This document shows positions 1 to 13,439 of a stretch of 13,439 nucleotides of DNA, piece by piece. The notes below the pieces were generated by a model. The model ran no database searches and was not told where the DNA came from. It saw nothing but the letters and a program-made list of their open reading frames with translations. A program made the translations under genes and the position numbers. This DNA comes from an uncultured Nitrososphaerota archaeon. GTDB taxonomy: Archaea > Korarchaeota > Korarchaeia > Korarchaeales > Korarchaeaceae. The stretch spans positions 1 to 13,439 of the forward strand of contig CAYZRF010000034.1 in the NCBI GenBank assembly GCA_964480775.1, in the 5' to 3' direction. How positions within the stretch are numbered: the first letter of the stretch is position 1; each line of letters starts with the position of its first letter.

Positions 1-675
1 CTCATAAATGACGAATTCATACTTTCCAAATCCTAGAGGCCTTCCTCTCATCTTAATTATTTCCATCATCCTTTTTGGAGGACCAATGGAGGTTTCCGTC
101 AATTCTAATTTAATTAACGCATCCGTAATGAATTCTTCTACGCCATGTCCAACGGATGTCTCACCTACTGGAAGATCGGCTATTATTATGGCAGTTATTC
201 CCATATCCTTACATATTCTGTATAACGTGTTGTGGAAGAGAGCCCTTACATCCATAGGCATGAAGAGATTTGTGAGAGCCGTTATAGAGTCAATGACAAG
301 CCTTTTTGCACCGATTTCCTGGATTTTCTCCAGCATTTCATCAAGAACGGCCTCTACACTCGCTTTTTCAGACGCAGTAAATGCTTCTATAAAACGAAAG
401 AGCCCTTTAGATTCAAGGATTTCAAAATTCATGCCAAGTTGTGCCATGTACGAATAGAATTCCCTTTTAGATTCTGCAAATGAAACGTAAACTCCAGGCT
501 CCTTGTACTTACTAACCCCTTCATGTATGAATTTCGCTGCAAACGTGGATTTTCCAGTTCCTGGATTTCCTGCAAGTAGAACGATGCTGTTTCTGACAAA
601 ACCTCCATTTGTAATCTGGTCAAATCCTGGAATTCCAGTTGGAACGCTCTCTAGCTTCGAATCACCCACATTCAT
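1..675 (-). CDS. KaiC-like RecA-superfamily ATPase (single-domain archaeal KaiC/RadB-like type); 3' end runs off the window
   Basis: Absent from the ORF track because it has no stop inside the window. Hand translation of the minus strand from ATG (complement of 673-675) gives 225 uninterrupted codons: MNVGDSKLESVPTGIPGFDQITNGGFVRNSIVLLAGNPGTGKSTFAAKFIHEG...AKRLVIDSITAL...GVEEFITDALIKLE...MMEIIKMRGRPLGFGKYEFVIYE. Walker A GNPGTGKST lies at nt 544-570. A Walker B-like RLVIDS is present. The N-terminal TGIPGFDxxxxGG and C-terminal KMRG-x-(F/Y)xI motifs are typical of KaiC-family ATPases. The plus-strand ORFs 8..457, 232..483 and 503..736 are its shadows. Confidence 0.85.
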   Translation of the reverse strand, partial: MNVGDSKLESVPTGIPGFDQITNGGFVRNSIVLLAGNPGTGKSTFAAKFIHEGVSKYKEPGVYVSFAESKREFYSYMAQLGMNFEILESKGLFRFIEAFTASEKASVEAVLDEMLEKIQEIGAKRLVIDSITALTNLFMPMDVRALFHNTLYRICKDMGITAIIIADLPVGETSVGHGVEEFITDALIKLELTETSIGPPKRMMEIIKMRGRPLGFGKYEFVIYE

Positions 676-711
676 GTGGATACACTTCCGCTTAATAGTC
701 TCGAGTTTGTT

Positions 712-722
712 GATTTTTAAGG
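712..722 (-). promoter_or_regulatory. TATA-like box (minus-strand CCTTAAAAATC) upstream of the KaiC-like gene
   Basis: A/T-rich octamer TTAAAAAT, centred about 42 nt upstream of the ATG at 675. Spacing fits an archaeal promoter with a short leader. Sequence pattern only. Confidence 0.4.
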
Positions 723-731
723 TAAATGTTA

Positions 732-786
732 CTTAGAGTTAAATGTCATACGAGTTTTTATGAACTCTAAGAACTTAACGGTTAAC
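732..786. repeat. Two adjacent inverted repeats in the 230-nt spacer between paralog A and the KaiC-like gene
   Basis: Perfect 9-bp arms CTTAGAGTT (732-740) and AACTCTAAG (763-771), separated by 22 nt. Immediately after comes TTAAC-g-GTTAA (775-785). Verified base by base. Confidence 0.6.
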
Positions 787-905
787 TAAACCTCTTTAAG
801 AACAGATACTACTTGCGCCTGTAATGCATAACTCTTGCATTGTTTTTGTTTAGCTCATGGGGAAAGATCCTATCTCTGACAACTCACTCTTGGGAAAAAG
901 AGCAA

Positions 906-1898
906 CTAAAAGATTGGAAAGGGAATTTCTGAACCTAAAAGACCTGCCAACTTCTTTTTAAGATCCTCTAAGTCCTTAGCTTCGACCATCTCTATTCCAA
1001 ACGATTTTACAAAGCCCTTTGTCTCTTTTGAGAACTTTTTGGTTGAAGCGAGGACAAACCTCTTTTCTCCTCCTTCTGGCGATCTAGAGACATCTATAAT
1101 TTTTGTTATGAAAGGTGCAACTTCCTCTGGTGAGAGGGCTCCTTTTCCGCCGTAGATATCCACTAAGTATTCCTTCCCATCCTTCATGGCTCTAAGGGAA
1201 AAAGTGTGGGTGACCCCAGACATCCCCTTAACTGATGGCTTAACGGTTACGCTGAAGCCCTTGCTCTTCAGATCATCCGAAAACATTGATGGCTTAGCTA
1301 CAAGCTTAGAAAGCTCATCCAAGGCCTCTGGATTAAGCCTATAGGAATAGAGACCTTTTCTTTTTGCTTCTCTCTCAAGGAACCTATGCCTGTACTTTAT
1401 GCAAATGTACACCATCTCTGTTTGGAAGAAACTTCCACAAGACTTACACCTAAACATGTCTTCAATTAATTTGTATTCTTCCTCAGGCAATTTAAGTAGT
1501 TCCCCGCATTTGGGGCACTTCAAGCTGCCATCCTGCTGAACGAACTTGTCTACGAAGTCTACGTGTCCACATTTAATGTGTTTAATGGCATCTCCTTTCT
1601 CAAGAACTAAAGAACCACAAAAAGGACATGCAGGCTGGCTCATACGAACAGAAGAACCACAACGAGGACATATAACTTGTTCTCCAATCTTTTTCCTTAT
1701 AAGAATTCCTTGCTCTGCCAATTCCTCCAGAATTTTCTCAGAAGGGTCCAATCCTAAAGATTCTAACTCTCGATAGATATATCCTCTATATGGATCAAAT
1801 TCAGGTGTCAATTCATAATTTTGATGATCTAAAAGCCACTCTAGGAATATCCTAATGTCTTCTCTTTTGGAAACAACCGAAGTCAACATGCCAATCAC
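906..1898 (-). CDS. wHTH + multi-Zn-ribbon + alpha/beta C-terminal domain protein, paralog A (function unknown, regulator-like)
   Basis: The ORF begins at GTG (1898). The N-terminal alignment with paralog B (MLTSVVSKREDIRIFLEWLL vs MSTSKLFEREDVRTLLEWLL) favours ATG at 1889. An N-terminal helix-rich wHTH-like segment (ILEELAEQGILIRKK) is followed by CPRC...CPFC, HxxC...CPKC and CKSC...CIKY (nt 1392-1670). A conserved C-terminal domain follows (GVTHTFSLRA...YLVDIYGGKG...APFITKIIDV...FGIEMVEAKDLEDL). Confidence 0.85.
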   Translation of the reverse strand: MIGMLTSVVSKREDIRIFLEWLLDHQNYELTPEFDPYRGYIYRELESLGLDPSEKILEELAEQGILIRKKIGEQVICPRCGSSVRMSQPACPFCGSLVLEKGDAIKHIKCGHVDFVDKFVQQDGSLKCPKCGELLKLPEEEYKLIEDMFRCKSCGSFFQTEMVYICIKYRHRFLEREAKRKGLYSYRLNPEALDELSKLVAKPSMFSDDLKSKGFSVTVKPSVKGMSGVTHTFSLRAMKDGKEYLVDIYGGKGALSPEEVAPFITKIIDVSRSPEGGEKRFVLASTKKFSKETKGFVKSFGIEMVEAKDLEDLKKKLAGLLGSEIPFPIF

Positions 1899-1928
1899 AA
1901 ATGAACCTGTTATTTTTCAGAAACCATA

Positions 1929-1940
1929 TCTTTTAAAAAT
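1929..1940 (-). promoter_or_regulatory. TATA-like box for paralog A (minus-strand ATTTTTAAAAGA)
   Basis: Contains TTTAAAAGA, the same 9-mer found upstream of paralog B. It ends 31 nt upstream of GTG 1898 and 40 nt upstream of ATG 1889. Confidence 0.45.
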
Positions 1941-2040
1941 ATCCTAAAAAATTAGGATCATAATGCCCTGTCCACGTGTACAATCCATTCTTAAACTCAG
2001 AAAACATGTATTTATGACGTACCTACAAGGAATTCAGTTA

Positions 2041-2095
2041 AAGAAAAACGATTCGGCTTCAAACTCTGAGATAAGGATGATGACTCACTAGTCAT
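2041..2095 (-). terminator. Putative terminator after the GT2 gene
   Basis: A 6-bp stem ATGACT/AGTCAT with a 4-nt loop lies at 2080-2095, just after the stop codon (2098-2100). A minus-strand T5 run follows (plus-strand AAAAA at 2044-2048). Archaeal termination typically uses oligo-T. Confidence 0.4.
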
Positions 2096-2097
2096 TA

Positions 2098-3345
2098 TTA
2101 CTTCCAACGAATTTCCCTCTTGAGCAGACCGTCCAAATATCCTTTCAGACGAACCAACCCATGAATAGGCCTGTAAAATAGTATGGCCAGTGGCAAAACG
2201 AAGAGTACCCAAAATTCGCCTCTTTTTGGTGTTAAAATCCATGAAACAATTCCTAGGATGAGTTCGTTGATGAAGTAAAAGGGGATCATCAAGCCGTAAA
2301 CTGCAAAAGTAAGTTCGGGATGAAACGCTAGAAAATAAATTAACCAGATCAACTTCAAGCTAGTTGCCGCAAGATCATAAAAAACCATAGAAGGTACTCC
2401 AAGAAGGCCTGGGGTTCCAAAGAACGGATTGAATAGCAGGTCTCTGTGTTTGATAAGGGTTTCCAACTGCCCCTTTGACCACCTAATCCTCTGATTCATC
2501 CAATCTCTAAATGTCTCGGGGGCTCTTGTCCATGCAACTGCTTGCGGGGAAAACCTGACCCTCATCCTCGTTTTGTGTATTTTCAGTGTAAAATCGAAGT
2601 CTTCTGTTATAGTATCAGCGTCAAACATTCCAGTGGAAGTCAAGACTCTTCTCTTTGCCGCACCGTAGGCCCCAGGGATTATTAGGACGGTTCCTACAAG
2701 GCCATAAAACCTTCTTCCACTCTCCATACTTGTCATATATTCGTAGGCTTGAAGCTTGCACCAGAGAGATTCTCTATTAAGCACCTTAACGTTTCCCGCA
2801 ACGCCTCCTGTGTTAGGAAGCTGAAAGAACTTTACAAGTTCCCATAGGCTACCTCTTTCTATTAGCGTGTCTGCATCCATCACGACAACTATTTCACCTC
2901 TCGAAAACATCAACCCATAGTTCACTGCATATGCCTTTTTTCCACTTGGAGGCCTCCTCAGCAGCCTTATTTTTCCCTCTTTAGCGTATTTTGATGCTAT
3001 TTCATAGGTTCTGTCTGTTGAACCATCATCGACGACAATGACTTCCTTGTTTGGATACGGATCCTCAAGAACGGACAATATGCACCCCTCTATAGTCTCC
3101 TCCTCGTTATGAGCTGGGATTATCACTGAAATACTAGGAAAATAACTTTTCGTGAAGCCATATGGTCTAATTCTCCTGTATAGTTCGTGAAGGGGGAGCA
3201 CTATAGCCTTCGTAATCGTTCGAGTTAGGTCAAAGAGTATAGGAACAAGCAGGATGGAAATTGCTTGTTTGGGAGCGACTCCTAAGAAATTTAGGTATTC
3301 AAGGACTAAGTTCTTTACAAAATCCAAGACCATATGAATTCTCAC
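2098..3345 (-). CDS. Processive family-2 glycosyltransferase, PgaC/IcaA/NodC-like beta-glycan (probably hexosamine polymer) synthase, membrane-embedded
   Basis: 415 aa. Motifs: IIPAHNEE; VVDDGSTD (DDG at aa 106-108); DAD (nt 2869-2877, verified); TITEDFDF (TED at aa 247-249); PET...QRIRW (nt 2479-2493, verified). Has an N-terminal TM helix and about 3 C-terminal TM helices. Start is GTG 3345, directly after the upstream stop. An alternative ATG at 3333 is preceded by a GTGAG Shine-Dalgarno-like element (SD-like). Confidence 0.9.
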   Translation of the reverse strand: MRIHMVLDFVKNLVLEYLNFLGVAPKQAISILLVPILFDLTRTITKAIVLPLHELYRRIRPYGFTKSYFPSISVIIPAHNEEETIEGCILSVLEDPYPNKEVIVVDDGSTDRTYEIASKYAKEGKIRLLRRPPSGKKAYAVNYGLMFSRGEIVVVMDADTLIERGSLWELVKFFQLPNTGGVAGNVKVLNRESLWCKLQAYEYMTSMESGRRFYGLVGTVLIIPGAYGAAKRRVLTSTGMFDADTITEDFDFTLKIHKTRMRVRFSPQAVAWTRAPETFRDWMNQRIRWSKGQLETLIKHRDLLFNPFFGTPGLLGVPSMVFYDLAATSLKLIWLIYFLAFHPELTFAVYGLMIPFYFINELILGIVSWILTPKRGEFWVLFVLPLAILFYRPIHGLVRLKGYLDGLLKREIRWK

Positions 3346-4128
3346 TTACTCTACGACCCTAACCAAGAATTCGCAGTATGGATCTCCTCTAGAAATGCAC
3401 TTCCTTTCATCAACCGTGCAATCAGAGCCAAACACACCACTAAAGAACCCTGCTATAACCCCCCTGATAAACTGACTTCCCTTCATATCCCTTGAAAGAG
3501 CGCATTCAAAGTTCTTTTCCAGCCTAATTACAGCGATTTCATTGTCCAAGTCTATCTTGAAGGAAGATCCACTAACCCAACCCAAACTCTGAATTATGTC
3601 TAAGGCAGCCTGAATTAGCTCTTTGCCCTCAAGTCCGAGCCTTCTCTTCCATATCTCATAGGCTTCTCTGCCTCCTCCGTAACCCAGGTGATAAATGAAG
3701 ACCCTTCCGCCAGTTCCCCACCTCTTGTATATGTCCGCAAATATGCCAACGAGCCAATCAGCCCTGAAAAGCACCGCTCTCTCATCGAAGAACTCCAGCG
3801 TGGAGTGATGAACGTCTAAGAAAAGGGGCTTATCTAAAGCGGGAGTCCAAGCTATCTTTCTAACTCCTCCTACTTTTGCCAAGTCCGATGCAAGCTCATC
3901 TGGGTTGGTATCACCTAGATCTGCGAAAAAGCACCACCACGTGGCATTTGGCTCCTCGGACTTGTGATGAACCCCGTAAAGTATGTTGATCCCTCTCTTA
4001 GCTATCACATCAGAGACTTTGGCCAACATTCCTGGAATGTCTTCCATCAAAATCGAGACCTCTACCAGCTTCCTACCTTTGAGTTCAACAACCCTCCATA
4101 GAGGCAACTTGTGCATGGGATCAGGCAT
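3346..4128 (-). CDS. ACT domain + V4R (4-vinyl-reductase-type) small-molecule-binding domain protein
   Basis: 260 aa. The ACT-like beta-alpha-beta-beta-alpha-beta segment VEVSILMEDIPGMLAKVSDVIAKRGINILYG spans about nt 3850-4068. The C-terminal V4R pattern spans about nt 3355-3816 and ends in the hallmark C-x6-C-x7-C / GDPYCEF (CTVDERKCISRGDPYCEFLV). The stop TAA (3346-3348) is immediately followed by the GT2 start. Confidence 0.8.
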   Translation of the reverse strand: MPDPMHKLPLWRVVELKGRKLVEVSILMEDIPGMLAKVSDVIAKRGINILYGVHHKSEEPNATWWCFFADLGDTNPDELASDLAKVGGVRKIAWTPALDKPLFLDVHHSTLEFFDERAVLFRADWLVGIFADIYKRWGTGGRVFIYHLGYGGGREAYEIWKRRLGLEGKELIQAALDIIQSLGWVSGSSFKIDLDNEIAVIRLEKNFECALSRDMKGSQFIRGVIAGFFSGVFGSDCTVDERKCISRGDPYCEFLVRVVE

Positions 4129-4182
4129 CTCTTCCGCACTCCCTTTTTCTGATGAAGTTGAAAGGATAAAAAACTATACAAT

Positions 4183-5043
4183 TCAGCCCAGAATGAAGGT
4201 ATAGTATATCAAATTCAGGAAGAACAGTAACAACATGGAAACAGTTACCCTAGATCCTGTTTTGCCGTACATGGTTTCCACACCTCGCCATAACGTTATG
4301 AACTTCATCAACAGAGGGGAGATTAATGCAAACAATATGACGATCGAAAGAGTTAGGGGAGATAACTTTACCAAATGAGAATAAAATTGGAGAATGGGAA
4401 TCCCAAAAAGACCCAAAAATAACAAGTGAGCGAAATCTGCTGTAAGAACAATTTTCGAACCCTTTATGGCCTCAGAGAATTCAGGTTTACTTATTAACAT
4501 GCCAGCAAGCAGACCAATAGCAAGACTTTGTGCTATGAAAAGCATTGTGCCTAACAATAAGCCAAAGAAGCCCCTTAGAAAGGGTAAGTTCTGAAATAAT
4601 GTTGGAGGCAAGAAGAAGTTCGCAATTCTCTCGCCAAGAGCCGATAAAGCTAATCCGAACTCCAAACTGTAGCCCTGTCTTGCAACCAATGACGAAAAAA
4701 CAGAAATTAATGTCCCAACAGCAAACACCTTCCAAACTAGAATTCTAACAGGAGTATTTGATACCTTTTGGAAGAATTCCCTCGCTTTAGCTTCAGAGAA
4801 GGGCGTCAGGATGGAGGTAAATATGCTTGGAGCTCTTAATTGCTCAACTCTTCTATCTTTCTTTTCAACCCTGGGAGGCTCAACAAAAGAAAAAGCTTCT
4901 AAAAGCTCTGCTTGAAGATTAACTACAGCTCTCATGAGATCTATTGCCTCATCTAACTGAGAGTTTGTCGAAGGTGCGCTGACGTATTCCAGCTTGTCTC
5001 TAAGATTCATCATCATCCCTTGGGATATTAGAACCACTTCCAT
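4183..5043 (-). CDS. Multi-pass (about 5 TM) membrane protein with a roughly 100-aa cytoplasmic helical N-terminus, unknown family
   Basis: 286 aa. Hydrophobic segments: VRILVWKVFAVGTLISVFSSLVA, FFGLLLGTMLFIAQSLAIGLLAGMLI, FAHLLFLGLFGIPILQFY, LTLSIVILFALISPLLMKFITL, VTVSMLLLFFLNLIYYTFILG. The topology resembles Yip1-type proteins, but I cannot verify that. Alternative Met starts lie at aa 10-12. Confidence 0.75.
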   Translation of the reverse strand: MEVVLISQGMMMNLRDKLEYVSAPSTNSQLDEAIDLMRAVVNLQAELLEAFSFVEPPRVEKKDRRVEQLRAPSIFTSILTPFSEAKAREFFQKVSNTPVRILVWKVFAVGTLISVFSSLVARQGYSLEFGLALSALGERIANFFLPPTLFQNLPFLRGFFGLLLGTMLFIAQSLAIGLLAGMLISKPEFSEAIKGSKIVLTADFAHLLFLGLFGIPILQFYSHLVKLSPLTLSIVILFALISPLLMKFITLWRGVETMYGKTGSRVTVSMLLLFFLNLIYYTFILG

Positions 5044-5139
5044 ATTATAAAAGTATGCAACTAGAAACTGTTCTTGATTATATCAATGACAAAGAGTGCA
5101 TCATCTATGGCAATCAAAACCACGCAACATAATAGAAAC

Positions 5140-6441
5140 TTAAGCGTATTCTAGCTTGCTTTGTATTTTCTCCTTTACATCTCTTATTTTCCTCAGTAAT
5201 GGGATAAATCTCTCTCCTCCTTCTTTCTTAGTCAAGCTCATAGCTAACATCTCCATTTGCTCTACAACATTAAGAAGACTCTTGTAAAATTCAGGACCAG
5301 GCTCAACAGCCTTATCGGCCATCTTTTCTTCGATTTCTCTTATCTTTTTGAAACTTGCAGCTAACTCTCGATGTTCTCTAGGTAGGACTTCTTCTATGTC
5401 AACTTCTGGAGCCGAAACTCTCCTTGTTTCTGGGACAAGAGCTTTAGTTTCTACGGGAACTGGGAGATGAATCTCAGATTCTATATGATCCGCAAGTCTT
5501 TTCTTCAGATCGTTAATATCTCCAGCCTCGATAATCTCTATACCAAAGGATTTGGCAATGTTCTTTGCATCATCTGAAACTCTTTGCGTCGAAGCTAAAA
5601 TGTATCTTCTTTGTCCCTCTTTTCCAGGCATCCCTGAAAGATCTATAACTTTTGTTATGAAAGGAGCTACGTTTTCCGAAGAAAGAATACCTTTTCCGCC
5701 ATATATGTCTACTAAATACTCAGTTCCGTTCTTTTTAGCCCTCAACGAGAAAGTATGCGTAACTCCAGATTTACCTCTCACTGAAGGCTTTCCTACGACC
5801 TTAAATCCTCTATTTTCCAGCTCTCCTGAGAACATTGATGGCCAGAAAATCAGCTCAGATAGTTTTCTTAATGCGTCGGGTTTTATTTTGTAGGAGTAAA
5901 GGGTCTTCATCTTTCCTTCTTTTTCCTTGAACTTATGATGACATTTAACACAGAGATATACTTTCTCGGGTGCTTCAAAGAAGTTGCCGCAAGATTTACA
6001 CTTGAAAATATCTCCAAGTCTTCTATAATCCTTACCAATCAGTCTAAGAGTCTTCCCACAACTTGGACATTTGAGGCTGCCGTCTGGCTGTAGGAACTCT
6101 TCCTCAAAACCAACGTAACCGCAGCCATAGTGCTCGATAACTTCTCCTTTCTGAAGATTGGAAGAACCACAATACGAACATGCTTGCTGGGTTATGTGAA
6201 GGGGGGATTCACACTTCGGACATACCAAGTATTCTCCTACCTTTTCTTTTGTCAGAATTCCTTGTTTCGCAAGTTCTTCTAGGATTTTACCGCTAGGATC
6301 TAATCCTAACAACTCTAATTCAGGGTAAATGTAGCCTCTAGATGGATGCAGTTCAGGTGAGAGTTCCATATCTTGGTTCTCTAGCAGCCATTCGAGTAGT
6401 GTTCTGACATCTTCCCTTTCAAAGAGTTTTGATGTCGACAT
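5140..6441 (-). CDS. wHTH + multi-Zn-ribbon + alpha/beta C-terminal domain protein, paralog B, with an extra C-terminal helical extension
   Basis: 433 aa, colinear with paralog A over about 320 aa. Cys/His ligand set: CPKC...CSYC, HxxC...CPSC, CKSC...CVKC (nt 5941-6222). A 52-aa hand-aligned stretch (KPSV..IDLS) is 42/52 identical to paralog A. The C-terminal roughly 110 aa (nt 5143-5469) has no counterpart in A. Confidence 0.9.
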   Translation of the reverse strand: MSTSKLFEREDVRTLLEWLLENQDMELSPELHPSRGYIYPELELLGLDPSGKILEELAKQGILTKEKVGEYLVCPKCESPLHITQQACSYCGSSNLQKGEVIEHYGCGYVGFEEEFLQPDGSLKCPSCGKTLRLIGKDYRRLGDIFKCKSCGNFFEAPEKVYLCVKCHHKFKEKEGKMKTLYSYKIKPDALRKLSELIFWPSMFSGELENRGFKVVGKPSVRGKSGVTHTFSLRAKKNGTEYLVDIYGGKGILSSENVAPFITKVIDLSGMPGKEGQRRYILASTQRVSDDAKNIAKSFGIEIIEAGDINDLKKRLADHIESEIHLPVPVETKALVPETRRVSAPEVDIEEVLPREHRELAASFKKIREIEEKMADKAVEPGPEFYKSLLNVVEQMEMLAMSLTKKEGGERFIPLLRKIRDVKEKIQSKLEYA

Positions 6442-6466
6442 ATGGATCCCTTGAAGTTTTCCAACT

Positions 6467-6475
6467 TCTTTTAAA
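6467..6475 (-). promoter_or_regulatory. TATA-like box for paralog B (minus-strand TTTAAAAGA)
   Basis: Its 3' edge is 26 nt upstream of ATG 6441, which implies a leaderless or near-leaderless mRNA. The same 9-mer lies upstream of paralog A. Confidence 0.5.
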
Positions 6476-6577
6476 GGGAAACTAATCTTAAAAGATTTCC
6501 TTTCTACAGGAGTTTTCTGCTAATGGCTTCACTCTAACTACCAACTTTAACACAGAATAAGAAACTATTTTGGCAAG

Positions 6578-6587
6578 TTTTAATTAA
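6578..6587 (+). promoter_or_regulatory. TATA-like box (TTTTAATTAA) for the GTPase gene
   Basis: Centred about 29 nt upstream of ATG 6612 (about 23 nt from TTG 6606). Consistent with a leaderless transcript from the divergent 6442-6605 spacer. Confidence 0.45.
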
Positions 6588-6605
6588 CAGACAGTTGTCC
6601 ATTAC

Positions 6606-8186
6606 TTGATCATGAAAAGAGAAACAGAGGAAGGCAAAATAGAGTACAAGCTTAAGCTAAACGCACAAACAGAGGAAAGATTGCAAAAACTGGCAACACA
6701 ACTTGCTTACAGGTTAGGTGAAGGCGGTGGGGAGGCCTTTTACGAGCTTGGAGTCTCTGATGATGGAGAACCGCTTGGTTTGACTGAAGAAGAGGCAAGG
6801 GAATCGTTTAAAATTATGGAACAAATAAGTAAGACGGTAGGAGCTTCCTTTATAGTCGTTAGAAAGGAAAAAGCGAAGAGAGGTTATGTGTATGAACTTC
6901 TTGTGAGGAAAACAGTTGATTCTCCACCTATTCAAATATCTGTAGCGCTTCTGGGAAACGTAGATGCAGGAAAATCCACCCTAAAGGGCGTACTAGTTTA
7001 CGGAACCCTTGATGACGGCGATGGAAAGGCAATGAGCTTGGTTGCCAAGTACTTACACGAGCTAAAGTTCAGAAGGTCATCATCCGTTTCAGTTCATGTC
7101 CTTGGTTTCAATGAAATGGGAGAGTCCATCAATGACTCCCTTAGAACTTACGATGAGGCCAAGGTGTACTTAGAAGGGTCAAAAATAGTCACTCTGATAG
7201 ACCTTGCTGGTCATGAGAGGTATTTGAAAACAACGATGAGAGGAGTTCTTGGACATCTCCCTGACTACACTTGCATGGTAGTTGGTGCCAACGCGGGTCC
7301 AATAGGCACGTTTAGAGAACACTTAGGAATGACCGTTGCCCTTGGAATACCTTGCTTCGTTGTGATCACAAAGGTAGATATGGCTCCCCAAGCAGTGCTG
7401 GAGAGAAACTTGGAAAAGGTTATACACCTCTTAAAGTTACCAGGAATTAACAAAATACCCTTCATAATAAGAAGCAAGAATGATGCAGCTATTGCAGCAA
7501 GACACATGCCCCATGGAAGGGTAGCCCCCATATTCCTTATCTCAAATGTCACTGGTCAGGGCTTGCAGGAACTCAAAGCATTTCTCAACATGCTCCCACC
7601 AAAAATAGACTGGCACGAGAGGGCTAAAGGAAAGTTCCTGTGCTACATCGATGAGAAGTTTGATGTGTCTGGAGTTGGGCTTGTGGTTGCGGGTTTGGTG
7701 GAGGAGGGAACCGTTAAGAGCGGAGACCGAGTGCTTCTTGGACCCTTTGATGATGGATCCTTCAGAACTGTAAGGGTTAAGTCAATAGAGGTGAACAGAG
7801 TCCGAGTTGAAAGGGCTGAGGCAGGACAAATCGCAGCTTACGCAATTACAAACGCCAAGTATGAGGAAATAAGAAGAGGAATGGTATTGCTAGATCTTGA
7901 TGCCACGCCTGTAGCTGTAAGAAAGTTTAGGGCTCACATAAGGGTTCTGCATCACCCAACAACCATAAAAGTCGGATATGAGCCAGTTATTCAGATGAAA
8001 ACGATAAGGCAAGCCGCAAGACTCGTAAATACCACGAATAAATTCCTGAGAAGCGGAGACACCGATATGGTTGAGTTTTACTTCATTCTTAGACCAGAGT
8101 ATGTCAGGAAGGGAGATGTATTCTTCTTCAGGGAAGGTAGGACAAAGGGTATAGGAACGGTGGTTGGGATTAGTGGAACATCCTAA
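6606..8186 (+). CDS. GTPBP1-like (GP-1 family) translational-type GTPase, EF-1alpha/SelB-related
   Basis: 526 aa. G1 GNVDAGKST (nt 6954-6980, verified), G3 DLAGHERY, G4 TKVD (T instead of N, as I recall for GTPBP1 proteins). Has a roughly 110-aa N-terminal extension, then beta-barrel domains II/III (GVGLVVAGLVEEGTVKSGDRVLLGP...). The track start is TTG 6606; ATG 6612 is equally or more likely. Confidence 0.85.
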   Translation: MIMKRETEEGKIEYKLKLNAQTEERLQKLATQLAYRLGEGGGEAFYELGVSDDGEPLGLTEEEARESFKIMEQISKTVGASFIVVRKEKAKRGYVYELLVRKTVDSPPIQISVALLGNVDAGKSTLKGVLVYGTLDDGDGKAMSLVAKYLHELKFRRSSSVSVHVLGFNEMGESINDSLRTYDEAKVYLEGSKIVTLIDLAGHERYLKTTMRGVLGHLPDYTCMVVGANAGPIGTFREHLGMTVALGIPCFVVITKVDMAPQAVLERNLEKVIHLLKLPGINKIPFIIRSKNDAAIAARHMPHGRVAPIFLISNVTGQGLQELKAFLNMLPPKIDWHERAKGKFLCYIDEKFDVSGVGLVVAGLVEEGTVKSGDRVLLGPFDDGSFRTVRVKSIEVNRVRVERAEAGQIAAYAITNAKYEEIRRGMVLLDLDATPVAVRKFRAHIRVLHHPTTIKVGYEPVIQMKTIRQAARLVNTTNKFLRSGDTDMVEFYFILRPEYVRKGDVFFFREGRTKGIGTVVGISGTS

Positions 8187-8200
8187 AAGCTAAACTAGCC

Positions 8201-8254
8201 GATTTTATTGCTATCAGTCTTATTTGAGATTTTATTTCTTTTTTACGAGCTAAA
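8201..8254. terminator. T-rich bidirectional terminator region between convergent genes
   Basis: Plus-strand runs TTTT (8203-8206) and TTTATTTCTTTTTT (8231-8244) follow the GTPase stop. The AAAA at 8251-8254 gives a T-run for the minus-strand DUF167 gene. Confidence 0.45.
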
Positions 8255-8262
8255 ATGTCGGG

Positions 8263-8481
8263 CTATTCCTCTATTTCAAAAACCTTGTTTCTGGAGGTTG
8301 TCCCACGAATTAGTCGCACCTTAGAAGGGCTAACTCCGAAATGCTTGGCTATTATTTTAATGGCTTCCTCATTCGCCTTTCCTCTTTCAGGAGAGGATCT
8401 AACCCTCACAACTATCTCTCCATATTCCTCGGTTATGCTCGGAGACTTGGATTTTGGAATTACCTTAACTCGAATCCTCAA
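8263..8481 (-). CDS. DUF167 / YggU-family (UPF0235) small protein
   Basis: 72 aa with a TTG start. The sequence RIRVKVIPKSK...IVVRVRSSPERGKANEEAIKIIAKHFGVSPSKVRLIRGTTSRNKVFEI matches the remembered family signature (P-x-x-GKAN ... G-x-t-S-R-x-K). The plus-strand ORF 8255..8530 is its antisense shadow. Confidence 0.8.
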   Translation of the reverse strand: MRIRVKVIPKSKSPSITEEYGEIVVRVRSSPERGKANEEAIKIIAKHFGVSPSKVRLIRGTTSRNKVFEIEE

Positions 8482-8567
8482 GGCAAACCCAACCGATAGG
8501 AATGCTTCAAGATTAAAGCATTTAACTTAGATATTCCCGTATCTTATACTCGAGAAGGAGTGAAAAA

Positions 8568-8843
8568 TTGGGAAGGGCTCAATACCACATAGGTCTCGTC
8601 ATATTGTTTGCAGCAGCATTTGCAGGCCTTTATCTTTACAGAACATACTACATCAAGCCAACTCCGACACCAACTCCTACCTTGCCTCCTGAGCAAAGGA
8701 AGTTCGTTGACTACGCAGCAAACTTCGGTTTGTCGCAACAGAACGCTCTACAGCTTTACGGAATTCAAGTAGTGCAAGAAACACCGTCATCGCAGCTCCA
8801 ACAAAGATATCTGATAGCTCGGTTATTTAGTAGAATTATTTAA
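8568..8843 (+). CDS. Hypothetical small single-pass membrane protein with a (Thr-Pro)4 linker
   Basis: 91 aa. The TTG start has GGAG 8 nt upstream (8556-8559). TM helix HIGLVILFAAAFAGLYLY is followed by PTPTPTPTLPP and a Gln-rich tail. No recognisable family. It competes with antisense ORF 8544..8738. Confidence 0.4.
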   Translation: MGRAQYHIGLVILFAAAFAGLYLYRTYYIKPTPTPTPTLPPEQRKFVDYAANFGLSQQNALQLYGIQVVQETPSSQLQQRYLIARLFSRII

Positions 8844-8858
8844 ATAATAGTAAATAAT
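8841..8858 (+). promoter_or_regulatory. Tandem TAAATAAT direct repeat (10-nt period) upstream of vapB; TATA-like and possible antitoxin operator
   Basis: TAAATAATAG/TAAATAATCT lies at 8841-8860, 12-29 nt upstream of ATG 8870. AbrB-type antitoxins commonly autoregulate at repeats overlapping their promoter. Confidence 0.35.
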
Positions 8859-8869
8859 CTTCCATAGTA

Positions 8870-9109
8870 ATGACTAGGGTGAAGGTCACTAGAAGCTATC
8901 AGGTCACGATACCCAAAGAGATAAGGGAAAGAATAGGGCTAAAGGAAGGAGATTACTTACAAGTTGAAGTTGACGACGAAGGAAGGATAATAATGTCTAA
9001 ATCTAGGAGAGAAAGGAGGACTTTGAGAGCTGGTAGGCCTCTTAAGCCTGATGAGATAGAGAAGCTCATAGAGCTTGGAATCAAGAGAAGTCTCATTTCT
9101 GGTGAGTAA
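8870..9109 (+). CDS. vapB: AbrB/SpoVT-fold antitoxin (VapB-like)
   Basis: 79 aa. VKVTRSYQVTIPKEIRERIGLKEGDYLQVEVDDEGRIIM is a classic swapped-hairpin AbrB/MazE N-terminal motif. The basic/acidic C-terminal tail, small size and overlap with a PIN gene fit an antitoxin. Confidence 0.85.
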   Translation: MTRVKVTRSYQVTIPKEIRERIGLKEGDYLQVEVDDEGRIIMSKSRRERRTLRAGRPLKPDEIEKLIELGIKRSLISGE

Positions 9110-9542
9110 ATTGGCATCAGCAGTGTTGGATACCAACGTCATCGTGTACGACACATTCGAGGACTCGTTGTATCACGAGATGGCCAGAGAACTCCTGGAC
9201 TCCCTCGACGTGTGGGTCCTACCTCTGATAGTGCTATACGAGTATGTCTGGTTGATGAAAGAGCTAGGCGTTAACCTTGAGGACATCTCAGCTAAAGTGT
9301 ATGAGTACGCTTGGGACCCTAAGGCTAGGGTTACTTCAGGAGGAAAGGACGCAGTTAGGTGGGCTTTAGCGGATCTCATGGAGGAGAGGCTATCCGCATC
9401 TAGGTTCAACGATAAGGTGGTATTGTCAGTAGCCGAGAGGGAAGGAATTCCTCTAGCTACTTTTGACAGGGGGCTGAGAGTTCAGGCTCATAGGGTAAAC
9501 GTAGAGGTGCTCCCTATCTCTATTGATGTGCATGAATCTTGA
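9102..9542 (+). CDS. vapC: PIN-domain ribonuclease toxin (VapC-like)
   Basis: The track ORF starts at 9075. The likely start is GTG 9102, overlapping the vapB stop by 8 nt (GTGAGTAA), or TTG 9111. Conserved PIN acidic residues in expected contexts: VLDTNVIVY, LYEYVW, FNDKVV, LATFD. Confidence 0.85.
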   Translation: MSKLASAVLDTNVIVYDTFEDSLYHEMARELLDSLDVWVLPLIVLYEYVWLMKELGVNLEDISAKVYEYAWDPKARVTSGGKDAVRWALADLMEERLSASRFNDKVVLSVAEREGIPLATFDRGLRVQAHRVNVEVLPISIDVHES

Positions 9543-9917
9543 GATTATTTGCTTGATCTCAGCACCGTCTCTTGTTAGTTCCAAGGACTCTTATTCTCTC
9601 CAATTTCTTCCTAAGGATGCCCCCTATCCCTATTTTGCTAGCCGAAGACTGCTTGCAAACTCAAGTAGCATGCGACGATGCCTGTTAGAGCTGTTTGAGG
9701 GATTATATGGGATGCTAACCACCAGAAATAGACAGGGCAGGAAGAAAGGATTATCGGGTTAACAAGACTAAATGCAAGTTAAAGCTCCATAGATTCGACG
9801 TATCATTTGCTGAAGACGAAATATAATCACTGTTTTCAAATAATATATCCTGATGTTGTTGGTTAATCCGAGATGCCAGTATAAACCTTAAAGAACCCTA
9901 GCTATTTTCTATCAAGA

Positions 9918-12254
9918 ATGAACTCTTATCGGTGCATTGTTCTCCTAATTGTGCTTTTCTTAACTAATATTACTCCTTTGTTCTCCCAACGAGAAGTTTC
10001 CAGCTTTTTGGAATTATATGGAGTAAGAGCAGTTCAACTGGACTTGGACTTAATTTATGACCCAAACCAGGTCGAATTTAGAAGGAGAGTTGATCTTGTA
10101 CTTGATAGACTGATTTCGATAGGTGCTAATTTAGTTCTCCTTCAAGTTTTTCAAGATCCAGATGGAGACGGTTCCGCCAACGGAGTCTACTTCAAGACAG
10201 ACATGGCTCCAAGTTTAGATGCTTTAGGAACATTCTTGGAGGAGGCAAGAGAGAGGAACATCAAGATTTTTGCGTGGATGACCACACTAACATGTTCTTG
10301 GGTATTAGAGGAACATCCAAACTGGGAAATCTTGTCCTTCGATCCCGATTCAGGGAGTTATGTCACGGGGAAGTACTGGTACAGGAGAGCTTCACCATTC
10401 TGTGACGACTTTGTGGCATATTTAAGGGATCTTTATGCTGATCTTGCCTCCTACCCGCTAGACGGAATTCTTCTACAAGATGATCTCTACTTAGGCGAGT
10501 GGGAAGATTTCAGCGAATGGGCTAGATCAGCATTTAGGAAAGAATACGGATTAGAACTGACACCCTCGTTGTTAAAGATGGGAGGTTGGAGGGAAAAATG
10601 GATTAATTGGAAAGCAGAGCGACTTATGCACATTGCAAGGATTTTAGAGGAAACAGTTAAGGAAAGGAGACCTGAAGCCATCTTTTCAATCGATGTGTAC
10701 TCTGATGTGCTCATATATGATGACGCCTCTTCTTGGCTAGCTCAAGACAAGAACCTCCTTGCAAATTCGGATTTTTTCATGGTGATAATGGCCTATCCAT
10801 TTTTGGAAAATGCAGATAATCCAGAAGAGTGGATGGAAGCTGTAGCAAGGGAAGCCGTTACTGTATTTGGAAAAGGAAAAACTCTGATAAAGGTACAATC
10901 TTACGACTGGAAAAATGAATTGTGGATCCCTTCTAATGTTTTTAGTTCGATCATAGAAGCAGCATATGAAGGAGGAGCCGTAAATGTGGGGTACTATCCT
11001 GAAGACCCGTTTTCAGGAATTCCAGACGCTCAAACAGTTAGGAATGCCTTCTTAGTTTATGGAACAACTCCATCAAGACCCGTTCATGTTCTTATGCTTT
11101 CTAACTCAGTAGATTTGCCAGCGGCAAGAAAACTTGCTGTCAACATCGGAAGGCACGGAGTATTGGTGACATTAACTAACGAAAATGTAAACATTTCTCG
11201 AGGTGCTATGATAATTCTTGGGGGTCCTAAAGCATATGAGGGCATAGGAGATATTTCAAACGGTTATTTGCCAAAACCCCAGGCTGAAAAGCTTATTTCA
11301 GAGGAAGATTCGATGGTTTCGATTGTTAGCAGGAAGAATGAAATAGACTATGTGATAATAGCCGGACACACAAGAATAGAAACTGCTAGAGCAGCGTCAG
11401 AATTTCCTGCGCCATGGATAAGGCTTACAGCCCTTTCTGACTACATTCTGGGTTGTAGACCAGTGAGACTAGGACCTGTAGTTTATTCTTATCAGGGGGT
11501 TACTTTCGAAGACCTGAGCAAGGTAAACGCAACAATTCTCGTCGTAGATCCAGATGATTCGAGATTAAGCAAGGAGGACACAGTTAAACTCCACGAGCAG
11601 GGGAAGACTGTTATAGCATATCTAAGCATAGGGCAAGCAGAATCTTACAGATCATACTGGGACGATAAATGGGAACTGGATACACCTCGCTGGCTGGGAA
11701 CAGAGGATCTGGAGTGGCCTGAGAACTATTGGGTTAGGTACTGGGACCAAGAATGGAAGAATATTGTGTTTACTTGCTTGCATGAAATTATCGAAAAAGG
11801 CTTCGATGGAGTCTTATTGGACAGAGTTGACGCATACGAGTATTGGGAGGACAAAGGCGTGCTAGACGCCAAACAGAAGATGCTGAATTTCGTTTTAGAA
11901 ATATCAGCGAGGGCAAAGCAAGAGAGATGTTTCCTCATAATTCCTCAAAACGCTGAGGAGCTGATAGAGGACCATCATTACTTGGAAGCGATAGATGGGG
12001 TAAGTTCTGAAGATGTCTGGACCATTGGAAACGATGAGAGACCTCAAGATGAGGTTGAACTCAGGTTGAACACACTAGATAGAATTATCTCACGTGGAAA
12101 ATTAGTATTGGTCTTAGATTATCCTTCTTCGGCTAAAATGAGGGAGATATTCTGCTTAAAGGCGAGGGAAAGGGGATATATTCCATATTCCTCCTCAATC
12201 GACCTTTCAGGCATAAATTACGATTTCCTAAATAGGTGCTGGGAAGCCCCCTAA
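9918..12254 (+). CDS. Secreted two-module polysaccharide-processing protein: PgaB-C-terminal-like (GHL13) domain + alpha/beta linker domain + GH114/TM1410-MJ1477-like domain
   Basis: 778 aa. Signal peptide: MNSYRCIVLLIVLFLTNITPLFSQ. Module 1 (about nt 10020-11012): AVQLDLDLIYDP...LISIGANLVLLQVFQDPDGDGSANGVYFKT...IKIFAWM...LDGILLQDDLYL, which matches my memory of the PgaB C-terminal domain (VDLDYVYDPD, LQAFADPDGDG, AWMP, DGILFHDD). Module 3 (about nt 11460-12212): ILVVDPDD...VIAYLSIGQAESYRSYW...NYWVRYWDQEWKNI...GFDGVLLDRVDAYEYW, the GH114/TM1410-type signature. The middle domain (about nt 11070-11417) is unassigned. No C-terminal anchor. Confidence 0.85.
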   Translation: MNSYRCIVLLIVLFLTNITPLFSQREVSSFLELYGVRAVQLDLDLIYDPNQVEFRRRVDLVLDRLISIGANLVLLQVFQDPDGDGSANGVYFKTDMAPSLDALGTFLEEARERNIKIFAWMTTLTCSWVLEEHPNWEILSFDPDSGSYVTGKYWYRRASPFCDDFVAYLRDLYADLASYPLDGILLQDDLYLGEWEDFSEWARSAFRKEYGLELTPSLLKMGGWREKWINWKAERLMHIARILEETVKERRPEAIFSIDVYSDVLIYDDASSWLAQDKNLLANSDFFMVIMAYPFLENADNPEEWMEAVAREAVTVFGKGKTLIKVQSYDWKNELWIPSNVFSSIIEAAYEGGAVNVGYYPEDPFSGIPDAQTVRNAFLVYGTTPSRPVHVLMLSNSVDLPAARKLAVNIGRHGVLVTLTNENVNISRGAMIILGGPKAYEGIGDISNGYLPKPQAEKLISEEDSMVSIVSRKNEIDYVIIAGHTRIETARAASEFPAPWIRLTALSDYILGCRPVRLGPVVYSYQGVTFEDLSKVNATILVVDPDDSRLSKEDTVKLHEQGKTVIAYLSIGQAESYRSYWDDKWELDTPRWLGTEDLEWPENYWVRYWDQEWKNIVFTCLHEIIEKGFDGVLLDRVDAYEYWEDKGVLDAKQKMLNFVLEISARAKQERCFLIIPQNAEELIEDHHYLEAIDGVSSEDVWTIGNDERPQDEVELRLNTLDRIISRGKLVLVLDYPSSAKMREIFCLKARERGYIPYSSSIDLSGINYDFLNRCWEAP

Positions 12255-12304
12255 TATCTTACTGAATTTAACACGAATAGTTACATGGCTCAACCTTAGA
12301 ACTT

Positions 12305-12325
12305 CCTTTTATCTCTCTAAAAAAG
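12305..12325. terminator. Bidirectional T-run/A-run terminator region between convergent genes
   Basis: CTTTT-atctctcta-AAAAAG. TTTT (12307-12310) serves the plus-strand gene. The A6 run (12319-12324) gives T6 on the minus strand downstream of the DUF166-like stop. Confidence 0.4.
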
Positions 12326-12378
12326 TGCACCATACTTGAGAACAGCAAAAGTAATAGTAGTTGACGACAACAACTGTT

Positions 12379-13086
12379 TCACGCATTTCCTGCCGTGCGT
12401 AAGGCTTCTTCAACTGCCTCTCTTATTAAATACTGGGATTTATGCAGTATGGCGTCCCCTAGCTCCGAATCTACCTTCATGCTTGCCAGACATGGGTAAG
12501 AGTGGTGAGCCTTAGCTAGCTCCTCCCAAAGCTTTTCTCTGGGCTCGATATGTGTTCCAACCAGCTTCTCAGCTATGTAGCAAGTAGAGCCACAGGGAGA
12601 TCCTTTTAAGACATCTATCTTCACAATTCGTCCCCCATCAACCCCTACCTTAAGTCGAGGTCTTCCAAACTTACTGGCGAACTCATCTATGATGGGATTC
12701 CCTATTTCCTTCAAGCTACAGAGGGGTTTTGGAAAGGCTGAAACAACACCTTTTTCCATAAATTCCTGCTCGAGCTGTCTCCTTAGCCCAGGAGGAACCC
12801 AACCAGGATCATCGATAGCCACAATGACTGCCTTTGCTCCTGCCTTCTCCACGATCTCGGGTAGGAGAGTCTGAAGCTCAGCAGGAATCCCTAAGGATAG
12901 GATAAGATCACACCGAGGTACATCTGGAAGAAAGTTTGAATCTAAATCATCTAGAATATTAAACGGTACCTCTCCAAACTCATGTATACCCCAAAACCAC
13001 TCCGAATATCCTTCTTTACAGATATGATTGATAATCCTTCTCCCGTAGAGGTCATCCTCCATTATCATGGCGAAAACTCTCAGCAC
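12379..13086 (-). CDS. DUF166-like Cys-containing protein (uncharacterised; some family members are annotated as thymidylate-synthase-like)
   Basis: 235 aa, GTG start. N-terminal strand plus YGRRI, then KGSPCGSTCYIAEKLVG and HHSYPCLASM motifs as I remember for DUF166. The family call is from memory only. The ORF itself is long with coherent codon usage. Confidence 0.6.
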   Translation of the reverse strand: MLRVFAMIMEDDLYGRRIINHICKEGYSEWFWGIHEFGEVPFNILDDLDSNFLPDVPRCDLILSLGIPAELQTLLPEIVEKAGAKAVIVAIDDPGWVPPGLRRQLEQEFMEKGVVSAFPKPLCSLKEIGNPIIDEFASKFGRPRLKVGVDGGRIVKIDVLKGSPCGSTCYIAEKLVGTHIEPREKLWEELAKAHHSYPCLASMKVDSELGDAILHKSQYLIREAVEEALRTAGNA

Positions 13087-13280
13087 CTTTCTTCGTTCTC
13101 AATAAATGCAGGAAATACATAAAAAACTCTCATTTCTTATATTACAGCGTATAGATTGCCTTAAGAAGATATCTAAAAGTACTATTAGCTAAGATGCCTG
13201 AAATAAGAGTTAAACAAATCTATCCCTTATCAGACTGCTCCTAATCAAACGGTATTCTCCTTTATGCTGATGATATGTCC

Positions 13281-13291
13281 TTTTTTTATTT
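13281..13291 (+). promoter_or_regulatory. TATA-like box (TTTTTTTATTT) for the downstream amidohydrolase gene
   Basis: Centred about 24 nt upstream of ATG 13310, consistent with a leaderless mRNA. Confidence 0.4.
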
Positions 13292-13309
13292 TGAAGGATT
13301 TGCTTCTCG

Positions 13310-13439
13310 ATGGTAAGAAGAGAAGATCTTGTAGATGTCGCGTTAGGTCGCATTCCAGCAAACGTCGTCATCATGGGCGGAACGCTAATAGATGTCTGTA
13401 CAAGAAGAATAGTCCCAGATATTGATGTAGCAGTGTATG
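13310..13439 (+). CDS. Amidohydrolase-superfamily protein, adenine-deaminase-like, N-terminal fragment (runs off window)
   Basis: Hand translation gives MVRREDLVDVALGRIPANVVIMGGTLIDVCTRRIVPDIDVAVY. The pattern (L-x-x-VALGR-x-PA-[DN]-x-V-I-x-x-G-x-[LI]-[IV]-[DN]-V-x-T-x-x-I ... D-[IV]-A-[IV]) matches the N-terminal beta-sandwich of archaeal and bacterial adenine deaminases as I remember it. Only 43 codons are visible. Confidence 0.55.
   Translation, partial: MVRREDLVDVALGRIPANVVIMGGTLIDVCTRRIVPDIDVAVY

Follow-up and report, generated by a model that had tools for sequence, protein, structure and literature searches.

A candidate archaeal exopolysaccharide locus pairing a membrane GT2 synthase with the orphan signalling output domain TackOD1

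The window, i.e. the whole stretch of 13,439 nt analysed here, comes from a Korarchaeota-like genome and is probably a synthase-dependent archaeal exopolysaccharide locus for a hexosamine polymer, as judged by sequence comparison. Its membrane GT2 synthase is encoded among genes for TackOD1 proteins, a neighbourhood that suggests what the orphan signalling output domain TackOD1 controls. The initial annotation had described six consecutive co-oriented minus-strand genes as one self-contained module. An ORF check of the window recovered all six, base for base (Table 1), but the module did not survive comparison with related loci, where the conserved core is GT2 and TackOD1, often with KaiC. By gene neighbourhood, this core of synthase and TackOD1, receiving its inputs from KaiC, REC, small-GTPase or ACT-V4R proteins, is quite probable.

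Table 1. Features of the window with their Pfam matches (E-values in brackets)
Feature	Coordinates	Strand	Assignment
KaiC-like ATPase fragment	1..675	-	PF06745 (3.7e-63); truncated by left window end
TATA-like box CTTAAAAAT	713..721	-	about 40 nt upstream of KaiC start codon
TackOD1 protein A, 330 aa	906..1898	-	PF18551 (6.4e-26)
Membrane GT2 synthase, 415 aa	2098..3345	-	PF00535 / PF13632 / PF13641
ACT + V4R ligand-binding protein, 260 aa	3346..4128	-	PF01842 (8e-8), PF02830 (2e-11)
About 5-TM membrane protein	4183..5043	-	hydropathy; no family
TATA-like box TTTTATAA	5045..5052	-	directly upstream of 5-TM gene
TackOD1 protein B, 433 aa	5140..6441	-	PF18551 (1.4e-38)
GHL13 + GH114 glycoside hydrolase, 778 aa	9918..12254	+	PF14883 (9e-52), PF03537 (6e-33)

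The motifs of a processive beta-glycan synthase reported initially are all present in GT2, namely VVDDGS (D106, D107), DAD (D157, D159), TED (E248, D249) and QRIRW (residues 285-289), and all four are invariant in alignments of 34-46 homologues. Two N-terminal and three C-terminal TM helices flank the catalytic motifs. The best NCBIfam matches are PgaC_IcaA (181 bits), XrtG-associated GT, NodC and CelA, whereas Dol-P transferase models give at most 30 bits, which speaks against the Dol-P sugar transferase assignment named at the outset as the refuting case. The AF2 model (pLDDT 92.7) predicts the GT-A domain, interface helices and TM bundle of hyaluronan synthase (HAS), BcsA and chitin synthase (Chs1), with QxxRW on an interface helix (Foldseek E 1e-15 to 1e-17; TMq up to 0.76 for HAS). 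GT2 differs from these enzymes in its much smaller size, the lack of PilZ and of a BcsB-like partner, and an identity of 16-21%. Sequence and model together support a processive membrane synthase of predicted HAS/BcsA-like fold rather than a Dol-P sugar transferase. The likeness to PgaC/IcaA holds for class, size, 2+3 TM topology and best NCBIfam match. It does not extend to equivalog status, which was rejected: the PgaC_IcaA match covers residues 66-303 only and lies so far below the 422-bit equivalog cut-off that it does not fix the product. From the locus as a whole we infer that GT2 most probably makes a beta-linked polymer of hexosamines, akin to PNAG or to chitin oligomers.

The claim that no known synthase partner accompanies GT2 stood in part: PgaD, IcaD and PilZ gave zero matches in the window, but a PgaB-like hydrolase gene on the plus strand, outside the annotated span, had been missed. 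The protein has a GHL13 domain like the PgaB C-terminus (residues 40-360), a GH114 domain (535-763) and an N-terminal hydrophobic segment (3-25). It matches the PgaB model TIGR03938 at 4e-53, under the model cut-off, and in the PDB the PgaB C-terminus (6e-32), BpsB (6e-35), TM1410 (3e-46), PelA and Ega3. It is likely a secreted or anchored polymer-processing partner, and L001-L004 and L093 keep it close to the cluster. A CE4 deacetylase is encoded within the operon in Nitrososphaerota and Nitrosotalea, in L086/L087 the genes after GT2 encode an EpsH resembling exosortases and a surface protein of the sorted kind, and the Bacteroidota operons encode HlyD-like adaptor proteins and upstream proteins without assignment. 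Together, the GHL13/GH114 hydrolase and the CE4, EpsH and HlyD-like neighbours point to an exported hexosamine polymer. The nearby GHL13 domain and the CE4 deacetylase of thaumarchaeal relatives are shared with PgaABCD and IcaADBC. Unlike these systems, the window lacks PgaD/IcaD, the PgaA porin and any c-di-GMP machinery, its hydrolase carries the extra GH114 and no CE4 domain, and its regulators are TackOD1, KaiC and ACT-V4R. We know of no c-di-GMP enzymes in these archaea.

Two TackOD1 paralogues (58% identity) bracket a three-gene unit of 5-TM, ACT-V4R and GT2, after which comes the KaiC-like ATPase gene. Spacing within the unit is tight, 54 nt and then 0-12 nt, and the ACT-V4R stop codon directly abuts the GT2 start (an alternative GT2 start, the ATG at 3333, gives 411 aa). 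The other gaps among the six genes measure 96, 199 and 230 nt, so that a single operon is unlikely although the genes are co-oriented. We infer a putative separate KaiC promoter from CTTAAAAAT, a TATA-like element also kept in L001, L004, L093 and L095. TTTTATAA, with the counterparts ACTTTTATAAT and ATTTTTATAAT in relatives (L001 and L004), would be a putative promoter of the three-gene unit. No conserved operator motif was found in the window and its relatives, and the GTTTCT enrichment of the window is absent from the relatives.

GT2 and TackOD1 are adjacent in 8 of the 10 archaeal GT2 lineages and in two Bacteroidota operons. Searches anchored on GT2 recovered the pair in Korarchaeota (L001-L004), Brockarchaeota (L005, two copies), Nitrosopumilaceae (L007, as REC-TackOD1), L086, L087, L088/L089, Bathyarchaeia (L090) and Aigarchaeota (L091/L092); TackOD1 was not found near GT2 in L085, a short contig, or within 6 kb in L124-L126. 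With TackOD1 as the anchor, 13 of 27 metagenome loci contained a GT2-clade gene; of the 12 usable loci, whose flanks reach 2 kb or more on either side, 10 did so. REC-TackOD1 as anchor gave GT2 in two of three further loci (L120 and L121/L122). Only 2477 clusters in a set of 1.84 billion representatives contain TackOD1, a rarity that makes chance adjacency to GT2 negligible. The arrangement varies: a minimal two-gene cassette amid housekeeping genes in Aigarchaeota and Bathyarchaeia, inserted in the former between two phenylalanyl-tRNA synthetase subunit genes; tail-to-tail genes in several lineages; and in both Bacteroidota operons a TackOD1 gene between HlyD-like adaptor and GT2, with a 4-nt overlap or gaps of 2-10 nt. 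In ammonia-oxidising archaea the GT2 partner is REC-TackOD1 and the operon gains the CE4 deacetylase. The expected conservation of the neighbourhood thus applies to GT2 with TackOD1, in most lineages to the adjoining KaiC, in part (three lineages) to ACT-V4R, and only among the Korarchaeota relatives to the 5-TM protein. TackOD1 is also kept without GT2 in L093, L094 and L123, hence its role cannot be confined to an adjacent synthase.

The two proteins initially described by their wHTH and Zn ribbons do contain these elements, but are not anonymous: both match TackOD1 above the model cut-off and carry an additional Mrr-like domain. Protein B consists of a wHTH (residues 1-60, folded as such in an AF2 model of pLDDT 86), a three-Zn ribbon domain with 11 Cys and 1 His (63-186), a PD-(D/E)xK/Mrr-like domain (190-321) and a helical tail. 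Protein A has the wHTH, three Zn-ribbon sites with the last Cys replaced by Tyr, and the Mrr-like domain. Foldseek matches of B include AF1548, NucS and the nuclease domains of Can2/Card1 and MspJI, and by alignment the canonical D...(D/E)xK residues are missing; the C-terminus of A and B is predicted to be a degenerate Mrr-like nuclease fold. C-termini of relatives match Pfam Mrr_cat, and TrmB fusions also occur among relatives, as does one degenerate KaiC-like domain fused to TackOD1; REC-TackOD1 fusions are abundant. TackOD1 (PF18551, arCOG06883) was published as a response-regulator output domain with mention of type IV pilus loci and with neither a function nor a glycosyltransferase link (Galperin et al. 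2018). Protein B has the full set of 11 Cys and 1 His, and the window copies differ from the published proteins in standing alone, without REC, and in their Mrr-like C-terminal domain. The function is called 'obscure' in the literature, and no mention of a glycosyltransferase link was found in the papers covered. Outside those papers, Makarova et al. 2017 (cited in PMC5847659), reportedly a paper on archaeal KaiC-like ATPase signalling hubs, may mention such neighbourhoods. As in those hubs, a KaiC-like ATPase gene lies near Roadblock/LC7, V4R and small-GTPase genes in related loci; the difference would be that a polysaccharide synthase is attached here as a defined enzymatic output.

The ACT, V4R and KaiC-like modules of the initial annotation were confirmed by Pfam. 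The KaiC-like fragment comprises the N-terminal 225 aa with an intact Walker A (GNPGTGKST), and full orthologues have 466 aa and two KaiC domains (L001 11426-12826; L004 12374-13774). ACT-V4R also matches the MopR sensor domain (2.6e-4), and has full-length homologues beside GT2 in L001-L004, L085 and L095; in L091 the distance is 5 kb. Arf/Ras, Roadblock and V4R genes neighbour related loci.

On balance, the locus as a whole is best explained as a regulated exopolysaccharide locus with TackOD1 as a DNA-side switch, a reading drawn from gene content and given moderate confidence. The synthase would polymerise a nucleotide sugar and export the resulting chain by a TM channel of the synthase itself, and the hydrolase would trim the polymer outside the cell. 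TackOD1 would be the dedicated output element switching polysaccharide production upon inputs that differ by lineage: KaiC ATPase state in the window and Bathyarchaeia-like loci, REC phosphorylation in ammonia-oxidising archaea, and, elsewhere, Arf/Ras-like small GTPases together with Roadblock and V4R. The 5-TM protein and ACT-V4R, whose translation is coupled to that of GT2, would probably act on the synthase directly, as post-translational partners. The wHTH, Zn-ribbon and Mrr-like TackOD1 proteins would act as nucleic-acid-binding switches on the cassette promoters. Action on DNA is proposed tentatively, the leaning coming from the wHTH N-terminus, the nuclease-fold C-terminus and the Mrr_cat and TrmB connections of relatives.

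Direct action on the synthase is a real possibility, given low confidence, and the same low confidence attaches to its fuller form, in which TackOD1 docks on GT2 in the cytoplasm as a regulatory subunit or adaptor, a functional counterpart of PilZ, PgaD, PelD or Alg44 for organisms without c-di-GMP. Gating would follow REC phosphorylation or the state of the KaiC ATPase or the GTPase, and the wHTH and the nuclease fold, the latter inactivated, would be re-used for protein or ligand binding. The tail-to-tail genes and the operon-internal bacterial position, typical of receptor subunits, are more readily reconciled with a protein partner than with a transcription factor; the minimal two-gene cassettes, the loss of the nuclease catalytic residues and the variable wHTH recognition-helix positions across the family point the same way. 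The REC-BcsA fusion of Methanobacterium is a precedent for signal input to a synthase and shows protein-level control of synthases by two-component systems to be feasible in archaea. On the other hand, no GT2-TackOD1 fusion occurs among 20 long family members, all three TackOD1 domains are of classical nucleic-acid-binding types, and TackOD1 persists where GT2 is absent. The c-di-GMP receptor subunits (PilZ of BcsA, Alg44, PelD, PgaD, YdaK, PssE) would be comparable in role only, as dedicated regulators in or beside a synthase operon that couple an input to polymer output; the window regulators share neither their sequence nor their fold.

It is unlikely that the locus is merely a variable genomic islet, in which paralogue recombination moves or deletes the 5-TM/ACT-V4R/GT2 cassette, the coupling of the six genes is overstated, and KaiC and TackOD1 signal as a pair of their own to different targets. 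Variability is evident: L093, whose left flank has 94-96% nucleotide identity, lacks the cassette, with KaiC lying immediately after a single TackOD1 gene; in L004 GT2 is split and a remnant of TackOD1_B is left, and L095 retains a remnant of GT2; a named Korarchaeota MAG has a 328-aa TackOD1_B variant; and L123 encodes REC-TackOD1 with its kinase and no GT2. The second TackOD1 copy varies even between close relatives, protein A occurring in L004 and being absent from L001-L003. Surface-polysaccharide loci, however, commonly show presence/absence polymorphism, and an islet leaves unexplained the GT2-TackOD1 adjacency in eight or more lineages of archaea and in two Bacteroidota operons.

More improbable still is a non-processive or short-chain GT2 for N-glycan, lipid-linked or envelope glycans, with neighbours controlling envelope remodelling or merely co-inherited: the best single Foldseek match is PcManGT (E 1e-18), a glycan mannosyltransferase of minimal synthase-like fold, the PgaC/IcaA score is under its cut-off, and archaea, having no outer membrane, are not expected to have secretion-proving export partners, but QRIRW and TED are invariant, the phmmer alignment with PcManGT ends just before QRIRW whereas that with BcsA runs across QxxRW and the TM region, the HAS and BcsA Foldseek matches cover that region, and the hydrolase, deacetylase, exosortase and HlyD-like neighbours indicate an exported polymer.

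The 5-TM protein, without a family match in Pfam, NCBIfam or PADLOC, has about five hydrophobic segments after a soluble N-terminus of about 95 aa; its start probably lies near Met10-12 (about 5016), the L001 orthologue has 273 aa, and homologues, in L001-L004 only, share 46-70% identity. A 125-aa gene after KaiC weakly matches a DEATH-like domain (NitrOD5).

The window, a complete contig of 13,439 bp, encodes proteins whose closest relatives come from MAGs annotated as Candidatus Korarchaeota or Thermoproteota. An ORF check recovered the six minus-strand genes exactly where the initial annotation had placed them (see table). From TackOD1 B through the five-TM protein (5TM), ACT-V4R, GT2 and TackOD1 A to KaiC, the intergenic distances are 96, 54, 0-12, 199 and 230 nt. 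Since the gaps are smallest between 5TM, ACT-V4R and GT2 (54 and 0-12 nt), these three genes form a tight unit. TATA-like boxes lie before this unit and before the KaiC gene and, judged from their sequence, may be promoters. No Rfam or tRNA match was obtained in the window, and a search for a common operator motif returned nothing robust. The hexamer GTTTCT was observed four times for 0.36 expected in the window intergenic regions, but was rejected as an operator as it is not conserved in the Korarchaeota relatives L001 or L004. An anti-phage defence reading was also dismissed: PADLOC was negative, the sole match being a 23-bit P-loop similarity of KaiC to mad8.

Genes and sequence elements of the window
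Feature	Coordinates	Strand	Evidence
KaiC-like ATPase, N-terminal 225 aa	1-675	-	PF06745, E 4e-63; Walker A intact
TATA-like box CTTAAAAAT	713-721	-	before KaiC; putative promoter
TackOD1 protein A	906-1898	-	PF18551, 91.5 bits
GT2	2098-3345	-	Pfam/NCBIfam
ACT + V4R protein	3346-4128	-	Pfam/NCBIfam
Membrane protein, about five hydrophobic segments (5TM)	4183-5043	-	no Pfam/NCBIfam match
TATA-like box TTTTATAA	5045-5052	-	before 5TM/ACT-V4R/GT2 unit; conserved in relatives; putative promoter
TackOD1 protein B	5140-6441	-	PF18551, 132.8 bits
EF-Tu/EF-1alpha/SelB-like GTPase, 526 aa	6606-8186	+	divergent from TackOD1_B
Small DUF167/YggU-family protein	8263-8481	-	1e-21
AbrB/MazE-type antitoxin	8870-9109	+	PF04014, 1e-16
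PIN-domain toxin	9075-9542	+	PF01850, 7e-13
Secreted GHL13 + GH114 hydrolase	9918-12254	+	Pfam, NCBIfam, PDB sequences
DUF166 protein	12379-13086	-	7e-52; weak match to DfsP selenoprotein family

The DDG, DAD, TED and QRIRW motifs initially attributed to GT2 are all present (D106/D107, D157xD159, E248/D249 and Q285-R286-x-R288-W289) and invariant in 46 homologues. The best curated NCBIfam family is PgaC_IcaA, followed by the XrtG-associated GT, MftF, NodC and CelA. In PDB sequence alignments, BcsA runs through the QxxRW motif of GT2 into the TM region. The AF2 model (pLDDT 92.7) displays helices at residues 2-59 and 307-407, two N-terminal and three long C-terminal ones, which are predicted to flank the GT domain in a synthase-like overall fold. 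In Foldseek the model matches PcManGT, the Chlorella and Xenopus hyaluronan synthases (TMq up to 0.76), BcsA and Chs1, with E values of 1e-12 to 1e-17 and TMq of 0.5-0.76 against HAS, BcsA and Chs1. Motifs, profiles, PDB alignments and model therefore place GT2 in the processive membrane-synthase class (BcsA / HAS / Chs / NodC / PgaC). The initial annotation called GT2 PgaC/IcaA-like; the score against the PgaC/IcaA equivalog TIGR03937 (180.8 bits, with residues 66-303 matched only) is far under the cut-off of 422.3, and GT2 is not a demonstrable PgaC orthologue. A dolichyl-phosphate sugar transferase of the DPMS/AglJ type, one of the findings that the initial annotation regarded as fatal to its proposal, was rejected in favour of the processive class: the corresponding profiles scored at most 30 bits (AglJ 27, Dol-P hexose transferase 22, against 181 for PgaC) and DPMS (5mlz) covers GT2 residues 65-160 only, the opening 100 or so residues of its GT domain. 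The C-terminal tail of GT2 was discarded as a TackOD1-specific feature, being also conserved in TackOD1-less bacterial homologues.

GT2 was initially thought to have none of the partners dedicated to bacterial synthases of its class. This stands for PgaD and IcaD, for which no Pfam or NCBIfam match was found among the window neighbours (5TM matches no family), and for c-di-GMP receptors (PilZ, GGDEF I-site, MshEN, GIL), of which Pfam detected none in the nine window proteins; but the PgaB-like hydrolase of the plus strand had been missed. This protein comprises a hydrophobic segment at its N-terminus, a GHL13 domain that shares homology with the dPNAG-binding/hydrolase C-terminus of PgaB/BpsB (PDB sequences, E 6e-32 and 6e-35) and a GH114 domain, kin of TM1410, PelA and Ega3. 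It scores 181 bits against TIGR03938 (PgaB), whose cut-off is 322, and adjoins the cluster in all close relatives. The window contains no CE4 domain; a CE4 deacetylase is encoded inside the operon in the thaumarchaeal loci L120 and L121. An exosortase-like EpsH and a sorted surface protein occur in two further loci, L086 and L087, and HlyD-like adaptor genes in both Bacteroidota operons. Taken together, the hydrolase, CE4, exosortase/sorted protein and HlyD genes indicate, as far as neighbours predict function, that the product of the locus is an exported polymer, probably hexosamine-based.

Proteins A and B, first described as wHTH/Zn-ribbon proteins, do contain these domains but are not anonymous, since a profile search identifies both as TackOD1 (PF18551, gathering threshold 32). 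The TackOD1 signature consists of eleven conserved Cys, with five CxxC motifs and one HxxC (PMC5847659). Protein B has the full set of Zn ligands (C74/77, C88/91, H104/C107, C125/128, C148/151 and C164/167), and in protein A a Tyr replaces the last Cys. For protein B, the AF2 model (residues 1-335, pLDDT 86) shows three parts: an N-terminal winged helix, a beta-rich middle domain with three Zn sites (CxxC...CxxC, HxxC...CxxC and CxxC...CxxC) and a C-terminal alpha/beta domain matching in Foldseek the PD-(D/E)xK nucleases AF1548, NucS/EndoMS, the Can2/Card1/Cdn1 nuclease domains and MspJI. The equivalent domain of relatives matches Mrr_cat, and the residues conserved family-wide (GxSGxxHxF, then Asp) differ from the nuclease catalytic motif. 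The commonest TackOD1 form, of about 320 aa, has all three parts; the family also comprises REC-TackOD1-Mrr_cat proteins and TackOD1 proteins carrying a TrmB wHTH. Both window proteins stand alone, without REC, a form that the original TackOD1 description also included, and REC fusions occur in relatives. Among 20 long family members, no GT2-TackOD1 fusion was found, the additions being only REC, Mrr_cat, iREase, TrmB and rubrerythrin.

The KaiC-like ATPase (PF06745, 213 bits; Walker A GNPGTGKST) is in its full-length form in relatives a two-domain protein of 466 aa. Its assignment to the cyanobacterial clock KaiC was rejected (140 bits versus a cut-off of 408). 5TM is found in Korarchaeota relatives only and diverges fast (46% identity where GT2 is 83%); it shows no resemblance to the membrane and sorted proteins adjoining GT2 in L086 and L087. 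Past the left end of the window, a 125-aa gene of L001 (12819-13196, +) overlaps the KaiC stop codon by 8 nt and shows a weak, sub-threshold match to NitrOD5 (PF11537, E 0.014), a family that published work places among the archaeal DEATH-like adaptor domains linked to KaiC hubs.

The neighbourhood was followed across MAGs and metagenome contigs, and all the evidence presented here is comparative-genomic. A GT2 profile search of genome contigs gave mostly bacterial PgaC-like proteins among the matches listed, and the loci used were L005 (Brockarchaeota), L007 (Nitrosopumilaceae), L041 and L046 (Bacteroidota). Korarchaeota relatives with GT2 83-92% identical retain the hydrolase, GTPase, TackOD1, 5TM, ACT-V4R, GT2, KaiC and 125-aa genes, TackOD1 copy A or copy B being sometimes missing. 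Where GT2 is 41-50% identical, a TackOD1 gene lies at most three genes away in several lineages, in a sampling that is not a census. Two TackOD1 copies precede GT2 in Brockarchaeota and the partner of GT2 in Nitrosopumilaceae is a REC-TackOD1. L086 and L087 read KaiC (two or three copies), Roadblock (two), GT2, sorted protein, EpsH-like, TackOD1, and L088/89 read KaiC, GT2, then convergent TackOD1 and Arf/Ras GTPase genes. The Bathyarchaeia contig L090 encodes a 435-aa fusion of a KaiC-like domain to TackOD1 (11193-12500, -), convergent with GT2 and overlapping its 3' end among replication genes (PCNA, primase, MCM, GINS); because its P-loop region reads CLSGDNSAN and is apparently degenerate, this KaiC-like domain is probably inactivated. 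In Aigarchaeota (L091 10001-12239, L092 3816-6054) a minimal two-gene cassette, GT2 and TackOD1, is inserted in a housekeeping context between the genes of two phenylalanyl-tRNA synthetase subunits (PF01409 and B5/tRNA_synthFbeta products), and a full-length ACT-V4R homologue is found 5 kb upstream of the pair in L091 (4066-4857). The Bacteroidota loci, from Saprospiraceae (L041 2642-7978) and Chryseobacterium taichungense (L046 5763-11107), are four-gene operons ending with TackOD1 then GT2, whose HlyD-like, TackOD1 and GT2 genes overlap or are 2-10 nt apart. Their first gene codes for a large protein without Pfam match, possibly an outer-membrane component; their TackOD1 is extended at the N-terminus by about 120 aa and the TED motif of their GT2 is replaced by LDGD.

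Conservation of GT2 beside the Zn-ribbon protein is thus borne out beyond this genome, in archaeal lineages and two Bacteroidota. In most lineages outside the thaumarchaea, KaiC is found with the pair. The co-occurrence also envisaged for ACT-V4R is seen in only three lineages; on the short contig L085 an ACT-V4R homologue adjoins GT2 and TackOD1 is absent. A counter-example to the association is provided by another member of the GT2 clade (44% identity, 24 contigs, e.g. L124-L126, 6001-7287), which has helicase, RtcB and topoisomerase neighbours and no TackOD1, KaiC or V4R within 6 kb.

With 2,477 clusters (50% identity) among 1.84 billion representatives, TackOD1 is a rare family, and its association with GT2 is therefore not due to chance. 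A single-sequence homologue search with TackOD1_B returned 7 proteins, and the TackOD1 profile search was dominated by Nitrosopumilaceae REC-TackOD1. In a metagenome scan anchored on TackOD1 and queried with five closer sequences, a GT2-clade gene was present in 13 of 27 loci, several positive ones (L096-L101, L105) probably representing one lineage. The proportion was 10/12 for loci having at least 2 kb on each side, and the two GT2-less ones are decayed versions of the window locus itself. Two of three further REC-TackOD1 loci are operons, ordered GT2 / CE4 / REC-TackOD1 and REC-TackOD1 / GT2 / CE4; in the third, the regulator is retained together with a histidine kinase and GT2 is absent.

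Decay was observed in several Korarchaeota relatives. L093 (Ga0180300_10000192) carries one 329-aa TackOD1 gene directly before KaiC, with 5TM, ACT-V4R, GT2 and TackOD1_A missing; its hydrolase-GTPase flank is 94-96% identical to the window in nucleotides and its KaiC side 83%, as if a deletion or insertion had occurred by recombination between two TackOD1 paralogues. A 328-aa member of the TackOD1_B cluster (P0396) is found in a named Korarchaeota MAG. In L004, from a hydrothermal-vent metagenome, GT2 is split (70 + 326 aa) and TackOD1_B is a remnant (7632-10981); L094 holds a TackOD1 remnant (6178-6489), and L095 a 110-aa GT2 remnant without the 5-TM gene (499-2215). Assembly errors are possible, but this looks like a surface-polysaccharide locus variable in presence and absence.

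Beside the gene content, synthase class, conserved GT2-TackOD1(-KaiC) neighbourhood and REC or KaiC-like fusions of TackOD1, all of which are shown by the comparison, a mechanism may be proposed. GT2 would make and extrude a beta-linked hexosamine-type polymer, which the hydrolase, and the deacetylase in other lineages, would process outside the cell. TackOD1 would be a dedicated output element controlling polymer production, with inputs varying by lineage: KaiC, REC~P, or a small GTPase with Roadblock and V4R. How TackOD1 might act can be read in several ways. Transcriptional control is a plausible reading, to which we give somewhat less than an even chance; the three TackOD1 domains are classical nucleic-acid binders and TackOD1 survives where GT2 is deleted. 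A direct adaptor role on the synthase can be entertained tentatively, TackOD1 being operon-internal and translationally coupled in bacteria, its nuclease site being degenerate and a minimal GT2+TackOD1 cassette existing. In the window, the best candidates for a direct partner of GT2 would be ACT-V4R, translationally coupled to it, and 5TM. It is rather doubtful that TackOD1 forms a hitherto unrecognised class of synthase-gating receptors or adaptors, an archaeal and Bacteroidota counterpart of PilZ/PgaD that binds a PNAG-like synthase and is switched by REC phosphorylation, KaiC ATPase or small-GTPase state.

The synthase and hydrolase are of the same kind as in the known PNAG, HAS and cellulose-type synthase-dependent systems, whereas the regulatory side differs, being devoid of PilZ, PgaD or GGDEF. 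Bacterial synthases are governed by a c-di-GMP logic that is not known from archaea. To our knowledge, the making and regulation of archaeal biofilm matrix polysaccharide are largely unknown. KaiC-like ATPases have been proposed as archaeal signalling hubs with few known outputs, and in Nitrosopumilaceae a common response regulator has TackOD1 as its output. The papers found that name TackOD1 or arCOG06883 call its function obscure and mention type IV pilus loci but no glycosyltransferase; a literature search for archaeal PNAG or synthase-dependent systems gave nothing relevant, and the 2017 KaiC-hub work may already mention such a neighbourhood. In the locus and its relatives, a PgaC/HAS-class synthase is linked to this obscure family of about 2,500 clusters and to KaiC-like ATPases. 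If the link is functional, polymer production becomes a testable output for TackOD1, for thaumarchaeal REC-TackOD1 regulators and for some KaiC hubs; the link would also suggest that a two-component system governs a partly deacetylated hexosamine matrix in the abundant ammonia-oxidising archaea. If TackOD1 did gate the synthase as an adaptor, this would be the first defined biochemical output for archaeal KaiC hubs and likewise for the main two-component response regulator of marine ammonia-oxidising archaea. Bacteroidota operons, e.g. that of Chryseobacterium, could serve as genetically tractable models for TackOD1.

Several minor observations concern individual loci. In L086 (5230-6415) and L087 (7071-8245), GT2 is directly followed by a protein of about 220 aa that has a signal peptide, one C-terminal TM helix and a basic tail; next come a 172-176-aa Exosortase_EpsH-like membrane protein and then TackOD1. 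The two proteins between GT2 and TackOD1 look like a dedicated sortase-substrate pair within a polysaccharide locus. In L123, the GT2-less one of the three REC-TackOD1 loci above, REC-TackOD1 is bordered by a PIN + T2SSE-like + KH ATPase of about 600 aa (6113-7918, -), nearly the same length as the ORF by GT2 in the Nitrosopumilaceae locus L007 (8023-9831, -). If these flanking ORFs are homologous, L123 would be a GT2-less version of L007, which could explain the reports of arCOG06883 in type IV pilus loci. In the window, the DUF167/YggU and DUF166 genes have no evident link to the cluster. The antitoxin and PIN toxin genes, between GTPase and hydrolase, overlap by 35 nt as a VapBC-like pair that is kept in L093 and missing from L001-L004. 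The EF-Tu/EF-1alpha/SelB-like GTPase adjoins the cluster in every Korarchaeota locus, and its identity of 94-96% in relatives compares with 83-92% for their GT2; it is probably a paralogue of translational GTPases with a housekeeping role.

Follow-up and report, generated by a model that had tools for sequence, protein, structure and literature searches.

The window, the whole stretch of 13,439 nucleotides of uncultured korarchaeal DNA analysed here, contains two related genes, A and B, that bracket an operon for a family-2 glycosyltransferase (GT2) and two companion proteins. The genes are:

1 to 675, minus strand: KaiC-like double-domain ATPase, N-terminal 225 aa, running off the window (translation; tblastn to related loci)
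906 to 1898, minus strand: paralog A, TackOD1 plus predicted inactive Mrr-like domain, 330 aa when read from the GTG at 1898 (ORF; Pfam TackOD1 6.4e-26)
2098 to 3345, minus strand: GT2, third bracketed gene, nearest PgaC/IcaA-type poly-GlcNAc synthase, below the equivalog cut-off
3346 to 4128, minus strand: ACT plus V4R small-molecule-binding protein, second bracketed gene
4183 to 5043, minus strand: 286-aa membrane protein without family match, first bracketed gene
5140 to 6441, minus strand: paralog B, TackOD1 plus predicted inactive Mrr-like domain plus helical tail, 433 aa (ORF; Pfam TackOD1 1.4e-38)
6606 to 8186, plus strand: EF-Tu/EF-1alpha-like GTPase, divergent upstream neighbour, 94-99% identical among relatives
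9918 to 12254, plus strand: secreted hydrolase, GHL13 (PgaB C-terminal-like) plus GH114, kept even in the deletion haplotype described below

Directly upstream of the synthase operon comes B, on the same strand and 96 nt away. B, A, and the KaiC-like gene are each preceded by their own TATA-like element, and so need not be co-transcribed. No operator-like motif common to the four spacers was found. A full-length orthologue of the KaiC-like ATPase matches Pfam KaiC at 6.2e-97. Genes for type IV pili (T4P), namely T2SSE, T2SSF, and pilin, are absent from the window and from 20 kb of orthologous loci; the locus has no NACHT gene, and PADLOC returned no defence matches of note.

A and B are paralogs. 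BLASTP aligns them colinearly from residue 1 to about 328, with 188 of 328 residues identical (57%), 78% positives, 2 gaps, and E 6e-139; beyond this part, B has an additional 100-aa helical tail. The first-pass annotation had described two ORFs, colinear for about 320 aa, that share an N-terminal helix and an ILEELAxQGIL motif. Both ORFs are present, on the minus strand, and both elements are found as quoted (REDIRIFLEWLL / REDVRTLLEWLL, and ILEELAEQGIL / ILEELAKQGIL). The hand count of 42 identities in 52 positions for KPSV...IDxS was exact on recomputation. At the DNA level the genes are 63% identical, and the duplication must be old, as had been supposed from moderate DNA similarity, because dN is 0.29 with dS saturated. 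The annotation's list of observations needs two amendments only: the ligand count in A, discussed below, and its start codon. A probably begins at the ATG at 1889 (MLTS..., 327 aa) rather than at the GTG at 1898, judging from the orthologues P0004 and P0005, which begin at MLTS. Both genes look functional: their reading frames contain no stop codons, and dN/dS between A and its L001 orthologue is 0.075. (For B and its L004 orthologue, dN is 0.155 and dS is saturated.)

Each protein comprises a short acidic helical segment, a three-zinc-ribbon module (the N-terminal ~190 aa), and a predicted Mrr-type fold. The corresponding segments, all on the minus strand, are:

1335 to 1862, minus strand: TackOD1 region of A (residues 13-188 of the ORF), with four CxxC, one HxxC, and a lone Cys in the sixth motif, CIKY
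5884 to 6417, minus strand: TackOD1 region of B (residues 9-186), with five CxxC and one HxxC, forming three predicted zinc sites
924 to 1292, minus strand: predicted inactive restriction-endonuclease-fold (Mrr-like) domain of A (profile A2 versus PDB 1y88; hhalign; alignment to the modelled B domain)
5476 to 5844, minus strand: predicted inactive Mrr-like domain of B (residues 200-322; Foldseek; residue census), with the signature GKSGVTHTFS ... LVDIY ... TKVID ... IIEA
5146 to 5397, minus strand: three-helix C-terminal tail specific to B (residues 349-432), common to B-type orthologues and without family match

The N-terminal module belongs to a known family. The TackOD1 domain was first described as an output domain of response regulators, with 11 conserved Cys residues arranged as five CxxC and one HxxC, and the stand-alone architecture was among those listed (Galperin et al. 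2018, PMC5847659). Against a gathering cut-off of 32 bits for PF18551, A reaches 91.5 bits (residues 13-188) and B 132.8 bits (residues 9-186), covering nearly all of the 188 profile positions. The comparison with TackOD1 proposed from sequence alone was thus well aimed, and A and B are new members of this known, uncharacterised, arCOG06883-like family. "Uncharacterised" was also a fair description, given that the only paper found to use the TackOD1 name calls its function obscure (Galperin et al. 2018, PMC5847659). The three ligand pairs that had been ascribed to both proteins apply to B, where all six motifs (CPKC74, CSYC88, HYGC104, CPSC125, CKSC148, and CVKC164) complete the hallmark. They apply only in part to A, which, like its orthologues, has five motifs and a lone Cys. 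With CIKY in place of CVKC, A retains three Cys at its third zinc site, which is perhaps completed by a His. Foldseek found no structural neighbour in the PDB for the TackOD1 region of B.

The C-terminal domain had been likened to Mrr-type nucleases lacking their canonical catalytic residues, and both parts of that reading have stood. Profile A2 matches PDB 1y88 (AF1548) with E 2.9e-5, and hhalign of the domain against Mrr_cat-positive relatives gives 98.5%. In the AF2 model of B (mean pLDDT 85) the domain is mostly at 87-93 by block, falling to 69 across the loop at 271-280, with an alpha-beta-beta-beta-alpha-beta-alpha-beta topology. Foldseek with this domain places 1y88 first (E 3.7e-6), and the top PDB matches are all PD-(D/E)xK nucleases: 1y88, EndoMS, Cdn1, VC1899, Can2, Bax1, MspJI, and Hjc. 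Direct matches to Pfam Mrr_cat are below the 21-bit cut-off for B (13.6 bits, E 0.075) and absent for A; indirect support for homology comes from the 1y88 profile match, the hhalign result, and the 35 of 147 relatives that match Mrr_cat. Where AF1548 has EID ... IECK, A and B read TFS ... VDIY; with D replaced by S and ExK by DxY, the catalytic Asp and Lys are gone. In a census of 175 domain copies the canonical Lys is absent from every one; at the position of the first catalytic Asp, A and B have Ser, and 39 of the 68 TackOD1-linked copies have a non-acidic residue. The domain instead displays a family-specific polar signature, GxSGxxH ... K..D ... E, in which G, S, G, H, K264, D267, and E305 are near-invariant. 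As judged from alignment and model, the C-terminal domain is an Mrr-type restriction-endonuclease fold without the catalytic Asp and Lys. The paper that defined TackOD1, with its supplements, does not mention a C-terminal nuclease-fold domain (PMC5847659).

The winged helix suggested for the N-terminal segment is not established. Its order of secondary structures, H-b-b-H-H-b-b, is compatible with one. Nonetheless, no Pfam HTH family matches the segment significantly (the best are GntR at 0.036, TBPIP at 0.047, and HTH_36 at 0.11; TrmB does not match), Foldseek retrieves no winged-helix protein with the N-terminal part, and the segment is acidic (net charge -7/-8). By the same measure, the zinc-ribbon part is basic (+5/+8), as is the nuclease-fold part (+4/+6).

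The architecture had been called unusual; it is common instead. TackOD1 is also present in 92 of the 147 relatives closest to the C-terminal domain; of these 147, 35 match Mrr_cat (PF04471; down to 9e-17 among close ones), and eight match NA-iREase1 (PF22722). Conversely, the majority of the stand-alone TackOD1 proteins retrieved carry the dead Mrr-type domain. Some relatives are REC-TackOD1-Mrr-like proteins. Others have the domain in tandem copies, fused to KaiC (P0144), or, as 2 x iREase-MshEN-T2SSE, N-terminal to a PilB-type ATPase (P0022 and P0076).

The bracketing of the synthase operon, which had been taken to suggest a specific regulatory role, is not conserved among relatives. One relative lacks copy A, and another retains only a remnant of copy B. 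A clean B/A chimera, with the 4.5-kb operon absent, occurs on seven contigs, which come from at least four samples. The chimera is ~99% B up to residue ~268 and ~97% A beyond, and its crossover lies within a shared stretch of 15 + 8 nt:

5642 to 5664, minus strand: shared stretch CCTTTCATAACAAA[G/A]TTATAGAT in B (APFITK(V/I)ID), crossover site of the natural chimera
1093 to 1115, minus strand: shared stretch CCTTTCATAACAAA[G/A]TTATAGAT in A, the other crossover partner

The 4549 nt that separate the two copies of this stretch are absent from the deletion haplotype. In sister populations, then, the directly oriented A and B genes have evidently recombined and excised the operon. Across the four haplotype classes seen, an intact GT2 always goes with an intact B. 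In L004 one copy has been lost and the other genes have not decayed, so A and B may be redundant. Constant neighbours are the GTPase upstream and the KaiC-like ATPase downstream; the latter follows the TackOD1 gene in every related haplotype, including the operon-less one. This adjacency is limited to close relatives (75-97% nucleotide identity) and may therefore represent inherited synteny, not functional linkage; the more distant P0006 locus has neither KaiC nor GT2 nearby. A family-wide association with GT2, which had also been anticipated, did not emerge from the neighbourhood survey: distant members (L006, L009, L011, and L012) instead adjoin T4P genes (T2SSF/T2SSE, pilin). In Nitrososphaerota the family gene persists in loci without T4P genes.

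Comparison with known systems helps to place A and B. They resemble TackOD1/arCOG06883 proteins in their N-terminal ~180 aa, which score above the cut-off with (in B) five CxxC, one HxxC, and 11 Cys, as well as in their stand-alone architecture; the TACK/Korarchaeota distribution fits. However, neither contains a REC domain, and A is short of one Cys. The literature places arCOG06883 proteins in T4P loci, counting them with the cytoplasmic components that may have an auxiliary structural or regulatory part, whereas here a KaiC-like ATPase and an exopolysaccharide operon stand in place of pilus genes. Likeness to Mrr_cat and AF1548 extends to the alpha-beta-beta-beta-alpha-beta core and to the best match by both profile and Foldseek, but not to the Pfam score, the catalytic residues, or the polar signature. 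In NA-iREase1, the NACHT-associated inactive restriction endonuclease, the nuclease fold likewise is retained as a non-catalytic module; neither A nor B matches it, and both lack a NACHT/STAND NTPase and a conflict-system context.

Two further systems concern the neighbours. In Haloferax, according to the literature, archaellum gene transcription is under the control of the KaiC-like CirA. As in CirA/ArlH, a KaiC-like ATPase gene lies beside surface-structure genes, there affecting expression through a putative DNA-binding partner; but the Haloferax case concerns archaella and has no known TackOD1 protein, and the link proposed here consists of adjacency and domain fusion only. The bracketed GT2 is nearest to PgaC/IcaA, and a PgaB C-terminal-like hydrolase is nearby, recalling PgaABCD/Ica. 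Unlike those systems, this archaeal locus scores far under the equivalog cut-offs, lacks PgaD, PgaA, and a deacetylase domain, and pairs its synthase with an ACT-V4R protein and a membrane protein without family match.

A and B are cytoplasmic, non-catalytic TackOD1 family proteins. What they do is more tentative. The best explanation, to which we assign a probability of about 0.45, is that they are regulators or adaptors working with KaiC-like ATPases on cell-surface adhesion functions. The TackOD1 plus dead-nuclease unit would be a signal-output or adaptor module, and A and B would act with the KaiC-like ATPase encoded directly downstream, a partnership proposed because of the REC attachment and the fusions to hexameric ATPases of the PilB and KaiC types. 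Acting together, these proteins would tune cell-surface adhesion, through the PgaC-like exopolysaccharide operon in this locus and through type IV pili in other archaea. Docking or sensing would fall to the dead-nuclease domain, and the basic zinc-ribbon part would act as effector, most likely by binding DNA at promoters. B, heading the operon, would be the copy tied to it, and A the copy tied to KaiC. Counted against this explanation are the lack of a significant recognised DNA-binding domain and the acidic wHTH-like segment; the confinement of KaiC adjacency to close relatives, with P0006 lacking both KaiC and GT2; and the separate TATA-like elements, the lack of a shared operator-like motif, and the copy loss in L004.

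Several of the same observations bear on other explanations. A and B may never touch DNA: the dead-nuclease domain would dock on, or sense a small ligand for, the KaiC-like ATPase (PilB-type in other lineages), changing its activity or localisation and so controlling polymer or pilus assembly post-translationally. The domain's position N-terminal to PilB-type ATPases, beside the c-di-GMP-binding MshEN, its fusion to KaiC, and a conserved polar pocket unrelated to catalysis all favour such an adaptor, as do the lack of a significant HTH match and the tandem copies, a pattern seen more often in modules for interaction or ligand binding than in DNA readers. Yet the restriction-endonuclease fold serves as a scaffold for binding DNA, both the zinc-ribbon and the nuclease-fold part carry net positive charge, and response-regulator outputs mostly bind DNA; we consider a purely protein-level role somewhat unlikely. 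It is improbable that these are non-regulatory zinc proteins forming a stoichiometric, cytoplasmic part of pilus or polysaccharide export complexes. The listing of arCOG06883 as a possible auxiliary component and the adjacent T2SSF/T2SSE and pilin genes agree with that role, but REC fusions indicate signalling, and the gene stays beside KaiC after loss of the whole synthase operon and persists in Nitrososphaerota without T4P genes. Very improbable is an active nuclease or defence component with a non-canonical site (H229, D245, K264, D267, and E305). The fold is that of PD-(D/E)xK nucleases, K264 and D267 are near-invariant, and there are nuclease families whose Lys has moved to a helix. Even so, the first catalytic Asp is lost as described, relatives match a family named for inactive restriction endonucleases, PADLOC gave no notable defence matches, and the surrounding genes are housekeeping or surface genes rather than parts of defence islands.

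Few response-regulator output domains are found across several archaeal phyla, and the uncharacterised TackOD1 is one of them. The second, previously unrecognised domain on most retrieved stand-alone TackOD1 proteins provides a lead, and the KaiC- and PilB-type fusions offer a testable partner for KaiC-like ATPases, which have long been proposed to act as signalling hubs in archaea. A broader picture, speculative and rather unlikely, is of one conserved two-part regulatory module, wide in archaea and present in some bacteria, whose invariant pocket would dock on or sense a ligand for KaiC-/PilB-type hexameric ATPases, linking two-component and KaiC signalling to the choice of adhesive state (pili or exopolysaccharide). 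In the Guaymas Korarchaeota the duplicated module would serve as recombination bookends, shedding the operon while regenerating an intact chimeric regulator. Haplotypes with both copies, one copy, or the operon-less chimera form a natural genetic series in uncultured Korarchaeota, in which a biofilm-type polysaccharide operon is lost from wild populations by deletion between paralogs. Current ideas are not overturned; rather, the function of TackOD1 has been made testable.

On the minus strand of the window, two paralogous genes, A and B, bracket a three-gene synthase operon. Read along that strand, B comes first and A last, with the genes for a membrane protein, an ACT-V4R protein and a PgaC/IcaA-like GT2 between them; a KaiC-like ATPase gene starts after A. 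The genes of the window, on both strands, are:

675-1, minus strand: start of the KaiC-like ATPase gene
906-1898, minus strand: A, 330 aa
2098-3345, minus strand: PgaC/IcaA-like GT2
3346-4128, minus strand: ACT-V4R protein
4183-5043, minus strand: membrane protein, 286 aa
5140-6441, minus strand: B, 433 aa
6606-8186, plus strand: EF-Tu/EF-1alpha-like GTPase, divergent from B
9075-9542, plus strand: PIN protein
9918-12254, plus strand: GHL13+GH114 hydrolase

The two proteins align colinearly over residues 1 to about 328 (BLASTP: 188/328 identities, 57%; 78% positives; two gaps; E 6e-139), and B continues for about 100 further residues. All motifs quoted in the first-pass annotation were found, and its count of 42/52 identities across the KPSV...IDxS stretch is exact. 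The duplication is indeed old, as proposed there, because DNA identity is down to 63%, with dN at 0.29 and saturation at synonymous sites. Neither gene contains an internal stop, and A compared with its orthologue at L001, a related locus from a vent metagenome, gives a dN/dS of 0.075. Judged from sequence, both genes look functional. The A start most likely is the ATG at 1889, matching the start of its orthologues.

The amino-terminal half of each protein is a TackOD1 domain (Pfam PF18551), a suggestion of the first-pass annotation that proves correct: the cut-off is 32 bits, A reaches 91.5 and B 132.8, and both matches cover nearly the whole profile. TackOD1 was defined as an archaeal response-regulator output domain with 11 Cys, five CxxC motifs and one HxxC motif; it is present in Thaumarchaeota, Korarchaeota, Bathyarchaeota, Odinarchaeota and some bacteria, and its function was called 'obscure' (PMC5847659). 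As arCOG06883, these proteins had already been noted as double-zinc-ribbon proteins of thaumarchaeal type IV pilus loci. A and B add two members to this family, which is known but uncharacterised; NCBIfam has no model for either of them. The six ligand pairs ascribed to both paralogs are present in B. In A and its orthologues, CIKY stands at the place of CVKC in B; A therefore has four CxxC motifs, one HxxC motif and a lone Cys.

An AlphaFold2 model of B residues 1-190 is confident (mean pLDDT 94) and consists almost entirely of β-hairpins, with the ligand pairs at turns. Foldseek found it no significant structural neighbour in the PDB (best E 0.036). Searched against PDB sequences, the TackOD1 profile gave only generic Cys-rich matches (C2H2 fingers, the RNF4 RING, ribosomal zinc ribbons), which were set aside as compositional. 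The helix and strand order of the first 62 residues fits the winged helix proposed for this segment, but that assignment is unproven: no HTH family matches significantly (best TBPIP 0.047 and GntR 0.036), no winged-helix protein is among the Foldseek matches of the TackOD1 model, and the segment has a net charge of -7/-8. The zinc-ribbon part has a net charge of +5/+8.

The carboxyl-terminal domain adopts a restriction-endonuclease fold. B residues 187-335 match Mrr_cat weakly (E 0.075), and a profile of seven close homologues matches PDB 1y88 (AF1548) at E 2.9e-5. Foldseek matches of the full-length B model (AlphaFold2; mean pLDDT 85) are all PD-(D/E)xK nucleases: 1y88 (E 3.7e-6), EndoMS, Cdn1, VC1899, R2 endonuclease, Can2, Bax1, MspJI, and Hjc. 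Searched exhaustively against 1.84 billion representative proteins, a profile identified 410 relatives of the domain at E <= 0.001. Of the best 147 among these 410, 35 have a match to Pfam Mrr_cat (best 9e-17) and 8 have one to NA-iREase1. Profile-profile comparison of the A/B-type domain with eight Mrr_cat-positive segments gives 98.5% probability (E 2.5e-15). Because profile, Foldseek and relatives-based evidence all point to it, the fold assignment is solid.

Where AF1548 has the catalytic motifs EID ... IECK, A and B have TFS ... VDIY at the aligned positions. This bears out the earlier proposal of an Mrr-like fold without catalytic residues. In a residue census, none of 175 domain copies has Lys at the catalytic Lys position, and 29 of 68 TackOD1-linked copies have Asp at the first catalytic Asp position. 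Near-invariant across the 175 copies are G-x-S-G-x-x-H, K264, D267 and E305 (B numbering; window 5476-5844 and 924-1292), a polar set unrelated to the classical catalytic triad. To judge from these residues, the domain is a dead nuclease with its own retained pocket.

The arrangement of the two domains, first described as unusual, turns out not to be so: TackOD1 precedes the carboxyl-terminal domain in 92 of the 147 closest relatives, and most TackOD1-bearing relatives are organised like A, with 300-370 aa. Other layouts include REC-TackOD1 followed by one to three Mrr-like domains; TackOD1-Mrr-like-rubrerythrin; and the Mrr-like domain stand-alone or in tandem copies. Two copies precede MshEN-T2SSE (PilB-type pilus ATPases), and one copy precedes KaiC. 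Neither 'endonuclease' nor 'Mrr' occurs in the TackOD1-defining paper or its supplements (PMC5847659), so the second domain seems to have been left undescribed there. The type example, a 318-aa REC-TackOD1 protein (PMC5847659), is too short to contain it.

Related contigs belong to MAGs of Korarchaeota/Thermoproteota or to metagenomes of hydrothermal vents and of Guaymas Basin sediment; a narrow alignment recovered two species representatives only, and eight relatives were sampled by exact look-up instead. The locus occurs in four forms:

Form i: B-operon-A-KaiC (window, L018, L019)
Form ii: B remnant, GT2 frameshifted, A-KaiC intact (L001)
Form iii: B-operon-KaiC, without A (L004)
Form iv: single 328-aa gene then KaiC, no operon (L007, L014-L017)

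L018 and L019 are 96.5-96.8% identical to the window. At L001, the B remnant (6447-6761) joins aa 1-43 in frame to about 372-433 with a stop codon, and a frameshift in an A6 run splits GT2 (8556-9802); the operon may truly be decaying here, or the frameshift may be a sequencing error. Across the four forms, an intact GT2 occurs only together with an intact B.

The form iv gene (L007:5232-6215) is a clean chimera: its portion up to residue ~268 shares about 99% identity with B, and the remainder about 97% with A. In the DNA, the crossover falls within CCTTTCATAACAAA[G/A]TTATAGAT, a 15+8-nt stretch common to A (1093-1115) and B (5642-5664), and the 4549 nt between the two sites are absent. In sister populations the chimera stands in place of B, A and the 4.5-kb synthase operon between them; its flanks are 94-95% identical to the window. 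On contigs long enough to include it, the GHL13-GH114 gene is retained: L014 has it intact, and L007 ends within it after the first 250 aa. Assembly artefact is an unlikely source, because the longest exact A/B run at the junction is only 15 nt; the chimera is also present on 7 contigs from at least 4 samples. The event must have been a deletion, because each half of the chimera corresponds to one present-day copy; between A and B as they now stand, about 37% of DNA positions differ.

In gene content the bracketed operon resembles a PNAG-type exopolysaccharide system. Its GT2 (2098-3345) lies near the hydrolase at 9918-12254, a fusion of PgaB-C-terminal-like (GHL13) and GH114 domains, and this pairing suggests a poly-GlcNAc- or galactosaminogalactan-like system in a Korarchaeota-type archaeon. 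The partners of the GT2 are unusual: the ACT-V4R protein and a membrane protein without family.

Several other features of the locus were recorded. The GTPase has an amino-terminal extension of ~100 aa, is 94-99% identical among relatives (versus 46-91% for neighbouring genes), and is always divergent from the TackOD1 gene. The PIN-domain toxin gene (orthologous to L014:3895-4567) has a MazE/AbrB-type antitoxin gene directly upstream in related contigs. In every haplotype, the KaiC-like gene (full length at L018:8296-9696) is overlapped at its 3' end by the gene for a 125-aa protein without family match (L001:12588-12965, L018:9689-10066), a possible partner of KaiC. A shared operator was sought in four spacers (6442-6605, 5044-5139, 1899-2097, 676-905); alignment of orthologous spacers and a repeat finder gave only TATA-like elements and short matches, the latter probably chance. 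Within the A-upstream spacer, 2025-2048 forms a 23-24-nt inverted match (79-83% complementary) to 1690-1712 and 6242-6265, the QGIL-coding part of both paralogs. This too is probably chance, because the corresponding L001 stretch differs.

Bracketing had been taken as a sign of a specific regulatory tie to the synthase. Because the bracketing is present in only one of the four forms, that claim is weakened and, as stated, is not supported. The constant neighbours of the TackOD1 gene across all four forms are KaiC and the GTPase, which alone is weak evidence because the relatives are close. Evidence independent of synteny comes from fusion of the dead-nuclease domain to KaiC and PilB-type ATPases, and from the neighbourhoods of distant members. 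By exact sequence look-up, four of seven adjoin T2SSF, T2SSE, prepilin peptidase or pilin genes, in accord with the published thaumarchaeal pilus-locus link; the remaining three have no such pilus-type neighbours. A role as signalling hubs in archaea has been proposed for KaiC-like ATPases, and the KaiC-like CirA lowers archaellum gene transcription in Haloferax, by an unknown route. The theme common to the family contexts is cell-surface adhesion.

A and B are non-catalytic proteins of a signalling-associated family, each joining a triple zinc-ribbon module to a dead Mrr-type domain. The overall reading, tentative at roughly 45%, is that they would use the dead-nuclease domain to work with the KaiC-like ATPase and so set how strongly adhesion functions are expressed or how active they are. 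Their effector surface would most likely be the zinc-ribbon part, which is net basic, and it would probably act on DNA. B shares its strand with the operon, lies 96 nt upstream of it and is intact wherever GT2 is; it looks like the operon-tied copy, and A looks like the KaiC-tied copy.

Somewhat unlikely, yet ahead of the other alternatives, is a purely protein-level adaptor or ligand sensor, to which the ATPase fusions, the tandem copies and the lack of an HTH match point. A stoichiometric accessory of the machinery would suit the listing at type IV pilus loci as a possible structural component, but is improbable. An active nuclease or defence role is scarcely credible: the residue census argues against it, as does PADLOC, whose hits were at noise level only, and a defence role was rejected.

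Together, these results recognise the second domain of TackOD1 proteins and its ATPase fusions, in a family whose defining domain is without any solved structure. Moreover, they provide a natural haplotype series, including paralog-mediated loss of an operon.

Follow-up and report, generated by a model that had tools for sequence, protein, structure and literature searches.

An ACT-V4R protein encoded beside a processive glycosyltransferase in Korarchaeota: a candidate optional regulator of an archaeal exopolysaccharide synthase

Introduction

The on/off control of exopolysaccharide and biofilm synthesis in archaea is essentially uncharted; the bacterial homologues of the synthases concerned are gated by GGDEF proteins and c-di-GMP, and archaea have hardly any GGDEF proteins (PMC10086821). 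Some other kind of synthase input is therefore needed. A Korarchaeal stretch of 13,439 nucleotides, analysed here as a whole and referred to as the window, raises the question of what such an input could be, with a gene encoding an ACT domain joined to a V4R domain (ACT-V4R) lying directly upstream of a gene encoding a membrane glycosyltransferase (GT2). An earlier note on this DNA had read the first protein as a possible stoichiometric allosteric subunit of the second, taking the place of the c-di-GMP receptors of bacteria. Here we examine the two proteins, the junction between their genes and the neighbourhoods of their homologues in other genomes, and ask how much of this reading they support.

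Results

The synthase and its surroundings

ACT-V4R and GT2 are both encoded on the minus strand of the window, among genes for two TackOD1 proteins, a KaiC-like ATPase, a membrane protein and a secreted hydrolase (Table 1). GT2 matches the Pfam GT2 families in profile searches, has hydrophobic helices at its N-terminus and its C-terminus, and carries the invariant motifs DDG (D106/D107), DAD (D157/D159), ED (E248/D249) and QRxRW (Q285-R286-x-R288-W289). The best full-length fold matches of its AF2 model (pLDDT 91.6) are hyaluronan synthase (query TM-score 0.72), BcsA (0.62) and chitin synthases, and on its motifs and modelled fold GT2 is a genuine processive, membrane-integrated synthase. Within NCBIfam it is closest to PgaC_IcaA (TIGR03937, E 4e-53), and since its 180.8 bits lie under the cut-off of 422.3 it is, by profile score, PgaC-like and not a PgaC equivalog.

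TackOD1 protein 2 is encoded directly downstream of GT2. The 286-aa membrane protein consists of a soluble N-terminal part of about 95 aa followed by about five hydrophobic helices, and is restricted to the Korarchaeal clade. A 466-aa KaiC-like gene occupies the equivalent position in the relatives L168, L001 and L009. The GHL13 part of the 778-aa fusion resembles the C-terminal domain of PgaB, and the protein is likely, from its sequence, to serve the locus as its polysaccharide-processing enzyme. No match came from scanning the window for Rfam families and tRNAs.

Table 1. Features of the window with their coordinates, strand and basis
Feature	Coordinates	Strand	Basis and remarks
KaiC-like ATPase, N-terminal part	1..675	minus	Walker A GNPGTGKS; gene runs off the window
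TackOD1 protein 2, 330 aa	906..1898	minus	Pfam PF18551, E 6e-26; orthologue in L168
Region after GT2 stop	2040..2097	minus	Hairpin and T-run; sequence reading
Processive GT2 synthase, PgaC/hyaluronan-synthase-like	2098..3333	minus	411 aa from ATG; 415 aa from GTG at 3345
Gene junction	3331..3348	minus	TAA 3348-3346, GTG 3345-3343, Shine-Dalgarno-like GTGAGA 3345-3340, conserved ATG 3333-3331
ACT-V4R gene	3346..4128	minus	ORF, 260 aa, ATG start
Full V4R (Bet3-like) domain, residues about 100-258	3355..3831	minus	Family profile against PDB, Foldseek, residue conservation
ACT domain, residues about 21-96	3841..4068	minus	Beta-alpha-beta-beta-alpha-beta fold, P32-G33 loop
Spacer 5' of ACT-V4R, 54 nt	4129..4182	minus	TATA-like TTTTTTATCC; sequence reading
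Membrane protein, 286 aa, no Pfam family	4183..5043	minus	Profile search, hydrophobicity
TackOD1 protein 1, 433 aa	5140..6441	minus	Pfam PF18551, E 1e-38; conserved in relatives
Secreted GHL13 and GH114/MJ1477-family hydrolase fusion, 778 aa	9918..12254	plus	Profile search, relatives

The ACT-V4R protein

The description of ACT-V4R as a soluble protein with two sensor domains is borne out by profile matches, by the fold model and by the lack of any hydrophobic or predicted transmembrane segment in the protein. Pfam places ACT (PF01842) at residues 23-78 (E 8e-8, 32.3 bits against a cut-off of 27) and V4R (PF02830) at residues 200-257 (E 2e-11, 44.1 bits against a cut-off of 31); the AF2 model has a pLDDT of 95.1 and a pTM of 0.89. 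The modelled secondary structure of the ACT domain runs E21-29, H34-44, E48-56, E62-70, H76-84 and E89-96, and both Foldseek and HMM comparisons match it to IlvN, the AHAS small subunits and the ACT domain of PGDH. Of about 150 family members, 104 and 112 keep the residues of its PG loop.

In the model the V4R part is an alpha/beta domain of five helices on a four-stranded antiparallel sheet. Compared with the PDB, the family profile finds MopR (5kbe, E 1e-13) as well as MJ1460, PoxR and DmpR, and Foldseek returns the same four proteins and TRAPPC3/Bet3 with a probability of 1.00, MopR and PoxR at E about 1e-8 and a target TM-score of 0.65. The glycine doublets that are a hallmark of Bet3/V4R (PMC2253512) are present as G149-x3-G153 and G223-x3-G227, the four residues being kept in 160, 159, 162 and 157 of 163 family members, respectively.

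The cysteine signature to which the earlier note had drawn attention is present (C237-x6-C244-x7-C252, with GDPYCEF at 248-254), but its first cysteine is not conserved, position 237 being usually V, M, I or L across the 163 members. The conserved residues, which are candidate zinc ligands, are C209 (144/163), E241 (162/163), C244 (161/162) and C252 (160/162), and the last three align with the E-x2-C-x7-C stretch of MopR. C209, the candidate fourth zinc ligand, is not at the fourth-ligand position of MopR, whose cysteine aligns with a Ser or Gln position of the family. Taking model and alignment together, the V4R domain is probably of the MopR type, zinc-stabilised and furnished with a ligand pocket. 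The dN/dS of ACT-V4R against its relatives is 0.05-0.07, that is, the protein is under purifying selection.

The gene junction

The zero-base abutment noticed earlier is exact in the window: the stop codon TAA of ACT-V4R is directly followed by a GTG triplet in frame with a 415-aa GT2 ORF (2098..3345). The alternative ATG was likewise correctly placed, 12 nt downstream of the GTG, and it is this codon that is conserved. Among the seven junctions compared (the window, L001-L004, L008 and L009) all keep the ATG, whereas the abutting GTG is found only in the window and L001-L004; L008 has a GTG 4 nt past the ACT-V4R stop, out of frame with ACT-V4R, and the L009 junction has none. In L168 the GT2 match starts at 9735, immediately past the ACT-V4R stop. 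A purine-rich, Shine-Dalgarno-like element (GTGAGA, GTGGGA or AACGGA) lies 8-12 nt upstream of the ATG in the relatives, and the recorded 411-aa product from the same contig (P0008) begins at the ATG. Because the relatives keep only the ATG, with the purine-rich element upstream of it, translation of GT2 probably starts there, 12-18 nt past the ACT-V4R stop, and the conserved junction is therefore a spacer of 12-18 nt with a putative ribosome-binding site, not zero bases.

Even with the ATG start, ACT-V4R and GT2 form one tight operon, and the spacing would fit co-transcription and coupled translation. To this extent the junction agrees with the translational coupling suggested for the pair; the abutment from which it was deduced is nevertheless not a conserved trait, and spacing of this kind is frequent in compact archaeal operons and unremarkable alone. 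Read-through of the stop codon into an ACT-V4R-GT2 fusion was also considered; it fails as a conserved feature, the L008 spacer being 16 nt long and out of frame.

At the 5' end of the unit, the spacer before ACT-V4R has a purine-rich GGGAGTG/GGAAGAG ahead of the ATG in addition to its TATA-like element, and possibly holds a promoter and ribosome-binding site of its own for this gene. Beyond the GT2 stop, the hairpin (ATGACT-AGTG-AGTCAT, 2095-2080) and the T-run (about 2048-2044) likely mark the end of the transcription unit. A promoter and terminator scan of the window, with models that are bacterial while the host is archaeal, did no better than on shuffled sequences.

Linkage across archaeal genomes

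Counted from the ACT-V4R side, linkage to GT2 is seen at 2 of 80 genomic ACT-V4R loci. The family is large: TACK archaea carry several paralogues in each genome, and the neighbours are mixed. Among 52 same-strand immediate neighbours there were 0 Glycos_transf_2 matches, two GHL10 glycoside-hydrolase-like matches and many unrelated families. The nearest outgroups (L010-L012, 41-43% identity) show no linkage to GT2. A family-wide link to KaiC, Roadblock, Ras or TackOD1 was rejected (3, 0, 0 and 0 matches, respectively, in 78 loci), as was the tie to amino-acid biosynthesis that had been named as a competing outcome: L010 alone has anthranilate synthase and a PLP enzyme in its vicinity, and no pattern emerges.

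Seen from this side the adjacency appeared confined to Korarchaeota, a view that did not survive sampling that began with GT2. In six of 12 archaeal lineages, some of the 12 represented by short contigs, the GT2 orthologue has a V4R-family gene within 7 kb; the GT2s of these lineages share at most 69% identity, and the other six lineages have no V4R gene nearby. Throughout the Korarchaeal clade, in which synonymous sites are saturated, ACT-V4R is directly upstream of GT2. A 39%-identical ACT-V4R stands divergently beside a 58%-identical GT2 in L006, and in L175, labelled Nitrososphaerota, the ACT-V4R belongs to another subfamily and follows a 45%-identical GT2, 49 nt downstream. L172 and L174 encode V4R-only proteins in operons flanking the GT2 cluster, and in L171 the ACT-V4R copy is 5 kb off on the opposite strand, with unrelated genes between. 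Placement in the same operon is found in two lineages, Korarchaeota and one lineage of Nitrososphaerota. In a metagenome scan with the GT2 alignment, which relied on the generic VDDGSTDxT pattern, L088, L089 and L096 were informative among the matches listed.

The expected co-occurrence of the two genes is partly borne out, by the Korarchaeal clade, L006 and L175, but 78 of the 80 ACT-V4R loci are without GT2. Since order and orientation vary between lineages (upstream, divergent and downstream, respectively), the V4R-GT2 linkage survives rearrangement, and the distribution of the GT2-linked ACT-V4Rs over at least three subfamilies points to repeated recruitment. The chance probability of six in 12 comes out at 0.074, 0.0095 or 4e-5 according to which background density is taken, and with the most conservative choice (P = 0.074) the enrichment is not significant.

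TackOD1 as neighbour of the synthase

TackOD1, introduced as an 'obscure' output domain of thaumarchaeal response regulators (PMC5847659), adjoins GT2 in 11 of the 12 lineages, and the stop and start of the two genes often overlap or abut. Its homologue search gave six matches. One probably bacterial contig carries TackOD1 as a fusion with GGDEF, L169 carries it as a fusion with KaiC, and Ras-like GTPases adjoin TackOD1 and GT2 in L088, L170 and L175. In L172 and L174 an operon of a KaiC::Ras/Arf fusion, Roadblock and V4R flanks the GT2 cluster, the V4R-only genes there adjoining the Roadblock and GTPase genes and not GT2. The Korarchaeal locus holds Roadblock and KaiC-like genes; the GTPase adjoining it is EF-Tu-like, and no Ras-like GTPase is found in the Korarchaeal cluster. 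Judged by gene neighbourhood, it is TackOD1, not ACT-V4R, that constantly accompanies the synthase, and ACT-V4R has the appearance of an optional input to a module centred on TackOD1.

Discussion

A functional link between ACT-V4R and the synthase is plausible. We tentatively favour, with somewhat less than even confidence, the explanation that ACT-V4R is an optional ligand-responsive accessory regulator of an exopolysaccharide synthase module. What the analysis shows are the folds, the operon structure, the purifying selection and the recurrence of V4R genes beside this GT2 in several lineages; that there is regulation, with which partner and which ligand, and in which direction it acts, we infer along the following lines. 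The 260-aa protein would be a stand-alone small-molecule sensor in which ACT is joined to a MopR-type V4R, and one member of its family would have been recruited into a two-gene unit with a processive GT2 in the Korarchaeal clade. A ligand on the ACT domain, the V4R domain or both may alter conformation or oligomeric state, and this change could then reach, through contact between proteins, the cytosolic side of the synthase or its constant partner TackOD1 (and the KaiC-like ATPase) and so tune polymer output.

Known systems offer partial parallels. The sensor domains of MopR, PoxR and DmpR have their fold in common with the V4R of ACT-V4R over about 160 residues, and the ligand-pocket architecture of MopR-type sensors may, on the model, be expected in ACT-V4R too. 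In these bacterial proteins, however, V4R is fused in cis to an AAA+ sigma-54 activator and a DNA-binding domain and acts on transcription, whereas the archaeal ACT-V4R is stand-alone, joined to ACT and without an output domain. Stand-alone ACT regulatory subunits encoded beside their catalytic subunit are well known, for example the small subunits of AHAS. IlvN/IlvH is, like ACT-V4R, a small soluble ACT protein whose gene lies directly beside that of the enzyme it would regulate and would be co-translated with it, and ACT fold and PG loop match; its partner is a metabolic enzyme instead of the proposed membrane glycosyltransferase, and its second domain is an ACT-like C-terminal domain instead of V4R. 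Another archaeal V4R with conserved cysteines is found in MsvR, a redox-sensing regulator of methanogens with an N-terminal DNA-binding domain that acts on transcription (PMC3729527). The NCBIfam MsvR model matches residues 196-256 of ACT-V4R (E 3e-7) far below its cut-off, and ACT-V4R has no DNA-binding domain.

The strict form of the proposal holds that ACT-V4R is a stoichiometric partner that binds GT2 at its cytosolic GT domain or gating loop and acts as a metabolite gate in place of the c-di-GMP receptors; it is a special case of the accessory-regulator explanation. PgaC-PgaD, the PilZ domain of BcsA, PelD and Alg44 would share this logic, in which a small-molecule element controls a processive GT2 post-translationally. 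ACT-V4R is itself not a member of these c-di-GMP receptor subunits, as Pfam and NCBIfam searches found in it no PilZ, GGDEF I-site or PgaD-like membrane module; the analogy is in the proposed logic only, and ACT-V4R, unlike the bacterial receptors, is optional across lineages. The same-strand immediate adjacency in Korarchaeota and L175, the near-adjacency in L006, the AHAS precedent and the near absence of GGDEF from archaea (PMC10086821) would all suit a strict subunit. We nevertheless consider it unlikely: the zero-base abutment is not conserved, and most GT2 orthologues have no ACT-V4R gene, so the synthase works without it. The neighbour found universally, and often translationally coupled, is moreover TackOD1; V4R-only relatives keep company with Roadblock and GTPase genes rather than GT2, and no natural fusion of ACT-V4R to GT2 occurs among the listed homologues. 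A stoichiometric allosteric subunit replacing c-di-GMP receptors thus goes beyond the evidence.

At the other extreme, ACT-V4R may be a general metabolic sensor or a binder of hydrophobic compounds with no functional tie to the synthase, the adjacency being due to descent in Korarchaeota and, since the family is abundant in TACK genomes, to chance elsewhere. This too we hold to be improbable. The distance and opposite strand of the L171 copy would agree with it, as would the several paralogues with their mixed neighbours, the P of about 0.07 under the most conservative background, and L009, where ACT-V4R is intact yet the catalytic domain of the adjoining GT2 is deleted. Coincidence does not sit well, however, with same-operon placement in two phylum-level groups, with different subfamilies and gene orders, nor with the divergent adjacency in L006 or a 12-nt spacer with an embedded putative ribosome-binding site that is conserved despite saturated synonymous sites; less inflated backgrounds, furthermore, lower P to between 0.0095 and 4e-5.

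The V4R fold also recalls eukaryotic TRAPP, whose core (Bet3/TRAPPC3 with longin/Roadblock-type subunits) acts on Rab GTPases. V4R, Roadblock and Ras-like GTPase genes share an operon beside GT2 in L172 and L174; ACT fusions are, to our knowledge, not known in TRAPP. One may speculate that V4R and Roadblock/LC7 regulate a Ras-like GTPase and a KaiC-like ATPase that act in turn on TackOD1 and the synthase, the Korarchaeal ACT-V4R being a metabolite-sensing version. We regard such a switch as slightly more doubtful than either of the two readings above: the Korarchaeal cluster is, in contrast to TRAPP, without a Ras-like GTPase, its adjoining GTPase being EF-Tu-like, ACT-V4R genes adjoin GT2 and not Roadblock, the three-gene operon is confined to two loci, and we know of no prokaryotic V4R with a biochemically documented action on a GTPase. 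What speaks for it are these same operons, the Ras-like GTPases beside TackOD1 and GT2, the Roadblock and KaiC-like genes of the Korarchaeal locus, the KaiC::TackOD1 fusion and the fold match to TRAPPC3/Bet3. Bet3 has its prokaryotic homologue in V4R (PMC2253512), and zinc-binding V4R/TRAPPC3 proteins occur in Asgard archaea (PMC10933270).

A lipid-related role has been weighed as well. Bet3 holds a palmitoyl chain, and processive synthases like BcsA, HAS and PgaC do not depend on a lipid-linked primer. That the V4R pocket binds a lipid or hydrophobic carrier, for example polyprenyl phosphate or such a primer, and delivers it to the synthase or senses it, with ACT adding metabolite control, is very improbable, since this primer requirement is lacking and nothing at the locus indicates lipid-carrier metabolism, even though V4R is regarded as a hydrophobic-ligand binder (PMC2253512) and Foldseek matches it to palmitate-bound TRAPPC3 (6aq3) and phenol-bound MopR, PoxR and DmpR.

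The accessory-regulator explanation can be extended to the TACK archaea as a whole, although in this wider form it is again unlikely. A hyaluronan/PgaC-like synthase would be run by an undescribed TackOD1-centred module built partly from relatives of eukaryotic membrane-traffic regulators, namely V4R (Bet3/TRAPPC3-like), Roadblock/LC7, Ras/Arf-like GTPases and KaiC-like ATPases. TackOD1 would be the synthase-coupled receptor domain and ACT-V4R the metabolite-sensing V4R variant, and bacterial TackOD1 would be wired to c-di-GMP through its GGDEF fusion.

If the link is merely positional, what we have here is an ordinary exopolysaccharide cluster beside an uncharacterised sensor. If, on the other hand, ACT-V4R or the set of TackOD1, KaiC, GTPase, Roadblock and V4R controls the synthase, the question of how archaea switch exopolysaccharide synthesis on and off becomes testable with defined small soluble proteins. 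The TackOD1 output domain (PMC5847659) would then gain a first cellular role and the V4R/Bet3-like and Roadblock proteins a first concrete prokaryotic context, which would have a bearing on the origin of the GTPase-regulating complexes of eukaryotes.

Results

Genes of the window, and V4R-family genes near GT2 elsewhere in archaea, are collected in the table. A plus-strand reading frame at 8..457 (149 aa) was rejected as a gene, being the antisense shadow of the KaiC-like ATPase gene, and tRNA and Rfam scans of the whole window gave no match. Database entries for the window proteins carry the label Candidatus Korarchaeota. A small reading frame (8870-9109, plus) between the GTPase and hydrolase genes overlaps the start of the PIN-domain gene, and the two (8870-9542) look like a VapBC-type toxin-antitoxin pair. 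A PIN and RHH pair also directly follows GT2 in the archaeal locus L006, where a family-less 106-aa ORF with three hydrophobic segments (855-1175, plus) adjoins ACT-V4R/GT2. The 286-aa membrane protein is only 46% identical between Korarchaeal relatives.

Features of the window and V4R-family genes near GT2 in six archaeal lineages
Locus	Feature	Position	Strand	Basis or arrangement
Window	KaiC-like ATPase, start of gene, cut by window edge	1..675	minus	Walker A GNPGTGKS
Window	TackOD1 protein, second	906..1898	minus	Pfam PF18551
Window	GT2	2098..3345	minus	ORF
Window	ACT-V4R, 260 aa	3346..4128	minus	ORF
Window	Membrane protein, 286 aa, without known family	4183..5043	minus	
Window	TackOD1 protein, first	5140..6441	minus	Pfam PF18551
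Window	EF-Tu-like GTPase		plus	
Window	PIN-domain protein	9075-9542	plus	PF01850, E 7e-13
Window	GHL13 + GH114/MJ1477-family fusion, secreted, 778 aa	9918..12254	plus	profile matches
Korarchaeal clade	ACT-V4R			directly upstream of GT2
L006 (GT2 58%)	ACT-V4R, 39% identical to window protein			divergent; one small membrane ORF between
L175 (GT2 45%, Nitrososphaerota label)	ACT-V4R			operon Ras-like GTPase, TackOD1, GT2, ACT-V4R
L171 (Aigarchaeota)	ACT-V4R family member, full-length			5 kb off, opposite strand
L172	Operon ending in V4R-only gene	1841-4046	minus	operon of KaiC::Ras/Arf fusion and Roadblock/LC7
L174	Operon ending in V4R-only gene	9091-11227	plus	operon of KaiC::Ras/Arf fusion and Roadblock/LC7

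Pfam places ACT at residues 23-78 and V4R at 200-257 of ACT-V4R, both over threshold, and Pfam, NCBIfam and hydrophobicity analyses gave neither a transmembrane segment nor any DNA-binding or enzymatic domain, which bears out the earlier note's description of a soluble protein with two sensor domains. An exhaustive HMMER search yielded 904 representative clusters of this family of full-length proteins of ~260 aa at E<1e-3, of which 420 also pass E<1e-10. The AF2 model built from 43 family members (pLDDT 95.1, pTM 0.89) has a beta-alpha-beta-beta-alpha-beta ACT fold at residues 21-96 and a full V4R/Bet3 fold at residues ~100-258, the latter matching first the phenol-sensing domains of MopR, PoxR and DmpR and then TRAPPC3/Bet3 and MJ1460. 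Almost every family member keeps the glycine doublets that mark Bet3/V4R (PMC2253512), and also E241, C244 and C252, three residues that line up with the MopR stretch E-x2-C-x7-C; C209 occurs in 144 of 163. The V4R fold and this stretch are common to ACT-V4R and the phenol sensors, whereas ACT-V4R is without a DNA-binding domain. The C-x6-C-x7-C signature first ascribed to the domain survives in C244 and C252, but its first cysteine, C237, is not conserved. A dN/dS of 0.05-0.07 indicates strong purifying selection on ACT-V4R.

In GT2 the motifs DDG, DAD, ED (E248-D249) and QRxRW are all invariant, hydrophobic helices lie at the N- and C-terminal ends, and the best full-length fold matches of its AF2 model (pLDDT 91.6) are Chlorella-virus and Xenopus hyaluronan synthases, BcsA and chitin synthases. 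PgaC/IcaA is the top NCBIfam model, but the match lies far under the PgaC equivalog cut-off. Motifs, helices, fold matches and this sub-cut-off likeness identify GT2 as a processive membrane polysaccharide synthase. Its polymer is probably rich in GlcNAc or GalNAc, a reading that the neighbouring hydrolase fits: the GHL13 part resembles the PgaB C-terminal domain (TIGR03938, E 4e-53), and the GH114/MJ1477-family part scores 236 bits with TIGR01370, over the cut-off. The fusion has a hydrophobic N-terminal segment, is conserved among Korarchaeal relatives and is the locus's likely enzyme for polymer processing or dispersal.

The ACT-V4R stop TAA (3348-3346) is directly followed by GTG (3345-3343), with an in-frame ATG 12 nt on, just as initially read. 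When the junctions of the window and its relatives were compared, the ATG was kept in 7/7 loci, while a GTG abutting the stop is confined to the window and its nearest relatives; it lies 4 nt past the stop in the Korarchaeal locus L008 and is missing from L009 of the same MAG. A purine-rich GTGAGA, GTGGGA or AACGGA stands 8-12 nt 5' of the ATG, and database entry P0008 for the window's own contig is a 411-aa GT2 with an ATG start. The conserved ATG, the purine-rich element and this record make ATG most likely the true start, and the 12-18 nt spacer before it would in essence be a ribosome-binding site. The arrangement had been taken as translational coupling of stoichiometric partners; tight coupling is real, but is ordinary among archaeal operons. 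Putative signals read from the sequence are a TATA-like TTTTTTATCC and a purine-rich stretch within the 54 nt 5' of ACT-V4R, a small hairpin and T-run directly 3' of the GT2 stop, and another TATA-like element ahead of the second TackOD1 gene; taken together, these suggest that ACT-V4R and GT2 form one transcription unit.

The closest ACT-V4R homologues (74-98% identity) are Korarchaeal without exception, and the Korarchaeal gene order of TackOD1, membrane protein, ACT-V4R, GT2 and then KaiC-like ATPase is conserved, with a second TackOD1 between the last two in the window and in L168, the closest long relative. Beyond this clade the picture changes. Scanning a single genome for each species gave 80 ACT-V4R loci, all from TACK/Thermoproteota MAGs and commonly with several paralogues per genome; GT2 accompanies ACT-V4R at just two of these, the Korarchaeal loci L008 and L009. 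The genes directly adjoining ACT-V4R on the same strand, 52 in all, belong to many unrelated Pfam families, none to GT2 (Glycos_transf_2), and two have a GHL10 glycoside-hydrolase-like match. Around the nearest outgroup proteins (L010-L012, 41-43% identity to the window protein) are found a methyltransferase, PLP enzyme, anthranilate synthase, PIG-L protein, racemase or KaiC-like ATPase. No TackOD1, Roadblock or Ras-like gene and three KaiC-like genes occur at the 78 non-Korarchaeal loci. Overall, the ACT-V4R proteins make up a family of general-purpose sensors rather than of synthase subunits.

The L168 contig (104 kb) has a large internal deletion in its first TackOD1 gene (7626-7937) and a GT2 (9735-10978) interrupted near residue 66 by a change of frame, representing either pseudogenisation or assembly error.

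GT2 orthologues, 41-60% identical to the window protein, occur widely among Bathyarchaeia, Nitrososphaerota, Aigarchaeota and relatives. Twelve archaeal lineages with pairwise GT2 identity <=69%, several on short contigs, were sampled, and in six a V4R-family gene lies <=7 kb from GT2. The L175 ACT-V4R is 49 nt past GT2 and of a different subfamily from that of the window; GT2-linked ACT-V4Rs fall in at least three subfamilies (NJ tree). The V4R-only proteins of L172 and L174 have 189-201 aa, and their operons, each uniting Bet3-like, Roadblock and small-GTPase genes, adjoin the GT2/TackOD1 cluster. Different small genes of regulatory type also directly adjoin GT2, encoding in L170 (5450-6256, minus) a protein with a faint CBS match and in L173 (3360-4184, minus) an ATPase of ParA/CbiA type whose BcsQ-like match is weak, which hints that varied accessory proteins occupy this slot.

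TackOD1 adjoins GT2 in 11/12 archaeal lineages, often with overlapping or abutting stop and start (e.g. L175, L089, L173). It neighbours GT2 in the window, which has two copies, and in L007, L088, L089, L096 and L169-L175, and is absent from 666 kb of unrelated TACK flanks. In L169 its fusion partner is a KaiC ATPase, and in L096, a probably bacterial contig of 995 kb, GGDEF (6673-7788); the latter fusion overlaps the GT2 start, upstream of OEP and HlyD genes. In stand-alone TackOD1 proteins the zinc ribbons are followed, at the C-terminal end, by a conserved block (GRSGVxHxF ... D ... AKAxD ... YGI..VEA; alignment A6), at residues ~225-320 of the second window protein, which may be a separate effector domain. 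The L174 protein has a weak Mrr_cat match, and in L096 GGDEF replaces the block.

Discussion

The adjacency of ACT-V4R and GT2 that the earlier note looked for across archaea is seen in part: half of the GT2 lineages have a V4R gene nearby, but very few ACT-V4R loci have GT2. The three chance probabilities of the former, all based on stand-in densities rather than a neutral genomic background, are P = 0.074 against ACT-V4R locus flanks, which tandem paralogues inflate, P = 0.0095 against these flanks minus tandem copies within 2 kb, and P = 4e-5 against the V4R density of Ignicoccus hospitalis, whose genome size is here our assumption. This species is unusually V4R-rich, and its paralogue count is published (PMC2253512). 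The data are suggestive of an association that is real but facultative.

TackOD1 has so far been described only as a thaumarchaeal response-regulator output domain of 'obscure' function (PMC5847659). Its near-constant adjacency, stop/start overlap and fusions to KaiC and GGDEF make it the best candidate for a core regulatory or receptor component of the synthase. On this view the inputs to the core would vary, drawn from KaiC-like ATPases, Ras-like GTPases, Roadblock, V4R and ACT-V4R.

For ACT-V4R itself the best-supported reading, which we hold tentatively and at somewhat short of even chances, is that of a ligand sensor serving the synthase module as an optional accessory. We infer that it would act via protein contact with GT2 or TackOD1/KaiC; partner, ligand and direction of effect are all putative. 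The strict form of this reading, a stoichiometric allosteric gate on GT2, draws on immediate adjacency in three lineages, but the facultative distribution of ACT-V4R and the stronger partner signature of TackOD1 render it unlikely. The decayed locus L009 (1-3800) has a truncated or frameshifted TackOD1, has lost the membrane-protein gene and retains only residues ~1-59 and 326-415 of GT2, its catalytic domain being deleted, while ACT-V4R (dN/dS 0.05 versus L008) remains intact, as does the KaiC-like ATPase; this argues against strict dependence. That ACT-V4R stands beside GT2 by pure coincidence has a similar, low probability. A V4R role in a Bet3/Roadblock-style GTPase switch, as the operons of L172 and L174 suggest, is less probable still, a Ras-like GTPase being absent from the Korarchaeal locus.

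PgaC/cellulose-synthase-like GT2 genes occur in archaea, where GGDEF is nearly absent (Römling review, PMC10086821). The ACT and V4R domains themselves are well known, and within the literature searched no paper was found in which a polysaccharide synthase is linked with V4R, ACT-V4R or TackOD1. If true, the use of an ACT-V4R sensor alongside such an exopolysaccharide synthase would add a new form to a known type of regulation.

Follow-up and report, generated by a model that had tools for sequence, protein, structure and literature searches.

What would an archaeon do with a single protein that joins two polysaccharide-cutting barrels of kinds that normally occur singly, in the biofilm machinery of bacteria? 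PgaB acts on PNAG, and PelA, Ega3, Sph3 and the GH191 enzymes act on GalN-type polymers; to our knowledge, every hydrolase described to date from biofilm polysaccharide systems has a single head tied to one polymer. The 13,439-nucleotide stretch of DNA analyzed here (the window) encodes a protein that carries both kinds of head. An earlier note on this DNA, made by reading the sequence, had described it as a secreted fusion of a PgaB C-terminal-like module, an unassigned middle domain and a GH114/TM1410-like module, lacking a deacetylase domain, and had suggested the product of a GT2 enzyme encoded some distance away as its substrate.

Results

A two-barrel protein without a deacetylase domain

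The gene and its parts are as follows.

9880..9895, + strand: TATA-like A/T-rich element (TATAAACCTTAAAGAA), 23-38 nt upstream of the ATG, read from the sequence
9918..12254, + strand: hydrolase gene, 778 aa, ATG start, comprising signal segment, GH153 head, middle module and GH191 head
9918..9989, + strand: signal peptide or signal anchor, aa 1-24 (MNSYRCIVLLIVLFLTNITPLFSQ), from hydropathy, AF2 model and orthologue conservation
10026..11012, + strand: GH153-type head (Pfam GHL13, PgaB C-terminal-like), (beta/alpha)8, aa 37-365, from HMM, PDB and Foldseek comparisons
11079..11453, + strand: middle alpha/beta module of about 125 residues, aa 388-512, with standalone homologues and weak S-layer similarity
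11463..12242, + strand: GH191 head (TM1410/MJ1477-type), (beta/alpha)8, aa 516-775, from HMM, PDB and Foldseek comparisons

The open reading frame described in the earlier note was recovered with all of the motifs quoted for it: LDLDLIY at residues 41-47, FQDPDGDG at 78-85, LLQDD at 185-189, YLSIGQAESYRSYW at 568-581, YWVRYW at 604-609 and LLDRVD at 633-638. Five full-length orthologues share 69-75% identity with the protein, and an AF2 model of all 778 residues reaches a pLDDT of about 90-98 in both barrels. The domain assignments detailed below agree across three independent routes (HMM libraries, PDB sequence search, and AF2 modeling followed by Foldseek), which supports the interpretation of the protein as a two-headed hydrolase. 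No CE4 domain (PF01522) was matched in the fusion protein or in any other open reading frame of the window, and no deacetylase gene was seen across the window, nor in the 10 kb flanking the hydrolase gene on each side in the related locus L001. Two barrels without a deacetylase domain, as originally described, are what Pfam, NCBIfam, PDB and AF2/Foldseek matches all recover. The fusion is a new domain architecture built from already known enzyme families.

The signal peptide reported for this protein held up as a hydrophobic N-terminal segment whose fate is ambiguous. Residues 5-22, following R5, form the most hydrophobic stretch of the protein, a feature kept in four of five orthologues, and the AF2 model places a helix at residues 3-16 followed by disorder at 18-35. 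A cleaved signal and an N-terminal anchor both fit.

An N-terminal GH153-type head

Pfam GHL13 (PF14883), which corresponds to CAZy family GH153, matches residues 40-360 with an E value of 9e-52 over its whole 324-position length. In sequence searches of the PDB the N-terminal head finds the GH domain of BpsB (6au1, 6e-35) and the C-terminal domain of E. coli PgaB (4p7l, 6e-32), and Foldseek superposes it on the PgaB C-terminal domain with a TM score of 0.82, so that the PgaB-C-terminal-type module is well borne out. Its closest relatives are CE4-fused PgaB proteins. The PgaB equivalog models match through their C-terminal halves only, scoring 181, 150 and 117 bits where the cutoffs are 322, 923 and 1091; the best of these, TIGR03938 (181 bits, cutoff 322), aligns at model positions 272-618 alone. 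Lacking a CE4 domain and scoring below the equivalog cutoffs, the fusion protein is not a PgaB orthologue.

GH153 members cut partly de-N-acetylated poly-beta-1,6-GlcNAc by means of a single essential Asp. The corresponding residue here is the putative catalytic Asp188 (nt 10479-10481). For alignment with the GH153 head and with the GH191 homologues, trimmed PgaB segments were used, and BpsB residues D326, D328, D364, H473, D474 and E585 were taken as reference (PMC5933820). In the alignment with 6au1, D188 corresponds to BpsB D474, and groove residues D42, D44, D80 and E297 correspond to D326, D328, D364 and E585. The position of BpsB H473, at which substitution by Ala costs more than 90% of activity (PMC5933820), is occupied by Q187, so that the His preceding the catalytic Asp is missing. 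Among the 39 nearest GHL13 representatives, 34 carry Gln at this position and all 39 keep the equivalent of D188; Gln is likewise present in 17 of the 18 nearest CE4-containing PgaB proteins. Since Gln is the majority state in the nearest relatives, genuine CE4-PgaB proteins included, Q187 looks like a subfamily trait rather than a loss. The head is strongly acidic (pI 4.4; 56 acidic and 31 basic residues).

A C-terminal head of the TM1410 clade

The C-terminal barrel matches Pfam Glyco_hydro_114 (PF03537) at residues 535-763 with an E value of 6e-33 and passes the cutoff of NCBIfam TIGR01370, the MJ1477/TM1410 family (236 bits against 181). The Pfam model named 'GH114' spans both GH114 and GH191, the latter a CAZy family founded in 2025 on TM1410 (Roth et al. 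2025, PMC12054363). PDB sequence searches return TM1410 at 3e-46, PelA at 5e-6 and Ega3 at 2e-5. Foldseek aligns the head with TmGH191 at TM 0.82-0.84, an rmsd of about 1.9 Å and 35% identity, and with Fusarium solani GH114 at TM 0.66. Because the TM1410 match (3e-46, TM 0.83) so exceeds those to Ega3 (2e-5) and F. solani GH114 (TM 0.66), the sequence and predicted fold place this head in the TM1410 clade of GH191, the family to which CAZy assigns TM1410 relatives, and outside GH114 in the strict sense. The TM1410-type barrel that the earlier note had recognized is thus upheld, and its GH114 label gives way to GH191. The note had also counted the PelA hydrolase domain as a GH114 member; that domain belongs to GH166 (PMC12054363).

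The putative catalytic pair of TmGH191 is D156 and E225 (PMC12054363), which map through 9eux numbering to D635 (nt 11820-11822), the putative nucleophile, and E698 (nt 12009-12011), the putative acid/base. An Asp/Glu pair of this kind is common to the endo-alpha-1,4-galactosaminidase group of GH114, GH135, GH166 and GH191 (PMC12054363). Both residues occur unchanged in all 58 of the 58 homologues compared and, like D188, are present without exception in the orthologues, which answers the question of catalytic conservation that the earlier note had raised. The C-terminal head is also acidic (pI 4.6; 50 acidic and 30 basic residues). For TmGH191, whose solved structure is the nearest to this head, activity and binding on galactosaminogalactan were both undetectable, and the only enzyme that cut Pel was Env-GH191, which is more distant from our head than TmGH191 is (PMC12054363). 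Specificity of the C-terminal head for alpha-1,4-GalN polymers would therefore be an extrapolation.

A middle module with standalone homologues

The segment between the barrels, marked by the motifs SNSVD..AAR.L, ILGGPKAYEGIG and IIAGHTRxETA, gave no significant match when searched alone against Pfam and the PDB, and it models poorly in AF2 (pLDDT 37 alone, for three sequences; 45-67 in the full-length model). It is unassigned in that sense, as first described, but it does have relatives: standalone secreted archaeal proteins (P0318-P0325) that are small, have signal-like N-termini and share 34-41% identity with it. The archaeal S-layer domain PF05124 matches these homologues at E values between 8e-4 and 0.16, which do not reach the Pfam cutoff, and a profile of the family aligns weakly (E 0.035) with the anchor-dimerization domain of the Methanococcus voltae S-layer protein (9FSA). 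By hhalign the module matches an S_layer_C-like protein, whose gene adjoins that of P0318, with 56% probability. It may possibly serve as a surface-tethering or dimerization module, on similarity to S-layer proteins that is marginal.

One cluster of fusion proteins

In an exhaustive search of 1.84e9 representative proteins, with multi-stretch matches listed down to about 152 bits in total, GHL13 and GH191 domains occurred together on one protein only in the cluster to which the window's protein belongs; the fusion is as unusual, and as archaeal, as had been supposed. Other candidates resolved differently. P0144 carries three tandem GH191 copies, P0151, P0171, P0211 and P0228 carry two each, and P0189 and P0255 join GHL13 to other modules. 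The carriers form a small group of hot-sediment archaea, all Thermoproteota-type MAGs and mostly from Guaymas Basin. In two lineages the hydrolase gene contains frame changes, representing pseudogenes or assembly errors, which suggests that it is dispensable.

Genomic setting of the hydrolase gene

The neighborhood on the opposite strand contains a candidate partner block, whose association with the hydrolase is putative, and two related genes.

2098..5043, - strand: candidate partner block (GT2, ACT+V4R and membrane protein)
2098-3345, - strand: processive GT2 with a QRIRW motif, best family match PgaC/IcaA
3346-4128, - strand: ACT+V4R protein, part of the GT2 block
4183-5043, - strand: multi-pass membrane protein without a family match, part of the GT2 block
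5140..6441, - strand: TackOD1-domain zinc-ribbon protein adjoining the block, from domain search
906-1898, - strand: TackOD1 paralogue, 57% identical in amino acid sequence to the 5140..6441 protein

TackOD1 is an output domain of TACK archaea that also occurs in type IV pilus loci and is of unknown function (PMC5847659). About 6.5 kb, including a GTPase gene, separates the GT2 from the hydrolase gene; the GT2 scores 181 bits against the PgaC/IcaA model, whose cutoff is 422. The window, L017, L007, L003 and L016 all have a TTAAAG/TTAAAT core equally far from the ATG; the TATA-like element containing it is likely the hydrolase gene's own promoter. As judged from this arrangement, the hydrolase gene probably forms a transcription unit of its own, divergent from the block. 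Neither PgaA nor PgaD was detected among the window's open reading frames, and neither PelF, PelG nor sugar-uptake or catabolic genes were found near the hydrolase in the window or L001. Literature searches on MJ1477 and on archaeal PNAG/PgaC systems returned nothing relevant.

Of the four lineages whose sequence extends far enough, three (the window, L001 and L016) have the GT2-ACT/V4R-membrane block close to the hydrolase, so that gene and block do occur in the same genomes, as the earlier note's proposal required. These genomes are closely related, and the synteny thus reflects shared ancestry and does not amount to independent evidence. L007, the nearest relative, keeps the hydrolase and lacks the block at this locus; a collapse of the TackOD1 paralogues during assembly is an unlikely cause, as they are only 57% identical. 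The proposed link to the GT2 therefore has its proximity in three lineages and the PgaC/IcaA resemblance in its favor; the sub-cutoff score, the opposite strand, the hydrolase's own TATA-like element and L007 tell against it. Overall, these observations point weakly to a connection.

Discussion

Our analysis establishes the architecture of this protein, its membership in two hydrolase families, the integrity of its catalytic residues, its rarity and its archaeal host. Its substrates, export, surface tethering and relation to the GT2 we infer. We propose, with somewhat better than even confidence, that it is an exported two-headed hydrolase that cleaves a hexosamine-rich matrix polysaccharide internally and is perhaps held at the cell surface. 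Once exported, the protein may be retained there, with the middle module tethering or dimerizing it at the S-layer. The N-terminal head would cut in the GH153 manner, using D188 on partly de-N-acetylated poly-beta-1,6-GlcNAc, and the C-terminal head would use the D635/E698 pair typical of the galactosaminidase group. The task of the enzyme would be the trimming, release or dispersal of a hexosamine-rich extracellular polysaccharide, one candidate being whatever the PgaC/IcaA-like synthase block nearby produces. The strong acidity of both heads would suit cationic, partly deacetylated hexosamine polymers, pI being weak evidence. Relatives of each head lie in matching exopolysaccharide loci, which supports a role in matrix polysaccharide metabolism: a standalone GHL13 gene of Methanothrix sits in a GT2-epimerase-GHL13-DUF2334 cluster, and a GH191 gene whose product is 41% identical directly follows PelF-like and PelG genes. 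Counting against the proposal are the replacement of His473 by Gln, the inactivity of TmGH191, the sub-cutoff GT2 and the lack of a nearby deacetylase, as well as the separate transcription unit, L007 without the block, the frame changes in two lineages and the marginal S-layer similarity.

The protein can be compared with several known systems. With the C-terminal domains found in PgaB and BpsB (GH153; E. coli and Bordetella) the N-terminal head shares its fold (TM 0.82; 6au1 at 6e-35), the catalytic Asp, four acidic groove residues and an acidic surface that fits a partly deacetylated polymer. Unlike PgaB, it has no N-terminal CE4 domain, carries Gln for His473, is joined to a second hydrolase and resides in an archaeon with neither an outer membrane nor PgaA. 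The C-terminal head resembles TmGH191 (TM1410) and Env-GH191 in passing the TIGR01370 cutoff, in its TM1410 match (3e-46) and in its Asp/Glu pair; known GH191 members, however, are single-domain proteins of about 300 residues and not the C-terminal part of a 778-residue fusion, and enzymatic activity in the TM1410 clade is only putative. GH114 (Ega3), GH166 (PelA) and GH135 (Sph3) share the barrel and the positions of its catalytic residues, but their sequence similarity is remote (PelA 5e-6, Ega3 2e-5) and the C-terminal head falls outside these CAZy families. The Methanothrix GHL13 protein (369 aa) is likewise archaeal, a GH153-type barrel without CE4 and encoded beside a GT2; in contrast to our protein it is a single domain, without a GH191 head or middle module, and its gene is adjacent to and co-directional with that GT2. 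Cwp19 of Clostridioides difficile also combines a barrel (GHL10) with a surface-anchoring alpha/beta module, its CWB2 repeats having an AG-x-x-R-x-E-T-like motif, although it is a bacterial enzyme of another GH family acting on peptidoglycan, and the similarity of the anchoring modules is marginal.

It is possible, though somewhat unlikely, that the enzyme is instead a tool of foraging or antagonism, exported to cut the PNAG-like and Pel-like biofilm polysaccharides of bacterial neighbors and not a polymer of the cell's own; in hydrothermal sediment it would free sugars or loosen a foreign matrix. PNAG-like and Pel-like polysaccharides are the two commonest cationic types in bacterial biofilms, and the families of the two heads are associated with polymers of different chemistry, whereas a single self-made homopolymer would not call for both heads. 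The promoter-like element and lack of an operon with the synthase, the persistence of the gene in L007 without an adjacent block, the absence of a deacetylase, PelF and PelG nearby, and a patchy, sometimes decayed distribution resembling that of an accessory trait would all fit. Yet no genes for sugar uptake or catabolism adjoin the hydrolase in the window or L001, bacterial members of both families typically sit in biosynthetic loci, and chance would have to account for the conserved position of the GT2 block near the gene in three lineages. In its boldest form, which we consider clearly unlikely, a Korarchaeia-like lineage would use an S-layer-mounted, thermostable double cutter of PNAG and Pel in invading, feeding on or dispersing bacterial biofilms of hydrothermal sediment; if true, bacterial matrix would be the target of an archaeal enzyme equipped with a previously undescribed surface-tethering module.

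Two further readings concern what the heads do and where. That catalysis is confined to one head or absent from both, with a noncatalytic head acting as a polysaccharide-binding module, or that the substrates are not hexosamine polymers, strikes us as decidedly improbable. The PgaB C-terminal domain was long regarded as a polysaccharide-binding module, the His473 position holds Gln, TmGH191 is inactive on the substrates tried, and specificity in each family is based on one or two characterized enzymes; but D188, D635, E698 and the acidic groove residues are all kept and invariant, and related CE4-PgaB proteins normally carry Gln at the His position. Very unlikely, in our view, is a role in remodeling the cell's own envelope, in which the enzyme, held in the S-layer by its middle module, would trim envelope glycans or capsule during growth or division. 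The resemblance of that module to S-layer anchor and outer domains, and the S-layer-like gene adjoining a standalone homologue, would agree with such a role. However, the resemblance is only marginal, frameshifts in two lineages would not be expected of an enzyme essential to the envelope, and we know of no action of either GH153 or GH191 on N-glycans.

The hydrolysis of a hexosamine-rich matrix polysaccharide by an exported two-headed enzyme thus remains the reading we prefer, within limits: both families were already known, the carriers form a tiny clade in which some copies of the gene are in decay, and all conclusions are at the level of prediction. If both heads are active, the protein would rank as the first matrix hydrolase with dual specificity and would provide a thermostable scaffold for anti-biofilm enzymes. 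The TM1410 clade of GH191 also gains from the fusion a second test case that is easily expressed. For the archaea that carry it, activity of both heads would constitute indirect evidence that members of the TACK group make or attack hexosamine exopolysaccharides.

Domain architecture and distribution of the fusion

The hydrolase gene encodes a single protein carrying two distinct glycoside hydrolase barrels, and every sequence motif quoted for it in the earlier note was found where that note placed it.

9918-12254 (+), hydrolase ORF, ATG start, 778 aa

Profile searches placed Pfam GHL13 (PF14883) on aa 40-360 (E 9e-52, entire model covered) and Glyco_hydro_114 (PF03537) on aa 535-763 (E 6e-33), without overlap. 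Among solved structures, the N-terminal part matched the hydrolase domain of Bordetella BpsB (6e-35) and the C-terminal domain of E. coli PgaB (6e-32), bearing out its description as a PgaB-C-terminal-type module; the NCBIfam PgaB equivalog models scored below cutoff and matched through their C-terminal halves only (positions 272-618 of 621). The C-terminal part scored 236 bits against NCBIfam TIGR01370 ("MJ1477/TM1410 family putative glycoside hydrolase"; curated cutoff 181) and 3e-46 against T. maritima TM1410, with PelA (5e-6) and Ega3 (2e-5) as remote matches only. In a full-length AlphaFold2 model, made from a hand-checked alignment, both barrels had pLDDT values of about 90-98. Foldseek aligned the N-terminal barrel (N-head) with the PgaB C-terminal domain at a TM-score of 0.82, and the C-terminal barrel (C-head) with TmGH191 at 0.82-0.84 (rmsd about 1.9 Å, 35% identity). 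Export of the protein is likely, since aa 5-22, its most hydrophobic stretch, follow an Arg and are kept in four of five orthologues.

The combination of modules had been called unusual, and an exhaustive HMMER search covering 1.84e9 representative proteins (3299 matches) agrees: among the matches listed, only the window's own cluster is full-length. Other multi-stretch matches, considered as GHL13-GH191 fusions, proved either to repeat GH191 in tandem or to combine GHL13 with unrelated modules. A word-indexed search of 5.8e9 clusters added four full-length orthologues at 69-75% identity. Carriers in genome and metagenome scans were exclusively MAGs titled Thermoproteota or Nitrososphaerota archaeon, including Guaymas Basin isolates B8_G17 and B15_G15 and one isolate named Kor4, along with Guaymas and similar metagenomes. 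The proposed archaeal host fits these titles and the neighbors (TackOD1, V4R, an EF-1-alpha/SelB-like GTPase and DUF166). Three copies, from Kor4 and from two assemblies of one other lineage, are frame-changed, reflecting either decay to pseudogenes or assembly error:

L006 1324-3422, frame-changed fusion gene
L022 2-1610, frame-changed fusion gene, same lineage as L006
L008 3808-5964, frame-changed fusion gene, Kor4

The L006/L022 breaks hit the middle module and, in the GH191 head, the stretch from the catalytic Asp to the catalytic Glu.

Active sites and family placement

Catalytic residues are conserved in both heads. In BpsB, D474 is the probable catalytic acid, D326, D328, D364 and E585 are binding residues, and H473A loses >90% of activity (Little et al. 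2018, PMC5933820).

Table. BpsB residues and window equivalents (6au1 alignment)
D474: D188
D326: D42
D328: D44
D364: D80
E585: E297
H473: Q187

The catalytic Asp is present in 39/39 of the nearest GHL13 representatives. Gln occupies the H473 position in 34 of the same 39 and in 17/18 of the closest PgaB proteins with a CE4 domain; on these alignments, the His-to-Gln change appears to be no sign of decay.

TM1410 and an environmental homologue fall outside CAZy GH114, and GH191 was founded on both (Roth et al. 2025, PMC12054363); this places the C-head in GH191, as a member of the TM1410 clade. The earlier label "GH114/TM1410-like" thus holds for the TM1410 type but not for the CAZy family, the Pfam model name "GH114" spanning both families. 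Nor is the PelA hydrolase domain a GH114 member, as had been stated; it is listed as GH166 (PMC12054363). Cleavage of cationic alpha-1,4 GalN/GalNAc polymers, previously ascribed to GH114 members, is an extrapolation for the TM1410 clade: TmGH191 showed neither activity on nor binding to galactosaminogalactan, and Env-GH191 alone of the two cut Pel, preferring GalN-rich stretches (PMC12054363). Env-GH191 is more distant from our query (6e-26) than TmGH191. The proposed nucleophile and acid/base of TM1410 are Asp156 and Glu225 (PMC12054363), which in 9eux numbering are the Asp of YLDRID and the Glu of WAVEN. Their aligned counterparts, D635 (LLDRVD) and E698 (SSEDVW), are unchanged in 58/58 GH191 homologues and 5/5 orthologues. 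Both heads are strongly acidic (pI 4.4 for the N-head, 4.6 for the C-head), a weak indication of cationic substrates.

Many TM1410-family proteins are named "cysteinyl-tRNA synthetase" in JGI annotation, reportedly a legacy of an early, later withdrawn claim for MJ1477; the error is still propagating.

The nearest relatives of the N-head are genuine two-domain PgaB proteins, and standalone GH153-type barrels without a deacetylase also occur outside the window clade. One, from Methanothrix, lies in a co-directional cluster (L011/L012 5547-10153) of GT2, NAD-dependent epimerase, standalone GHL13 and DUF2334, which we take to be deacetylase-like; the cluster is a possible operon for a hexosamine exopolysaccharide in an archaeon. 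The gene for a bacterial GH191 protein with 41% identity to the C-head lies directly 3′ of PelF-like (DUF3492 plus GT4) and PelG genes, a context that speaks for a role of the TM1410 clade in Pel-type systems. That Pel-like cluster (L023 1-7948) comprises epimerase, DUF2194, PelF-like GT4 and PelG genes, with the GH191 gene at its end. These contexts tie the head families to different exopolysaccharide pathways, the N-head to Pga-type and the C-head to Pel-type.

The middle module

Residues about 388-512, searched alone, gave no significant Pfam or PDB match, and are poorly modelled (pLDDT 37 alone, 45-67 within the full-length model). The "unassigned alpha/beta" domain of the earlier note is nonetheless not without relatives: a profile search recovered standalone homologues (P0318-P0325; 157-257 aa, 34-41% identity), most with signal-like N-termini, which share the motifs SNSVD..AA..L, ILGGPxAYEG[IV]G and IIAGxTRxET. 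Together with the module (window 11079-11453), they make up a previously undescribed family of small proteins from archaea that are predicted to be secreted. Several homologues matched Pfam S_layer_C (PF05124) weakly (best E 8e-4, below cutoff), and the family profile matched PDB 9FSA at E 0.035. In the S-layer protein of Methanococcus voltae, 9FSA forms the anchor-dimerisation domain (PMC11410804). Directly after the P0318 gene, a Thermoproteota MAG carries a 461-aa S_layer_C-like gene (L015 6001-8125), and hhalign aligned the middle module with residues 33-159, the N-terminal part, of its product at 56% probability. That the module is a surface tether or dimerisation unit is a lead, not a finding.

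Genomic neighborhood

5′ of the hydrolase, the minus strand carries in order the GT2, an ACT+V4R protein, a multi-pass membrane protein without family, and a TackOD1 protein.

1-680 (-), KaiC-like ATPase, 5′ part, inferred by alignment to L001 1925-3325
906-1898 and 5140-6441 (-), TackOD1 genes, 57% identical paralogues on either side of the GT2 block
2098-3345 (-), GT2, Glyco_trans_2_3 and Chitin_synth_2 matches, QRIRW motif
8263-8481 (-), 72-aa ORF (MRIRVKVIPKSK...ERGKANEE...), by eye resembling the DUF167/YggU family
8870-9109 (+), 79-aa AbrB/SpoVT-like ORF of a VapBC-type pair, overlapping the next
9075-9542 (+), PIN-domain ORF of the pair
L007 4534-5520, single-copy TackOD1
L016 2959-3273, TackOD1 remnant, 104 aa, internal deletion

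An ORF at 8-457 (+), antisense to the ATPase gene, is probably not a gene.

The GT2 has predicted processive-synthase features, and the proposed link between it and the hydrolase is only weakly supported. Among curated models, PgaC/IcaA comes closest to the GT2, although the score of 181 bits is far short of the 422 cutoff. L001 and L016, with hydrolase orthologues at 69% and 75% identity, share the order GT2 block, TackOD1, GTPase (opposite strand), hydrolase. In the closest relative, L007/L021, whose DNA is about 94% identical, only one TackOD1 comes after the ATPase and the whole block is absent, with the hydrolase kept. Assembly collapse is an unlikely cause because the window's TackOD1 paralogues are only 57% identical; loss by recombination between them is plausible. 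The two paralogues on either side of the block, the single TackOD1 of the nearest relative and the L016 remnant suggest that such recombination shifts or removes the block. The GTPase gene, in divergent orientation, and the VapBC pair separate block and hydrolase; the GTPase-hydrolase slot holds a nucleotidyltransferase/HEPN pair in L003, a 240-aa gene in L016 and nothing in L001. The hydrolase gene probably forms its own transcription unit: a conserved TATA-like element lies about 25-38 nt 5′ of the ATG, and a convergent gene follows. As the earlier note had it, neither the protein nor the window has a CE4 domain. No other deacetylase-like ORF was found in the window, nor any CE4 or deacetylase-like ORF in the 10 kb flanking the L001 gene on each side.

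Discussion

In the best-supported reading, itself wholly a prediction, both heads of an exported hydrolase would be active, acting on hexosamine matrix polysaccharides that are partly de-N-acetylated; the enzyme may be held at the S-layer. It perhaps serves the cell's own polymer, which might be the product of the neighboring synthase, as the synteny of GT2 block and hydrolase in three lineages would favor. It may also attack polymers of bacteria, a reading to which the differing specificities of the two heads, the separate promoter, the absent deacetylase, the relative lacking the GT2 block, and the patchy, partly decayed distribution of the gene all point. Less probably, one head only binds its substrate, a reading that must disregard fully conserved catalytic residues.

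Neither catalytic family is new, nor is the concept of hydrolases that process matrix. What is new is the fusion, which no other protein shares at the sensitivity reached, together with its archaeal host and a middle module not characterised before. The fusion comes from a very small clade, and its proposed role is wholly a prediction. It is a clean candidate, open to testing, for a thermostable matrix hydrolase of dual specificity, and likewise for hexosamine exopolysaccharide biology in TACK archaea.
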